A stretch of DNA of 64,000 nt from Octopus sinensis (GCF_006345805.1 NC_043004.1:74772001-74836000), one strand, 5' to 3'. Numbered from the stretch's first letter, positions 1 to 64,000 are shown. Numbers and translations are program-made. Notes: generated by a model from the sequence alone, not told the origin.

Positions 1-295
1 AAAGCGTCTGACTCGGGCACAAAAATAAACAAAAAAAATAGTGTAAATAGTGGCTAAACCACAACATGGAAAGATCAATGTAGTCCATAGCCAAAAACCT
101 CTCTTCTTTTTGTTAGGGAGATTTTAAACACAAGGGTAACTGCTTGGGGAGGTCTTATTTCTTTACTGTTATGGATATCGCATTTTTTTTTTCTGCTGAC
201 TTGTATTATATAGTCTTTGACTCAATTCAGTAGTGCCAAACCAAAAGTATAGGGTGTAACTTCGGTGTAAGTACCGGATACATTTCAAGAAAGTG

Positions 296-300
<5 letters not shown>

Positions 301-361
<61 letters not shown>
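301..361. repeat. (TA)n microsatellite
   Basis: Pure TA run. Confidence 0.98.
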
Positions 362-364
<3 letters not shown>

Positions 365-1283
365 GGGGGTAGGATTAGGGGTGGGAGAAAAGTGTTTCTG
401 TTATCTTCAGAAATGTAAACAAAGTCACGTGTGTACTTATACCGAAGGATCGTATAGAAACTATTATTTCACTTCAATGGTGTTGGGTAATGTATTGGTA
501 TTGATATTAATAACTTCACCACACACACACATTCAACTCCATAATAATAATAACAACAACATATTAAAGATGGTGCTATGGCCTTTTCTTTGATAATATC
601 TTTCTTGCTTATTTAAATTCAGTTCAATGCACACTTGCCTTGAACCAACCATTTCTCTTTGTGTGTGTGTTTAGAACAAGTAGTTTTTTTAGTTTTTTCC
701 GGCCCGGGTCAAAACACTATAGTTTAGAGGCCATGGACTGAAAATGCGAGTTTAACCTTCTGGATTGGGACAGAGGAGAGAGAATGAATCTTCGTATATT
801 CACAGACATGCGGCATGGAATTATAGATGTGAAGGTGTGACGTTCATACATTTCTCAGTGCCATCAACGGCTTAATTAATGTTAATGCTAATTAACTACA
901 ATCGAGCATCGAAGCAAAGTCGCCTAATTATGATCTCCAAGACCTTAGTCGGGGAACTAAAACTGTAAATAGCATCGCTGTCAGAAATATGTAAAACATA
1001 AATTGATTCGGGATCATACAGTAAAAAGCATTAAAGAAATATACCTTTACGGAATGAAGGGTCCATCGTTGACTGGTGGGTGTGAAGAGACGGCGACATA
1101 AAATATTTACACCACAAACCATCGGCATGGTTGTTGACAGGCATAACCGGTGTTTACTAAAGAACAGTCCCCCTTGTAATAAAACTCCTAATTAAATATA
1201 AGCGTACGACATGTAATTCTGTGGTGGGAGGGGTTAGTCGCCTGCATCGAACCCAGTGCTCAACTAGTACTTAGGGATCATAT

Positions 1284-1882
1284 AAGGCGGCAAGCTGGCA
1301 GAATCGTTAGCACGCCGGGTAAAATGCATAGCAGTATTTCGTCTGCTGTTACGTTCTGAGTTGAAATTCTGCCAAGGTCGACTTTGCTTTTCATCCTTTC
1401 GGAGTCGATTAAATAAGTACCAGTTACGCACTGGAGTCGATATAATCGACTTAATCCGTTTGCCTGTCCTTGTTTGTCCCCTCTGTGTTTAGCCCTTTGT
1501 GAGTAGTAAAGAAATAGGTATTTCGTCTGTCTTTACGTTCTGACTTCAAATTCCGCCGAGGTCGACTTTGCCTTTCATCCTTTCGGAGTCGATTAAATAA
1601 GTACCAGTTACGCACTGGAGTCGATATAATCGACTTAATCCGTTTGCCTGTCCTTGTTTGTCCCCTCTGTGTTTAGCCCTTTGTGAGTAGTAAAGAAATA
1701 GGTATTCGTCTGTCTTTACGTTCTGACTTCAAATTCCGCCGAGGTCGACTTTGCCTTTCATCCTTTCGGAGTCAATTAAATAAGTACCAGTTACGCACTG
1801 GAGTCGATATAATCGACTTAATCCGTTTGTTTGTCCTTGTTTGTCCCCTCTGTGTTTAGCCCTTTGTGGGTAATAAAGAAAA
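1284..1882 (+). mobile_element. tRNA-derived octopus SINE: one head plus three tandem ~184-bp body units
   Basis: Head AAGGCGGCAAGCTGGCAGAATCGTTAGCACG. The body starting GTATT(T)CGTCTG recurs at 1334, 1518 and 1702. The same family recurs at 13662, 30360, 39185 and 40401. Confidence 0.9.
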
Positions 1883-3261
1883 AGTACTTATGGATCTTGC
1901 TAAAATTTTTCCAACGACTTGAAGTAATTCAAATCTCACCAAATTATTTTCAAACAAATGTAGTTTTTGAATGCTAGTGACGAAAATCAGGTACTTATTT
2001 TTTTCTAGGAACTTAATAATAAAGAAATTGCATCAGTGTAGAAAGTTTGAAAAAACTAAAAGCTGGAGAAAATTTGAAATACTTTAAAATTGTTGGAAGG
2101 ATTTTAACAAGATTCGTACTTATTTTATCGATCCCGACAAGGTTTGAACTCTGAATGTAAAGAGCCTGAAGCTTCTTGTCCGCCAACAAGGTTAATCGAT
2201 GTTATTTTGCTGAGTGAGTTCTGCTCAAGAAGATCTATAGCACCAAACTAACTGATCGAATGTCTGTTTATGACCCTCAAATACACCAACTCCTTGCCAT
2301 GTCGACCAACACATCATTCTTTTCTTCGTGTTTTCCTAGAATAGTATATCTCGCACTACATAACCTAATGAGCCCCTTTTTAAGACGGTAGGGGGAAATT
2401 GAACTGCTATTTCTAGCATGTCAATCAACCTCGTAAATGCTTCCTTCTAGATCTGCATAGTTTTATTTAATTCTCTTCAGTTCCACCAAAGTCAGCCTTT
2501 TCCTTTATTTTTTTCAAAACTTCATTAAGTTTATTGGAGTTATCTCCCTTACATGGTTTTTTTTCCTCTTTTTCAGAAATTTAAACCCCCGCCTTCGAAG
2601 GATTCTGTCTACAATTGTATGGATAAGTTCATTTAATCTTGGTTTTTGTCAATTCACTATATTAGATACGTGAGGTCCCAGTGTATAGCAGAATTGACTT
2701 CCACAATATATTCGTCTCTTTTTTTCTGAAGGGTAAAAGTTACCGTGAAGGACATTTGACTGCTATTACTTGCATGTCAGTGACACAGATTTCAGTACTG
2801 TTGTTGTTGCTGCTTAGATTTTACTCAGTCCTGACCAAACAGACGTATAACGAAAGGAATTCTAGCCATGACCATCCCGTCCTTTTGTATATTTAAAACA
2901 ATATTATGAAAGTCCCTTGTCACTGAAATGGTGTCTAAAGCAAATATTATGAAAAATATCCCTTTTTAGGACCGTGGGATATGAATTGAGTGAGCTTGTG
3001 GTTGCTATTTCTAACATGTTCAATGACCGCGTAGTTTCCATTGTTAGGCCATACACTAATTTGCTGCTGCTGCTGCTTAACCCTGCTAGAGAAAATTTAG
3101 GATCAAAGACGTTCCAGCCCTGACTATCCCTTACATCTCTGAAGAAGGACGACATTATCCCAAGTTTATCCTTCTTCCCTTTTTTTTAAGATGTTGGATG
3201 TGATTTAAGGGAGATTTAGCTGCTATTTCATTCATCTGAGATCGACAAATGAAGCATTAAT

Positions 3262-4066
3262 AATATTCGGTGACCAATGCGGTGCGGCACCTCACCTTCA
3301 AAAATGCATTTCTTTTGAAGAAATTTCTTTGAATTCGTACGTTTTAGATGTTGGAGATTACGATATGTGAAAAAATAATTTTTTTTCAAAATGTAACCCA
3401 CCCACCCCAATTCCACTTTTGAATTTCAAACTTTTTCGAAATGTTTTTTTTATTTATTTAATCAACATGGCAAAATGCGGGGATTTTAACAATATCAAAA
3501 CAACAATTTCTACAGTTTAGCCAAATGAACATAGAAAGGGATCTTTTTCCTTTGAACGGCAGATCGAGAAATTAATTTTTGTAATTAAACACTGTCAAAC
3601 TTCGGACACAGCTAGAATGTGTCATATAAAATATCTTTTACTCTTAGCGCTTTTGAGAAAAGTTTCTATTTACGAAGTTGTTTCGTGTTAAAGTTGTCGT
3701 ATTTCGGTAATTTCAACCAATCAATGACGTGTATTCAGCCGAATAAAATTACTGCAGTTGGACACTTTCTACCAGTGTCCGAAGTTTGAAAGTGTTTAGT
3801 TACAAAAAATTTAATTTTTGGATCTGCCGTTCAAAAGGGAAAAGGCCCCATAGAAAATGTACTTTACATACCTGCTTTAATGAAATTCCTACACTTCAAT
3901 ATATTTCAATACATTCAAAATTGATGGTGGTGGGGGGTAACATTTTGATTTTTTTTTTTTTTTTTTGCATATTCGTAATCTCCGACATGTAAGGAATCCG
4001 AAGAATTTTTGTTTCTTGGATGCATTTTTGAAGGTGAGGTGCGAAACTGCATTAACCCCGAATATT
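3262..4066. mobile_element. Foldback/MITE-like non-autonomous DNA element, imperfect ~800-bp palindrome
   Basis: Nested inverted blocks: AATATTCGG 3262 / CCGAATATT 4058; GCACCTCACCTTCAAAAATGCA 3287 / TGCATTTTTGAAGGTGAGGTGC 4021; TTGAACGGCAGATC ~3552 / GATCTGCCGTTCAA ~3820; CAAACTTCGGACAC 3596 / GTGTCCGAAGTTTG 3775. Confidence 0.8.
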
Positions 4067-4399
4067 CAGAGGTCAATTCAATTTTTTTTCACCCCCTATA
4101 ATTTCTTTTATTTATTTCTTCACAGTGTCTACCGTTTTACAAAATTAAATTAGAAAACTGGACAAAACAGAGAACACAGCTGAAAAAAATTAAAAACAAA
4201 AAGAGAGAAAGAAAAAAGAAAAAATTTCAATTGTTTTTTGTTTTTCATGAATTTTGTTTAATTAAATAAGAATTCAGTTTTCTCCCTTTCATTAAATCTT
4301 TAAACGGCAACGGACATTATTTTACTTGTTTCGGCCATTAGAGTGCGGCCATGCTGGGGCACCTCCTCGAAGAATTTTTAGTCGAATAAATCGACCCCC

Positions 4400-4467
4400 T
4401 TCTTCTTCTTCTTCTTCTTCTTCTTCTTCTTCTTCTTCTTCTTCTTCTTCTTCTTCTTCTTCTTCTT
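4400..4467. repeat. (TTC)n microsatellite
   Basis: Pure trinucleotide run; it explains the poly-Ser ORF 4326..4634. Confidence 0.97.
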
Positions 4468-5846
4468 TTGTTTGTTTTTGCTTGGTTCTTTATTCTATCG
4501 GTCTCTTTTACCGAATCGATAATTTACTGCGAGGTAAACACACCAACATCGGTCGTCAAGCTGTGATGGGGAACAAACGCATACACAAAGATACACACAC
4601 ACATAAATATAGATACAGTGTGATGCAAAAGTAGGTGTACAGTTAGGAAAAAAGAAAACACGTACAATACACGTCTATTTTTTACCAAAAATAATTAAAA
4701 GTTTCGATAAAATTATTATTATAGTTATGAAAAATGTATTATTATGATTGATGACACTGAAAATATAAAAAATGAGGCCAACTAATTAAATGTGTTAATA
4801 ATTTTAATGAATTAAATTATTACAACATTGATGTGATACATACTGTGTACCTACTTTTGTACACACACACACCCCACGCCTCGTATATAAATATACATCT
4901 ATATACGATGTGCTTCTTCCAGTTTCCGTTTACCAAATCCACTCACATGCCTCAGATGCCATCCTGTGGGACTCAACCACGAACACAAACTGCAAAGCTT
5001 CTTTATTTCAGAGGCAGGAAAACTGGTGAAATCTTGCAATGGCTGTCCTTATCACGTGGGGGTGGAAAAAGGATATTGAATTTGGGTGGGGGATGTCTAT
5101 AAGCAGCTGAAATCTCAGCAAAAAAGAACATTCTTTCAGAATCAACAGCAACAGCAGAGGGGATTGGCTGGAATCGATCCTTGCCTGGTTAGACAGGGTG
5201 GCTCCAAGGACTGCTTTGTGTTCCAGTGTCTGCTTTGGCGTGGTTCCCATGTCTGGATGCCCTTCCTAACACCAATCCTTTCGCAGGATGTTCTGTGTGC
5301 GTTTTGTTTGTTTGTTTGTTTCATGCAGCAAGCACTAACGAGGTTGCCATGAATTTTGCAAGACAATAAATTCTAAGGGGAAGGGGGGACAACTTTAGCC
5401 GAAGAAACGAGGAATGAAATAGGGTAAAGTATGAGAGAAAATGAGACCGAGAAGAACAGGTTTCTTGCTGTAGAGGGGCTACATATATATTCACATGGAA
5501 CAAGTTTACTAAAAACGAAAGGAGGAAACACGGCTTTCATTTTATGTGGAGTACGGGGCTTCGAGAAATAGGTATTCCAAATTTAGAGGAGAATCAGCTG
5601 TGGTACTTCAGGTACACCAAAAAAAAAAGCTAATTAGAAGTGAACGAGTTATATAAGTCAATCTGATAACCAGGTGCACGCGCGCGCGCGTGTGTGTGTG
5701 TGTAGGAGGGTTAGGGTTAGGGTTAGGTATCTTCTCTGAAACCAAAGCGACTGAATAAGCAACTGAAGGATAGGGAGAAGTATTTCTTAATACGGACACA
5801 CCAAGAGATCGAAAACAAGACCAAAGTCTCTCGCGAAAGGGAAAGA

Positions 5847-5883
<37 letters not shown>

Positions 5884-5904
5884 AGAGAGAGAAGAAAACT
5901 GTGG

Positions 5905-7430
5905 GAAGTATAAAAACCAAAATGCCCATAGCTTTCTAGAAAATCACAAAGGGAACAGCCACAATACAATATAAAATAGGACCATTGTTTCAAGAGAATG
6001 ACTCACTGACTGCGGACCCAGGAAGGAGAAGTGAACAAGTGTCTTCACTCCCCACCCCATTGGATACATGCAGATAAAAAAACGGTTGAATTCTTTAATA
6101 TTGCAGCTCTAAAAGGGACGTGTATGAGCGGCCATAGACGAAATGAGCTCATGCTCCGCAATTAGCCCTGGTGGCTTCCCGGTTATTCTCCTGAAATCAT
6201 GTAAGCAAGCTTTAGCGAAACCACTTCAGATAGTTTTCCAACGTTTCCTTGCAAGTGGTAAACTTCCTAAAAAAAATCTGAGAGAAGGCATTATATGTTA
6301 TATCCACAAAGGTGGAAGCAGAGTAGAGGCCAAAAATCACAGGCCAATCTCTCTGACTTCACATATCAGTAAAGTCATGGAGCGAATCATCAGAAAGAAA
6401 TTGGTAATGTTCCAAGAAGAAAATAACTCACTGAACAATACACAGCATGCCTCACACAATTCCTACAACACCATGAATGGGTTTTGAAACAGCTGTTAAG
6501 CCATTCAGATGTCAGCGTGATATACCTTGACTTTGCAGGGGCATTTGATAAGGTGGATCATAGCATGATATATCATAAGCTACGCGACCTTGGCATTGCT
6601 GGTAAACTAGGAGAATGGATACATGACTTCCTTAAAGACAGAACTCAGGTAGTTGCAGCCAATGGTGCCCTTTCTGAGGAAACTCAAATCCTAAGTGAAC
6701 TGTTCTGGAGGCCATTGCTGTTCATAATAGCCTTCTTAATCATGCCCACCGGTCACTCGGACAGCCACTGTCACCAGCTATAGCGATGATACAAAATTAT
6801 TACAGACAATAAAAAATCAAGATGACGTCACAAGCTTACAGCAGGACCTGAATTCGATATAGAAGTGGGCTGAAATAAATAACATGCAGTTTAATGCTGG
6901 AAAATTTCAAGCACAATACTATCAACTCACGAATGCACTACAGCCTGCATACACAGGTCCCGAAGGCACTACAATCTTAGAGACACAAACAGTAAAAGAT
7001 TTGGGGATCAGTATGCGCAATGACGCATCATTTTATATGCACATTACCAAGATGGCAGCAATGTGCAGACAACTGGCAGTATGGATACTGAGGTCTTCCA
7101 AAGCAAGATCCAGAAATTATGTTGACCCAGTGGAGAACTTTTGTTCTCAGCCACCTGGACTACTGCCCCCAGTTATGGTCCCCACACAGTGCCAAACTAA
7201 CAGCGGGCTTGAGGCAGTCCAAGACTACTACACTAAAAAAGACTGAAACACTGCAGAGGATGAAGTACAGGGATAGGCTGAGCAAACTGCAACTTTACTC
7301 CCTGGAGCGAAAGCGCGACAGATATGTGATAATCTACGTATGGAAAACACTAGAAGGGTTAGTACCTAATTTCAGCATTGAGAGTTATACAAATGCCAGA
7401 AAATGCCAGATAAAAAAGAAATCGCCAACG
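5905..7430 (+). mobile_element. Degenerate CR1/L2-type LINE, RT-domain fragment
   Basis: Frameshifted RT motifs: KNHRPISLTSHISKVMERIIR, YLDFAGAFDKVDH, (Y)SDDTK, SHLDYCPQLWSP, LYSLERKRDRY. Confidence 0.92.
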
Positions 7431-7436
7431 GCGATT

Positions 7437-7576
7437 GTATGTATGTATGTATGTATGTATGTATGTATGTATGTATGTATGTATGTATGTATGTATGTAT
7501 GTATGTATGTATGTTTTATATAGTTACACATTACAAACATCTTAAAATTGTTTGTCACAAGTAATCATGTATATAA

Positions 7577-7625
<49 letters not shown>

Positions 7626-7630
7626 TATAT
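7437..7630. repeat. (TATG)n / (TA)n microsatellite block
   Basis: Tetranucleotide runs at 7437-7514 and ~7580-7630. Confidence 0.95.
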
Positions 7631-7639
7631 ATTTTCTTC

Positions 7640-9995
7640 TCTAGTTTCAGCTTAGAGCTGTGGCCATGCTGATGCACCGCCGTTTTGCTACACTGTTATT
7701 ACTAAGAGCCTCCTCTAATATGTGGCACCTGGTGAAGAATGGAGTTTGATATAGCTACCCTCATTTGCACCTCTTGCGGTGAGGGAGGTTCATCTGGGAC
7801 TCTCGATAGGAAGAGGACCAGCTTTGATTTAAAAACCGCTACATCTACTTTGTGCAAGTTCCTCAGACTCTTTGGGAGAATATTAAAAAGCTGTGGACTC
7901 TTGAAACTTAAGCTGTTGCAGTAACTGGTCCTGAAGCGTGATGGCATTGCTTTGTCACTATGCAGTGTCATCCCGTTCTGGCATTGGTGTAGCTTTCAAT
8001 GCCCAAATTTGGCACACTTCCTTCCAGGATCTTCCAGATATATATTACTGCATACCTCTCTCGTCTTCTCTCCAAGGTGTAGAGTCTTAACTGTTTCAAC
8101 CTTTCCCAGTAGCTGAGCTGTTGCAATCTTCTTTGGGAATCTTCTCTGGATTGCTTCAAGGTCCGCTGCTAATTTCACACTGGTGGGTGACCATAGCTGT
8201 GAGCAGTAATCCAGGTGGCTGAGGACGAATGTCCGCCAGAGGACCATCATGGTTTCCTTACCTCTGGTTCTGAATGTTCTTAGGATCCATTCAGCCAATC
8301 GTCTGCACTTTGTAGCCATCCTAGTAATGTGCACTTGGAAAGAGGTATCATCACTCATGTCGATACCCAGGTCCTTCACTGATTTAAGCTCTGGGATTGA
8401 AATTCCTTGTGGACCGGTGTACCCTGTAAGTTTTATATTCAGTTTTGGATACTGGAGGCGCAAGACTTGGAGTTTTCAGCATTAAACTGCATATTATTTT
8501 CCTCAGCCCATTTGTAAATTGAGTCCTACTCCTGCTGCAGTTGTGCAACATCGCTGGGGTTCTGTATTTTCTGCGAGACTTTCGTATCATAGTATGCAAG
8601 GGTGGCTATTTGGGCATTTGTGGGAATATCTGAGAGGACCAGTATAAAAAGCAGTGGTCCCTAGACATTGCCCTGTGGAACACCACACTATATGTGTGTT
8701 CATATAGGTGGCTCCATTAGCTACTACTGCCTGACTCCTATCTTTCAGGAAGTCATGTAACCACTCCTCAAGTTTTCCAGCTATCCCAAGGTTACGCAGT
8801 TTATGGCATATCATACCATGATCCACCTTGTCAAAAGCTTTTGCAAAATCAAAGTATATTACATCCACATTTGATTTGTTGAGTAACTGCCTCAATACCC
8901 AGTCATAATGTTGTAAGAGCTGGGTCAGGCAGCTCCTGCCTGGTCGAAAACTATGCTGGATATCACTCAGCAAGTTATTTTCTTCAAGGAATGCAACTAG
9001 TTTCCCTCTGACTATCCGTTTCATGACTTTGCTGATGTGTGAAGTCAGAGAGATAGGCCTATAGTTTTTGGCATCTGCTCTACTTACCCCTTTATGTATT
9101 GGGCATATTATTCCCTCCTTCAGCTTGCTTGGCAGTTTGCCATTTGTAAGAAAGCTCTGGAAGAGAATCTGGAGGGGCTTTGCCAAGGCATCTTACACGA
9201 TTTGAGGAAGATTGCTAGGAAACCATCAGGACCAGCAGTTGAGTTTGTGTCCACTTCATCTATGGCTATTAGTATATCTTCTTCGCTAATATCAATGTAT
9301 TCCATTGTAACTGCCTCGCTGATTATAGGTGAGGCGGCAAAGAAGTCCACTGGTTCGTTCACTTGTCTGTGTTCCAACGGGGTGGTAAAGACACTTTTGA
9401 ACTGGTCATTCAGTATCTCACTGATCTTAGTTGGACTGTCTGTGAGGGAGCCATCCTTTTGGAGGAGGGGTCCTATCTTGTAGTGTACTGAGGCTGTTTC
9501 TTTCGCGTAATGAAAGAAGGCCTTTGGGTTTGACTTAATATTTTTATAACCCAGGCTTCTTTGTCTGCTTTCTCCCTCACATAGGATTGTTGCAGCCTTT
9601 TTTCGATCTCCATCAGTGTTGATTTTAGGCGTGATGTTTTGCTACTTATGGGATGTTGGTTGAGTCGATTTGCAACCTTCGTCCGTCGTCTCATGAGGAT
9701 CTTCCTCTCCCTTGGAATCTTGCTCCTATTTGTTTTGGCCTTGTGCTCCGGGACATATTTCTGGCATATGGCTTGCACAGAAGACATGAAACATTCTAGT
9801 TTCATGTCAATATCTGGTGTGGAGAGATATTTGGGCCAGTCCTCTCTGGGGATCTCTCTTTGGATCGATTTCCAATCTGCTTTGTGGGAGTTCGGATTGG
9901 GGAGATTTCTGGTGCTTTCTTTAGGCTGTATGTCTCTGGTTATGTCAATAAGTCTATTGACATGGCCAGTTCTTTTCTGTGTCGTCCTCATACCT
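7640..9995 (-). mobile_element. CR1/L2-type LINE, 5'-truncated, ORF2 linker + RT + 3' tail, frameshifted
   Basis: AGPDGF, KNYRPISLTSHISKVMKRIVR, QHSFRPGRSCLTQLL, YFDFAKAFDKVDHG, SHLDYCSQLWSP, LYTLERRRERY. The 3' tail reads GGCGGTGCATCAGCATGGCCACAGCTCTAAGCTGAAACTAG on the minus strand. Confidence 0.95.
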
Positions 9996-10039
9996 AGTTC
10001 AGCAGTTACAACTTTAGCAGTGGAAAAGATTATGTTATT

Positions 10040-10720
10040 TAAGGTTGTTATTTCATTTCCGTTATTTCTTGAAATCTGTTTCAGAGCAACATTATATATA
10101 ATGATTACGTTTTATTTTTTTTATGCTCTTTGAGAGCTTTGGTAACGTTCCTCCATTGATCATGCCAGTAAACTCAGTCTTTCTTAATTCTCTCATAATA
10201 TCTTCTTTTGATTCTACGACCTTCTCGTTATTTTTCACCTCAAATTCTGTGTCATATCTATTCTGGTGTTCTTGAGGTAGGTATACTTTCTCTTCCTTTA
10301 TCACATACTTGTTCTTCGCTATTCTTTCTTCTGCTTCTTCGTTGGGATGTAGTGCTCGTACAATTGGTTCTCTGTATCTGTTAACTATTTCATCTGCATC
10401 GTTGCTGTTTTCATTTGGCCTGTCATGAGATATTTGTGTCCTAATTTGACTAATTTCAGCGTCAGTTAACATTTTATTCTTAGTTATGTCTCTACGTACA
10501 TTCCTTAATTTATTTGCGCCTATATATCTGCATACTTCGTTGCCTACTATGTTTCTACGTGAAGTATATGTTTGTACAATGCGGTTATTCTTTGGGTTTG
10601 GTTGGTCTGTGTAGAAAACTTTCAACACATCTCTATAATCCTCTGTAGTCCATTTTATGCGTTTTGCTACATGTGATGTTTTGGCGGGGACTCTACAGGG
10701 TTAGGGCTAGTGTTATTTGG
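10040..10720 (-). mobile_element. R4/Dong-like non-LTR retrotransposon, N-terminal ORF fragment
   Basis: RIKWTTEDYRDVLKVFY...YIGANKLRNVRRDITKNKMLTDAEISQIR matches the recalled N-terminal motif of R4/Dong ORFs. It lies next to (TA)n. Confidence 0.65.
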
Positions 10721-10741
10721 CTCTGGTTACCCAGGAGATCG

Positions 10742-10799
<58 letters not shown>

Positions 10800-10990
10800 T
10801 AGTATAAAAGTAAATAAATGGTACAACGAAGTACCGATATTTACTGGAAAATAGCGATCGTAATAAATACGCGTATAGTATAGCTTCACTGCATATATAC
10901 TAGCAAAGACGTGTGTGTGCAACAAACATGAAAGAATTTGTCTTACCTCTAGGAAGAACATCTGAAAATTGAAAAACCTAGAAACTGATA

Positions 10991-11061
10991 ATGCAGGACC
11001 GGTTTCAGACTCTTCAAATACGTTTGACAACGTAGATTTGATTTGTCCTCATCAGCTGCAT
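10991..11061 (-). ncRNA. Type I minimal hammerhead ribozyme (unit 1)
   Basis: Minus strand: ATGCAG-CTGATGA-GGAC...GTCT-GAAA-CCGG-TC-CTGCAT. Perfect 6-bp stem I, palindromic CCGG helix III, GUC site. Confidence 0.9.
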
Positions 11062-11418
11062 GTACCTAGACAAAATTTCAACTGTTGCTACATCTATGCC
11101 AGTACACTCGTCTGAACGCCAAAACGTTAACAGAACGAGAACAGTGAAGAAGTTTCAATGAAAATAGTAATGCAATACGTAAGTATTGCTTTCCAGTAAA
11201 GGATAGCCCGTAAGGGTAAAATTATACATATAAAAGTAAATAAATGGTACAACGAAGTACCGATATTTACTGGAAAATAGCGATCGTAATAAATACGACG
11301 CTATAGTATAGCTTCATTGCATATATACTAGCAAAGACGTGTGTGTACAACAAACATGAAAAAAATTTGTTTTACCTCTAGAAAGAACATCTGAAAATTA
11401 AAAACCTAGAAACGGATA

Positions 11419-11489
11419 ATGCAGGACTGGTTTCAGACTCTTCAAATACGTTTGACAACGTAGATTTGATTTGTCCTCATCAGCTGCAT
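11419..11489 (-). ncRNA. Type I minimal hammerhead ribozyme (unit 2; helix III CCAG)
   Basis: Same as unit 1 except CCGG>CCAG. The core and stem I are intact. Confidence 0.85.
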
Positions 11490-11685
11490 ATACCTAGACA
11501 AAATTTCAAATGTTGCCTCATCTATGCCAGTACACTCGTCTGAACGCCAAAACGTTAACAGAACGAGAGTATTGCAATACTATTTTCATTGAAACTTCTT
11601 CACTGTTCTCGTTCTGTTAACCTTTTGGCGTTCAGACGAGTGTACTGGCATAGATGTGGCAACAGTTGAAATTTTGTCTAGGTAC

Positions 11686-11756
11686 ATGCAGCTGATGAGG
11701 ACAAATCAAATCTACGTTGTCAAACGTATTTGAAGAGTCTGAAACCGGTCCTGCAT
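11686..11756 (+). ncRNA. Type I minimal hammerhead ribozyme (inverted unit 3)
   Basis: ATGCAG 11686, CTGATGA 11692-11698, GGAC 11699 / GTCT 11737, GAAA 11741, CCGG, TC 11749-11750, CTGCAT 11751. Confidence 0.9.
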
Positions 11757-12016
11757 TATCAGTTTCTAGGTTTTTAATTTTTCAGATGTTCTTCCTAGAG
11801 GTAAGACAAATTTTTTTCATGTTTGTTGCACACACACGTCTTTACTAGTATATATGCAGTGAAGCTATACATTAGCGTCGTATTTATTACGATCGCTATT
11901 TTCCAGTAAATATCGGTACTTCGTTGTACCATTTATTTACTTTTATATGTATAATTTTACCCTTACGGGCTATCCTTTACTGGAAGGCAATACTTTGGTA
12001 TTGCATTACTATTTTC

Positions 12017-12086
<70 letters not shown>

Positions 12087-12097
12087 TGTGTGGGTGT

Positions 12098-12383
12098 GGA
12101 GGCGCAATAGCCTAGTGGTTAGGCAGCGGACTCGCGGTCGCAGGATCGCGGTTTCGATTCCCAGACCGGGCGTTGTAAGTGTTTATTGAGCGAAAACACC
12201 TAAACGCTCCGGCAGGGGGTGGTGATCCTTGCTGTACTCTTTCACCACTCTTTCTCTCACTCTTTCTTCTGTTGGCCTGCTCGCTTAGCCAGCGGGGTGG
12301 CGTTATTCGAAGGCTAAAACAATGCGAACGCATTGTGACCAGCGATGTGTAACAACATCTGATGGTCTGGTCGATCACATGAT

Positions 12384-12392
<9 letters not shown>
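12098..12392 (+). mobile_element. tRNA-derived SINE (octopus OR-type)
   Basis: A-box/B-box head GGCGCAATAGCCTAGTGGTTAGG...GGTTTCGATTCCC followed by a non-tRNA body and a TA tail. A sister copy lies at 33886-34263 (-). Confidence 0.88.
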
Positions 12393-12432
<40 letters not shown>

Positions 12433-12594
12433 ATTATATACATGTATAATCTGCCCATGATTTAAGATCTCCTACTGGCATGTTTTTATTGATGAAATTC
12501 ACCTCTCTGTCTATATATCTACCCACTTTGTAATGATGGCAAATGGGATAATTATAAAAATGGACATTGTCATTTTAATTTTTAAAATTCCATA

Positions 12595-12682
12595 TGTGGC
12601 TGAAGATTGCTCTGCATTTTAAAACTGATGTAATACTTACATTTTTTAATTAAATGAAGTAGCATGAAACGAGTGTACTACA
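12595..12682 (+). ncRNA. Degenerate hammerhead-like motif
   Basis: TGTGG-CTGAAGA-(T)TGCT...AGCA(T)-GAAA-C GAGT G-TA-CTACA. The first stem II pair is mismatched and the helix III loop is not palindromic. Confidence 0.5.
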
Positions 12683-12797
12683 CTACCTTTGGATATCCTT
12701 GTTGCATATATTTGATTATAATCACCCCATTTGATTTACATGGATAATACCATACCAACTTCTGGTGCCTTTAACTTAAGTACCATATTCATCTGAA

Positions 12798-12829
<32 letters not shown>

Positions 12830-13661
12830 TCTTCTTCTCTCTCTCTCTCTCTCTTGTTATATTATATATATATATGTGTGTGTGTGTGTGTTGTGTGTGT
12901 GTGTGTGTGTCTATTGAGTGTTTGTTCCAGTAGAAAACTTTTTGACCCCAATCTGACTGATTCTCCTCTGGGTGACGCGGTCCTTGTTGTCCCAATCGAT
13001 GACCGATCTGGAATGAGTTTTGGCTTGTCATTAAAGCATTGAAGTGATCTGTTTGTGCATGGTTGACTTATTGACACGACATCGCTTCCTTCTTCTTCGA
13101 ATGGATATATTTGTCATATATAGACTAATATATCGAAAATCGCCTCTATTCGTTTGGTAGCAGTTTTCCTGGCATAGCTGTTTAGTGATCGTTTGAACTA
13201 AGTAACTAATTTGTTCTTTTCATTCGTTTGTGGCATTCGATTTGATTTTGTTTGGTTCGGCGTCGCTCGAGTGACGCGCTATTCTTTTATTTCCTGTATG
13301 TGTCAGTTTGTGTTGTGTATACATTGTTTGTGCTGGTTATCAATATTAACATGTGCACATGGATGCATGGGCAGCTGCATGTAAAGATAATTATTCAGTT
13401 TACGTAAATACTGTGTAAATTGTGTTTTTCCAGTGTTCTTGTTGCTGGTTTCGACTTCTCGCGGTTGTCGCATTGAGATATCGCGCATTTAAGAAAGAAA
13501 CTACACTTTATATAACAAAAGTCTTCCCGATTTATTAGCTCCTATGCTTTAAGAGAACTTTTCCCGCGTATTCTGAAGTTTTCCTTTCATTGCACCGACG
13601 TTATTGGAACAAGTTTGTTTTGTAAAGAGAGTTTCTTAGTATACGTTAATGTTGTTGTTAT

Positions 13662-13882
13662 TAACTGGCAGAAACGTTTGCATGCCGGGCGAAATGCGTA
13701 GCAGTATTTCGTCTGCCGTTACGTTCTGGTTCAAATTCCGCTGAGGTCGACTTTGCCTTTCATCCTTCAGGGGTCGATAAATTAAGTACAAGTTACACAC
13801 TGGGGTCGATGTAATCAACTTAATCCGTTTGTCTGTCCTTGTTTGTCCACTCTGTGTTTAGCCCCTTGTGGGTAGTAAAGAA
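13662..13882 (+). mobile_element. Octopus SINE (same family as 1284), followed by (TAT)n
   Basis: CTGGCAGAAACG...GGTCGACTTTGCCTTTCATCC...GGGTAGTAAAGAAAT. Confidence 0.9.
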
Positions 13883-13885
13883 ATA

Positions 13886-13931
<46 letters not shown>

Positions 13932-14169
13932 TTATATTGTTATCATTGTTATTATTATTATTATATTATTATATATTATTATTATTATTATATTATTATT
14001 ATTTTATGAACTCACAGCTTAGTTTCCTGGGTAAGATGGAAAGTGCCATCTGTCCACAGCCAGCAGACAAAGGAGACACTTTTTTACTGGTCTACGAAGA
14101 ATTCTTGATGTTGCAAGCAATGCTGATTTGCACAGGACAAACTAGACTGTTAGAAAGGAATAAATTCCT

Positions 14170-14530
14170 AACATAGGGCTACAACGAGTAAACTTAGATG
14201 TCAAGAAGCCTCCTAAATATCCTATTTGTCTCTAATAACATTGTTTTCTGAAGCTGTACTAACTAGATTTTACGCCTATTTCCTCTATCCATCTGTTCAG
14301 ACATCTAGGGACAGATCCCAATGCACCTATAACTACTGGGATACATTTTAGCCTCACTTTCAATAGCCTCTCTAATTCAGTGTAAGAGCCTGGTATATTA
14401 CTTTTTTTTTTCTATACTTCTCATTTTGACCTTTTCACTATGAAGTCAATTTTTGGCATTTTTCTATTCTCTTTATCTACCACTACTAAATCGGGGATTC
14501 TAGTTTGTATTGATCTGTCAGTTAATTCGA
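14170..14530 (-). mobile_element. R4/Dong-like LINE 3' end, restriction-like endonuclease fragment
   Basis: TDRSIQTRIPDLVVVDKENRK...CIPVVIGALGSVP...LQKTMLLETNRIFRRLLDI*, a typical PD-(D/E)xK REL C-terminus. Confidence 0.85.
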
Positions 14531-14589
14531 TAAACAATTACATAAATATCAGGAAACTAACTTGAGGAATTGATCACCACTTTTGACCC

Positions 14590-15900
14590 AAATCATGCAA
14601 AATTCTAGCGGGGTTCATAATGCCTGCTCAAGTTTTTACCAAACTTGGTATGCTGACTCAGTGCAATGCAGAAATAGTATATCTGAAATTTAAGCTTTCT
14701 AGGTGCAATTTCAGAGTTATCGGCTTTTTAAACTATAATCACAGGGTGGCACTAGATTCACACTTCAGTATTTCCATTGCCTAAATCCTTGTAAATATAA
14801 GGGAAATGTGGAATAAAAGTGTATCTCTACATTTTAAAGATTACTGTATTAAAAATTCTCTATGCAAATGTTCAGAGGCCACTACAAGTATTCGATAACA
14901 TATAAATTAAAAGCAATGCATATTTTTAACTTTATAGGTTTAATTTCAATTTTGAAAAGTGTATAGAAAAAGAGTGCTGAATGTTAGCAAATTTTTTAAA
15001 CAAATAATTAATGTTTTGTCAGATAAAGTAAATCGAAGCTGAAGTTTCTCCTTCTTTTTACAAACATCATAAAGATCTTGAAGGCACTTAATTGCCCGTT
15101 CTGCATTCTGATTTGTTCTAGGAATTTCCAGTTTTGATAGTTCTCGACTCCATAGATTTTTTTTTACCCAGTTCAATGCATTCTACCACATAAATTCTGA
15201 TAATCCTGTGCATTGAACATTTGGTCACTAAACCAAAATCTGCCCAGCTATAAGAGATGAATCGACAAACATTGAGAAACAAAGCTCTTGTTTCTGTTAG
15301 AGAAATGCCAAAAGAGCTAGTATGTTTTCGAGAATTCCATCTTTCATGTCATCTCGCCATCCTGCTGATTCAGTAATCTTTTCTTCACCATTGTTGAAAT
15401 TAGCCTGGTGTTTCTCCTAATTACCCTAATTACTTGAGATGACTTATTTTACCAAGTTTGTTATCCATTACAACACGAAGAACTCTATCAAATCCTTTTG
15501 AGCAAACAGTCTTTCCAACTGAGTGACAATGCCATTTCTTTTTCCAGTGGTCACACTCGTTGTATCAGCGGCAATCATCTTTATATAGTTTCATAAATTG
15601 TATTCATCTAAAACACTTGTTATTCCTTTCACAAGAGCATCGACTTTTCCCTTTGGTAATTGGAGTGCTTCTAACTTAATTTTATCTGTTCATTCTCTAA
15701 AACTAGCACTTGAATATACTTAGTCCTCAATACGTTTACCATTAAAATGCAATGACCACTTTCTAATATAGTGTTTTCTTCATTTTCTGTTATATTCACA
15801 TTTGACAGAGTTTTGATGGAAATATTCCACCAGTATTCCGTGGATTGGTGTTTATGAGTATTCCATAACAGAGGGATTTTCTAAGGTTTATTTCAGAACA
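14590..15900 (-). mobile_element. Degenerate DDE DNA transposase (hAT-related, hATm-like)
   Basis: WSLHFNGKRIE...KMIAADTTSVTTGKRNGIVTQLE and TNQNAERAIKCLQDLY resemble the recalled HxDGK / DTTxxNTG / NxxAERxxK motifs. Subfamily uncertain. Confidence 0.6.
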
Positions 15901-16251
15901 GTCTTTTTTGCGAATGGCATTGTAAATAGATTTAGCAACAACATCGTTCGCATAGGGAGGTAGTACCGTGACGAAATTTAAGGACAGCTGCTAATCACAT
16001 GCGTGATGTCTCCCACAGAAACCTGACATAAACACGCGGTTGCAACTTAGTATCACAAGAGCATCCACTGTCTCTCTTGTTCACCAGGTACTTTGTGGCA
16101 ATCTCCTGTTCCCGGATTGCAAGGCATAGCCTTCAAAGTGTGTGTCTGTATGCATATATACACAGTTGATAGATATATATGTGTGTGGGGGTCTATGCAT
16201 GTGTGTGTTTGAATATGTGTATGTATCAATGTATGTACCTATGTACATACA

Positions 16252-17802
16252 TCTCTCTATATATAAACGGCAGTTTGTCTGTCTGTTCTGTGTGTCTGTC
16301 CTTGTACCCTCACCCTGACCACGGCTTTCACCGATTCTGATGAAACTTGACACACACATAGCCCATGTCATAATTCAAACTAACGCAGCGAAAATTTTGA
16401 AAAGTTCCCCCAGTTCCCCCAGTTCTGAAAAAAATCGATAAATTCGACATGGGGTCGAGAATCTAAGCTTTTTATATGCAACACATTTTCTGTTGTAGTT
16501 TTCGTAACTTGCAATCGATTTTCACCAAACTCATGGTGAAGCTTAATGTTACCCTAAGAACTTAATTCTGACGTTAGTTTTCCATGCAATACCTTACCAT
16601 CAGAAAAAATCGATAAAAATCATGCCATTTTGGGAAATCGCGTTCAAATTCAAGATGACATATTTTCGACAATATCTTTCACAAATTGGCAGGAATTTTT
16701 TTTAAATTCACAGCGAGCATCATGTCTGCTCCAAGGAGCTATATGGCCCTTTTTATTCCAATAGGATACTTTATTACTGGAAAAATCGATTATTAAATCA
16801 TATGTGGCACACATAGCAAACCGATTTGTGTTTAAACACAAACCATAGACTGTCTAGGGGACGCAACTCGACCTTTTTAACTCTCTTACACTCTCAAATA
16901 AATATCAAACAGCTATCGATGATTCACCCCAACCAATTCCTATCAGGAAAAAATTACATTCGAGACTTTACCCCCAACATCTCCACTTCTGCTAATAGCT
17001 GCTGCAGCCGCAAGTTATTCGAATACATTTTTTGTTTAGACTTTCTTTATAACTACCACCCCAAACGTTTTAACCTTAATTTTTGACGTACCCTAAGGCC
17101 CTCGGACGCTACTTGCAACTATTGGTTTTTATAAGCCGCTTTTGTCGTGTGCACCAAAAAACCTTTTCCATTCGTTTGTTCAGTTTGGTCACTTTTCACT
17201 TTTTCGTTGTTGTCACTCACATTGCTGCCCGCTTTTTTGCCGTTTTGGTACATTTTTATACATTTTGGGATACTTACCCCACGTGTTCCTTTTTATTACA
17301 ACTTTTGCCAAACTCATTGTTTCCACCAAAATACTACTTACTCCACGTGTTCCTTTATATTACACACCTTTGCCAACACATTGCTATCCACCAAATGCCA
17401 TCCAAGAAGAGAAGGACCCTCTCAGCCCTCGGACGACCAAGGCATCGGCTACTAGGGCTTGAAGAGCACGCAAGACCCCGAGGAAACCGCCTTGCGCCTC
17501 TCGCAAAAAGCTTAAATCCCAAGGCCAAACGCTATAAGTTGCTGGGTTACATTTGGGGCGAACAGTGCTTCGCCCACGGTTCTACGTGGGCTGTTCACGC
17601 GTTGGGAGGCGCAATGATGTTTTAATGTTTTCGCCCAAAGGGCCGCTAGGAACATCGTATACACAGAAGTATTCGAGTGAAGAGAAGACATTGCAACCTA
17701 CACATGCGCCTTCGTTCCCTAGAGGGAAAGGACTAGATCGGGATTAGTCGTTGCCTACTAGGGGCTCTTACATACCTGGGCAACGCTGGGCTATGCTGCT
17801 AT
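16252..17802 (+). mobile_element. Non-autonomous Helitron, ~1.55 kb
   Basis: Starts A|TCTCTCTATATATAAA and ends with a CCTGGGCAACGCTGGG hairpin remnant plus CTAT|T (a degenerate CTRR). Inserted at AT with no TSD. Confidence 0.75.
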
Positions 17803-18723
17803 TATATACATAAATCGGATTTGCATGCTAGAAATAAGGGCCAAACCACACATTTGTCACATATGCACACAGGGTGAAAGCGAGGAAATGAGAAAATTAG
17901 ACCAACTTACCATTTTACAATTTAAAAATTGCAAAAGAATTGCAAATCTATCCATATCACGTGATTTCATGCTTTATGATAATAACTATCATTTAGTACT
18001 CGTTCAGTGCATAACACCGTATAGAAGGCCAGAATTATCCTCTCACCATGTGTGTATATAACCGTTTGAATGCCGTGGCAACTTCCAAAATCGATCGGAA
18101 GAATAACAATTATAAATACATGAAGATCTTTTATTAATAAAAAATAATAATAATAGTGATATGTGGCAACATGCATACATCCATATAGGAAAAATTATTT
18201 TAATTTAAAAATCGGGTAACAAAAATAGTACGTGTCAATGCTAGAAAATAAGAGTCAAAGCAATCAAACTACTTATATATCCTATATAGTATATAGTATA
18301 ATATATATATATATTATATAATATGTGGTCTAGTATAATACGGTTGGTTATAAATAACGATCAGAAGTTACCACATTAGTTTCAATGCATCACGCCTGCA
18401 ATTACACTTGGTACTCTGTCATAGTAGTGCGTTCTGGATATGAAATTAAACTTCATCATGTTGTGAGATCAAGTTCGGTAGTTCTGGCAGAGTGGGGAGC
18501 ATGAAATCACCCTTAAGTATCATTACTCCCAGGTTCATTCTGACCCGGTATGATAATATCTGTCGGGGTCATATCTAAATGTTATATTACTGGGACGGAA
18601 GAGCCTACCGTGGGAGAAGGCAGCTTTTCTAGAAGATACTCTGACATAACACTTGTAGACAGTTAGTTCCAGTCATGTTTTAATGCTTGTCACTGGAACC
18701 TACTATGGTAACCGGGACAACAC

Positions 18724-18937
18724 AAGGAGGTACTGAAAAGTTCCTGGCTTTTGGTAAAAGAAAATACAGTAGGATCAGTTAATTCTGATTTTATTCAATA
18801 CCTTCCGCTCTCAGATTCACACTTTCGTTGCAGCAGTCCTTAAGTTTTCTAAGTCCTGTAAAGAAACTGGGAAGGTTGGGGATTGCAACCAGGTCTTCGC
18901 GATACACTTAAAACCAGGAACTTTTCACCATCTCCTC
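18724..18937. mobile_element. Mariner-derived MITE
   Basis: TIRs GAGGTACTGAAAAGTTCCTGGCTTT / AAACCAGGAACTTTTCACCATCTCCTC. Confidence 0.75.
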
Positions 18938-19387
18938 ACTGCAAAAGTGTTGTATAAGTTTTTCTTAAGGTTAGGGTTAGGGGTATCTCACTATCATTTC
19001 ATTTCTTGATCCCTTCTGTATTTTATATAGTCTTATGGCGATAGACATCCACGCACTTGCAATGATGAAAGTAAATCAGAACAACCAGGCCGAGTGTGAG
19101 ACGATTATCATCAACAAGATGAAGCAATCCAAAATGAAGCTTCAAAGATTACACGAATCACATACGATATTGAAGTGCATTTGAGATTACAATTCCAACG
19201 GAAACTTAGATTATGCTGAGATGTTTAGGCCCATCTATATGAATTTTGGCTTAACATACACATCTTCGGATGTTTTGTGTACCCACTTCGTCTCAACAAA
19301 TAATCCTCAAACAATGTTTGTCAAACGTTTCGTTACTTTTCTCTCGAATTTCTCTCTTCCCTCTTTCTTCACATCTCACAAGCTCTG

Positions 19388-20175
19388 CTACCACGATTCT
19401 TTTACACTTATCCTTCAATCATTCATTCTCTAGTTTTCATCGCATTGAATAGTTTTCTAATGAAATACAACACACAGTGCGTATCAACACACATACTGAG
19501 CACTTGTGAGTACATTTAAGATGACAGTCTAACATGTATAGGCACAGATACAAAGAGAGATGCTGAGTGAGTGAGAAGAAAATGTATTTTATAAGTAATA
19601 ATTTTCCTGTTTACATAGAGCTCGTGTAGGAGCATGGCATGTTGGTTGGTATGTTAATCTAAACATTATAAGATCGTCATTTCGATCCCTGGACTGTTGT
19701 TTTGCTGAGTCTTTATTACATATTTTTCATCTTGCGTTGGTGGAATGACCTCTCACACCCCATCTACCAGTTCGTCGCTGTTCCTCTGGATAATGTGTGG
19801 TAGGCCAAGAGATTGTCTGTGTTTCTTGCTGACTATAGAGATGTCTAAATCTAGTAGCAAAATCATCTTACATGTCCCATGTCACACTCTCCTACGCGTG
19901 GCATATACTCTCCCTCCTCATTATCCTGTTAATTGATTATGGAAATTTATTACAATCAGGTTAATCATATAAGTAATGTTAATTAAAGTTAATTAAATGT
20001 TTAGTATTTTAATCATGTTTCTAATTATATGTTGAAGGATATGCACAGTTCTGATTTATGATTTAGAACAAGATTTTCCAGCTGCACTAGTTCTTATCCG
20101 CTCTAACAATTGAACAAAAAAAACCCAAATGCAACAGAATAATTGTGATATGTAAATTTAGCATGTTGCTTACAA
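19388..20175 (+). repeat. ~790-bp dispersed repeat, paralogous to 50201-51003
   Basis: Collinear blocks, e.g. TTGAATAGTTTTCTAATGAAATACAACA...GTGCGTATCAACACACATACTGAGCACTTGTGAGTACATT, TCGTCGCTGTTCCTCTGGAT and CTAGTAGCAAAATC. Confidence 0.9.
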
Positions 20176-21299
20176 TACTTCGTAGATAACTCTGGTGTTT
20201 TAATTTCGAACAATACATTACTGGTTGTTAATGCATGTGTTATTTGCAGTGTCCTTGAAGTGGCCAATTTTGATTACGGTTTCAAATGAGGTTAAATTGT
20301 ACGTGGACAGGTTTTAATTTTCAAAAATATCTTATGGCTTACTCCAAAGATATTCTATTTAAACAATAGAATATTGAATTTTTTTAATCAGATACATTTA
20401 TTAAATGGAATCACTAACAACTCAAAGAAATGAAATAGACAACATTATAAATGACGTTGAATAGTCGGTAATAATTACGTATATCTATAAAACAGTCCTT
20501 GGACGAAAATTGTATGCACATTTTGCTTTGACGGTAGTAGCTGTTGTAACTACATCACGGAGGCCAATAAGGGATCAATGTTAAACGATTTTTTTCTTTA
20601 GTTTCGTACCAAAAAGAAAAAAAATTTAAACCTCCAGCGCAAACTTCAAACAACTCGTCGACACTTTTATAACTGCTTTTGCATATGCAATATAACGAAG
20701 CAGGGGGAGAAGTAGTTATACACAACGCACTACTATTACACGAGACTCAAAGCTCTATACCGAAAGCTCTCAGTGAACGGTTACCAACACGAACTTCTGA
20801 CCACTCGACAGTTGTCTGTTTAACATTAATGTCCAGTCCACTTTTAATCACACTGGGGTGGTCGCAATCATTCGAGAACAAAAAATGATCTAGTATAAAT
20901 ACATAAATGTGTTTGTGCTTGCGCTTGCGTGCGAGTGTGGTAAGGAGAAAACTTACTCAGCTTACATAAAGCCAAAATATTAGAGGAGAGAAAGTGATGC
21001 AAATTTTTGTAATAAACTGCATCTGCTAACATTATGAAGTAACTCCGAGCCCTTGGAAGCAATATTATCGATAATGGCCGAAAATTGCGCTTGACACACT
21101 GGCGATAACTGAAGAGGAGTCGGTTACCTCCTCTGTTTCCTGTTTATCTGTGTATCTAGTATACGTTCGTATGTTAATTTATTACAATTTTTTTCATTAT
21201 ACACACACACGCACTTCTGTATACATCATAACATTTCTGTTATGATTCCTGATGGAATTCATTTGACTCATCTTGTTCTACAATGAACAGGGCTTACCT

Positions 21300-21990
21300 C
21301 TCTTGCGACTGTTTTTCAAAGTAAAACGTGTAATATACTCCAATGTTTGTTTTCTTGGAGTCAGAAATAGAAGTCAATAATTCTCTTACATTCTTATGCC
21401 ATCTAAAGGCTACAATAGGCGGCTGAGGAAATATCTGCTTGAAACGAGATTTTTTTGCCACATGCTGGTAACTTTCATGCAACACTTTTGCACAATAACT
21501 CTGTCACCATTCAGCCTCCAGAAAACTTGACTTTTGTGTACAAAAATTCAACGCTAGTTTTTGAAAAACTAGATGTAAATTTTAAGTTGGACTTAAAGCC
21601 ACAATTTCTAGCATAACAGTCACAAAAATGCAAGAAGTCCATTAAACTATCCTGTGATCCTTCCCAGACAAAACATACGTTGTCAATGAACCGTACCAGA
21701 GTATTGGTTCATGACCATGAAGGTATTTGAATGTCTTCAGTAACTGTGTCTCGAATTTCGTCATGAAGACATTAACGAAATTAAATGCCATGGGGTACCC
21801 TTGGCGCAACCCTTCGTGTGTTGGTAAACGCTTTGTCTAAACTTCATTGTGTTACTTTCTAACACAAGCCTCAATAATCTACATAGAAAATTTGAGGGAA
21901 TAATTTTGTTTGACCGCTTTCGAAGCATCCATGCATGCTTCTGCCCTTCATTGTGGTCAATATTGGGATATAAGGAAGAAACATCCATGT
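21300..21990 (-). mobile_element. Degenerate Penelope-like element, RT fragment
   Basis: MDVSSLYPNIDHNEG, LLRLVLESNTMKF..YQHTKGCAKGTP, RFIDNVCFVWEGS, KQIFPQPPIVAFR. Confidence 0.85.
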
Positions 21991-22254
21991 TTCTCGAAAC
22001 GGCCTCGGTGCTTAAAAAAGGAAGAAACATCTATGTTTCTCGACGGACCCTCGGTGCTTAAAAAAGTGTGATTGTTCTTAACTTACCATCGAAAATCACA
22101 TTAAGTATATATTAGGACGAATTGACCTGGGGATGAATTCATCAATGACGAATTGACCGAGGACAAATTAAGCAGAGACGAAATAATTGGGAGCGAATTG
22201 TCCTAGCACCCTTCAAAATATGCGTTAGAAAATATAATTATATTGAATTAATTA

Positions 22255-22916
22255 TTTGGAAGAAGGCAGTCTGGGTCAAATGCTTCTGTTGGCTGTCTCC
22301 ACACGTATACTTAGCCGGTGGTCAGACATAAGGTAAAGGATGACTCGTCCGAGAAAGTAATTCTTCCACTGCTCTAGGGACCAAACGCTTTGCAACGTTT
22401 GTTTTGAAAACAAGGTTTCTGATTGCAGCCCGCACGTGAAACCCGGCGTTGCGCAGCTCCCGGAGAACAGTTTTGTGGAAACTGGGTCTGAGGTAGTCCT
22501 TAAGCTCTGCAGTAATTTGGGGAGCTGTATTTGTGATCCTTTCAAACAATTTGCATTTTCTTCCGGAGTTTGTTTCGAAGGAGGTTCTTCCCCTTTTCTC
22601 AAAGGCGTCATTACTTTCGAGACAGTACTTCTTGATACACAAAACGTTTCGGCTGTTTTCGTTACGCTAGCGCCTGCCTATACGAGCATCAACAATTTGA
22701 TCTCTTTGAAAGTTCGATAGATTTGTTCATTTTAATGAACTTTAATTACTTTTTCTGATGATATCTGAAAAGAAACTACAATTTTAGCAAAGCATATTAA
22801 ACAACGCTAACAATAAATAAAATAATCATTAAAATAAACAAGTTTTTGACGGTTTTATAGATATTTCAGAATTATGAATCTAGATGCTAGGTGTTTCCAT
22901 TATTTGTCCAACCCTG
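22255..22916 (-). mobile_element. Tc1-like transposon, 5' half
   Basis: GRKCKL...NTAPQITAELKDYL...KTVLRELRNAGFHVRAAIR (Tc1 HTH), with a TIR CAGGGTTGGACAAATAATGGAAACACC at 22890-22916. Confidence 0.88.
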
Positions 22917-24369
22917 AATATATACGTATAAGCATGTATAAGGTGTGTATGTATATATATGTGTGTATATGTGTATGTATATACACACATACATTTGTAT
23001 AATTGTATGTATATGTATGATTACTATATTTAGTGAATTATTTAGAAATATTTATTCATAATCAATAATTATTAAGTAATATGATGCTAAAGATTTATTA
23101 CTCTAAAGTATATTGTGAGTAAATTAATCTATAACAACCGTTATTTAATTTCCATCACAATATATTATAATTCTATATTAGCTATAATTATTTTAAATAG
23201 TTTGCAGGATACAGGATTTTAATTTGCTAATAATTATAATTATAATATAAATTTATTCTATATTTTACTTTTATTTTATAGATGCATTATTGATCTGAAT
23301 ATATATCCAAGTATATATGTACATATATATGTATCAGAATATACGCATGTATCGGAGCAGCTACAGAAACAACCAAGTTGAGAAGCGTCAGCGGCGAAAG
23401 AAAAACACAGAAATGCCGAGCGCCGAGTTACCCTCTTGGTATGCAAGTAATGTGCAAAGAAGAAGATGCAAGAAGGGGAGCCCCTGATATGTTCGATTAA
23501 GTGACCTCTAAGCTAAATTGACCGTCTGCATAGACGAAAAGGGCCAATTATTATTGCATGTATGTATGTATGTATGTATGTGTATGTATGTATGTATGTA
23601 TGTATGTGTGTGTGTGTGTGGGTGTGTGTGTGGTGTGTGTGTGTGTGTGTGTATTTAAGTGTGGGACTTCAAATAATATGGCTTCTCCCTAGTTTTCTAG
23701 GGATTCTTTTGTAGTCCATGTTGATTTGTTTTGCAAATACATAAATATATATATATGCTTATACATTCGTGTTCTCTTATTTCTCTCTATATATCCTTAT
23801 ATATTATTTTACTGTTTACCCGTAGATGAATAGAGTATTATTATTATAATAACCCGTATTTTTTAATAATATGAAAGATGGAAGGGATAATTATCATTTC
23901 CCTATAGTATTTAAATATTTAAAAAAAATATTTTTAAAATATTGTTCCTTGTATTTTAAAATTCTAATGCGTTAAGATATATTTAGATTAAAATACTTAA
24001 TAGTATACAAGTATATTTTATGACCGTTATTTTTATTTTCATATTTTATTTATTATCTTCTTTATGGCTTGCTTTTGTTTTTATTTATTGACGTTCACAT
24101 TAGATAACATAAATATATTTAAATTCAGTCTTATCTTGGCTCTGTGAATCCTTATATATCAAAATTACGCTGAAGAGATTATTTTAATTTTATTATGGGT
24201 AAGTATCGAAACAATTGTATATCTCTATTTTCTATTCCTTTTTATAAATTTAATATAACCATGTGATTTGTAAGGATTTAATCTATAAGTATTCGGTATT
24301 TAACATGGAGTCAGTGAAGATTGGTGGTTACAGCCTTATTTTTTCCTCCTACACACACAACACACACAC

Positions 24370-24373
24370 ATAC

Positions 24374-24421
<48 letters not shown>

Positions 24422-24524
24422 TACATACACACAAAACATGTATATATATATATAAGCATATAAGTATATATAAACATATATATATGTACATATATAAAAA
24501 TATATATAGGTCCATATATGTGCC

Positions 24525-24555
<31 letters not shown>

Positions 24556-25160
24556 TATATAGATAATATATATATATATATATATACTATATATATATAT
24601 ATATATAACTATATAGATATACATATATATATAATACATAGCGGCATTATGTACACTTTGGTTCTCTTATATGCCAGTACATACATGCCATACATACATA
24701 CATCGTACATACAATACATCCAATACATAATACATACAAACATTACATACATACATACATACATATATATATATATATAGATATAATATATTATATATAT
24801 TACATAGCGGCATATGTACACTTTGTTCTATTATATGTCAGTACTACATGCATACATCATAACATACGTACATACATACATACATAACATACATACATAC
24901 ATACATACAGACATACAACATACATACATACATACAACACACCACATCATGCACAGAAAGATTGATGAATAAAATATGGAAAGGACATAAACGTATGTTA
25001 AAGTATATACACAAGCATACATCTGTGTATACATATATTCATGCAGAAATGCATTCATATATACACGTACACGTGCATACGAATATAGATACGAACATAG
25101 ATGCGTACATACATAACTAAATACATTCATACACATACAAGCGTTATGTGTGTGTGTATG
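24370..25160. repeat. Compound (TA)n/(TACA)n low-complexity tract
   Basis: Degenerate di- and tetranucleotide runs, with a short duplication TACATAGCGGCAT..GTACACTTTG. Confidence 0.9.
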
Positions 25161-26613
25161 CGCGTGTGTTTTTTACATGTTAACACAAAACGCTGTTAAA
25201 TATTCATGATGTCTTTATTTTCAGTATTGATTCGTTTCACACAAATCCATATGCACATTGCTAAGTTTCAATTCAAAACCAGCTAAGTAACATGGGACTT
25301 TGAATGTTGAATTGTTTTCCTTAGTTATGATGCATAAATTAGTATTTCTTCGCTTTAGTGTGAGAATATTGCCATAAAGTTGCAGTTTTTGTTACAAGGT
25401 CGACTATACCTTTTTATTCTTCGGCTTCGAAAAAGTATCATTATCAATTTCTCCTGGGCTCGTAAACACATAGAAGGGGAAATTCTTTGTTTCTAGTTCC
25501 TTTGGCTCCGCTTTTTTTGTGTTGTTCCTCATTTCTTTTTCAATCCATTGATTCTCCTTGAAAAGCTGATTTAGAATGGTGTTGTTTTGGTACCGGAATA
25601 GGTGGTTTGCTAGTTTTATCTTCCTTCTGTAAACTTTTCCTGTCTTCAATAGATAAATGGTCTTCCCATGCATCTTTGATGGAATACATTAGTGTTTTGT
25701 TTTGCATCTTTGATGGAATACATTAGTGTTTTTTTTATGGTGCTCTTCCTTGTCTAAATGGCATATAAAAAGCTGTTGGGAGAACCTTTTATTATAAATT
25801 TGCATCTTGCGGTTTAGCCGATGGTGGTAAATGACCAGATATTGTTGATTCTCTGGATACGGTTGCCCCTTGGCCAGTTCCATTGGTACCATCGGTCTCA
25901 ATAATGCTTTGGTAACAGATCATGCTATTCGGATATATGAATCTCTCTTTATATCTCTTATAATTCGATATTTTATAATTGATTTTTATGATTGTTGTTG
26001 TTCAACGGTCATCAAATTTAAAGTTTCATTATTTCGCTCTTCTCCATATTAACTCTCAGACTGATATTTCCAGCTTTGTTCCATGGTACTGAATTTCAAA
26101 TGGGTGATCGACATATCAAAGGAAAATGATGACATAATTTAATCAACAGTACCAACATTATCCTTGTCTACGCTGAAATCATTACGACTGTTATGCGCAT
26201 GCAGGAGGCATGTAATATAGAGTAATTTTGCCCGAAATCTCTCTGTATCTCTCTCTCTCTCTCTCTCAGAAAAATAATTATAGCGTTTACAATTGACATG
26301 TCAGATCTTATTAACTATGTTTAAAAGGAATGGTATTTCCACTTAAAAGAACGACAATAGAATATATATATATGCATTATTTGCCAAACAATTACTAATA
26401 TTGTAATACTAATTCCCATTGTCACTATTTTCTTTTTCTCCAAAACTTATTCTGTCGGTATCTTTTGCCGAACCGCTAAGTTACGGCGGCGTAAACACAC
26501 CAGCATCGATTGTCAAGCGATGATAGGGAGACAAACTCAGACGCACACATGCATATATATATTATATATATAAATAAATGAAAGAATGGAGTCGAACGAC
26601 GATTTAACAAAAT

Positions 26614-26710
26614 TCCTTTATTCTCGACATATGTTTCGAAGACTGCATATTCTCAATTCCGAAGGAATAAAGGGTGCATTATGCCGCCTCTCATCAGGAA
26701 AAAACAAGGA
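26614..26710 (-). ncRNA. Type I hammerhead ribozyme (left arm)
   Basis: Mirror copy of 27871-27967. Confidence 0.8.
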
Positions 26711-27870
26711 ACTTATGTCAGCATCATGATGAACAAAAACTTTTAGATGAATGCCCACACGGAGTCCATGGTGATAATGAGTGTTTCTTTAAAATATTCC
26801 GTTATAAGCAGTGACGTCAAAATTGGTTGGATGGAGGAGATTCTAAAGAGTTCAAAAGTTCAAAAATGGTTGGAATGGGAAAGTTCTGAGAATAGGAGGG
26901 TGACAGAGTGCAAGTCGTATGAATGGTGGTGCGTTGTTGTTTGCTTTTGCTAATGAGATTGAGTGCCTATGTGTGTGTATGTATATAACTGCATTCGTGT
27001 CTATGTGTGTTCGTGATTGTGTGTGTGGGGGGATAAATGTCAAATACATCTTGTGGTGAAGTGACAGTTTTGTGTCTGTGTGTTTGATTGTGCTTATGAT
27101 AGAGAGAGGGAGAGAGAGAGAGGGGGAGAGGTAGAGAGACAGGTAGAACATACCCCAACGAGTTTGGCAGTAGCTCTCCATGTAACTGAGTATAAAAAAT
27201 ATTTTTCCATGGCGTTGTTGTAGAAGTGGAACCACATTATTAAATTCAAGGAGGTTAACTATATTATTCCTCATTCATATGAGTGGAAGGTGTGCTTCCT
27301 CCAGTGCATGCACCTATAGGATTTTTCTACCATTGTGTTTACTAAAGAGAATATAGTATATAGAAAAGTTCGGAATTACAGACGGCACAATATTTTCTGG
27401 GGTATGTTCAACCTTTGTCTCTCTACCTCTCCCACTCTCTCTCTCTCTCTCTCTCTCTCCCTCTCTCTATCATAAGCACAATCAAGCACACAGACACAAA
27501 ACTGTCACTTCACCACTAGATGTATTTGACATTTATCCCCCCCCCACACACACAATCACGAACACACATACACACACATAGACACGAATGCAGTTATATA
27601 CATACACACACATAGGCACTCAATCTCATTAGCAAAAGCAAACAACAACGCACCACCATTCATACGACTTGCACTCTGTCACCCTCCTATTCTTAGAACT
27701 TTCCCATTCCAACCATTTTTGAACTTTTGAACTCTTTAGAATCTTCTCCATCCAACCAATTTTGACGTCACTGCTTATAACGAATATTTTAAAGAAACAC
27801 TCATTATCACTATGGACTCCGTGTGGGCATTCATCTAAAAGTTTTTGTTCATCATGATGCTGACATAAGT

Positions 27871-27967
27871 TCCTTGTTTTTCCTGATGAGAAGGTGGCAT
27901 AATGCACCCTTTATTCCTTCGGAATTGAGAATATGCAGTCTTCGAAACATATGTCGAGAATAAAGGA
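27871..27967 (+). ncRNA. Type I hammerhead ribozyme (right arm)
   Basis: TCCTTGTTTTTC-CTGATGA(27883)-GAAG...CTTC-GAAA(27944)-C ATAT G-TC-GAGAATAAAGGA. Stem I is 5+5 bp with a 2x2 internal loop; helix III is the palindrome CATATG. Confidence 0.83.
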
Positions 27968-28164
27968 ATTTTGTTAAATCGTCGTTCGACTCCATTCTTT
28001 CATTTATTTATAGTAAAAAAAAACACACAAATTTCCACACGAAAGCACGTGATTTCTGCCCTTGGCATGTAGCTTCAACCGTGATTTCTGACGTAAATTT
28101 GCTACCCGGGTATCGGTTAACCGAATTATCCATACTAGGATAATTCATTCAACTACTTAAACAT

Positions 28165-28246
<82 letters not shown>

Positions 28247-28247
<1 letters not shown>

Positions 28248-28399
28248 CGACGGGCTTCTTTCAGTTTACGTCTACCACATTCACTCAGAAGGCTTTGGTT
28301 GGCGCGAGGCTATAGTAGAAATACTTGCCGAAGGTGCCACGCAGTGGTACTGAACCCGGAACCATGTGGTTGATAAGCAAGCTACTTACCACACAGTCA
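28247..28399 (-). mobile_element. tRNA-derived SINE with a Meta-like core
   Basis: Reverse complement of GCAAGT..TTCTACTATAGCCTCG..CCAAAGCCTT.TGAGTG.AT.TGGTAGACG.AAACTGAAAGAAGCCCGTCG. Further copies at ~51016, ~53680 and ~60190. Confidence 0.82.
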
Positions 28400-30289
28400 G
28401 TCATTCTTTACCTATGAATCCATTGAATTCCTAATTTATTTTACTCGTGTGGGTCGCACATAGCCATTCGATGTATATAAAATCGTATTATATTTTTATA
28501 ACTAAATATTATCTGGATATATTAGAACATTTATTAAAATATTTTGTATATTGTAGATGTATCACCAATTTCTTGCACACAAACTTTAATAAGTAAATTC
28601 TTTGGAAAATGAATGCTCACTAATAAAAGGAGTCACATATATTATAAGGAAGTGTTTATTAAAAGAAGATAATACTTTAGTGCTGCTTTATGTGGAACGG
28701 ACCTTGCGGTTGGTGCTGCTCTGCTAGTTTTGCAATATACGGCTTCAACGTTGTCAATGAGAATCAAAGATCACCTCTTTCTACAATTTAGAGGCGTTTA
28801 TGGGCATTTTACAGTAATTTAGTGACACAAGGTAAGGTGAAGGAAAAGCAGTAAAGTACACCTTCGCTTCCTCCATACATTATGTTTCCCACCGTTAAAT
28901 CTTGTCTGAAATATTTCATCACTCAGCAGTTCAATGCGATTCTCCTGCAAACAGATGACTACATCAGTACATCACCAAAATTAACTTCAAAAGGAAGTGT
29001 CACCCAAAGCGATATACTTAACTTGAGCTGGTTACTAAATCGAGCATTAACTTCAAAAAGAAGTGTCACCCAAATCGAGCTTATTTATCATCATGCAAGT
29101 TTTTTTTAATGTTCTGCTTACATTACAAGTTAATCATCGTTCGGAACCTGCTCGTTGATTCCAAACTAGAAAACTGTAATTATGCCCGACGTACAATATT
29201 CATTTTGTAGAGCTGTACCCTAGAAAAGCAGTAATTGCTCCTTTGGAGGATCTAAGATCAGAGTCTTCTCCTTGAAGCAGTTTAGTAAGCAAAATCTATT
29301 TCATGAAATTTATCTCATAAGTAAAATACATCACATTTAGCTGCAACAATTTGTTGGTCGAGATGGTCGTTAACCAGAAATCTTGAATAAAACATATAAT
29401 GCGACGGAATCTTGGAATAGCTGTTCCATATAACAGAATTTCTTTTGTTTTTGCCAAATGTTTGAAAATTGTTTCCTATAACACATTTCAAAATAAAAGA
29501 GGAAGCTTGGCATAAAAATTAATCCATCATTTTAAACGTCTCAAGCGTACCTTCAGGAAAGCAGCAAATGCTAAAAATCTTTTCCTTCTCCTTATTTTTG
29601 CATTGTGTAGTATATACCACATTTTGAAACATATGCAATCCGTACTTTTGGGAAGTAAAACTTCGAAACCCATTCTTTATTTTGCGTTTCACGATTAAAA
29701 TCCCGAAAACAAAACCGGGGAAATTACGATTTATGCATGATGGGTATTTTTTTACAAGTGTTTCAAAATGTGGGAATGTAACATGAGGGAAAATAATAAA
29801 TAAATAAAATAATTCCAGTGGTGATTGGTATTCGGAAGATCCAGTGAGAGGATTGGTGGACATTAGAAAACACGAAATACAATACTTATTTATTATTTTT
29901 TTTTTGGAAAAAGTCACTCCGCGAATGTTTTGAAATGCGTGTACTACAAACATGAGAGAATTCAGATATCTCCCCCTCCTCCCACGCACATTTAACTCCA
30001 GTTTATGTAAGACAACTATTCCGAAAATCCAACAAAGTATTTAATTAAATGTCTTTAAAATCCATAATAATAGTCTCTAAAAGTTAGATTTGAAAAATGT
30101 CGAAAACTAAAAAAAATAATTCGAGCTGATTAAATGGCGTATTGTGATTAGAACTCTACAACACAAGTAATATTATATACTTCTTAAGAAATTCCAACAA
30201 TTAAAAAATTATGGCATATTGTTTTATATTTATAATGGCATTGTTATTTTGTTTTCTACTCAGGGCATAAGACCCGGAATTTTTGGGAA

Positions 30290-30640
30290 GGGTGCCAATC
30301 TATTAAATCGACCCCAGTGGTTCTTAACTTATTGACCCCAAATGGATAAGGGGCAAAGTCGATCTCGTCGGAATTTGGGCTCAGAACGTAAAGACAGACG
30401 AATTACCTATTTCTTTACTACCCACAAGGGGCTCAACACAGAGGAGACAAACAAGGACAGACATAGGTATTAAGTCGATTATATCGACCCAGTGCGTAAT
30501 TGGTACTTATTTATCGACCCGAAAGGATGAAAGGCAAAGTTGACCCGGCGGAATTTGAACTCAGAACGTAACGCCAGACGAAATACGGCTACACATTTCG
30601 CCCGGCATGCTAACGTTTCTGCCAGCTCACCGCCTTTAAT
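30290..30640 (-). mobile_element. Octopus SINE, head plus about two tandem body units
   Basis: Reverse complement of the 1284 family. Confidence 0.85.
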
Positions 30641-31033
30641 GGTAGTGTTACTTTAATCAATTTATGAGTCTATAATTTCAAGCCTATATTGATTTCGAAC
30701 TTTAGCACAAGGCCAGAAATTATGCAGGGGTGGCAGGAATAAGTTCGATTACATCGACCTCAGTGTTCGATTCGTGCTTATTGTATCGACACCGAAGGGA
30801 CGAAAGGAAAAATCGACCTTGGAGGAACTCGAACTTAAATCGTAAAGACGGACGAAACGCTGCTAAGTATTTTACCCGAATTTCAAAATATTCTCTGGTG
30901 ATTTGAAGACTGCGACTAGTTTAGAGGGCAGTGAACTCTGTTCTTTGTAATCAATGCCAAACGTTCGTGTGTTTATATGTGTGTGTAGGTTTGTGTTGTG
31001 TGTGTGTAATTGAATATTTACGACGACGTATGG

Positions 31034-31089
<56 letters not shown>

Positions 31090-31183
31090 ACAGAACATAT
31101 ATATATATGTGTATATATATACTTTTTGTACACGGACATAGATGTATATATACTGTGATAGATTTTAAGTAACGTTCATCGTG

Positions 31184-31910
31184 TTATTTTCAATCTTTGT
31201 TTATAAGACAGGGCCTTGTAACAGATGCTAGAAGTGATTTAGAACATCCTGTTGGAACATTAATCGGTTGTTTTCTAACGACGCTATTGTGCACGAATGC
31301 ACGCCGTATCAGATTGAATATTCCAGTAGATAATAAACGTTCAGTGTGTGAGTGTATGCGTATATATATTCTTTTAAATTTTGTTGTTACTGCTGTTTGC
31401 AGCATCATTGTTGTTGACTTTCTTTATGCTCACTATTATTTCTTTCACTTTTCTCGGGAATTCCCTGGGGAATTTTCTGCTCAGCTTCATAGATAAATGT
31501 TTGGGGGACTTTAAATTATCTATTCTTTGTCTTTGTTTTGAAAAGAAAGTAATAAATAAATTAGGAAAGACAGGATTTCTAACAACATTTTTCAGGACGT
31601 TTTTTAAACAGGTTTCTAAACCTGGAAGAGCACCATTGGAATGTTAGAAGACTAGAAATCCACTCTGGAAACTACTGGTCTAAAGTACACTGGCTCCCCA
31701 ATTTACTATATTGCACCCGTGGGTCCCTAAAAATCTAACATGTACCCCGGTTGAAACCCTTCGTCTAAGCGGTCTTTTATTTTATTATTTTCAAATTTGT
31801 TTATAGAACGGGGACTCTTAACAGATGCTAGTACATCCTATTGTAATATATTTGATAGTTTTCTAACGACGCTATTGTGCACAAATGCATGTAGTATCGT
31901 ACTGAAATAT
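31184..31910. repeat. Duplicated ~130-bp module upstream of the galaxin-like gene (31184-31320 and 31785-31910)
   Basis: Shared TAACAGATGCTAG and GTTTTCTAACGACGCTATTGTGCAC(G/A)AATGCA. Confidence 0.85.
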
Positions 31911-32264
31911 TTGTTCTAGTATATAGTAAACGTTTAAAAATTTACAAACTTAAGATATTTTTCATTTTAAAGGGAGGATTTCTTCTATTGACTCCTCTGT
32001 GTAGAAAAATTACCCAAGATACAATAGTATTTCTATCAGGTGTTACAAAACGTGGTGATTTCAGACGCCACTAATCCAGTTTGCTTTAATGTAAACAATT
32101 AATGCTTCCACAAACAAAAGCATATGATTAAAAATAACTTTCAGACATTCGTATTTCGGATGATCTTTGTCAGTCTTAATTTGCATCTTTTGTTTTCTTA
32201 ATTATTTTCGTGAGATATTCCCATCACACTCGTTTTGCAATTTGTTTCAATTGTTCACCAAATG

Positions 32265-32300
32265 TATAAATACCGACGCTAAAGCCTTCCCGGATCAGTT
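32265..32300 (+). promoter_or_regulatory. TATA box plus initiator of the galaxin-like gene
   Basis: TATAAATA at 32265-32272 and TCAGTT (Inr-like) at 32295-32300, about 30 bp apart. The ATG is at 32331. Confidence 0.75.
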
Positions 32301-32330
32301 TTTGATCTGGCAATTGACCAAAAGACGACC

Positions 32331-32379
32331 ATGATGCAAAGAACATTAACCATCTTCGCTCTCCTGCTGTTTGTAACAG
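32331..32379 (+). CDS. Galaxin-like secreted Cys-rich protein, exon 1 (signal peptide)
   Basis: Encodes MMQRTLTIFALLLFVT plus one G, followed by the donor AG|GTAAGA (phase 1). Hydrophobic signal-peptide core. Confidence 0.85.
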
Positions 32380-33149
32380 GTAAGAAACACCATACAATTA
32401 TTTGCATTCCATTTACAACTTCTTTTTCACATTAATTTAGTGCTATTGTGTTGTAGTCAGGACTTGGTGGATTGAGAAAATGTTCATAATACTGTGGTAT
32501 TTAGTTAAAGGCTTTTTTTATGTTCCTCGTTTGATAAGGGCCAACTGATGAGTGAAAATGGGGTCGATGATATAAAATCAAGACTTATCCCTTTCCTTCA
32601 CGTATGAAATCTTGTGCGTATTGTATGAAATTATCATTTTGGTTGAGTCAGTAAAAGTCTCACAATATGATTACCAACAGTCAGTCTATTAATTTGTGAT
32701 CAATTCTCGCCGAAATCAACTTTGTCTTTTTATATTTATAATAGATAAAATTAATTTCAGATCAAGAACTGAGATAGATTTCGTCGAGTTTCACCTGGCA
32801 CCGACACATCTGACTGTGTAATAAATTAACGCTCAGAGGCTTGGTAGAGTCAGTGAATACGATTACATGAGATATTTAGTTAATTTGATTCAGCCTTGAA
32901 AGTTTCTCTGCTCTGAAAATTAGCAAAGTTGACGCTTGGAGGCTTAATACTAGAGATGCGGAATTTTGGATGCATTCATTTCAAATCTACTTATTAGTAA
33001 CTGCATTTTTCCTTCGAGTTAACCTGACGTTTGATAATTTAAAGAAAACATCAGAAGTAACTTTTAAGCGACTTTCCTTGAAAATGGATAAGGTTTTGCA
33101 TTATAATGTTATGAAGCACCTGCAGAAAAACAGCTTAGCCCCCCCAAAA

Positions 33150-34400
33150 CATTAATGCTGAATATAGGGCAGCTGAATTTGTGAGGGGAAGAGAGATTCT
33201 TGAATATAACCCAAGATATGGACAATCTGCAACTACCAAAACCAAGAAAACATTGATCGTGCTCACCACATGGTGAAGGACGACAGGCAATTGACTATAA
33301 GTCAAACAACCAATGCGATTAGCGTATCCCGTGCGAGTTGAGAACATTCTACACAATGGACTTGGCTTGCTCGTTTGTGCCAGTCTTCTGACAACTCATC
33401 TAAAGCGAACGCACTTATCACATCACGAGAATATCTGACATTTAGACAGATCCAGCTGGTTTCCTTAAACGTTTCCTAACATATGTTGAGAATTGGCTTC
33501 ATCACTTTGAGCTAGAAACAAAGAGACAATCCGTGAAGTGGAAACACCTACCCTCACCTGCTCCAAAGAAGGCCAAGGTTGTTTCATCAGCAGAGAAAAT
33601 AATGGCCTCATGTTTTTGTAGGGGTAGATAAAAAAGGTATTTCGTTTATTGATAATCTTCGAAAGGATCCCATTGTCAATGCAGAGTATTACACGAAATT
33701 GCTGTTGCAGTTACGAAAAGCTACCAGGAACAAACGTCCAGGGAAACTGACGAAAGAGATGTTGTTTCATCCAGCACAGAAGTATTGCGGCTGTGAACTG
33801 TTTGATCACCTTCCAAATTCCCCTGATTTGGCCCTGTTTGACTATCAACTGTTCCCTATGTAAAAACACTTCACTGGGAACTAGTGTGGAGTGGAAGCAC
33901 TCCGTCGGTTACGACGACGAGGGTCTCGGTTGATCCGAATCAACAGAACAGCCTGCTCGTGAAATTAACGTGTAAGTGGCTGAGCACTCCACAGACACGT
34001 GTACCCTTAACGTAGTTCTCGGGGATATTCAGCGTGACACAGAGAGTGACAAGGCCGGCCCTTTGAAATACAGGTACAACAGAAACAGGAAGTAAGAGTG
34101 AGAGAAAGTTGTGGTGAAAGAGTACAGCAGGGATCACCACCATCCCCTGCCGGAGACTCGTGGAGCTTTAGGTGTTTTCGCTCAATAAACACTCACAACG
34201 CCCGGTCTGGGAATCGAAACCGCGAGTCCGCTGCCCTAACCACTGGGCCATTGCGCCTCCACTACTGGGAACTAGTACTGCAGTGATATTGACGCCTTGT
34301 CTCTTGTCGCTACTAGTTACTTTTGAAATCTTCTTTGAATTACTTGGAATGAAACAATGCAATTATTAATAAGTGGGGTTAAAATTAATGCAGGCAACAC
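33150..34400 (+). mobile_element. Degenerate mariner transposase (in intron 1), interrupted by a SINE
   Basis: ENIDRAHHMVKDDRQLTISQ, WKHLPSPAPKKAKVVSSAEKIMAS, HLPNSPDLALFDYQLFP (YSPDLAP-like motif). Confidence 0.88.
33886..34263 (-). mobile_element. tRNA-derived SINE with a 13-bp TSD
   Basis: ACTGGGAACTAGT at 33873-33885 and 34264-34276. The head on the minus strand is GGAGGCGCAATGGCCCAGTGGTTAGG. Confidence 0.93.
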
Positions 34401-34538
34401 TTCACTGCTCTAGTATCACTCCTTCATCGTTTGCCTATGAACTTTTCAGCCCACCCTCGTCGCAAATTTGTTCTAAATGACCATTCTCCGTTGAAAACTG
34501 TATTTTTCCAATTATAGAAACGTACGAATATCCTATAC

Positions 34539-34636
<98 letters not shown>

Positions 34637-35575
34637 TAGAGAGAGAGAGAGAGAGAAATAGAAAGGGTAAAGTCACATTTCGGTCTTGAATGAACGTGGA
34701 ATTGCATATATGTATATGTATTTACATGTATTTATGCATTATATATACATGCGCGTGTCTCTTTCTATGCGTGCTTTTGTCTACACTTCCTCTCTGTACA
34801 CTTCTGAGTTACTAATATTTCCAACAGCTTCCGTATATTCTATGTCACGGCTCCCTATAAAACATCTTATATTCGCAGGTAATTTCGAATAAGGGAGCTT
34901 ACCTGATACTCTTGTAGAAAGTCATTAAGTTTTTTTGTCAACATTTTAATCCTTATTTTCGCCTTCACGCTTAGCATTAAGCAAAATATATATTTCACAA
35001 ATTCCGCTATTTTGGAAGGCATTCAGCTTATTTCTATTACAAATCTATGGATAATCCTGTACCGAATCAATACGTGAGTTATTTAGTTAGGATAAAGAGA
35101 ATACAGTTTAGTCATTTTTTTTTTTGTGTCATACATTGAAATATCAAAATATTTGAGTTCAAATTATGTCAACTCTATGACACATTTTAACTTTTATGAT
35201 AAAGTTGAAAAGTCGAACAAGTTTTGACAATGGTTGTGTCCCTGCTACAGTTAAATAGTTTTTTATAAATACGGCTGGTGACATATTTGGTGTATACATT
35301 TTTGTCACATCTATATCCACATCTATATTATTTCAGAAGACTAGCCAGAGTCGACTTAGCGTTTCATCCTTTCGGAGTCGATAAATCAAGTACCAGTTAC
35401 GCACTAGGGTCAATGTAATCTAATTAATCCCTTCTCCCAGAGATTATGTTTCTTTTCCGTTCATGCAAACTATTAACTTCGACTGAATACGCTTATATTC
35501 ATACACGCACACATACACACGCACACGCACGTACACATACACGCGCACACAAATACACACAGACAAATATATATA

Positions 35576-35645
<70 letters not shown>

Positions 35646-35709
35646 AATATATATAATACATATATATGTATATGTATGTATATATTATATATAAATATAT
35701 ATATGCATA

Positions 35710-36097
35710 TCTATTATATAAAATCCGTTCTGTCTGTCTGTCTGTGTGTCTTCTAGGATCTCGGGCGTCCTCCATCCGATTGCGCTCAAATTTGATATGT
35801 AGATACCGAGGGTATTAGGGCATGTATAAGTCTTGAAAATTTTACAAAAATCAATTCCAGGAGAGAATGCGATCGATAAAGCCATGAGAACGTGCATTTG
35901 TACGCGCAAGTACATCAGCTGTTGCGATCGATACTACGCGTACGCGAGAAAATCCACGTGCAGTTTGCGCAAAAAAAAGGCCGGCTGGCTTGAAATAATG
36001 CCACAAAATGGGACGGTCAGACAAGTAGTTTTGAGAAAATTTGGTTTAAGTGTTTGACAACTCAGCACCGTCCATTGGACGTGGGGCGTTTTGCTCG
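35710..36097 (+). mobile_element. Short non-autonomous Helitron (~390 bp) in intron 1
   Basis: A|TCTATTATATAAAA start, 3' hairpin CGTCC-ATT-GGACG, end CTCG|T. Confidence 0.72.
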
Positions 36098-36590
36098 TAC
36101 ATACATATGTATGTATGAATGTGTGTACATAAGGCTGGATGAATGTATATACATATGTAGATACAGGTTTGAGAGAAAACAAATTTACTTTCTATACGCA
36201 CAATATATGAAAGTAGATTTCAAATTTAATTTTTTTATAAAAGGATGGGAATTAATAGAGATCTTATGTATGGATATTTGGTCAAGCGACTTTTTCTTGT
36301 TTCCCAATTTTTCAACATATGTGTTATAAGGTTTACCTGATAACATGTTCGAATGAATTGCTGAAGATTGCAAACAATGCTTATATTTAACCTGCATACA
36401 TTTTTGGACGTTCAGTTGTGTGTGAATTAACTTTTCTAAGAGAATTTTTCGTATGATTTAAATATATATTATATAGGTTTTTAATGTGATAAATAATTTC
36501 TAATTGAATGGCTTTTATTTTCTGAATGTGTTCGTATTTGTGTATAATAGGCATACCTGTACTCATTTCGATTATTTTCTTCTATTACAG

Positions 36591-36829
36591 CAGTACAGTC
36601 TTACTATCCATGGTACAGGTGTTATAATGAACACTATAATCCATATACGCATTACTGTTGTAACAATGTAGTTCACCCGAAAACGAATAGTTTAAATGCC
36701 TGTTGTAATGGTATTACACCATACAACGCTCAGTTTCATGGATGTTGTGCAGGAACACTAATCCCTTGGTGGAAAAATACGTGTTGTGTTCGCCACCCGT
36801 GGTGGAATTTCGAATACTTAACGTGCTGA
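36591..36829 (+). CDS. Galaxin-like secreted Cys-rich protein, exon 2 (mature domain)
   Basis: Acceptor TTTTCTTCTATTACAG| in phase 1 gives AVQSYYPWYRCYNEHYNPYTHYCCNNVVHPKTNSLNACCNGITPYNAQFHGCCAGTLIPWWKNTCCVRHPWWNFEYLTC*. The spliced CDS is 288 nt (95 aa), with four CC doublets and YNxxxxxCC galaxin-type repeats. Confidence 0.88.
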
Positions 36830-36970
36830 GATAAATCCAAACTACATATTAGTTCATTCTGATTCTGTAATTGTCCAAGAATGTAATGCAACAAATAGCT
36901 CGATCCTGTCTCGGTAATTCAATCACGTATATAGTTACCTTCATTATATAGATTAGTAATTTTATCATGT

Positions 36971-36976
36971 AATAAA
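36971..36976 (+). terminator. Candidate polyadenylation signal
   Basis: AATAAA about 140 nt after the TGA; a second AATAAA lies near 37147. Confidence 0.55.
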
Positions 36977-37379
36977 TAGTGCTGTTATTAACGTTGTGTG
37001 CCGTTGACGCCGTCTTGAAAGCCTTATTAATGTATTAATTACATAAAATGTTATTAAAGACTTCCTTTTCTTCATGTAAATTTTTAGTTCCTTTCGTAAG
37101 ACATAAATTTGTTTAAATTTTGAAAGTGACATTGTACAGAAAATTGAATAAACTAATATCATGGCAGAAATAAAATTTTGTGTGTTCTTCTCTTTCTCTT
37201 TTTCTGTTATAAGACAAATTCTAATTGAATACAAGGGTTGATAATTTATTTGTATTGCAATCGAAACATACTTTCACATCACCTTATCCTTGAAAGTCTT
37301 GTTTCACATTCCTAAATTCAATAAAACTTTGATATATTTGCAAAGTATATAATATGATGGTGTATGTATATACGTACGC

Positions 37380-37433
<54 letters not shown>

Positions 37434-37999
37434 GGCCTGCACTCGCATGTACGTTTGTACACTTGTGGACTTAATATCATGTAAACCAATGTTTTTCACT
37501 TTTCATTTTATATGTATATGCCGATCTTTAATGCTTTGCATGGTACTGTAGTATTATTGTTGTTGTTGTTTTTGCTATTATGTTGCTAACCGCGTGATGC
37601 ATATATTGTTTTGCTGGTATTAATGTTATTAATAATAATAATGATATTAGTAGCAATAGTGGTAATGATAATAGTAATGATGGTAATATCAATGACATTT
37701 TGTAACTTAATATAATGAACTCTTGACTTTGTATATCTGCATTTGAATATGAATATGTGTATGTTTTCTATATTGTAATATCATAATATCATAATATTAT
37801 GTTGACCAACTGTAACATTGAATATAGAACATATGTATGTATATTGCTGTATATTATTATTATATGTATATATATATGTATAGGAGTATGGGTATATGCA
37901 CTCATATGTATGTGTATATTATATATTATGGGTATGTACCCACTCTTGTATGGGTGTACCTCCGCTAATATTCATATTTAATTTAGTTTGTACTTCATA

Positions 38000-38127
38000 A
38001 TCTCTGAAGAGGCCTTGGGATATTTTTTGTAAGTGTCTCATTTATTACTACATATTGACCTATCACACATGGCTAATATGAGCATAATGAGACACCCATA
38101 TCTGCATGGCCGAAACAGCTGTAAGAT
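38000..38127 (+). ncRNA. Type I hammerhead ribozyme with a long stem II insert
   Basis: ATCT-CTGAAGA(38004)-GGCC...GGCC-GAAA(38112)-C AGCT G-TA-AGAT. Internal helix GTGTCTCATT/AATGAGACAC. Confidence 0.82.
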
Positions 38128-38813
38128 GTAGTTTATATTTATATTTGTATTTATTTATATTCACTTATACATACTGTACTTATTGTATCATATTACTCTT
38201 TCATGTACATTGTTTTGTTCTATATTATTATGTTTGACCTTAATGTTCATATGTAGTGGTTTAATAAATTATGTGATTGGGTATTATCTGGTAGTTGATT
38301 ATTGATTAAGATGTGTTTCTCCATTTTCTTTTTTTGTATTATTAATTTGTGGTAAAACATTTTACCTTTGCCCATATAATACAGTAAATGAATTAATTGC
38401 ATCGCAGTTTTTAACATTTATGTATTAACTTTGTTGGGTGCTTCACTAGCAGTATATTGGATATATGTTATCCTATGGAGGGTTGCACTTACAACCCCTA
38501 TCTCAATTTGTGTATATATATATATATATAATTATATATATGTATATATATTCATACATACATACATACATACATACATACATACGTACGTATGTATATA
38601 TATATATATATAAACACATATATATATATTATATATACATATATACATATATATATATATGTTTGTTTGTGTGTGTGTTGAAAGAAAGAAAACGGACAAA
38701 AATGGGAGTATGAATAATTTATTTGTATGAAATAAAGATGTTGAATATTTTTATATAATAACAATACAAATAAATTATAAGTTGTAAAGCTCAAAGAGAA
38801 AGGGCAGATGCGA

Positions 38814-38933
38814 AAAACCTACATATATGTTTCGGTTCATATCCGTATGTGAGACTTAATTCTAAGCATTTGGTTATATGCTAAGAATTGGTATCATTTT
38901 CTGGTATATGGGACAGAACCTCTTCGGGGTTTT
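38814..38933 (-). ncRNA. Type I hammerhead ribozyme, U4C core variant
   Basis: Minus strand: AAAACC-CCGAAGA-GGTTC...GAACC-GAAA-C ATATAT G-TA-GGTTTT. Perfect 6-bp stem I and 5-bp stem II. Confidence 0.78.
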
Positions 38934-39184
38934 ATGAGCTTATAGAACAAATGTTAACATATTTCTTGAAAGGATGCATACAAAATAGTAACAAATTTAA
39001 AAAGTTAGATCCAATATATAATGCCAATATGTCTAGCTAGTGAGTTATAGATATTAGTCAAGATGCAATACAGTAAACAAAGTAAATAAAAATGATATAA
39101 ACATAATGGTAAAGAAAGATTTTAAAATGAATAATAAAAATAAATTAATGAAAAATATAAATGTATGTAAAACATATATATTTC

Positions 39185-39410
39185 TTTATTGCCCACAAGG
39201 GGCTAAACATAGAGGGGACAAACAAGGACAGAAAAAGGGATTAAGTAGATTACATCGACCCCAGTGCGTAACTGGTACTTTATTTATCGACCCCGAAAGG
39301 ATGAAGGCAAAGTCGACCTCGGCGGATTTTTAACTCAGAACGTAGCGACAGACGAAATACTGCTAAGCATTTCGCCCGGCGTGCTAACGTTTCTGCCAGC
39401 TCGCCGCCTT
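39185..39410 (-). mobile_element. Octopus SINE
   Basis: Full-length reverse copy of the 1284 family. Confidence 0.9.
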
Positions 39411-40400
39411 ATATGTAAAATATATATAGTATAAAATTGAGATAAAAGAAAAGAATATTTAAATATGCAAGAGAGGAATTATACAATAAAATAAAATAAA
39501 AGATAAGATAGATCGTAAAAATTATTAATCAACTGCTAGAGATGAATTATTTTCATTGCTTTGGTAAAAGATACAATTCAGGAAAATTGTAGCTGAGAAG
39601 CGTTCACATTATTATGTGTCATATTTTTAATCAAGTATAGATAAAGGTCTAAAAAAATTGACCATTAAGTTATATATCGTTTAAGCCTTATTTATCAACC
39701 GTGAGTCAGATATGAATATATGAAAAGTATATATTCAAATTAATGTGTTTACACATTGGCACATGCATACATATATTTACTTACGTGCGCATACACATAT
39801 ATAAATACCTATATAAACATATATATGTACATATGCATACACATGTACAAATATATACATATATACTCGCACATACAAGCGTATATCAACACATACTACA
39901 TAGCTATTCTTATATATATATATAAACTCTTTGTCAAACATATATATTTTTATTAAATATTTGTTATCAGCAAAGTTAAGTTTTTAAGGTTATGGTAGGG
40001 GGAGTTTAATACTTAGGATTATATGGTTAAGATGTCAGAAAAAGGAAAGCTGAACGAGGGTGAGAAGAGGAACAAATAAACTATAAAATAATGAACTAAA
40101 GGTAGTAGAATATGGGGGAGCATGTATTTGGGTATATGTTATAAAGTAGTATAATATATTTGTAATTATTAATTATTAACTATATAAATATGTAAATTGG
40201 AGATTATTTCATAAAAAGAAGGAATAACATATTACGTAATATGAAGAAAACCAGCGTGTCTATATTTATGTATTATGGTCGATTCTTTACGAAGAGTATT
40301 GATATTTAAAGATAAGTAAACGAATATGAATTATATTATAATTTACTTTACTATGGAAAAATAAGAAATAAATAATAGATATGCAATAAATGTATAGGTA

Positions 40401-40617
40401 AAGGCGGCGAGCTGGCAGAAACGTTAGCACGCCGGGCGAAATGCTTAGCGATATTTCGTCTGTCGCTACGTTCTAAGTTCAAATTCCGCCGAGGTCGACT
40501 TTGCCTTTCATCCTTTCGGGGTCGATGAATTAAGTACCAGTTGCGTACTGAGGTCGATCTAATCGACTTTTCCCCTTCCCCAAAATTTCGGGCCTTGTGC
40601 CGAGAGCAAAAAAGAAT
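40401..40617 (+). mobile_element. Octopus SINE
   Basis: AAGGCGGCGAGCTGGCAGAAACGTTAGCACGCCGGGCG head. Confidence 0.9.
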
Positions 40618-41149
40618 AAATATATAGGTATGGGAATGTTACTTTCATATATTACGAAAGAAATAGGATTGAATGATTATTGGAATAAAACGATATATAT
40701 ATATAACCAATTGTGCATATGTTAGAAATATATGTTATTAATAAGTATATTTAGGCATGATATTATGTAATTACATAATGCATAAAATTATAGATATAAA
40801 TTCTGGCTCTAATAAGGATTTAATTAATTCAGTTTCAAATTTAGTAAAGTATTAATGGTTAATCAGGAACCTAACAATAAGTGATATTAATAATTACAGA
40901 ATGATTAATGATGTTTATAAAATATATATTTAGGAGTGTGTAGGCATGGGGAGAATTTCTCAACTCTCTCGTTTAATAATTTATTATTAGAAAAAGAATA
41001 TTATAGCGCTCCGATGTGCAGACTTGACAATTTTTATCTGGAGGATGGCAAGAATTTGCAAAACATATAATCTCCTATATACGGATTTTCGTATATGACT
41101 CCGTAGAACCAAGATAGAAAACGTACTTACCTTCAGCTTCAACTATAGC

Positions 41150-42500
41150 TTAGTATACTAAATTCTTCCGTTTGCAATGATTATTAAATTAACATTGTCC
41201 GTTAAGCCTACAATCGCAAAACTTACTCGGTTTGCCACTAGAATTTGCAGGTGGGTTAAGGGCAGTAATCTTCCCTTGATTGCTTTTATTAGAACATTGT
41301 GAATCGAGAATAAGTGGTACATTTTTCTATGAGGAAGAATAAGCTTACGTTTAGCATAAACATTATCTACTTTTGAAGACGAATTATGGAAACCACTAAG
41401 AAATATCAAATTCGTGAAGAACCAACTCAGAGATCAACACCAGCGGAAATTAAGTTCAATAATTTTGGATTTAAACTCTAAACGAGCTATATTGGTTTAA
41501 TCTGACAAAATAGGAAATATATATGATTTGAACATTGATGTATATCATGATCTACTTAGGAAGGAAATCACCAAAAAGTACACGATAGTTTCCAGAAATA
41601 CTTTAAGAAAAATTTATCTTGAAGCTAAAAAAATAAGACTGAATACGCTATTGAAGATACAACCGAACCTTTTTTCCTTTAAGGCCTAGAATTTCTTTAA
41701 AGGGCCACAGTGATAATTTTTAAACAAACACTGAAGTTAGATTAATCTGCCGTGCAAGATCGGACATAGGTAAACTAAGTAAATGTATTATGAATAAATA
41801 TACAGAACTCAAGAACAAAAGTAAACTCAAACGCATGAGGCAATAGATTGGTTCATCAAAATAGAAAATATAAATAAATGCAAATTCTTACAGGTAGATA
41901 TTAACGACTATTACACATCAGTTGACGCAACAGTCATAAACAGTGCCCTTATATTTACTAAAATAATACTAAATTGTCTAGGAAAGAAATTCAAATCATA
42001 CTAACAGCCAAAATATCAATAATTAATTTCCATAATAAATTGTAAGCCCGCAAGGATACACCTGACTGCTTTGGTGTGGCCATGGATTTAGTCGGTTTAT
42101 ACATTCTATATAAGTTAAATAGTGAATTTTCTGAAACAAGGGGTAGTCTGTAAAGGGATGATGCACTATTCATCATCAAAATCCATTCAAACAGAAAACT
42201 AAAATTATACAAGAAAAGAATCCACCAGTTCGTTAACCGACTTGGGTTTAATATTTCTATTTATATAGAACATAACTCAGTTAATTTTTAGACTTGAATT
42301 CTAACCTTATTTCTGGAAAATATGCGTCATACCATAAGCCTAATTCCAAAATCACGTATATTAATATAAAAAGTAATCATCCTAAGTCAATTATTAATTG
42401 TTTAGTTAATAATATCGTACAAAGAATAAATTACCGCTCATCTAACGAAGATATATTTACCAATAACAAGGAATTATATAATATTGCATTAGAAAAAGCA
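41150..42500 (+). mobile_element. Degenerate Penelope-like element, RT fragment
   Basis: VRLICRARSDIGKLSK, CKFLQVDINDYYTSV, YHKPNSKITYINIKSNHPKSII...IFTNNKELYNIAL. Confidence 0.8.
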
Positions 42501-42501
42501 G

Positions 42502-43880
42502 AATGTTGATCGATTGCTTCGAAAAAGTATAGCGAATTGGAGGACGGACTTGACAGCATCTGGAAGAACCTAAGGGACAATGGGAATCAGGAGAAGCATC
42601 TTTCTAAAGGGTCTGCCTGTCCCCACTGGTCTTTGTACTCTGCATGATAACACTAACACTGATTCTGAGGAAAGCAATGTCTGGATATGTATTCAAAAGC
42701 CGTCAACAAAAAAGTCAACCACTTAATATTCACGAATAACCTCAAACTTTATGGTAAAGATGAAGCCCAAGTCAGTTCCCTCGTTGATACGGTGTATACT
42801 TTCAGTGCTGATATTAGAATGGAGTTCGGACTTAAACGTGTGGTGAGTTAGTCTTGAAGAGAGGCAAAATCAAATTTATAGATGGGATGGCGATACCGTC
42901 GGTGGAGGTTATGGAGCAGATAGAAAAGACGGGCTATAAGTACTTGGAGATACAGAAGATAAATAAATTGATGGAGAAAGAAATGACAGAAAATTTTTAG
43001 GTGGAGTACTTGCACAGACTGAGACTGATACTTAAGTCAGAATTAAACGGATGGAATAAGATTGAAGCTATCAACAGCTGGGCGATTTCAATAATTAGAT
43101 ATAGACCAGGGATAAACACATGGACGGTAGACGAGCTAAACAGCTTAGACAGAAAGACAAGAAAGTTGCTGACTAGATATGGGATTCTCAACCCCAAAAG
43201 TGACAAAACAGACTGAATACACCAAGAAAAAGAGGCAGAGGGGGGGCTGATTGAACGCGTACTCAGTATTAGAGCAGAAGAAAACAACGTAGCATGGTAT
43301 GCAAAAAGATGCCACAGAACCACTATTGTTGGAAGTGAGAAGGTCAGGCTTGTGTAGGACGGAAGGTTGCAAAGATAAAGCACTGTACAAGCAATTGAAC
43401 ACGAATGAAACTGAAAATAGGTGGATAAACAAAAGAATTCATGAACAATTTCATTGGAATGCTGAAGACAAGGCAGATGGAGAACAAAGATGGTTATGAA
43501 TGACTAAAAGTGATTTAAAACCGGAAACGGAGGATCTAATCTGTGCTGCCTAAGAGCAAGCATTAAGAACCAATTAAATTAAATACAGAAAAACAACAGA
43601 AAGTGATAAGTGCAGAACTTGTAGACAAAATAGTGAAACAGTATGGCATATTACCAGTCAATGTACGCCACTAGCCCAGTAGACAACGTGGCAATATAGC
43701 AAGGAATGTCTTTTGGACACTTCGCTACATGTATGGACTTGACACAGCCAAAAGGTGGTAGAAACATAAACCCGAAGGCATCCTCGAAAATGATAATGCA
43801 AAGATCCTATGAGATTTTATGATTCAGTGCGACCATGAGATAGGGAATATGACACCAGACAAAGTGTTGAGAAAATAACC
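42502..43880 (+). mobile_element. R4/Dong-like LINE, RT + CCHC + REL fragment, degenerate
   Basis: KVNHLIFTNNLKLYGK, LRLILKSELNGWNKIEAINSWAISIIRY, LDRKTRKLL, KCRTCRQNSETVWHITSQC, ILENDNAKIL. Confidence 0.9.
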
Positions 43881-44333
43881 GTGAATCTGACCCATTTCAC
43901 GGTCAGCTTCAGCTGGATTCCAGCATTTCTCTACTGTATACATGGGATATGGTAGTGTTTTGAAAATGTGTTTCATCTGATGATTATTATTTTTTGAATT
44001 GACGTAATGTTATATATACATATATAACTTACTTGGAAATGGATGCATGGAGTTCAATTAAATAATAAATAGTAAACTAACTATGACATATATGGTACAA
44101 GCAACATGGAATACGTAAAGAAACGGGTTTAATACATAAACGAGATAAAATTGAAGAACTGGATAAGTAAACTCAGACAATTCTGGAAATGACGAGTAGA
44201 TAGGCATCCGACAACTGATGAAGGTCCTTTCTCGGTGTTTACTTGTTCTGTTCTCCATTTTTCTCGTCTTTGTATTTAACCCGTTTGTTTACGTATTTCA
44301 TGTTGTTTGAACCGTTGTTGATGTCCTGTACCC

Positions 44334-44398
<65 letters not shown>

Positions 44399-44868
44399 TG
44401 TATATATACATAATTTAGAGAAAAACCACTATTAAACAATTCAATAAAGAAGATGTTATTCACACCATATCGAAAACATATACTATAAAAAAAACTTATT
44501 TTAAATTAATAAAGTACAATAATAGTAAACAGTAGTAAAAAGACTACGCACGTTTTATGGCTTTATTTTCAAATACATAATAATAATAATAATATCAATT
44601 CGATTCAAAATTAAATCGTACTAAAATTAATTCTATTTAAAAATATAGTCACTCATCAGGTCTAAGATAATAAATAATAATAAACAATAATAATAGTAGA
44701 ATAAATGTATTTATCTTAACTTATACTAATTATCAAAGAAATATATAAAAAATTCGTGGTTTTTCTCTAAATTATATACATATAATATATATTGTGAAAT
44801 TTGATTTATAATTGTTAAATTGAATTTTTCCCTGTAAGTTTTGGAATTATATTCCCTACTATGATATA

Positions 44869-44951
<83 letters not shown>

Positions 44952-45299
44952 GAGGTTGAGTTGAATTAGGTACTTAAGGTGAGGCACCAAATCTGCCCAG
45001 TATTGTCTGCACAGTTCGAAGTTAGATGTATAAAAAACTAATAAGTAATAACGATGTGCAGGCATTACGGCCGCTTCAAGCAGCTCCATTTACTCGATCA
45101 ATGCAAACATTACATGAGTTTGAAATAAACTGCACTCCTCGGATGCGTATGACCATATTGACTTCCCTACATACAGGATACTACATTAAATTTTTTAGAA
45201 ATTTTTTTATCAGTACTAGAGACTAAAATACATTGCTCCTTTTTGCTATTTCTGTAGTAGAATAAATTTAGGGAAAGAATACCTAAAGCCTACTATAAT

Positions 45300-48200
45300 T
45301 TAGAGCGACAGAAGAATAGTTAAGTTCATTTTTTGGCTCAAAAAGCAAAAAGCAAGGCCATGTAGGGGGACGTGGAGTTATTTACAGGGGTGTTCATGCA
45401 AAGAGTTCAGGCCATTTCTGGTCAAGAGAGGCTTTGAACCGAGCGGTCGTCGGCATCTTCACTATCTCGTCCGGCAGGTTATTCCACGGATCCGTAACTC
45501 GGACGGGGAAAGCCCCTCTCCTTCGATTGAGATGAAATCGTCGCAGATAGAGCTTTTCGGAGTGACCCCGTAGTCTACGCTCTGGAGCAGGAGTGAAGAA
45601 CAGCTCTTTCGAGAGGTTACACTTTCCGCTTATGATGTTGTGAACAAGAATGAGATCACCACGGCGTCGTCGTTTTTCTAGAGAATAAATGTCGAGCGTC
45701 TTCAGCCTTTCTTCATAAGACAAATGCTTGAGACCAAGAACCATGCGGGTAGCCAGCTTCTGGACTCTTTCGAGATGATGTATGTCTTTGAGGAGATAAG
45801 GAGATGAGGCTTCAACCCCGTACTCCAATATAGGTCTCACCAGCGTGACATAGAGCGGTAGGACTATGGCTACTGTGAGCATTCCGTATGACCGTCGAAT
45901 CAAAAACAGAACTCCGCGTGCTTTGTTGGTAGCATGAACGCACTGGGCCGAAGGCGAAAAGGAAGAATTCACCAAGATACCCAGGTCCTTTACCTGGTCG
46001 GTCCTCTCCAGCAGCAGACGACCCTGCTCGAAATCAAGTTGAGTTGCAGGAGAAGAGCCAACAGGCAGATGACAGCACTTTGACACGTTCAGACACAGGT
46101 CCCATTCGTTAGACCATCTCCAAACTTGGTGGAGGCATCGACGAAGATCATCTATATCACCACGAGGAGCGACCAGTTTGACATCATCGGCAAACAGAAG
46201 GGTGTGTTGCGTGAGGTCGTCGGGCAAGTCATTTATGAAGAGTAAAAAAATAAGGGCCCAAGCACTGAACCTTGAGGCACGCCACTGCTCGCACTGGAGA
46301 CGTCGGACAGCGAACCATTAACTTGGACTTGGAAGAAGCGATCTGAGAGGAAGGCACCAACCCATCGTACAATATCCGGATGGAAACTATATGCTTGAAG
46401 CTTGACAAGTAATAGGCGGTGGTTAACCGAGTCAAAAGCTTTGGCAAAGTCCAATAGAACGATGTCAACAACATCACCATCATCCAGAATACGCGTCACC
46501 AATTCTTCCATTACCAGTAAGTTGGTCAAGCATGATCTCTTCGGCACGAAGCTGTGTTGGGAATCAGAGATAGAGGCTGTGTTTTGGAGGTGGAGCAACA
46601 TACTTTTCTTAAGGATGGTTTCGAACATCTTGCTGATTATTGAAGTAAGGGAAACCGGTCGGTAGTTAAGCGGGTCTTTGCGGCTCCCTTTCTTGAAAAT
46701 TGGGCAGATTATCGCTGTTCTCCAGTCCGCAAGTATAACACCCGTCGCCAATGACATGTTGAATACAAGTGTTAAAGGTTCGCAGATGACCGGAGACAAC
46801 GCTTTGATAACCTGTGGGTGTATGCCATCAGGGCCGTGACCCTAGTTGACATCGAGGCCTTGAATAACGCGCTCGACTTCGTCCCGAGTGATGACCAATC
46901 TAGGCATTGGAGGTACCGATCTATCAAATGGAGGGGGTTCACGACCATCATCTTGTTTGAAAATTGTTGAAAAAGCCTTGGCAAATAACTGACTCTGCTG
47001 ATAAGGGTCCTTAATCGATACGCCTGTTGAGTCTACCAACGTTGCAATTCGGTTGTTCAAGCGGGAATTCCGTTGGACATGGGCAAAGAAGGGTTTTGGA
47101 TTGCGACTTGCGTTTGCCACGATTCTGTATTCATATCTGAAGCGTTCTTCCTTTTCAATTTTCACGGCTCGGTCTTGTTGAGTTTTGTACAACTCAAAAG
47201 CTGCAGTCGAGTCCAGATTTTTGAATTCAACCCAAGCAATATCTCTGAGTCTAAGTTCTCGTTTAACCTTCTTCGTCACCCAGGGCTTGTGTTTCTTCTT
47301 CTTGGGAAGCCCAACGGGAACTGCTTGGTCAGTCAACCAGATTACATATGCCTTGAGGGACGACCATAGTTCGTCAACTGAGTACATCGTCATCAGAGAT
47401 CGCCAGTTCAGAAGCGAGGAAGTCTCGGTTAGAATTTCAAGATTGATTGCAGAGAATACTCTGCGTGGCAGCGAAGTAGTCGTGGGCGTAGAAAATGTTG
47501 TGTGCATGTCGAACTTCAGGACCACGTGATCACTCTTGGCAAGAGGGGCGCACACAGATAAGCCTGACACTGATCTTGGATAGCGGGAGTATACCAGATC
47601 CAGCATAGATGGCTGCTGCCCAGACCGATGCCTTGTCAGATATTCAACATGTTGCGATAGAAAACAATCTTCAGCCACGTCAAGAAGGGCCCGGCTGAAC
47701 CGGGAATATGATGTACAAATTGATGCGGGCCCGTCGATCGTGGGAGCGTTGAAGTCTCCTAATATCAAACAGTCATGAGAAGCTGAAACGAATCTTATCG
47801 CTTCGAGTAAATGAGCATCGTCCTGGGGGTCGGCAAGAGGCGGCCTGTAGACAGCTAACACGGGCAGGCAAAACCCGGATAGGCTAAGCTTGCAATAGAC
47901 GGCATCGAATTTTGTTGTAGGTTGAGCATTAGTGGGTAGAATACCGCTGGACGGTTTGAGATCAGATTTAACATACACAGCAACACCTCCACCTCGCCCT
48001 TTTTCTCTGTCACATCTGAAGAGGGTGTAGCCCTGTAGGTGGAATTCCGAGTCCTTTACTGCTGGAGTCAGCCAAGTCTCGGTGGTAGCTATCACATCTG
48101 GGGAATCATGCATGGCCAGTGTAAATAATTCGCTGAACTTAGGAAATAAGGAGCACGAGTTGGTATAGACGATGCTGAGCTGTGAAGTTTGAGGGGCGGG

Positions 48201-48300
48201 AATTAGGGAACAAGCAGAATAAGGGGTATCAGAGATAGCATCGTTGTCGGGGGTGTCTACTTTACTTCGATTCGCCCTCGATTCACTTTCCCTTTCAGCA
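45300..48300 (-). mobile_element. Relatively young CR1-type LINE: nearly complete ORF2 (APE endonuclease + RT) with one stop and one frameshift
   Basis: YTNSCSL..PDVIATTETWL..GRGGGVAVYV..ILGDFNAP..SDH (APE); NYRPVSLTSI, DFAKAFDSVNH, GVPQGSVLGP, FADDVKL (RT). A TAG at 46842-46844 falls in-frame before GHGPDG, and there is a frameshift near 46230. Confidence 0.97.
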
Positions 48301-48654
48301 CTACAGCATGCGACCAGAGGTAGGACTTATATATAATGGAAAATGTGCATCTAAACTTAGTAAAATTTACCTATTAACAGAAATTTTGAAAAGGATTTCA
48401 GGATTCAGTAAGAGAAGAAGGATAGATAAAACAATGGACGTCATAAGATGAGGAACTTTTATATAAAAAGAAACCCCATAATGCTTATTTCTAGCATAAT
48501 GTTAAGGCGGTCATAGTAAAACTATTCAACAATGAATCTTTAATAAAATTCAGCTATCGTCCGGTATAAATATTCTATTGAATCAAAGCAAAGATTAAGG
48601 TCTAAAAAGTAAGATAAATATTTCTATAATATGTACATTTATTTAAAAACCTTG

Positions 48655-48697
<43 letters not shown>

Positions 48698-48744
48698 CTA
48701 ACATTTCCAAAAATTTGAAAAGAATATAAGATGGCATAAAAATA

Positions 48745-48798
<54 letters not shown>

Positions 48799-48957
48799 CA
48801 TTAGAGATAAAACCACTATTATGCAACTCAAACAGTGATAGACATAAACCAAAACATGAATAACAAATAAAATATATTTTTATAAAACATATAACTAGAT
48901 CTCAAAATGTATAAAAATGAATGATCAATATATAAGTACTCCCTAATATTATTATTG

Positions 48958-49040
<83 letters not shown>

Positions 49041-49124
49041 TAATAAAGTGGAATTGTAGGGTACCGCACGAGTGGAATTATATACGAAAGAAGGTTTGAA
49101 AAGGCAATTTTAAAAAATGTTTAT

Positions 49125-49169
49125 TTACTTTACCGGTTTCACTCTTTGGAAAAAGATTGTCAAAAGTAA
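49125..49169 (-). ncRNA. Hammerhead-like motif, U3-A8 core, imperfect stem II
   Basis: Minus strand: TTACTT-TTGACAA-TCTTTTTCCAAAGAGT-GAAA-CCGG-TA-AAGTAA. Stem I is perfect; stem II is out of register by 2 nt. Confidence 0.5.
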
Positions 49170-49220
49170 CATGTAGAAGTTTGGTTGCTTTAATTATTTG
49201 TTGTTACAAAATGCTACATT

Positions 49221-49620
49221 ACATATATACAGTCTTTGGTAACAAGGACATGTTAAGGACATAAAAAAGTTTAACAAGTTCCTTAAAATATTGGGCACAA
49301 AAGATTACAACATAAATAATCATTCTCAAGAACATGTTAAAGATAGTTTCCAGAAGGAATTATTAAAAAGTTCAGTAGGATATTGGTATTGTATCTGTAC
49401 TTTCAAACACGCACAGAATATTGGTTGACACAGAGTACTACAATACATATATATACATTCTTTGGTGACAAGAGCATGTTAAGAACATAAAAAAGTTTAA
49501 CAAGTTCATTGAAATATTGGGCAGAAAAGATTACAACAAATATATTATACATTCTCAAGATAATTTCCAGAAGGAATTATTAAAAAGTTCAGTGGAATAT
49601 TGGTATACACGCACAGAATA
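49221..49620. repeat. ~220-bp tandem duplication
   Basis: CATAAAAAAGTTTAACAAGTTC...TTCCAGAAGGAATTATTAAAAAGTTCAGT occurs twice. Confidence 0.85.
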
Positions 49621-49767
49621 TTATGACTTCAAAAAGGTTTACATTATAATAGTAGGGAAGCTAAAACTGACCTGTCCACCATTACGTTAACATGATGGAT
49701 ATACTTGTATTTCCGTCAAGGCAAAAAGAATAACAACAGCACTCTTCTTTGCAACAAACAGCTAGCT

Positions 49768-50200
49768 TCAGGCCTGCACGTAGGTTCGATACGCGTTGCA
49801 AACATGTTTTAAACGAGATTTCAACGACTCTACAACAGCCAAGCAAGCGGCAGTGTGGAACTTGCAGGCGGTAGTGTGGTACTTGCAGGCGATGGTAGCA
49901 GACGTGGTATTTTTATTGTGTTAAACAGGCGTTCAGAGTGGAAGTGTTGTTGTTTTCACTTGCAAAAATCTAAACCCATACAAAATGGGTAGGTTTCTTA
50001 TTAAAAAGAAGTGTGATGTTGATGAATGTGAACCTAGAAGTGAGCAAAACTGAAGTGAAGCAAATAAGAAACTGAAACCGCAGCCTACTCGAAAGTACGA
50101 TGCAAGTTATTTAAGCCTTGGTTTCACATGGACTGGAACCCAAGACCCTCTTTTGCCGCTATGTTTAGTATGTGGAAATAAAATGTCAAATGTCAAAATG
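49768..50200 (+). mobile_element. hAT (Buster/Charlie-like) 5' fragment with BED zinc-finger start
   Basis: RKYDASYLSLGFTWTGTQDPLLPLCLVCGNKMSN. Truncated at the 50201 repeat. Confidence 0.8.
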
Positions 50201-51003
50201 TCTGCTACTACGGTTCTTTTGCACTTATTCTTTACTCATTAATTTTCTAGTTTTCATCGCAATTGAATAGTTTTCTAATGAAATACAACAGGCAGTGCGT
50301 ATCAACACACATACTGAGCACTTGTGAGTACATTCGAGATGATAAAGGAACACGTATAGGCACAGATACAAAAAGAGATGCTGAGTGAGAGAGAAGCAAA
50401 TGTATTTTATAAGTAATTATTTTCATGTCTGCATAAACCTCATGTAGGGGCATGGCTTGGTGGTTGGTAGGTTCATCTGAACATCATAAGATCGTTCTTT
50501 CGATCCCTTGACATTTGATGTGTTGAATCCTTCATTACATAGTTTCATCTTACGCGGGTGAAATGAGTGTGAGTATAGCCTGCTCTCATTCCCTGTCTAA
50601 TACTTCGTCGCTGTTCCTCTGGATCTTGTGCGATAAGACCAAGGGAGTGTCTACGTTTCTTTGTGACTATAGAGATGCCAAAAACTAGTAGCAAAATCCT
50701 TTTACATGTTACCATATCACACTCTCCAACGCGTGAAATATACTCTCCCTCCTCATTAATTCTATGAGCTAATCAATTATGGAGTTTTAGTACAGCCAGG
50801 TTAATTATATTGCTAATTATATGCTAATTATATATTAAATATGTTAATTATATTTCTGATTATATACTGAAGGACTATGCACAGTTAAAATTTAGGACCG
50901 GAATTTCAGGCTGCAATTATTCTACTCCGCTTTAAACAATTGAACATGAATACCACCAAGTGCAACAGAATGACTGAGATATTCAAAATTAGCATGTTGC
51001 TTA
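50201..51003 (+). repeat. Second copy of the 19388-20175 dispersed repeat
   Basis: Collinear identity blocks as listed for 19388-20175. Confidence 0.9.
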
Positions 51004-51015
51004 TTGTGTGGCATC

Positions 51016-51350
51016 CTGGGCAAGTGTCTTCTACTATAGCCTCGGACCGACCAAAGCCTTGTCAACGGATTTGGTAGATGACAGCTGAAAGAAGCCCATG
51101 GTATATGTATCTATGTATGTATGTATGTATGTATTATGTATGTATATGTTTGTATATGTGTTTATCCCCCCACCATCACTTGACAACCGATGCTAGTCTG
51201 TTTATGTGCCCCGTAACATAGCGAGTCAACAAAAATGACCGATAGATTAAGTACTAGGCTTACAAAGAATAAGCCTTGGGGTCGATTTGTTCGACTAAAG
51301 GCGGTGCTCCAGCATGACCGCAGTCATATGACTGAAACAAATAAAATAAT
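51016..51350 (+). mobile_element. Composite SINE (Meta-like core, microsatellite, LINE-like 3' tail)
   Basis: GGGCAAGTGTCTTCTACTATAGCCTCGG...AAAGGCGGTGCTCCAGCATGACCGCAG. Confidence 0.82.
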
Positions 51351-51394
51351 AAAAGACAACAACAACAACAACGACAACAACAACAACAATGATG

Positions 51395-51445
<51 letters not shown>

Positions 51446-51829
51446 GTAATAATCCTTTCTTCTATATGCACAAGGCCTGAAATTTTGTTGAGAGTGGTTG
51501 GTGCTTGTCGGTTACATCGAACTTGTAATAATAGTAAAGAATAAGCGGAGCAGGACTCGGTTTGTAATAGAGTCTTTACTTCACGGTTTCAACAATATTT
51601 CATTAGATCGTCTTCATTCGTCAGGTTCAAAATGTAAAATGAAAGAAAATATAAGGCAGAAACACAGAAATTGAATAAAATCCAGAAACACAGAAATTCG
51701 AAATATAAGCGAGGAGATCCTGCGTTCCTATTTTTATAAAATTACATCATGCATCATTTTATCGAAATACAAGTGGTAAAGGGAAAAAGAAGGGAAACAA
51801 CGCACTCACAGACAAAAATATCCACAGAA

Positions 51830-52790
51830 TTTGGCTGTCCATAACAGTTCCTGCCAACTTGACCTCGCTCAATTTCCTAAAGGTGACCCTAAACCAGGAA
51901 ACGGACAAGTTATACCCTTACAAGGAGGCCAAAAAAGAAACTGTGTACTTCCACATAAGTTTCTATCACCACCCTGACTCCCACTGTAGCTAGAAGCCCA
52001 ATCCAGTTTCAGGCGTTAGCAGAATATTCAAGCTTTCTCCATATCCAAGACCCCTCCCCACTACAATAATGCATTGGCGACGAGTTGGTTTACTGAGAAG
52101 CTACCATATGTGAAGGAAATTCGCACTTGAAGAGGAGCAAAAAGGGAAAGATAGTCAACCTTCCATGTAACTTAAAAGTTTTCACCAACTAGATGGGAAT
52201 TTCCTGTCGTTGATTATGAAGTATTTCTTCGGGGGCTACAAGTACTATACGCTTTCCAACCCACATAACATCAAGATGCGCTACTCCTACTTAGATAAAA
52301 TCGCATCTAACATTATACGTGTAAAATAGATGCAAACATGCACCTGCACCGTCTCTAACCCGGACTCGTAACGGCTGAAATGCTACCAGCTGCCCTCTAG
52401 GACGATCTTACCTCTCAAGGGCTATAGTCTACAGATTTAACCCTACACATATTGTACCCGCAACTGCCAACTGTCTCCGTGGAATATTGCACATCGTCCA
52501 CCAACCTACATTATCTATTAGCAAGAAATACGAACTATCTTATTACTACCTCCTGATCAACTTCAAACCATTGGCTGCCCGTAGGCATTGTTGGATAGAT
52601 TTCTTATCCAACGATGCTTACGCAGACTGCAGACCAACCCCTCCAAACCGTTACAGCCCCTGTATACCTATATTCACTTCCACAATAATGGTGTGGCACG
52701 CAAACTCACCCACAAAGGGATAGATTTATCTACACAGACCTATACGCGCACACATAAACACACACACATACACGCTTACATACATAGACA
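51830..52790 (+). mobile_element. Degenerate Penelope-like element, RT C-terminus and GIY-YIG region
   Basis: ANLTSLNFLKVTLNQETDKLYPYK...HHP, with C-terminal CxxC / RH remnants. Confidence 0.7.
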
Positions 52791-52953
52791 CACCTCTACG
52801 AATACTTCCCCTTTCTCATCCCCCCCACATCCCCACCTCAAACCAACGCCTGTTACCCCATCCCGGCAATGCTGACGCAACTACGCTAATATACATCTAT
52901 CCCACCCACACGCATTAATGCCAAAAACATGAATATATTCATATATATATATA

Positions 52954-53033
<80 letters not shown>

Positions 53034-53774
53034 CGTATATACACACGAGTGACACAAGACAAAACCACACGCATGCGCGCAGATATTTTTCAGGCAAACG
53101 AGCAGGCACACGTACGTTTATAAACAAATGCAAGAATGTACATCCTTACACACACTTGCCCTTACATGCATCCTTAACACGCTCGCGCACGCGCATACAG
53201 AATGCACTAACACACGTATTCGTAGGCACACACGCACATACACACACACATACACACATACATACATATGTATATACACACATACTCATACAACCAATAA
53301 CACACCTACATCCACGTACTCATACGCCTGGTACACAGAGAAATATTTTCTCCAGCCGGTCCTGGTTCTGTTTGCTTTCAAGTTCCCACAGAGGCCCAAC
53401 AGACACCATGACACCGCCACCTTCCCGTCCAGCCAAGCTGTTCAAAAAATGTTCCTTTCTAATGTATCTAATGTATCTAATGTATCCTTTCTAATCTTAC
53501 TTCTAACAATCTCATGTGATCTGCTCTAACAAATAGCAGTCATCTTCCAGTAGCCATCTTCCTATATTTCTTCATTCGGTAATCTGAGCCTGAAGGAGAA
53601 CAGCATCAGTTAGAAGCCTGCGAAACTTTAAGTCACAAAGAGCGGAATAATAATAATGATCATATATGGTGCGGCACCTTGGACAAATGTTTTCTACTAT
53701 AGCCTCGGGCTAACCAAAACCTCATGTGTGGATTTGGTAGACGGAAACTGAAAGAGGCCCGTCGTATGTATATA

Positions 53775-54248
53775 TACAAAGTAGGTCAGACAGGTACAAT
53801 TTGGTCTGTGGTGTCTAAGTTTTTTTTCTTTTCAAGTGAAGCCATGGCGCTGTCAACGATAGATAATAGCGTGATTGCCTACGACAGTTACGAGAAGTAT
53901 AACGAGTCTGCCATAGCAGTTCAGCGGGACTTTTGGCGCCACTTCAACATTCACCGAAATCAGGCTGTTCCCAACTGTAACACTACGTTGAGTGAATGCA
54001 CTTCGTACACGAGGTACACTAATGAATAGGAAACCGGTGGGGGCGCCACTCGCGGTCAACTTCCAAGAACGCTATCAGAAATGCACCAATGAAAACGGAC
54101 ACCACATGATGGATGTTGTTTTCCTCACTTGATTTTGACAAATGTTAATTCAAAACGAACGCACTAATGTCAATAAAATTTGTTTGCAGCTAATATTAAT
54201 GATTTTGCGACTTTTTCATAAACGTCAGTCCTCTCTGCTCCACCCTGT
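53775..54248 (+). mobile_element. Internally deleted IS630/Tc1/mariner element (DUF4817-type HTH)
   Basis: AYDSYEKYNESAIAVQRDFWRHFNIHRNQAVP; right end CTGCTCCACCCTGT. Confidence 0.7.
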
Positions 54249-54327
54249 GTGTGTGTATGTATGTATATATATATATATGAAAAAACAAGTAAAAAATAGA
54301 AAATGCTAAAATAATTTTATAGTGAAC

Positions 54328-54373
54328 ATTTCAGTACCGGTTTCGGTCATTTTGAGACCTTTTCAACTGTAAC
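54328..54373 (-). ncRNA. Minimal hammerhead ribozyme, U3-A8 variant (left arm)
   Basis: Exact mirror of 57965-58010. Confidence 0.82.
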
Positions 54374-57300
54374 GATTAAATAATTAAATTTAGAAAAATT
54401 AGAAGAAAAGTTTTTTTAAAAGAATATTTCTATAGTAGTGTTCAGATTTAAGTGGCATTCTGCCTTTCTCTGACTCCCTTGTTTGCACTTGTGTGTTCGA
54501 GGTAGTTGTGAGCTCTTGGTAGGGTAGTAGAGAGAAGGCTGGTGAGGAAAGGGGGTGGGAGAATCTGGGAGTGCCCTGATGGTCGTATTTTGAATGGTCA
54601 GTGGCGGCTGGCAGTCTCAGTTCAATTCAGGAGAATATTTATATTGACAGGCTTCTTTATAGAATTAGCGTAGGTGTTATACTAAAAAACATTAGTGACA
54701 AACTTAAGGGGTAGGGGGTGGAGAAGAAGAAGAAGAAGAAGAAGAAGAAGAAGAAGAGAAGGAGAAGGAGAAGATGACGATGATGGTGATGGTGGTGATG
54801 ATTATGACGACGATGATGATGATAACGATGATGATGATGAAGAAGAAGAAGAAGAAGAAGAAGAAGGAGGAGAAGGAGAAGATGGTGGTGATGATGGTGG
54901 CGATGATGATGATGCCGATGATGATGATAACGATGATGATGAAGAAGAAGAGGAAGAAGAAGAAGAAAAAAACAGAGAAGGGAGAATATGAATGGGTGTA
55001 AATATAGCTATGAAGGGGCTGATCAGTAATGGATTCTATGGAGTGTAGTATTTGTGTGTGTATGTATATATATTTTTTTTTTTTTTCTGTTATTCTAAAG
55101 TTGAGGTATATTAATTGTTTGTCGTAGACCCGTTAAGAAGTGGCTTGTATTTTGTAATAAAGAGATTTTCTTTACTTATTCGTTGTCTCGAGGTTGTATC
55201 GTCCCTAAATTGGTAGAGGGGGAAAATTCTGAAGTTTGGTGTTTTTTTGTTGGCGCAAGTATCTATGTGTTGGCTAAAAGCTATTTTTCTGTTTTGGGGA
55301 ATTTTTATCTGGGATCTGTGCAGGGCCATTCGTTTACGCAAACTAGTTTTTTTTGGCCTATGTACTGCTCTTGACACCCGGAGCAGGTTAGTGAGTATAT
55401 TAGGTTCTCCGAAGCACATGTGAAGTTGCTTTTCACTGTAAAACGTTGTCCCTGTTTGAAGGAGAACTCAGAACCCTCGATTAGATAGTCGCATATCCCG
55501 CAATTGGGTCTTCCACATTTTTTTACTGTCGGCTTCTGTGTTGAAGAGTGAATTCGGGCTTGTGTAAGGAGACTTTTCATGGATCTAGGCTGTCTTTTGC
55601 TTTTTATGATCGTGTGTGTTTGGAGGATTGTGTTCATTCTGTGGTCTTTTTTTAGGAGGGGTATGTTGTGGAGGATGGTGTCGAAGGCTTCGTTATTGAG
55701 AGGGTTGTGTGTGGAGATGTATGGTAAGGCTTTTGGTTGTAAGTTTTTCTTTGATTTGGGATGTCTCAGTTCCTTGATGTTAAGTTGAAGGGCACGTTGA
55801 ATGCATTTGTCAATAAGTGAAGGTGGATAGTTCCTGGTGATTAGGGTATCTTTTAGTTCTTGTAGTCGTGTGTCTCTGGTGTTTGCGTTAGGGACTATAG
55901 TGCATATCCTTTTTGCTAGATTGAAGGGGATATTCATCCTGGTGTGTCTGGGGTGGCATGAATTGAATGGAAGATATTGCTTAGAGTCTGTAGGCTTATA
56001 GTATATGTCTGTTTCTATTATATTATTAGCTTTCTTAATGAGGATATCGAGGAAGGGGAGTTGTTGTTGGCTATATTCCATCGTGAATTGGATGTTTACG
56101 TCCAGTCCGTTTAAAATTTTCTGGAATTCTATGAGTTTTTCTATATTTTTATGCCAAAGGATGAAACAGTCATCTAGATATCTCTTCCAGTTGTTTTCTA
56201 TGTAGATGGAGAAAGGGCTGCCATATCTTTCTAGAACCTTACGATACAGACTGATCTCTAGGTATCCTATGACTAGGTTGGCAAAGGAGGGGGCCATTCG
56301 TGTACCCATCGCAGTCCCCGATTTTTGTCGGTAGAAGTTGTCATTGAAGGCGAAGAAGTTATTTTCCAGGATGAATTTAACCCCTTCTATCACAAATATC
56401 CCCTTCAATCTAGCAAAAAGGATATGCACTATAGTCTCTAACGCAAACACCAGAGACACACGACTACAAGAACTAAAAGATACCCTAATCACCAGGAACT
56501 ATCCACCTTCACTTATTGACAAATGCATTCAACGTGCCCTTCAACTTAACATCAAGGAACTGAGACATCCCAAATCAAAGAAAAACTTACAACCAAAAGC
56601 CTTACCATACATCTCCACACACAACCCTCTCAATAACGAAGCCTTCGACACCATCCTCCACAACATACCCCTCCTAAAAAAAGACCACAGAATGAACACA
56701 ATCCTCCAAACACACACGATCATAAAAAGCAAAAGACAGCCTAGATCCATGAAAAGTCTCCTTACACAAGCCCGAATTCACTCTTCAACACAGAAGCCGA
56801 CAGTAAAAAAATGTGGAAGACCCAATTGCGGGATATGCGACTATCTAATCGAGGGTTCTGAGTTCTCCTTCAAACAGGGACAACGTTTTACAGTGAAAAG
56901 CAACTTCACATGTGCTCCGGAGAACCTAATATACTCACTAACCTGCTCCGGGTGTCAAGAGCAGTACATAGGCCAAACAAAAAATGGTTTGCGTAAACGA
57001 ATGGCCCTGCACAGATCCCAGATAAAAATTCCCCAAAACAGAAAAATAGCTTTTAGCCAACACATAGATACTTGCGCCAACAAAAAAACACCAAACTTCA
57101 GAATTTTCCCCCTCTACCAATTTAGGGACGATACAACCTCGAGACAACGAATAAGTAAAGAAAATCTCTTTATTACAAAATACAAGCCACTTCTTAACGG
57201 GTCTACGACAAACAATTAATATACCTCAACTTTAGAATAAAAGAAAAAAAAAAAAAAAAAATATATATATATACACACACAAATACTACACTCCATAGAA

Positions 57301-57964
57301 TCCATTACTAATCAGCCCCTTCATAGCTATATTTACACCCATTCATATTCTCCCTTCTCTGTTTTTTCTTCTTCTTCTTCTTCCTCTTCTTCTTCATCAT
57401 CATCGTTATCATCATCATCGGCATCATCATCATCGCCACCATCATCACCACCATCTTCTCCTTCTCCTCCTTCTTCTTCTTCTTCTTCTTCTTCTTCATC
57501 ATCATCATCGTTATCATCATCATCGTCGTCATAATCATCACCACCATCACCATCATCGTCATCTTCTCCTTCTCCTTCTCCTTCTTCTTCTTCTTCTTCT
57601 TCTTCTTCTTCTTCTCCACCCCCTACCCCTTAAGTTTGTCACTAATGTTTTTTAGTATAACACCTACGCTAATTCTATAAAGAAGCCTGTCAATATAAAT
57701 ATTCTCCTGAATTGAACTGAGACTGCCAGCCGCCACTGACCATTCAAAATACGACCATCAGGGCACTCCCAGATTCTCCCACCCCCCTTTCCTCACCAGC
57801 CTTCTCTCTACTACCCTACCAAGAGCTCACAACTACCTCGAACACACAAGTGCAAACAAGGGAGTCAGAGAAAGGCAGAATGCCACTTAAATCTGAACAC
57901 TACTATAGAAATATTCTTTTAAAAAAACTTTTCTTCTAATTTTTCTAAATTTAATTATTTAATC

Positions 57965-58010
57965 GTTACAGTTGAAAAGGTCTCAAAATGACCGAAACCG
58001 GTACTGAAAT
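57965..58010 (+). ncRNA. Minimal hammerhead ribozyme, U3-A8 variant (right arm)
   Basis: GTTACAG-TTGAAAA(57972)-GGTC TCAAAAT GACC-GAAA(57994)-CCGG-TA-CTGAAAT. Confidence 0.82.
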
Positions 58011-58223
58011 GTTCACTATAAAATTATTTTAGCATTTTCTATTTTTTACTTGTTTTTTCATATATATCAACTCGTGTGTTCCTTTTCACCCTTATACATT
58101 TATATATACGTGTGAGTGTGTGTGTGCATTTGTGTATGTGTTTGTACCCCCAGTCAACGCTTGGAAAATAGTGTTGGTGTGTTTACGTCCCTGTAACTTA
58201 GATGTTTTGCAAACAACTTGGAC

Positions 58224-58616
58224 ATGCAAGTACTACGAGTCGAAAGCTCCGTATACCGGAAGCCAGCAAGCGTATCAGGAGAGAACGCGCACCGTTTCGG
58301 GGCCTAACTCACAACGGCATCATTGCACACCGGCTCCCCTCACTGACATGAGGCCCCGCTTGCTAGATCAACTGGTTATCAAATAGCTCAATATTCTTCT
58401 AGCCATCGCTCATCGCCTCTTTTTAATCAAATCCAGTGGCTAGCCATTTCCACTGTAGTTTGGATATCGTTCATGGTGTTATTTACCTACGATGAGTTAG
58501 GCCTAACGATAACAGCAGTCGCCTCACACTGTGTCTGACAAATCCTCTACATCTTGATAACTCCAAACACTTGATTGTTTCCGGTATGCGGAGCTTTCGA
58601 CTGATAGCACTTGCAT
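58224..58616. mobile_element. MITE-like element with ~38-bp TIRs
   Basis: ATGCAAGTACTACGAGTCGAAAGCTCCGTATACCGGAA 58224-58261 / TTCCGGTATGCGGAGCTTTCGACTGATAGCACTTGCAT 58579-58616. Confidence 0.72.
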
Positions 58617-60109
58617 ACTTTTACTTTTTTACCTTTTACTTGTTTCAGTCATTTGATTGTGGCCATGCTGGAGCACCGCATTTAGTCGAACAAATCCACC
58701 CTAGGACTCATTCTTTTTCAGATAGAATATTGTTTAAATAGAGCAGCACTGTTGTTCTTTCTTTTTAGTCAAATTTTGTTGTTCAGGTCATATTCTCTTT
58801 TAGGATATCTAATTAATCAGATTGTTTATTGATTCTGTCAGTTTTCAATCAATTACAACTATCGATCATGACAGAAGTTATAATGAGAACATCTGTTGCA
58901 ACTTAGTGGATCTCTTTGACAAGCATCGACCAAAAGAAAGATAAATGAAATATAAATTTTGAAAATTTAAATTTTACAATTACACACACATAATGCACAA
59001 ACACACGCACACATACACACACGTATGTGTGTGTATGTGTGTGTGTTTGTGTATGCGTGTGTGAAAAATGTATAAACAAACAATGTAACGTATACTGGAT
59101 GTAAAAATGATGGGAACACAAACAGGAGGTTCGTAATTTTCATCAGTTATCGACCAACTGGTATAATTCAGTTTCGCACCCTTAACGGTAAGACTGAGTA
59201 ATTTCCAATTGGCGGTGCCCCTAAAAGAATGTTTTCTTACGGAGAATTAGGGATAAGAGTAAATAAAAGAAAACAAAACAAGCAAAACAACACAGCGTAT
59301 GATTTAGGACGGTGGACGAAGACGAACAGTCGAACTAAATATGGCCTTGGGGCCACGGAGACAAGAACAGTGGGTAATGCTTATAAAATGTCTTGAAGGT
59401 GCAGGAGTAACTGTATGGTAAGAAGCTTGCTTCTCGACGGTTTGTGATACAATGCCGGCGTGTCTCGAAGTACCTTCCGTGGGAGTTGTGCCACCGAAGG
59501 TGGAAACTGTAGATCCTTCCCATGCTGTGGAGGAGGAGTTTGTGGTCTTCTTCCATAAGGGAGGGACAATAGAAAACTTCATTAAGAGGTTTAAAAGGAA
59601 AGGCCGAAGGGAGGGGATTCTATCCTGCACGGAGGACCCTGACTGGCCTTCGCAGGTGGCTGCGGAGAGCATATGAGAAACGGATCTGTGCAGGATAATG
59701 AACTCCTTCCCGTCGGGCACTTTTAATTTTGCATTAAAGCGGCGGGACTTGACACCGTCCAGGTGTTTGACCAAGGCAAGAAGTCTAGTCAGGCAGGAAG
59801 ATTTATACTTAATTAAAGTAAGAGGCTTAGTGCCTCATTTGTATTGTTTCATTGATTTATAATTGACTTGTGTAAGAGGTTCACTACCTCACTATGGCTT
59901 TCTTGTTCTCAATGCAAAAGGTTTATTGCCTCCTTGATGTCTTACTACGTAAGAGGTTTGTTGCCTCAATATGATACTTATAAGAACAATGTACTCAGGT
60001 AAACAACAATCGGCGGGCGTTGCTGTTGCCCTCATTATTATCATATCGTTTACCATTTCATCTCATTATGTCCTTGTCCAGCTCGCAACTTCCTTTCTTC
60101 GTAAGGCCT

Positions 60110-60490
60110 TTATGGCCAATTTAATGAATAAAAGAAGCTTGCTTCCCAACCACATGATTCTAAGTCCAATCTCACTGCGGAGAATTTTGGGCAAGTGTCT
60201 TCTACTATAACTTCGGGCCGAGCAAAGCTTTGTGAGTGGAGTTGACAGACGGAAACTGGAAGAAGCCCGTCGTATAAACACATATATGTATATATTTGTG
60301 TGTCTGTATTTGTCATCCCACCATCGCTTGGCAACAATGTTCGAGTGTTTACTTCCCCGTAATTTAATGGTTCGGCAAAAGAGACCGATAGAATAAGTAC
60401 TAGGCTTACAAAGAATGAGTTTGTTCGACTAAAGGCGGTGCTCCAGCATGGCTGCAGTCAAAATGACTGAAACGAGTAAAAGAATAAAAG
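60110..60490 (+). mobile_element. Composite SINE (Meta-like core plus tail)
   Basis: Same structure as 51016. Confidence 0.8.
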
Positions 60491-60669
60491 AATATATATC
60501 ACTCAACTCAAATAAAATATTTTATTAAGCTCTACTATGTTATTGAGTAATATTTTTTCCGATAGTGTACATATTGTATACGTATACGTGTACATATATC
60601 TTATCTATCGATACATACATATATGTGTTTGTATGTGTGCGTGTGTACATACATACTTATACATACACA

Positions 60670-60778
60670 CACACACACGCGCATATGTGTGTGTGTGTGT
60701 GTGTGTGTGCGTGTGTGTGTGTGTGTGTGTATGTGTGTGTGTGTGTGCGTGTGTGTGTGTGTGTGTGTATGTGTGTGT

Positions 60779-60820
<42 letters not shown>
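60670..60820. repeat. (GT)n microsatellite
   Basis: Long imperfect GT run. Confidence 0.97.
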
Positions 60821-60824
<4 letters not shown>

Positions 60825-60871
60825 CATTTGAGAATCCGATTCGAAATTTCTAGGACTGAACATGTTGTAAG

Positions 60872-63276
60872 TAGGGGTTGTAAAAAATTAATTGATGAAA
60901 AATTAATCGCATTATATTGGTCTAATTAATTTATTGGAGTCGTACTGCCAATTAAAACAATTGATTGCTATCATATCAATTAATTGCAATTAATTACAGT
61001 TAATTGCAACATTGTCAGCGAAAGTTTTTCAAATGGCTCACACTTCATTCGACGTTCAATTGGCAAATACAGCGTTCTGTTACTATTTGAGGAATTGTGT
61101 TGGCGCTTTGTTCTGGCTGCTGAGAATGATTCATACATTTTGTCGTGCTTAGGAATTGGCTATTTTGTATGTTGTCAAATAATCGCTGCCGAGTGATTCT
61201 TGGTTCTGACTGTCGAGAATGATTCACACATTCCGTCTTCAAGTCATTAAATCCTAACTTCGCCTGCAACGCGGTTGTATTTTGAATTCCGCTCCAGCAT
61301 ATTAACTGAATCAGATTTTCATCAGCGGAGTGGCGAAGTATATACTATTTGAAACTGTGGCGAAATATCTTTTATTTTAAAGTAACCCATGCCGCGTGAA
61401 AACGAGCAAGTTCTCAGAAAATATTTTAACTAGACAATGAACATATATGGAAATGCAAGTGCGGAAAAAAGTTGACCCAGAAAAAAGTAACTGAATGAAC
61501 AAATCTTCTGTATCATATACAAAAAAAACAGCAACCAGAGTATTCTACTACACAAGCAACTGGACAACCATCTTTATTGAGTTTTCTTTCACCAAGAATT
61601 AGTTTGGTCAGTCGCTCGGTTTTAAATGTTTATGGTGGTTTGAGAGGGTATGTGTTGGTTTAAAACCATTTTATTTTATTGAAGACCCACTGACTCGTAA
61701 GTGCACAAACTTGGAAAGTATGACAAATGTGAACTTAAAGAAATACATGGGGAAACTTACTCAAGAAGTGGAAAAGAAAATATCTGATGAACTTCCAGGT
61801 AAATTTTCGTTAGTAATCGACGGTTGGACTAAGGGCTCGACGCATTTCATTGGACTTCTGGCATTTTCTTCGTGCAATTATCAAAATGATTATTGCACTA
61901 TTTTGCTGGCATTTTCGCCAATGGTAAATGAAACATCGTTCACTACTTCTGATTATGTCGTGTATGTGTTAAGTTTCTATAACAAAAATTAAGAAAATGT
62001 TGTAGCTATTACTGGAGGTAATACTGAAGTGAAAAAACCTATAGCGAATTTGTGTAGAATAACATTGATTGGATGTGCCTCTCATAAATTCAATCTAGTT
62101 GTTTCTGCTTATTCTAGACAAGCAGGAAGTTCTGTATGATAAGATTAAAACGTTGATGGGTAAGCAAAAATCATTAAAACTTGCGAGTAAACCTCGGGAA
62201 AAAACGTCTTTGCAACATGACATGATTGAGAGGTACATCTAACTCAAGCTATTTTTAGAATCTTTTCAAGGCGATCCAAAGCTGGTTGAGTATCTGCTGT
62301 CTCCATGCGATCATAATGATCTGCAGACTCTAAAAGACAATTTCGGAAAGTTACGCTCAGTAACAGTCGCCTTGCAAAGAACAGAAATAGAATTGGGAGC
62401 TGCTCGAATTCTTTTTTACGAAATTCTCGCATTGTATCCTTACGAGGATTTTTTGAAATATTTGCTTCCATCGGCAGCCATTGTGCACAGCCCAAATTTT
62501 GAAAGTGGAGTTGTGAAAATTTTACAAAATGCAGAAGCAGAGCTACCTGCGGATGAAGTGGCTGCTGCTCTACATCAGCTGAAAGGGGTGACAGTCATGT
62601 CGCAACAGTCTGATTTTTCTGTAGAAGATGATGATTTTGCTTCAACTTGTTTGAAAAAACACAAAAAAGATAAAATTTCATTTCAGCAATATCTGAACTG
62701 TAGATTTTTGTTACCAATGTCCAACATCCTGGAACATTTCTTCAGCTCAGCAGGTTACGCTTTTAATGATTTTTCGGCAATAATTAACGCCAATGAATTT
62801 AGAAAAGCAATTATTTCTAAACGTCAATCGCGCTTTCTGGGATGAAGAACTAGTTTCAAAAATCTGAAATCGTTCGTGACCTTTTGCTATATTAGAACAT
62901 TTTAAATGTGTTACTCCTTTGAGAAACTCTTTCAATTATAGGCTTTCAATTTATTTGTTTTTCAACTTCTGTACAATGTAGAGTATAATGTTGTTTGTTT
63001 CCTATTCTAAATCAATAAAATTGATCTTTGAACGTCTTCTGATAATCATGTTTTTTGAAACTATAAGACGTGCCTTTTATTTTCTTATCATTTTAGTTCT
63101 TATCTAAATCGAAGCTAACACTCCAAAATATATGATGTTTTTACGTTCAGTAAAATAACTGACAATTAATTGCAACAAATTGCAATAATTGATTGGCCTG
63201 TATTCCAATTAAAATCAATTGATTGCTAAGAAAATAATTGATTGAGAAGGTTCCAATCAATTATTTACAACTCCTG
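60872..63276 (+). mobile_element. Full-extent but degenerate hAT transposon with TIRs
   Basis: TIRs TAGGGGTTGTAAAAAATTAATTGA / TCAATTATTTACAACTCCTG, and CAATTA(A)TTG subterminal repeats. Transposase motifs LPGKFSLVIDGWT, IGCASHKFNLVV, SPNFESGVVK and PMSNILEHFFS; multiple stops. Confidence 0.88.
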
Positions 63277-64000
63277 GATTTTTCAGATTTCAGAATATCT
63301 TTATATTTGCATCTATAAAATGGAACAGCCTGGAGATGGAACCGAAGTCTAAACACATTATACATTTACATTTCATAAAATAGATTATATTCTAAATGTA
63401 CTTATACATAGATTTTTTTATAATTTTTTAAATACATTATACCAGCTGAAGGGTATGATATCAGTCCCCAACTAGGATGTCATGGTTCGATTGATAGGTT
63501 TCTGTGCACGTACCCCATTTGTATTTTGGTTTTTACAAAACAGGTATTTTATGTAAAGTAAGTATTGAACATGATTACAAGTTAATAAAAAGAAAGCTGT
63601 TAAGAGTCAGCATTTCATTGTTAAAGTATTTTGTAAATAATGACAATTGTCATGTTGCACTCATACATAGATGATCTCACGTTTTGTGCTTACATTGAAC
63701 AAGAAATGAAACTCTCGATCGTGTGTGTACTGACGAGGGCCAGATCAAGGTACTGGCAACTCGGGCAATAGCCTGAGGCACCATGTGCTAGAGAGCGCCA
63801 AGGAGGGCGTGACAAAGACAAGGAAAACTTACGTTCATGCAACTGCAAGTCTAGATGGGGAGACCGGGGTAGTCCGCTTCGGGTAGCGCTTTTATGGGGG
63901 GGGGGGTGACTGTTTACAAAAACGGAATATTCCACAAAGTATTGCGAAGGTTCCATGTTGTACATGTGCATACTGTTATGACACAAGGGCTGCCCCGGGC

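What the first reader, a model, noticed from the sequence alone, without database searches (positions are those of the whole stretch)
32265..36976. Hidden two-exon gene for a 95-aa secreted galaxin-like mini-protein (10 Cys, rich in Tyr/Trp/His)
Seen in the sequence: TATA and Inr, a signal-peptide exon with a strong GTAAG donor, a 4.2-kb TE-filled phase-1 intron, then an in-frame exon with C-CC-CC-CC-CC-C spacing and YNPxxxxCC / YNxxxxxCC motifs. The predicted cleavage VQS|YY leaves a 75-aa mature peptide with 9 Tyr, 5 Trp (two PWW), 5 His and no Asp. The gene is absent from the ORF track. Established: dicysteine repeats of this type define galaxins (coral skeletal matrix; a galaxin from the squid Euprymna is implicated in symbiont control). 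Inference: this is a much shorter, aromatic-rich lineage-specific version, possibly antimicrobial or a structural/adhesive secreted matrix peptide.
Basis: partly seen in the sequence, partly recalled or inferred. Interest (0 to 1): 0.75.

Follow-up and report, generated by a model that had tools for sequence, protein, structure and literature searches.

The report
Small octopus galaxin-like secreted protein gene
The window holds a real-looking two-exon octopus gene for a 95-residue secreted, cysteine-rich "mini-galaxin" that current annotation misses or wrongly fuses to a neighbouring gene; three relatives are already listed in octopus databases, so it is a new member of a known kind, not a new kind of gene.

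Summary
It shows a TATA box and Inr, a 49-nt signal exon (32331-32379), a GTAAG donor and a 4,211-nt phase-1 intron. Exon 2 (36591-36829) completes a 95-aa protein with a C-CC-CC-CC-CC-C pattern, followed by AATAAA at 36971.

The galaxin call passes a profile test: Pfam Galaxin_repeat scores 37.3 bits against a cut-off of 28. The window is about 98% identical to Octopus vulgaris chromosome OX597821.1.

Only three proteins among 5.8 billion clusters are end-to-end relatives, all from Octopus:
- O. sinensis XP_036361356.1, named "galaxin-like" (96 aa). It has the same two-exon structure and an identical signal exon.
- Two O. bimaculoides entries.

In O. vulgaris, exon 1 and half of exon 2 are fused into a 96-kb, 350-aa model. 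That model is a chimera, because the downstream gene has its own start codon and signal peptide.

Between paralogues the promoter, signal exon and UTRs are conserved, while the mature-peptide coding part is nearly saturated with changes.

Expression and function are untested. My best reading is a secreted, disulfide-stapled β-hairpin binding protein at an epithelial or defence interface. "TE-filled intron" is overstated. Interest is modest.

The parts
32265..32272 (+). TATA box (TATAAATA)
   Evidence: Read directly. Identical in the O. sinensis paralogue promoter.
32295..32301 (+). Initiator-like TCAGTTT. The inferred transcription start is A32297, giving a 34-nt 5'UTR with no upstream ATG.
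   Evidence: Read directly. TCAGTT is conserved in the paralogue. The start site is inferred, not mapped.
32331..32379 (+). Coding exon 1: MMQRTLTIFALLLFVT plus the first base of codon 17 (signal-peptide n- and h-regions).
   Evidence: It is 49/49 nt identical to exon 1 of O. sinensis XP_036361356.1 and to O. vulgaris.
32380..36590 (+). Phase-1 intron of 4,211 nt, with GTAAGA donor and a polypyrimidine tract plus TTACAG acceptor.
   Evidence: Donor and acceptor are conserved in both O. sinensis paralogues.
33897..34262 (.). SINE-like interspersed repeat inserted in the intron.
   Evidence: 83% match to an unrelated place in L001 (28200-28590), and it interrupts the intron-to-intron alignment. 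No tRNA was detected.
34540..35720 (.). Microsatellites in the intron: (TA)n at 34540-34638 and 35594-35720, CA-rich at 35500-35565. Also a short multi-copy repeat at 35344-35437.
36591..36829 (+). Coding exon 2: the end of the signal peptide (AVQS), the 75-78-aa mature mini-galaxin with four di-Cys motifs, and stop TGA at 36827-36829.
   Evidence: Pfam Galaxin_repeat matches residues 27-93. There is 1 difference in 239 nt from O. vulgaris (H66D).
36710..36712 (+). Weak internal GT (G|GTATTA) that the O. vulgaris gene model CAI9727408.1 uses as a donor. It truncates the galaxin frame after ...NACCN.
   Evidence: P0096 is identical to the window protein for residues 1-56 and then jumps to window 61685.
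36830..36995 (+). 3'UTR with polyadenylation signal AATAAA at 36971-36976.
   Evidence: AATAAA is at the same aligned place in the O. sinensis P0001 gene, and GATAAA in the upstream paralogue. There are 0 differences in 166 nt from O. vulgaris.

Best explanation
This is a stand-alone, two-exon protein-coding gene of an octopus of the Octopus vulgaris / O. sinensis complex. It encodes a 95-aa precursor of a secreted mini-galaxin.

Shown or supported by sequence:
- Exon 1 supplies a conserved signal peptide.
- Exon 2 supplies a mature peptide of 75-78 aa.
- That peptide is built from two galaxin A-B repeat units (YNPxxxxCC / xxVxxKxxxxxACC) plus a terminal half-unit.

Inferred:
- The ten cysteines probably form five disulfides. 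These would staple a stack of four short β-hairpins (predicted) that displays many Tyr, Trp and His side chains.
- The gene belongs to a small Octopus-restricted cluster of such genes. Their promoter, signal exon and UTRs stay alike, while the mature-peptide coding part diverges almost to saturation. This pattern is typical of secreted defence or interaction peptides.
- It most likely works as an extracellular binding protein at an epithelial or mucosal surface. There its aromatic surface would bind microbial or cuticular glycans such as chitin, or cell envelopes, for defence or microbiota control, like the squid galaxins EsGal1 and EsGal2.

Confidence by step: about 0.85-0.9 that it is a real gene of this structure and family, and about 0.35 for the defence/binding role specifically.
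For: Gene structure:
- All signals are present and canonical.
- The same TATA, Inr, ATG context, donor, acceptor, stop position and AATAAA recur in the O. sinensis gene for XP_036361356.1 (96 aa, "galaxin-like"). Most also recur in an unannotated paralogue 9.4 kb upstream of it.

Family:
- Pfam Galaxin_repeat scores 37.3 bits (cut-off 28). Relatives score 50.1 and 37.4 bits.
- A 3-sequence profile finds 549 proteins at E<=1e-3; the best 150 listed are mostly multi-repeat proteins, and those whose names were checked come from animals plus a bacterial MAG.

Constraint:
- O. bimaculoides A0A0L8FU16 (94 aa) keeps all 10 Cys, PWY, CCNN(V/I)VH-KTNS-NACCN and IPWWK, at 65% identity. This includes the part downstream of the internal donor.
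- Against O. vulgaris, the transcribed exons have 1 mismatch in 520 nt, versus 54 in 4,143 nt of intron.

Evolutionary mode (window gene versus the O. sinensis paralogue):
- Exon 1 is 49/49 identical and the promoter is 88% identical.
- The mature part has pS 0.735 and pN 0.447, barely above the shuffle level.

Cluster: the P0001 gene lies about 151 kb upstream of, and on the same strand as, the O. sinensis orthologue of the gene downstream of the window locus.

Fold: the AF2 model has mean pLDDT 73.8 and four β-hairpins.

Functional analogy: ten Euprymna galaxins are expressed in symbiotic epithelia, and repeat peptides from EsGal1 and EsGal2 inhibit bacteria (PMC12773714).
Against: - No transcript, junction read or peptide was examined.
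- No transcript-derived protein of this family exists among about 15 billion proteins, although Logan-derived proteins of the neighbouring gene do.
- The mature peptide is only +2 at pH 7 and about neutral at seawater pH. The EsGal proteins carry +5 to +21.5, so a classical cationic antimicrobial mechanism is not favoured.
- The AF2 model is of moderate confidence. Its last ~18 residues are poor, and it has no PDB neighbour.
- Orthology with the O. bimaculoides protein is assumed, not shown. Its DNA could not be fetched.
- Gene conversion of the flanks, rather than diversifying selection on the core, could produce the conserved-flank / divergent-core pattern.
Confidence: 0.6

Rival explanations
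1. It is a structural or cross-linking matrix component. The mini-galaxin would be secreted into a hardened or chitinous extracellular material (sucker lining cuticle, beak, radula, stylet or egg chorion). There Tyr and His allow cross-linking, and aromatic residues bind chitin, like coral and mollusc galaxin-type matrix proteins.
For: - Galaxins were defined as skeletal matrix proteins, and galaxin-like Cysrichin is a shell matrix protein.
- The mature peptide is 21% aromatic with 5 His, has no N-glycosylation sequon and is near-neutral.
- Five predicted disulfides fit a stable extracellular building block.
Against: - Rapid divergence of the mature part between paralogues and species is unusual for a framework protein.
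- There are only two repeats and no acidic domain.
- No expression data.
Confidence: 0.2
2. It is a secreted signalling or interaction peptide of another kind: a reproductive or pheromone-like protein, or a salivary-gland (venom-type) peptide. Its target co-evolves, which would explain the conserved signal and hypervariable mature region.
For: - The conserved signal exon and UTRs with a near-saturated mature region, plus a clustered small family, are the evolutionary signature of such peptide families (established knowledge).
- It is a small, disulfide-rich stable fold.
Against: - No galaxin-repeat protein is known to me in these roles.
- No literature hit links these accessions to any tissue.
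- There is no propeptide or dibasic processing site.
Confidence: 0.12
3. The annotated O. vulgaris product is the true one. Exon 1 plus the first 120 nt of exon 2 would serve as the signal and N-terminal module of a 350-aa MANSC-domain membrane protein, through splicing from the internal donor at 36710 to exons 25-70 kb downstream.
For: A deposited gene model, CAI9727408.1, has exactly this structure.
Against: - The O. sinensis orthologues of the downstream gene start with their own Met and signal peptide (MLLSILSVLTAVSTC...). That sequence sits in the interior of the 350-aa model, preceded by translated 5'UTR.
- The internal donor G|GTATTA is weak.
- The bridging exon (61685-61798) is part of a longer open frame that looks transposon-derived.
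- The part of exon 2 that the model discards is conserved, with its Cys pairs, up to a conserved stop and poly(A) signal.
Confidence: 0.04
4. It is a silent or decaying gene copy. The structure is intact by recency, but the gene is not expressed.
For: - The family is absent from transcript-derived protein sets.
- The upstream O. sinensis paralogue has lost one A-B repeat and has an odd number (7) of Cys.
Against: - The frame, splice sites, TATA and poly(A) signal are all intact in two genomes.
- Exons are more conserved than the intron.
- All 10 Cys are kept in the O. bimaculoides relative.
Confidence: 0.08

Closest known systems
Octopus sinensis XP_036361356.1, 'galaxin-like' (96 aa; P0001), and its gene at CM016866.1:74.72 Mb
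   Same: - Same two-exon layout with a phase-1 intron.
- Exon 1 coding sequence identical in all 49 nt.
- Conserved TATA, Inr, donor, acceptor and AATAAA.
- 10 Cys in the same C-CC-CC-CC-CC-C pattern.
- Pfam Galaxin_repeat above threshold.
   Different: - It is a paralogue, not an orthologue. The mature part is only about 42% identical, with indels.
- It lacks both PWW motifs.
- Its intron is 9.0 kb rather than 4.2 kb.
Octopus bimaculoides A0A0L8FU16 (94 aa; P0027)
   Same: Closest full-length protein at 65% identity. All 10 Cys, PWY, CCNN(V/I)VH-KTNS-NACCN, IPWWK and the C-terminal WW...L-C are kept. It is the likely orthologue.
   Different: About 35% of residues differ, which is fast for congeneric species. 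Its net charge is about 0. Its DNA and gene structure could not be retrieved.
Euprymna scolopes galaxins EsGal1-10
   Same: They are cephalopod secreted proteins with tandem di-Cys repeats. They are epithelial, and derived repeat peptides inhibit bacteria (PMC12773714).
   Different: - They are multi-repeat proteins, with up to 7 repeats.
- They are strongly cationic (+5 to +21.5). The window protein has two repeats and about +2.
- No functional or expression data exist for the octopus mini-forms.
Coral galaxin (Galaxea fascicularis, Acropora millepora) and mollusc galaxin-like matrix proteins
   Same: They have a signal peptide followed by ~30-aa tandem repeats, each with two di-Cys motifs (PMC2726143). 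They fall in the same Pfam family.
   Different: - They are about 300-aa mature proteins with about ten repeats.
- They have a dibasic propeptide site and are acidic or Ser-rich.
- They are associated with the skeletal matrix. None of this is seen here.
Octopus vulgaris CAI9727408.1 (350 aa; P0096)
   Same: Its first 56 residues are identical to the window protein, and it comes from the same locus (~98% DNA identity).
   Different: It is a chimeric model. It leaves exon 2 at an internal GT, passes through a transposon-like exon, and reads into the neighbouring MANSC-domain gene including that gene's own start codon.

Membership tests
Galaxin / galaxin-like repeat proteins (Pfam PF24748) | Profile match to the Galaxin_repeat model above the curated gathering score | tested here: met
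   37.3 bits against a cut-off of 28, E 3.2e-9, residues 27-93 on model positions 60-127 of 131. Relatives score 50.1 and 37.4 bits.
Galaxin / galaxin-like repeat proteins (Pfam PF24748) | Tandem repeats carrying di-cysteine motifs (two CC per ~30-aa unit) | tested here: met
   CC at 39/40, 54/55, 68/69 and 81/82, spaced 15, 14 and 13 residues, alternating YNP...CC and ...K.....ACC half-units. That makes two full units plus capping single Cys. Definition from PMC2726143.
Galaxin / galaxin-like repeat proteins (Pfam PF24748) | N-terminal signal peptide (secreted protein) | tested here: inconclusive
   By inspection it is canonical: an n-region with Arg4, a 12-residue hydrophobic core TLTIFALLLFVT, and small residues at -3/-1 for two possible sites. 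No signal-peptide predictor was available. The same N-terminus is present in the two full-length annotated relatives, P0001 and P0027.
Galaxin sensu stricto (coral skeletal matrix galaxin) | Long array (~10 repeats, ~300-aa mature protein) with a dibasic propeptide site | tested here: not met
   The mature peptide is 75-78 aa with two repeat units and no dibasic site. It is therefore galaxin-like, not a galaxin orthologue.
Galaxin sensu stricto (coral skeletal matrix galaxin) | Presence in a biomineral organic matrix | not testable with these tools
   This needs proteomics or in situ data.
Octopus mini-galaxin cluster (XP_036361356.1 / A0A0L8FU16 type) | Shared MMQRTL... signal exon, a phase-1 long intron, and a single mature exon of 50-115 aa ending in ...L-x-C stop | tested here: met
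Cephalopod antimicrobial galaxins (EsGal type) | Strong net positive charge and demonstrated bacterial growth inhibition | tested here: not met
   The charge is +2.1 at pH 7 and about 0 at pH 8.1, against +5 to +21.5 for EsGal proteins. Activity is not testable here.

The most novel reading that the evidence does not exclude
Octopuses carry a lineage-specific, largely unannotated cluster of two-exon mini-galaxin genes. Their signal exon, promoter and UTRs are held constant while the two-repeat mature peptide diversifies faster than the adjacent non-coding DNA. That would make them a cephalopod analogue of hypervariable defence or interaction peptide families, with a new aromatic-rich (PWW) disulfide-stapled β-hairpin scaffold that binds microbial or chitinous surfaces without relying on charge.
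Probability: 0.25. Interest if true: 0.55.

Novelty: new member of a known kind. Interest (0 to 1): 0.33.

Why it matters
- **Annotation:** a correct 95-aa model would replace a 96-kb chimeric model in the O. vulgaris annotation. It would also add at least two unannotated genes to the octopus gene set.
- **Gene finding:** short two-exon genes with multi-kilobase introns are missed by current cephalopod annotation.
- **Biology:** galaxins are the most strongly organ-specific transcripts in squid symbiotic organs, yet octopus has been credited with only two galaxins (PMC12773714). A cluster of fast-evolving mini-forms would widen that picture. It would also give a small (about 9 kDa), synthesisable scaffold for testing what a galaxin repeat actually binds.

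Tried and rejected
- **Paralogues inside the window:** tblastn of the peptide and of three relatives found none.
- **ORF length as evidence:** rejected. It is not unusual in this window.
- **PDB by sequence and by fold:** nothing.
- **IGFL Pfam hit:** below threshold (E 0.18) and dismissed.
- **O. bimaculoides DNA for a true orthologue dN/dS:** the protein is not on record with a contig.
- **Segment identities with free end gaps:** the measure was invalid because shuffles scored as high. It was redone with penalised ends.
- **tRNA origin of the intronic SINE-like insert:** no tRNA found.
- **hAT-transposase identity of the chimeric model's third exon:** Pfam gave no support, so it stays an impression from memory.
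- **Literature on the accessions:** no paper mentions them. Heath-Heckman 2014 is not held.
- **Source species:** not resolved. The window differs from O. vulgaris by 0.84% mismatches. An O. sinensis stretch 40 kb away differs by 1.35%. The window could therefore be another O. vulgaris haplotype or O. sinensis.
Full report
**1. The observation**

- TATAAATA lies at 32265-32272. An initiator-like TCAGTTT has its A at 32297.
- ATG is at 32331, with A at -3.
- Exon 1 ends at 32379 and is followed by GTAAGA.
- A pyrimidine tract and TTACAG end at 36590. Exon 2 runs from 36591 to TGA at 36827-36829.
- AATAAA lies at 36971-36976.
- The intron is 4,211 nt and phase 1.

The product is MMQRTLTIFALLLFVTAVQSYYPWYRCYNEHYNPYTHYCCNNVVHPKTNSLNACCNGITPYNAQFHGCCAGTLIPWWKNTCCVRHPWWNFEYLTC (95 aa). 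It has 10 Cys, 9 Tyr, 5 Trp, 5 His and no Asp.

The open frame by itself is not remarkable. The window has 86 stop-free frames of at least 92 codons, and 12% of local shuffles produce one. The case therefore rests on comparative evidence.

**2. Family call**

- Pfam's Galaxin_repeat model (PF24748) matches residues 27-93 at 37.3 bits, above its gathering score of 28.
- The repeat anatomy fits the published definition of ~30-aa units with two di-Cys motifs (PMC2726143). Four CC pairs are spaced 15, 14 and 13 residues apart. They alternate YNP....CC and ..V..K.....ACC half-units, capped by single Cys at both ends.
- A profile of three family sequences, run against 1.84 billion representative proteins, found 549 proteins at E<=1e-3. 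The best 150 listed are mostly multi-repeat proteins. The ten whose names were checked included proteins from sea urchins, a starfish, an acorn worm and a bacterial MAG.

The protein is galaxin-like by profile and by architecture. It is not a galaxin orthologue, because it has two repeat units rather than about ten and no dibasic propeptide site.

**3. Where the window comes from and what annotation says**

The exhaustive search returned a 350-aa protein (P0096) whose first 56 residues are identical to the window protein. It is Octopus vulgaris CAI9727408.1, a "hypothetical predicted protein". Its gene model spans 96 kb on chromosome OX597821.1.

The window aligns to that locus at 97.5-99% identity. 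Mismatches run at 0.84%. An O. sinensis stretch further along the same region differs from O. vulgaris by 1.35%. The window is therefore from the O. vulgaris / O. sinensis complex, and I could not decide which.

The O. vulgaris model does the following:
- It uses exon 1.
- It leaves exon 2 at a weak internal donor (G|GTATTA at 36710/36711).
- It passes through a 114-nt exon at window 61685-61798 that is part of a longer open frame.
- It continues into a MANSC/MANEC-domain, Ser/Thr-rich membrane protein more than 70 kb away.

The O. sinensis orthologues of that downstream gene (P0171-P0173) begin with their own Met and signal peptide, MLLSILSVLTAVSTCIIPASG. That very sequence lies in the interior of the 350-aa model. 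The model is therefore a chimera. The gene is not so much hidden as mis-joined in one genome, and no 95-aa protein is on record in any.

**4. Relatives**

Among 5.8 billion protein clusters, only three proteins are end-to-end relatives, all from Octopus:

| Protein | Species | Length | Note |
|---|---|---|---|
| XP_036361356.1, "galaxin-like" | O. sinensis | 96 aa | Paralogue, same gene structure |
| A0A0L8FU16 | O. bimaculoides | 94 aa | Closest full-length relative |
| A0A0L8FGL5 | O. bimaculoides | 134 aa | Single-exon mis-model that starts in the intron |

- **The O. sinensis gene (L001)** has the same structure. Its exon 1 coding sequence is 49/49 identical, and a 9.0-kb phase-1 intron precedes exon 2. 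The TATA box, Inr, donor, acceptor and poly(A) signal sit at aligned positions.
- **A second O. sinensis paralogue** is unannotated. Its mature exon lies 9.4 kb upstream of that gene (L001 393-562). It has lost one A-B unit and has 7 Cys.
- **The cluster.** The XP_036361356.1 gene lies about 151 kb upstream of the O. sinensis MANSC gene, on the same chromosome and strand. In O. vulgaris the window gene lies about 74 kb upstream of the same gene.
- **The O. bimaculoides 94-aa protein** is 65% identical. It keeps all ten Cys, PWY, CCNN(V/I)VH-KTNS-NACCN, IPWWK and the C-terminal WW...L-C. This includes the half of exon 2 that the chimeric model throws away.

**5. Constraint and mode of evolution**

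Against O. vulgaris, the transcribed exons (5'UTR, CDS, 3'UTR; 520 nt) carry one mismatch, H66D. The intron carries 54 in 4,143 nt plus 104 gap columns. Pooling the intron and both flanks gives a mismatch rate of about 1.1%, so 5-6 mismatches would be expected. The Poisson probability of seeing one or none is about 0.02 (my arithmetic).

Between the window gene and the O. sinensis paralogue the pattern is the reverse of what a housekeeping gene shows:
- The promoter is 88% identical and exon 1 is 100% identical.
- The intron ends are 64-74% identical and the 3'UTR is 65%.
- The mature coding part is 62%, against a shuffle level of 57%.
- In the mature part, pS is 0.735 and pN is 0.447.

Conserved flanks with a near-saturated mature core fit two explanations. 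One is diversifying selection on the secreted part. The other is gene conversion that homogenises the flanks. I could not separate the two.

**6. Structure and chemistry**

- An AlphaFold2 model built from a 19-sequence alignment has mean pLDDT 73.8 and pTM 0.55.
- It shows four β-hairpins (strands 8-10/13-15, 20-23/26-29, 36-38/42-44, 49-52/55-58). Its last ~18 residues are poorly defined.
- Foldseek finds no PDB neighbour, and there is no sequence match in the PDB.
- The 75-aa mature peptide weighs 9.0 kDa. Its pI is 8.1, and its charge is +2 at pH 7 and about 0 at pH 8.1.
- It is 21% aromatic and has no N-glycosylation sequon.

**7. Intron content**

"TE-filled" is overstated.
- About 1.8 kb of the intron aligns to the paralogue's intron.
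- One ~370-nt SINE-like element (33897-34262) and a short multi-copy repeat (35344-35437) are inserted.
- (TA)n and CA-rich microsatellites occupy 34540-34638 and 35500-35720.
- No ORF with a TE domain is present.

**8. Function**

The following is supported by sequence: it is a gene with a signal-type N-terminus and two galaxin repeats, conserved in Octopus.

The following is inferred:
- The protein is secreted.
- It forms five disulfides.
- It has a hairpin-stack fold that displays aromatic residues.

The best available functional analogy is the squid galaxins. Ten EsGal genes are the most organ-specific transcripts of the light organ and accessory nidamental gland epithelia. Repeat peptides of EsGal1 and EsGal2 inhibit bacteria (PMC12773714).

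Those proteins are strongly cationic, and this one is not. If it acts on microbes, I expect binding through aromatic-glycan or aromatic-envelope contacts rather than charge-driven membrane attack.

A matrix or cuticle role, or a signalling, reproductive or salivary role, remains open. The rivals are scored in their own section.

**9. Verdict**

The gene is a new, unannotated or mis-joined member of a small family that automatic pipelines already name "galaxin-like". No paper discusses the family.

It is a useful annotation correction with a mildly interesting evolutionary pattern, not a new kind of system.

Noticed in passing
window 61685-61798 (open frame continues to 61992); also 62372-62845: This is the third exon of the chimeric O. 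vulgaris model. It lies inside a longer open frame (…FSLVIDGWTKGSTHF…). A nearby ORF carries …EHFFSSAGYAF…. From memory both resemble hAT-type transposase motifs, but Pfam gave no significant hit.
   Followed up: partly
window 54278-58093: This ~3.8-kb stretch is absent from the O. vulgaris reference locus (L002 joins at ~31770 inside a TA/TG microsatellite). It contains ORFs at 55305-56492 (-) and 56338-57219 (+). The second has a GIY-YIG domain hit at the Pfam threshold, so a Penelope-like element insertion polymorphism is possible. Conversely, L002 32395-33727 has no counterpart in the window.
   Followed up: partly
window 45394-48113 (-) and 7996-10628: These are LINE-type retrotransposon remains. 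The first carries an endonuclease/exonuclease/phosphatase domain plus reverse transcriptase, broken into three ORFs. A second reverse-transcriptase fragment lies near 8.6-9.2 kb.
   Followed up: partly
window 1284-1889, 13665-13888, 30299-30873, 39171-39410, 40398-40601, 35344-35437: A ~200-400-nt interspersed repeat is present in at least six copies in the window and several in the O. sinensis locus, at 82-90% identity. It is an abundant octopus SINE-like family and was not classified.
   Followed up: no
L001 393-562 (O. sinensis CM016866.1, about 74.7098 Mb): An unannotated paralogue's mature exon encodes VQSCYWNYCGGHWYNPYTQRCCGTTIIPWWRAHCCRGWLHGWPWWNRHWHWYLVC. It is one repeat shorter, extremely Trp/His-rich, and has an odd number (7) of Cys. 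Its exon 1 lies beyond the fetched locus.
   Followed up: partly
window 36266-36337 (intron, ~250 nt upstream of exon 2): The N-terminus of the mis-modelled O. bimaculoides protein A0A0L8FGL5 (MCGYLTKRLFL…) matches this intronic stretch at 71%, and also L001 18919. An open intronic frame that is conserved among paralogues misled that single-exon model.
   Followed up: no
window 51380-51442 (-) and 60537-60853: These microsatellites translate as poly-Tyr/His/Cys or poly-Cys-Val. They give spurious weak tblastn hits to Cys/Tyr-rich queries.
   Followed up: no
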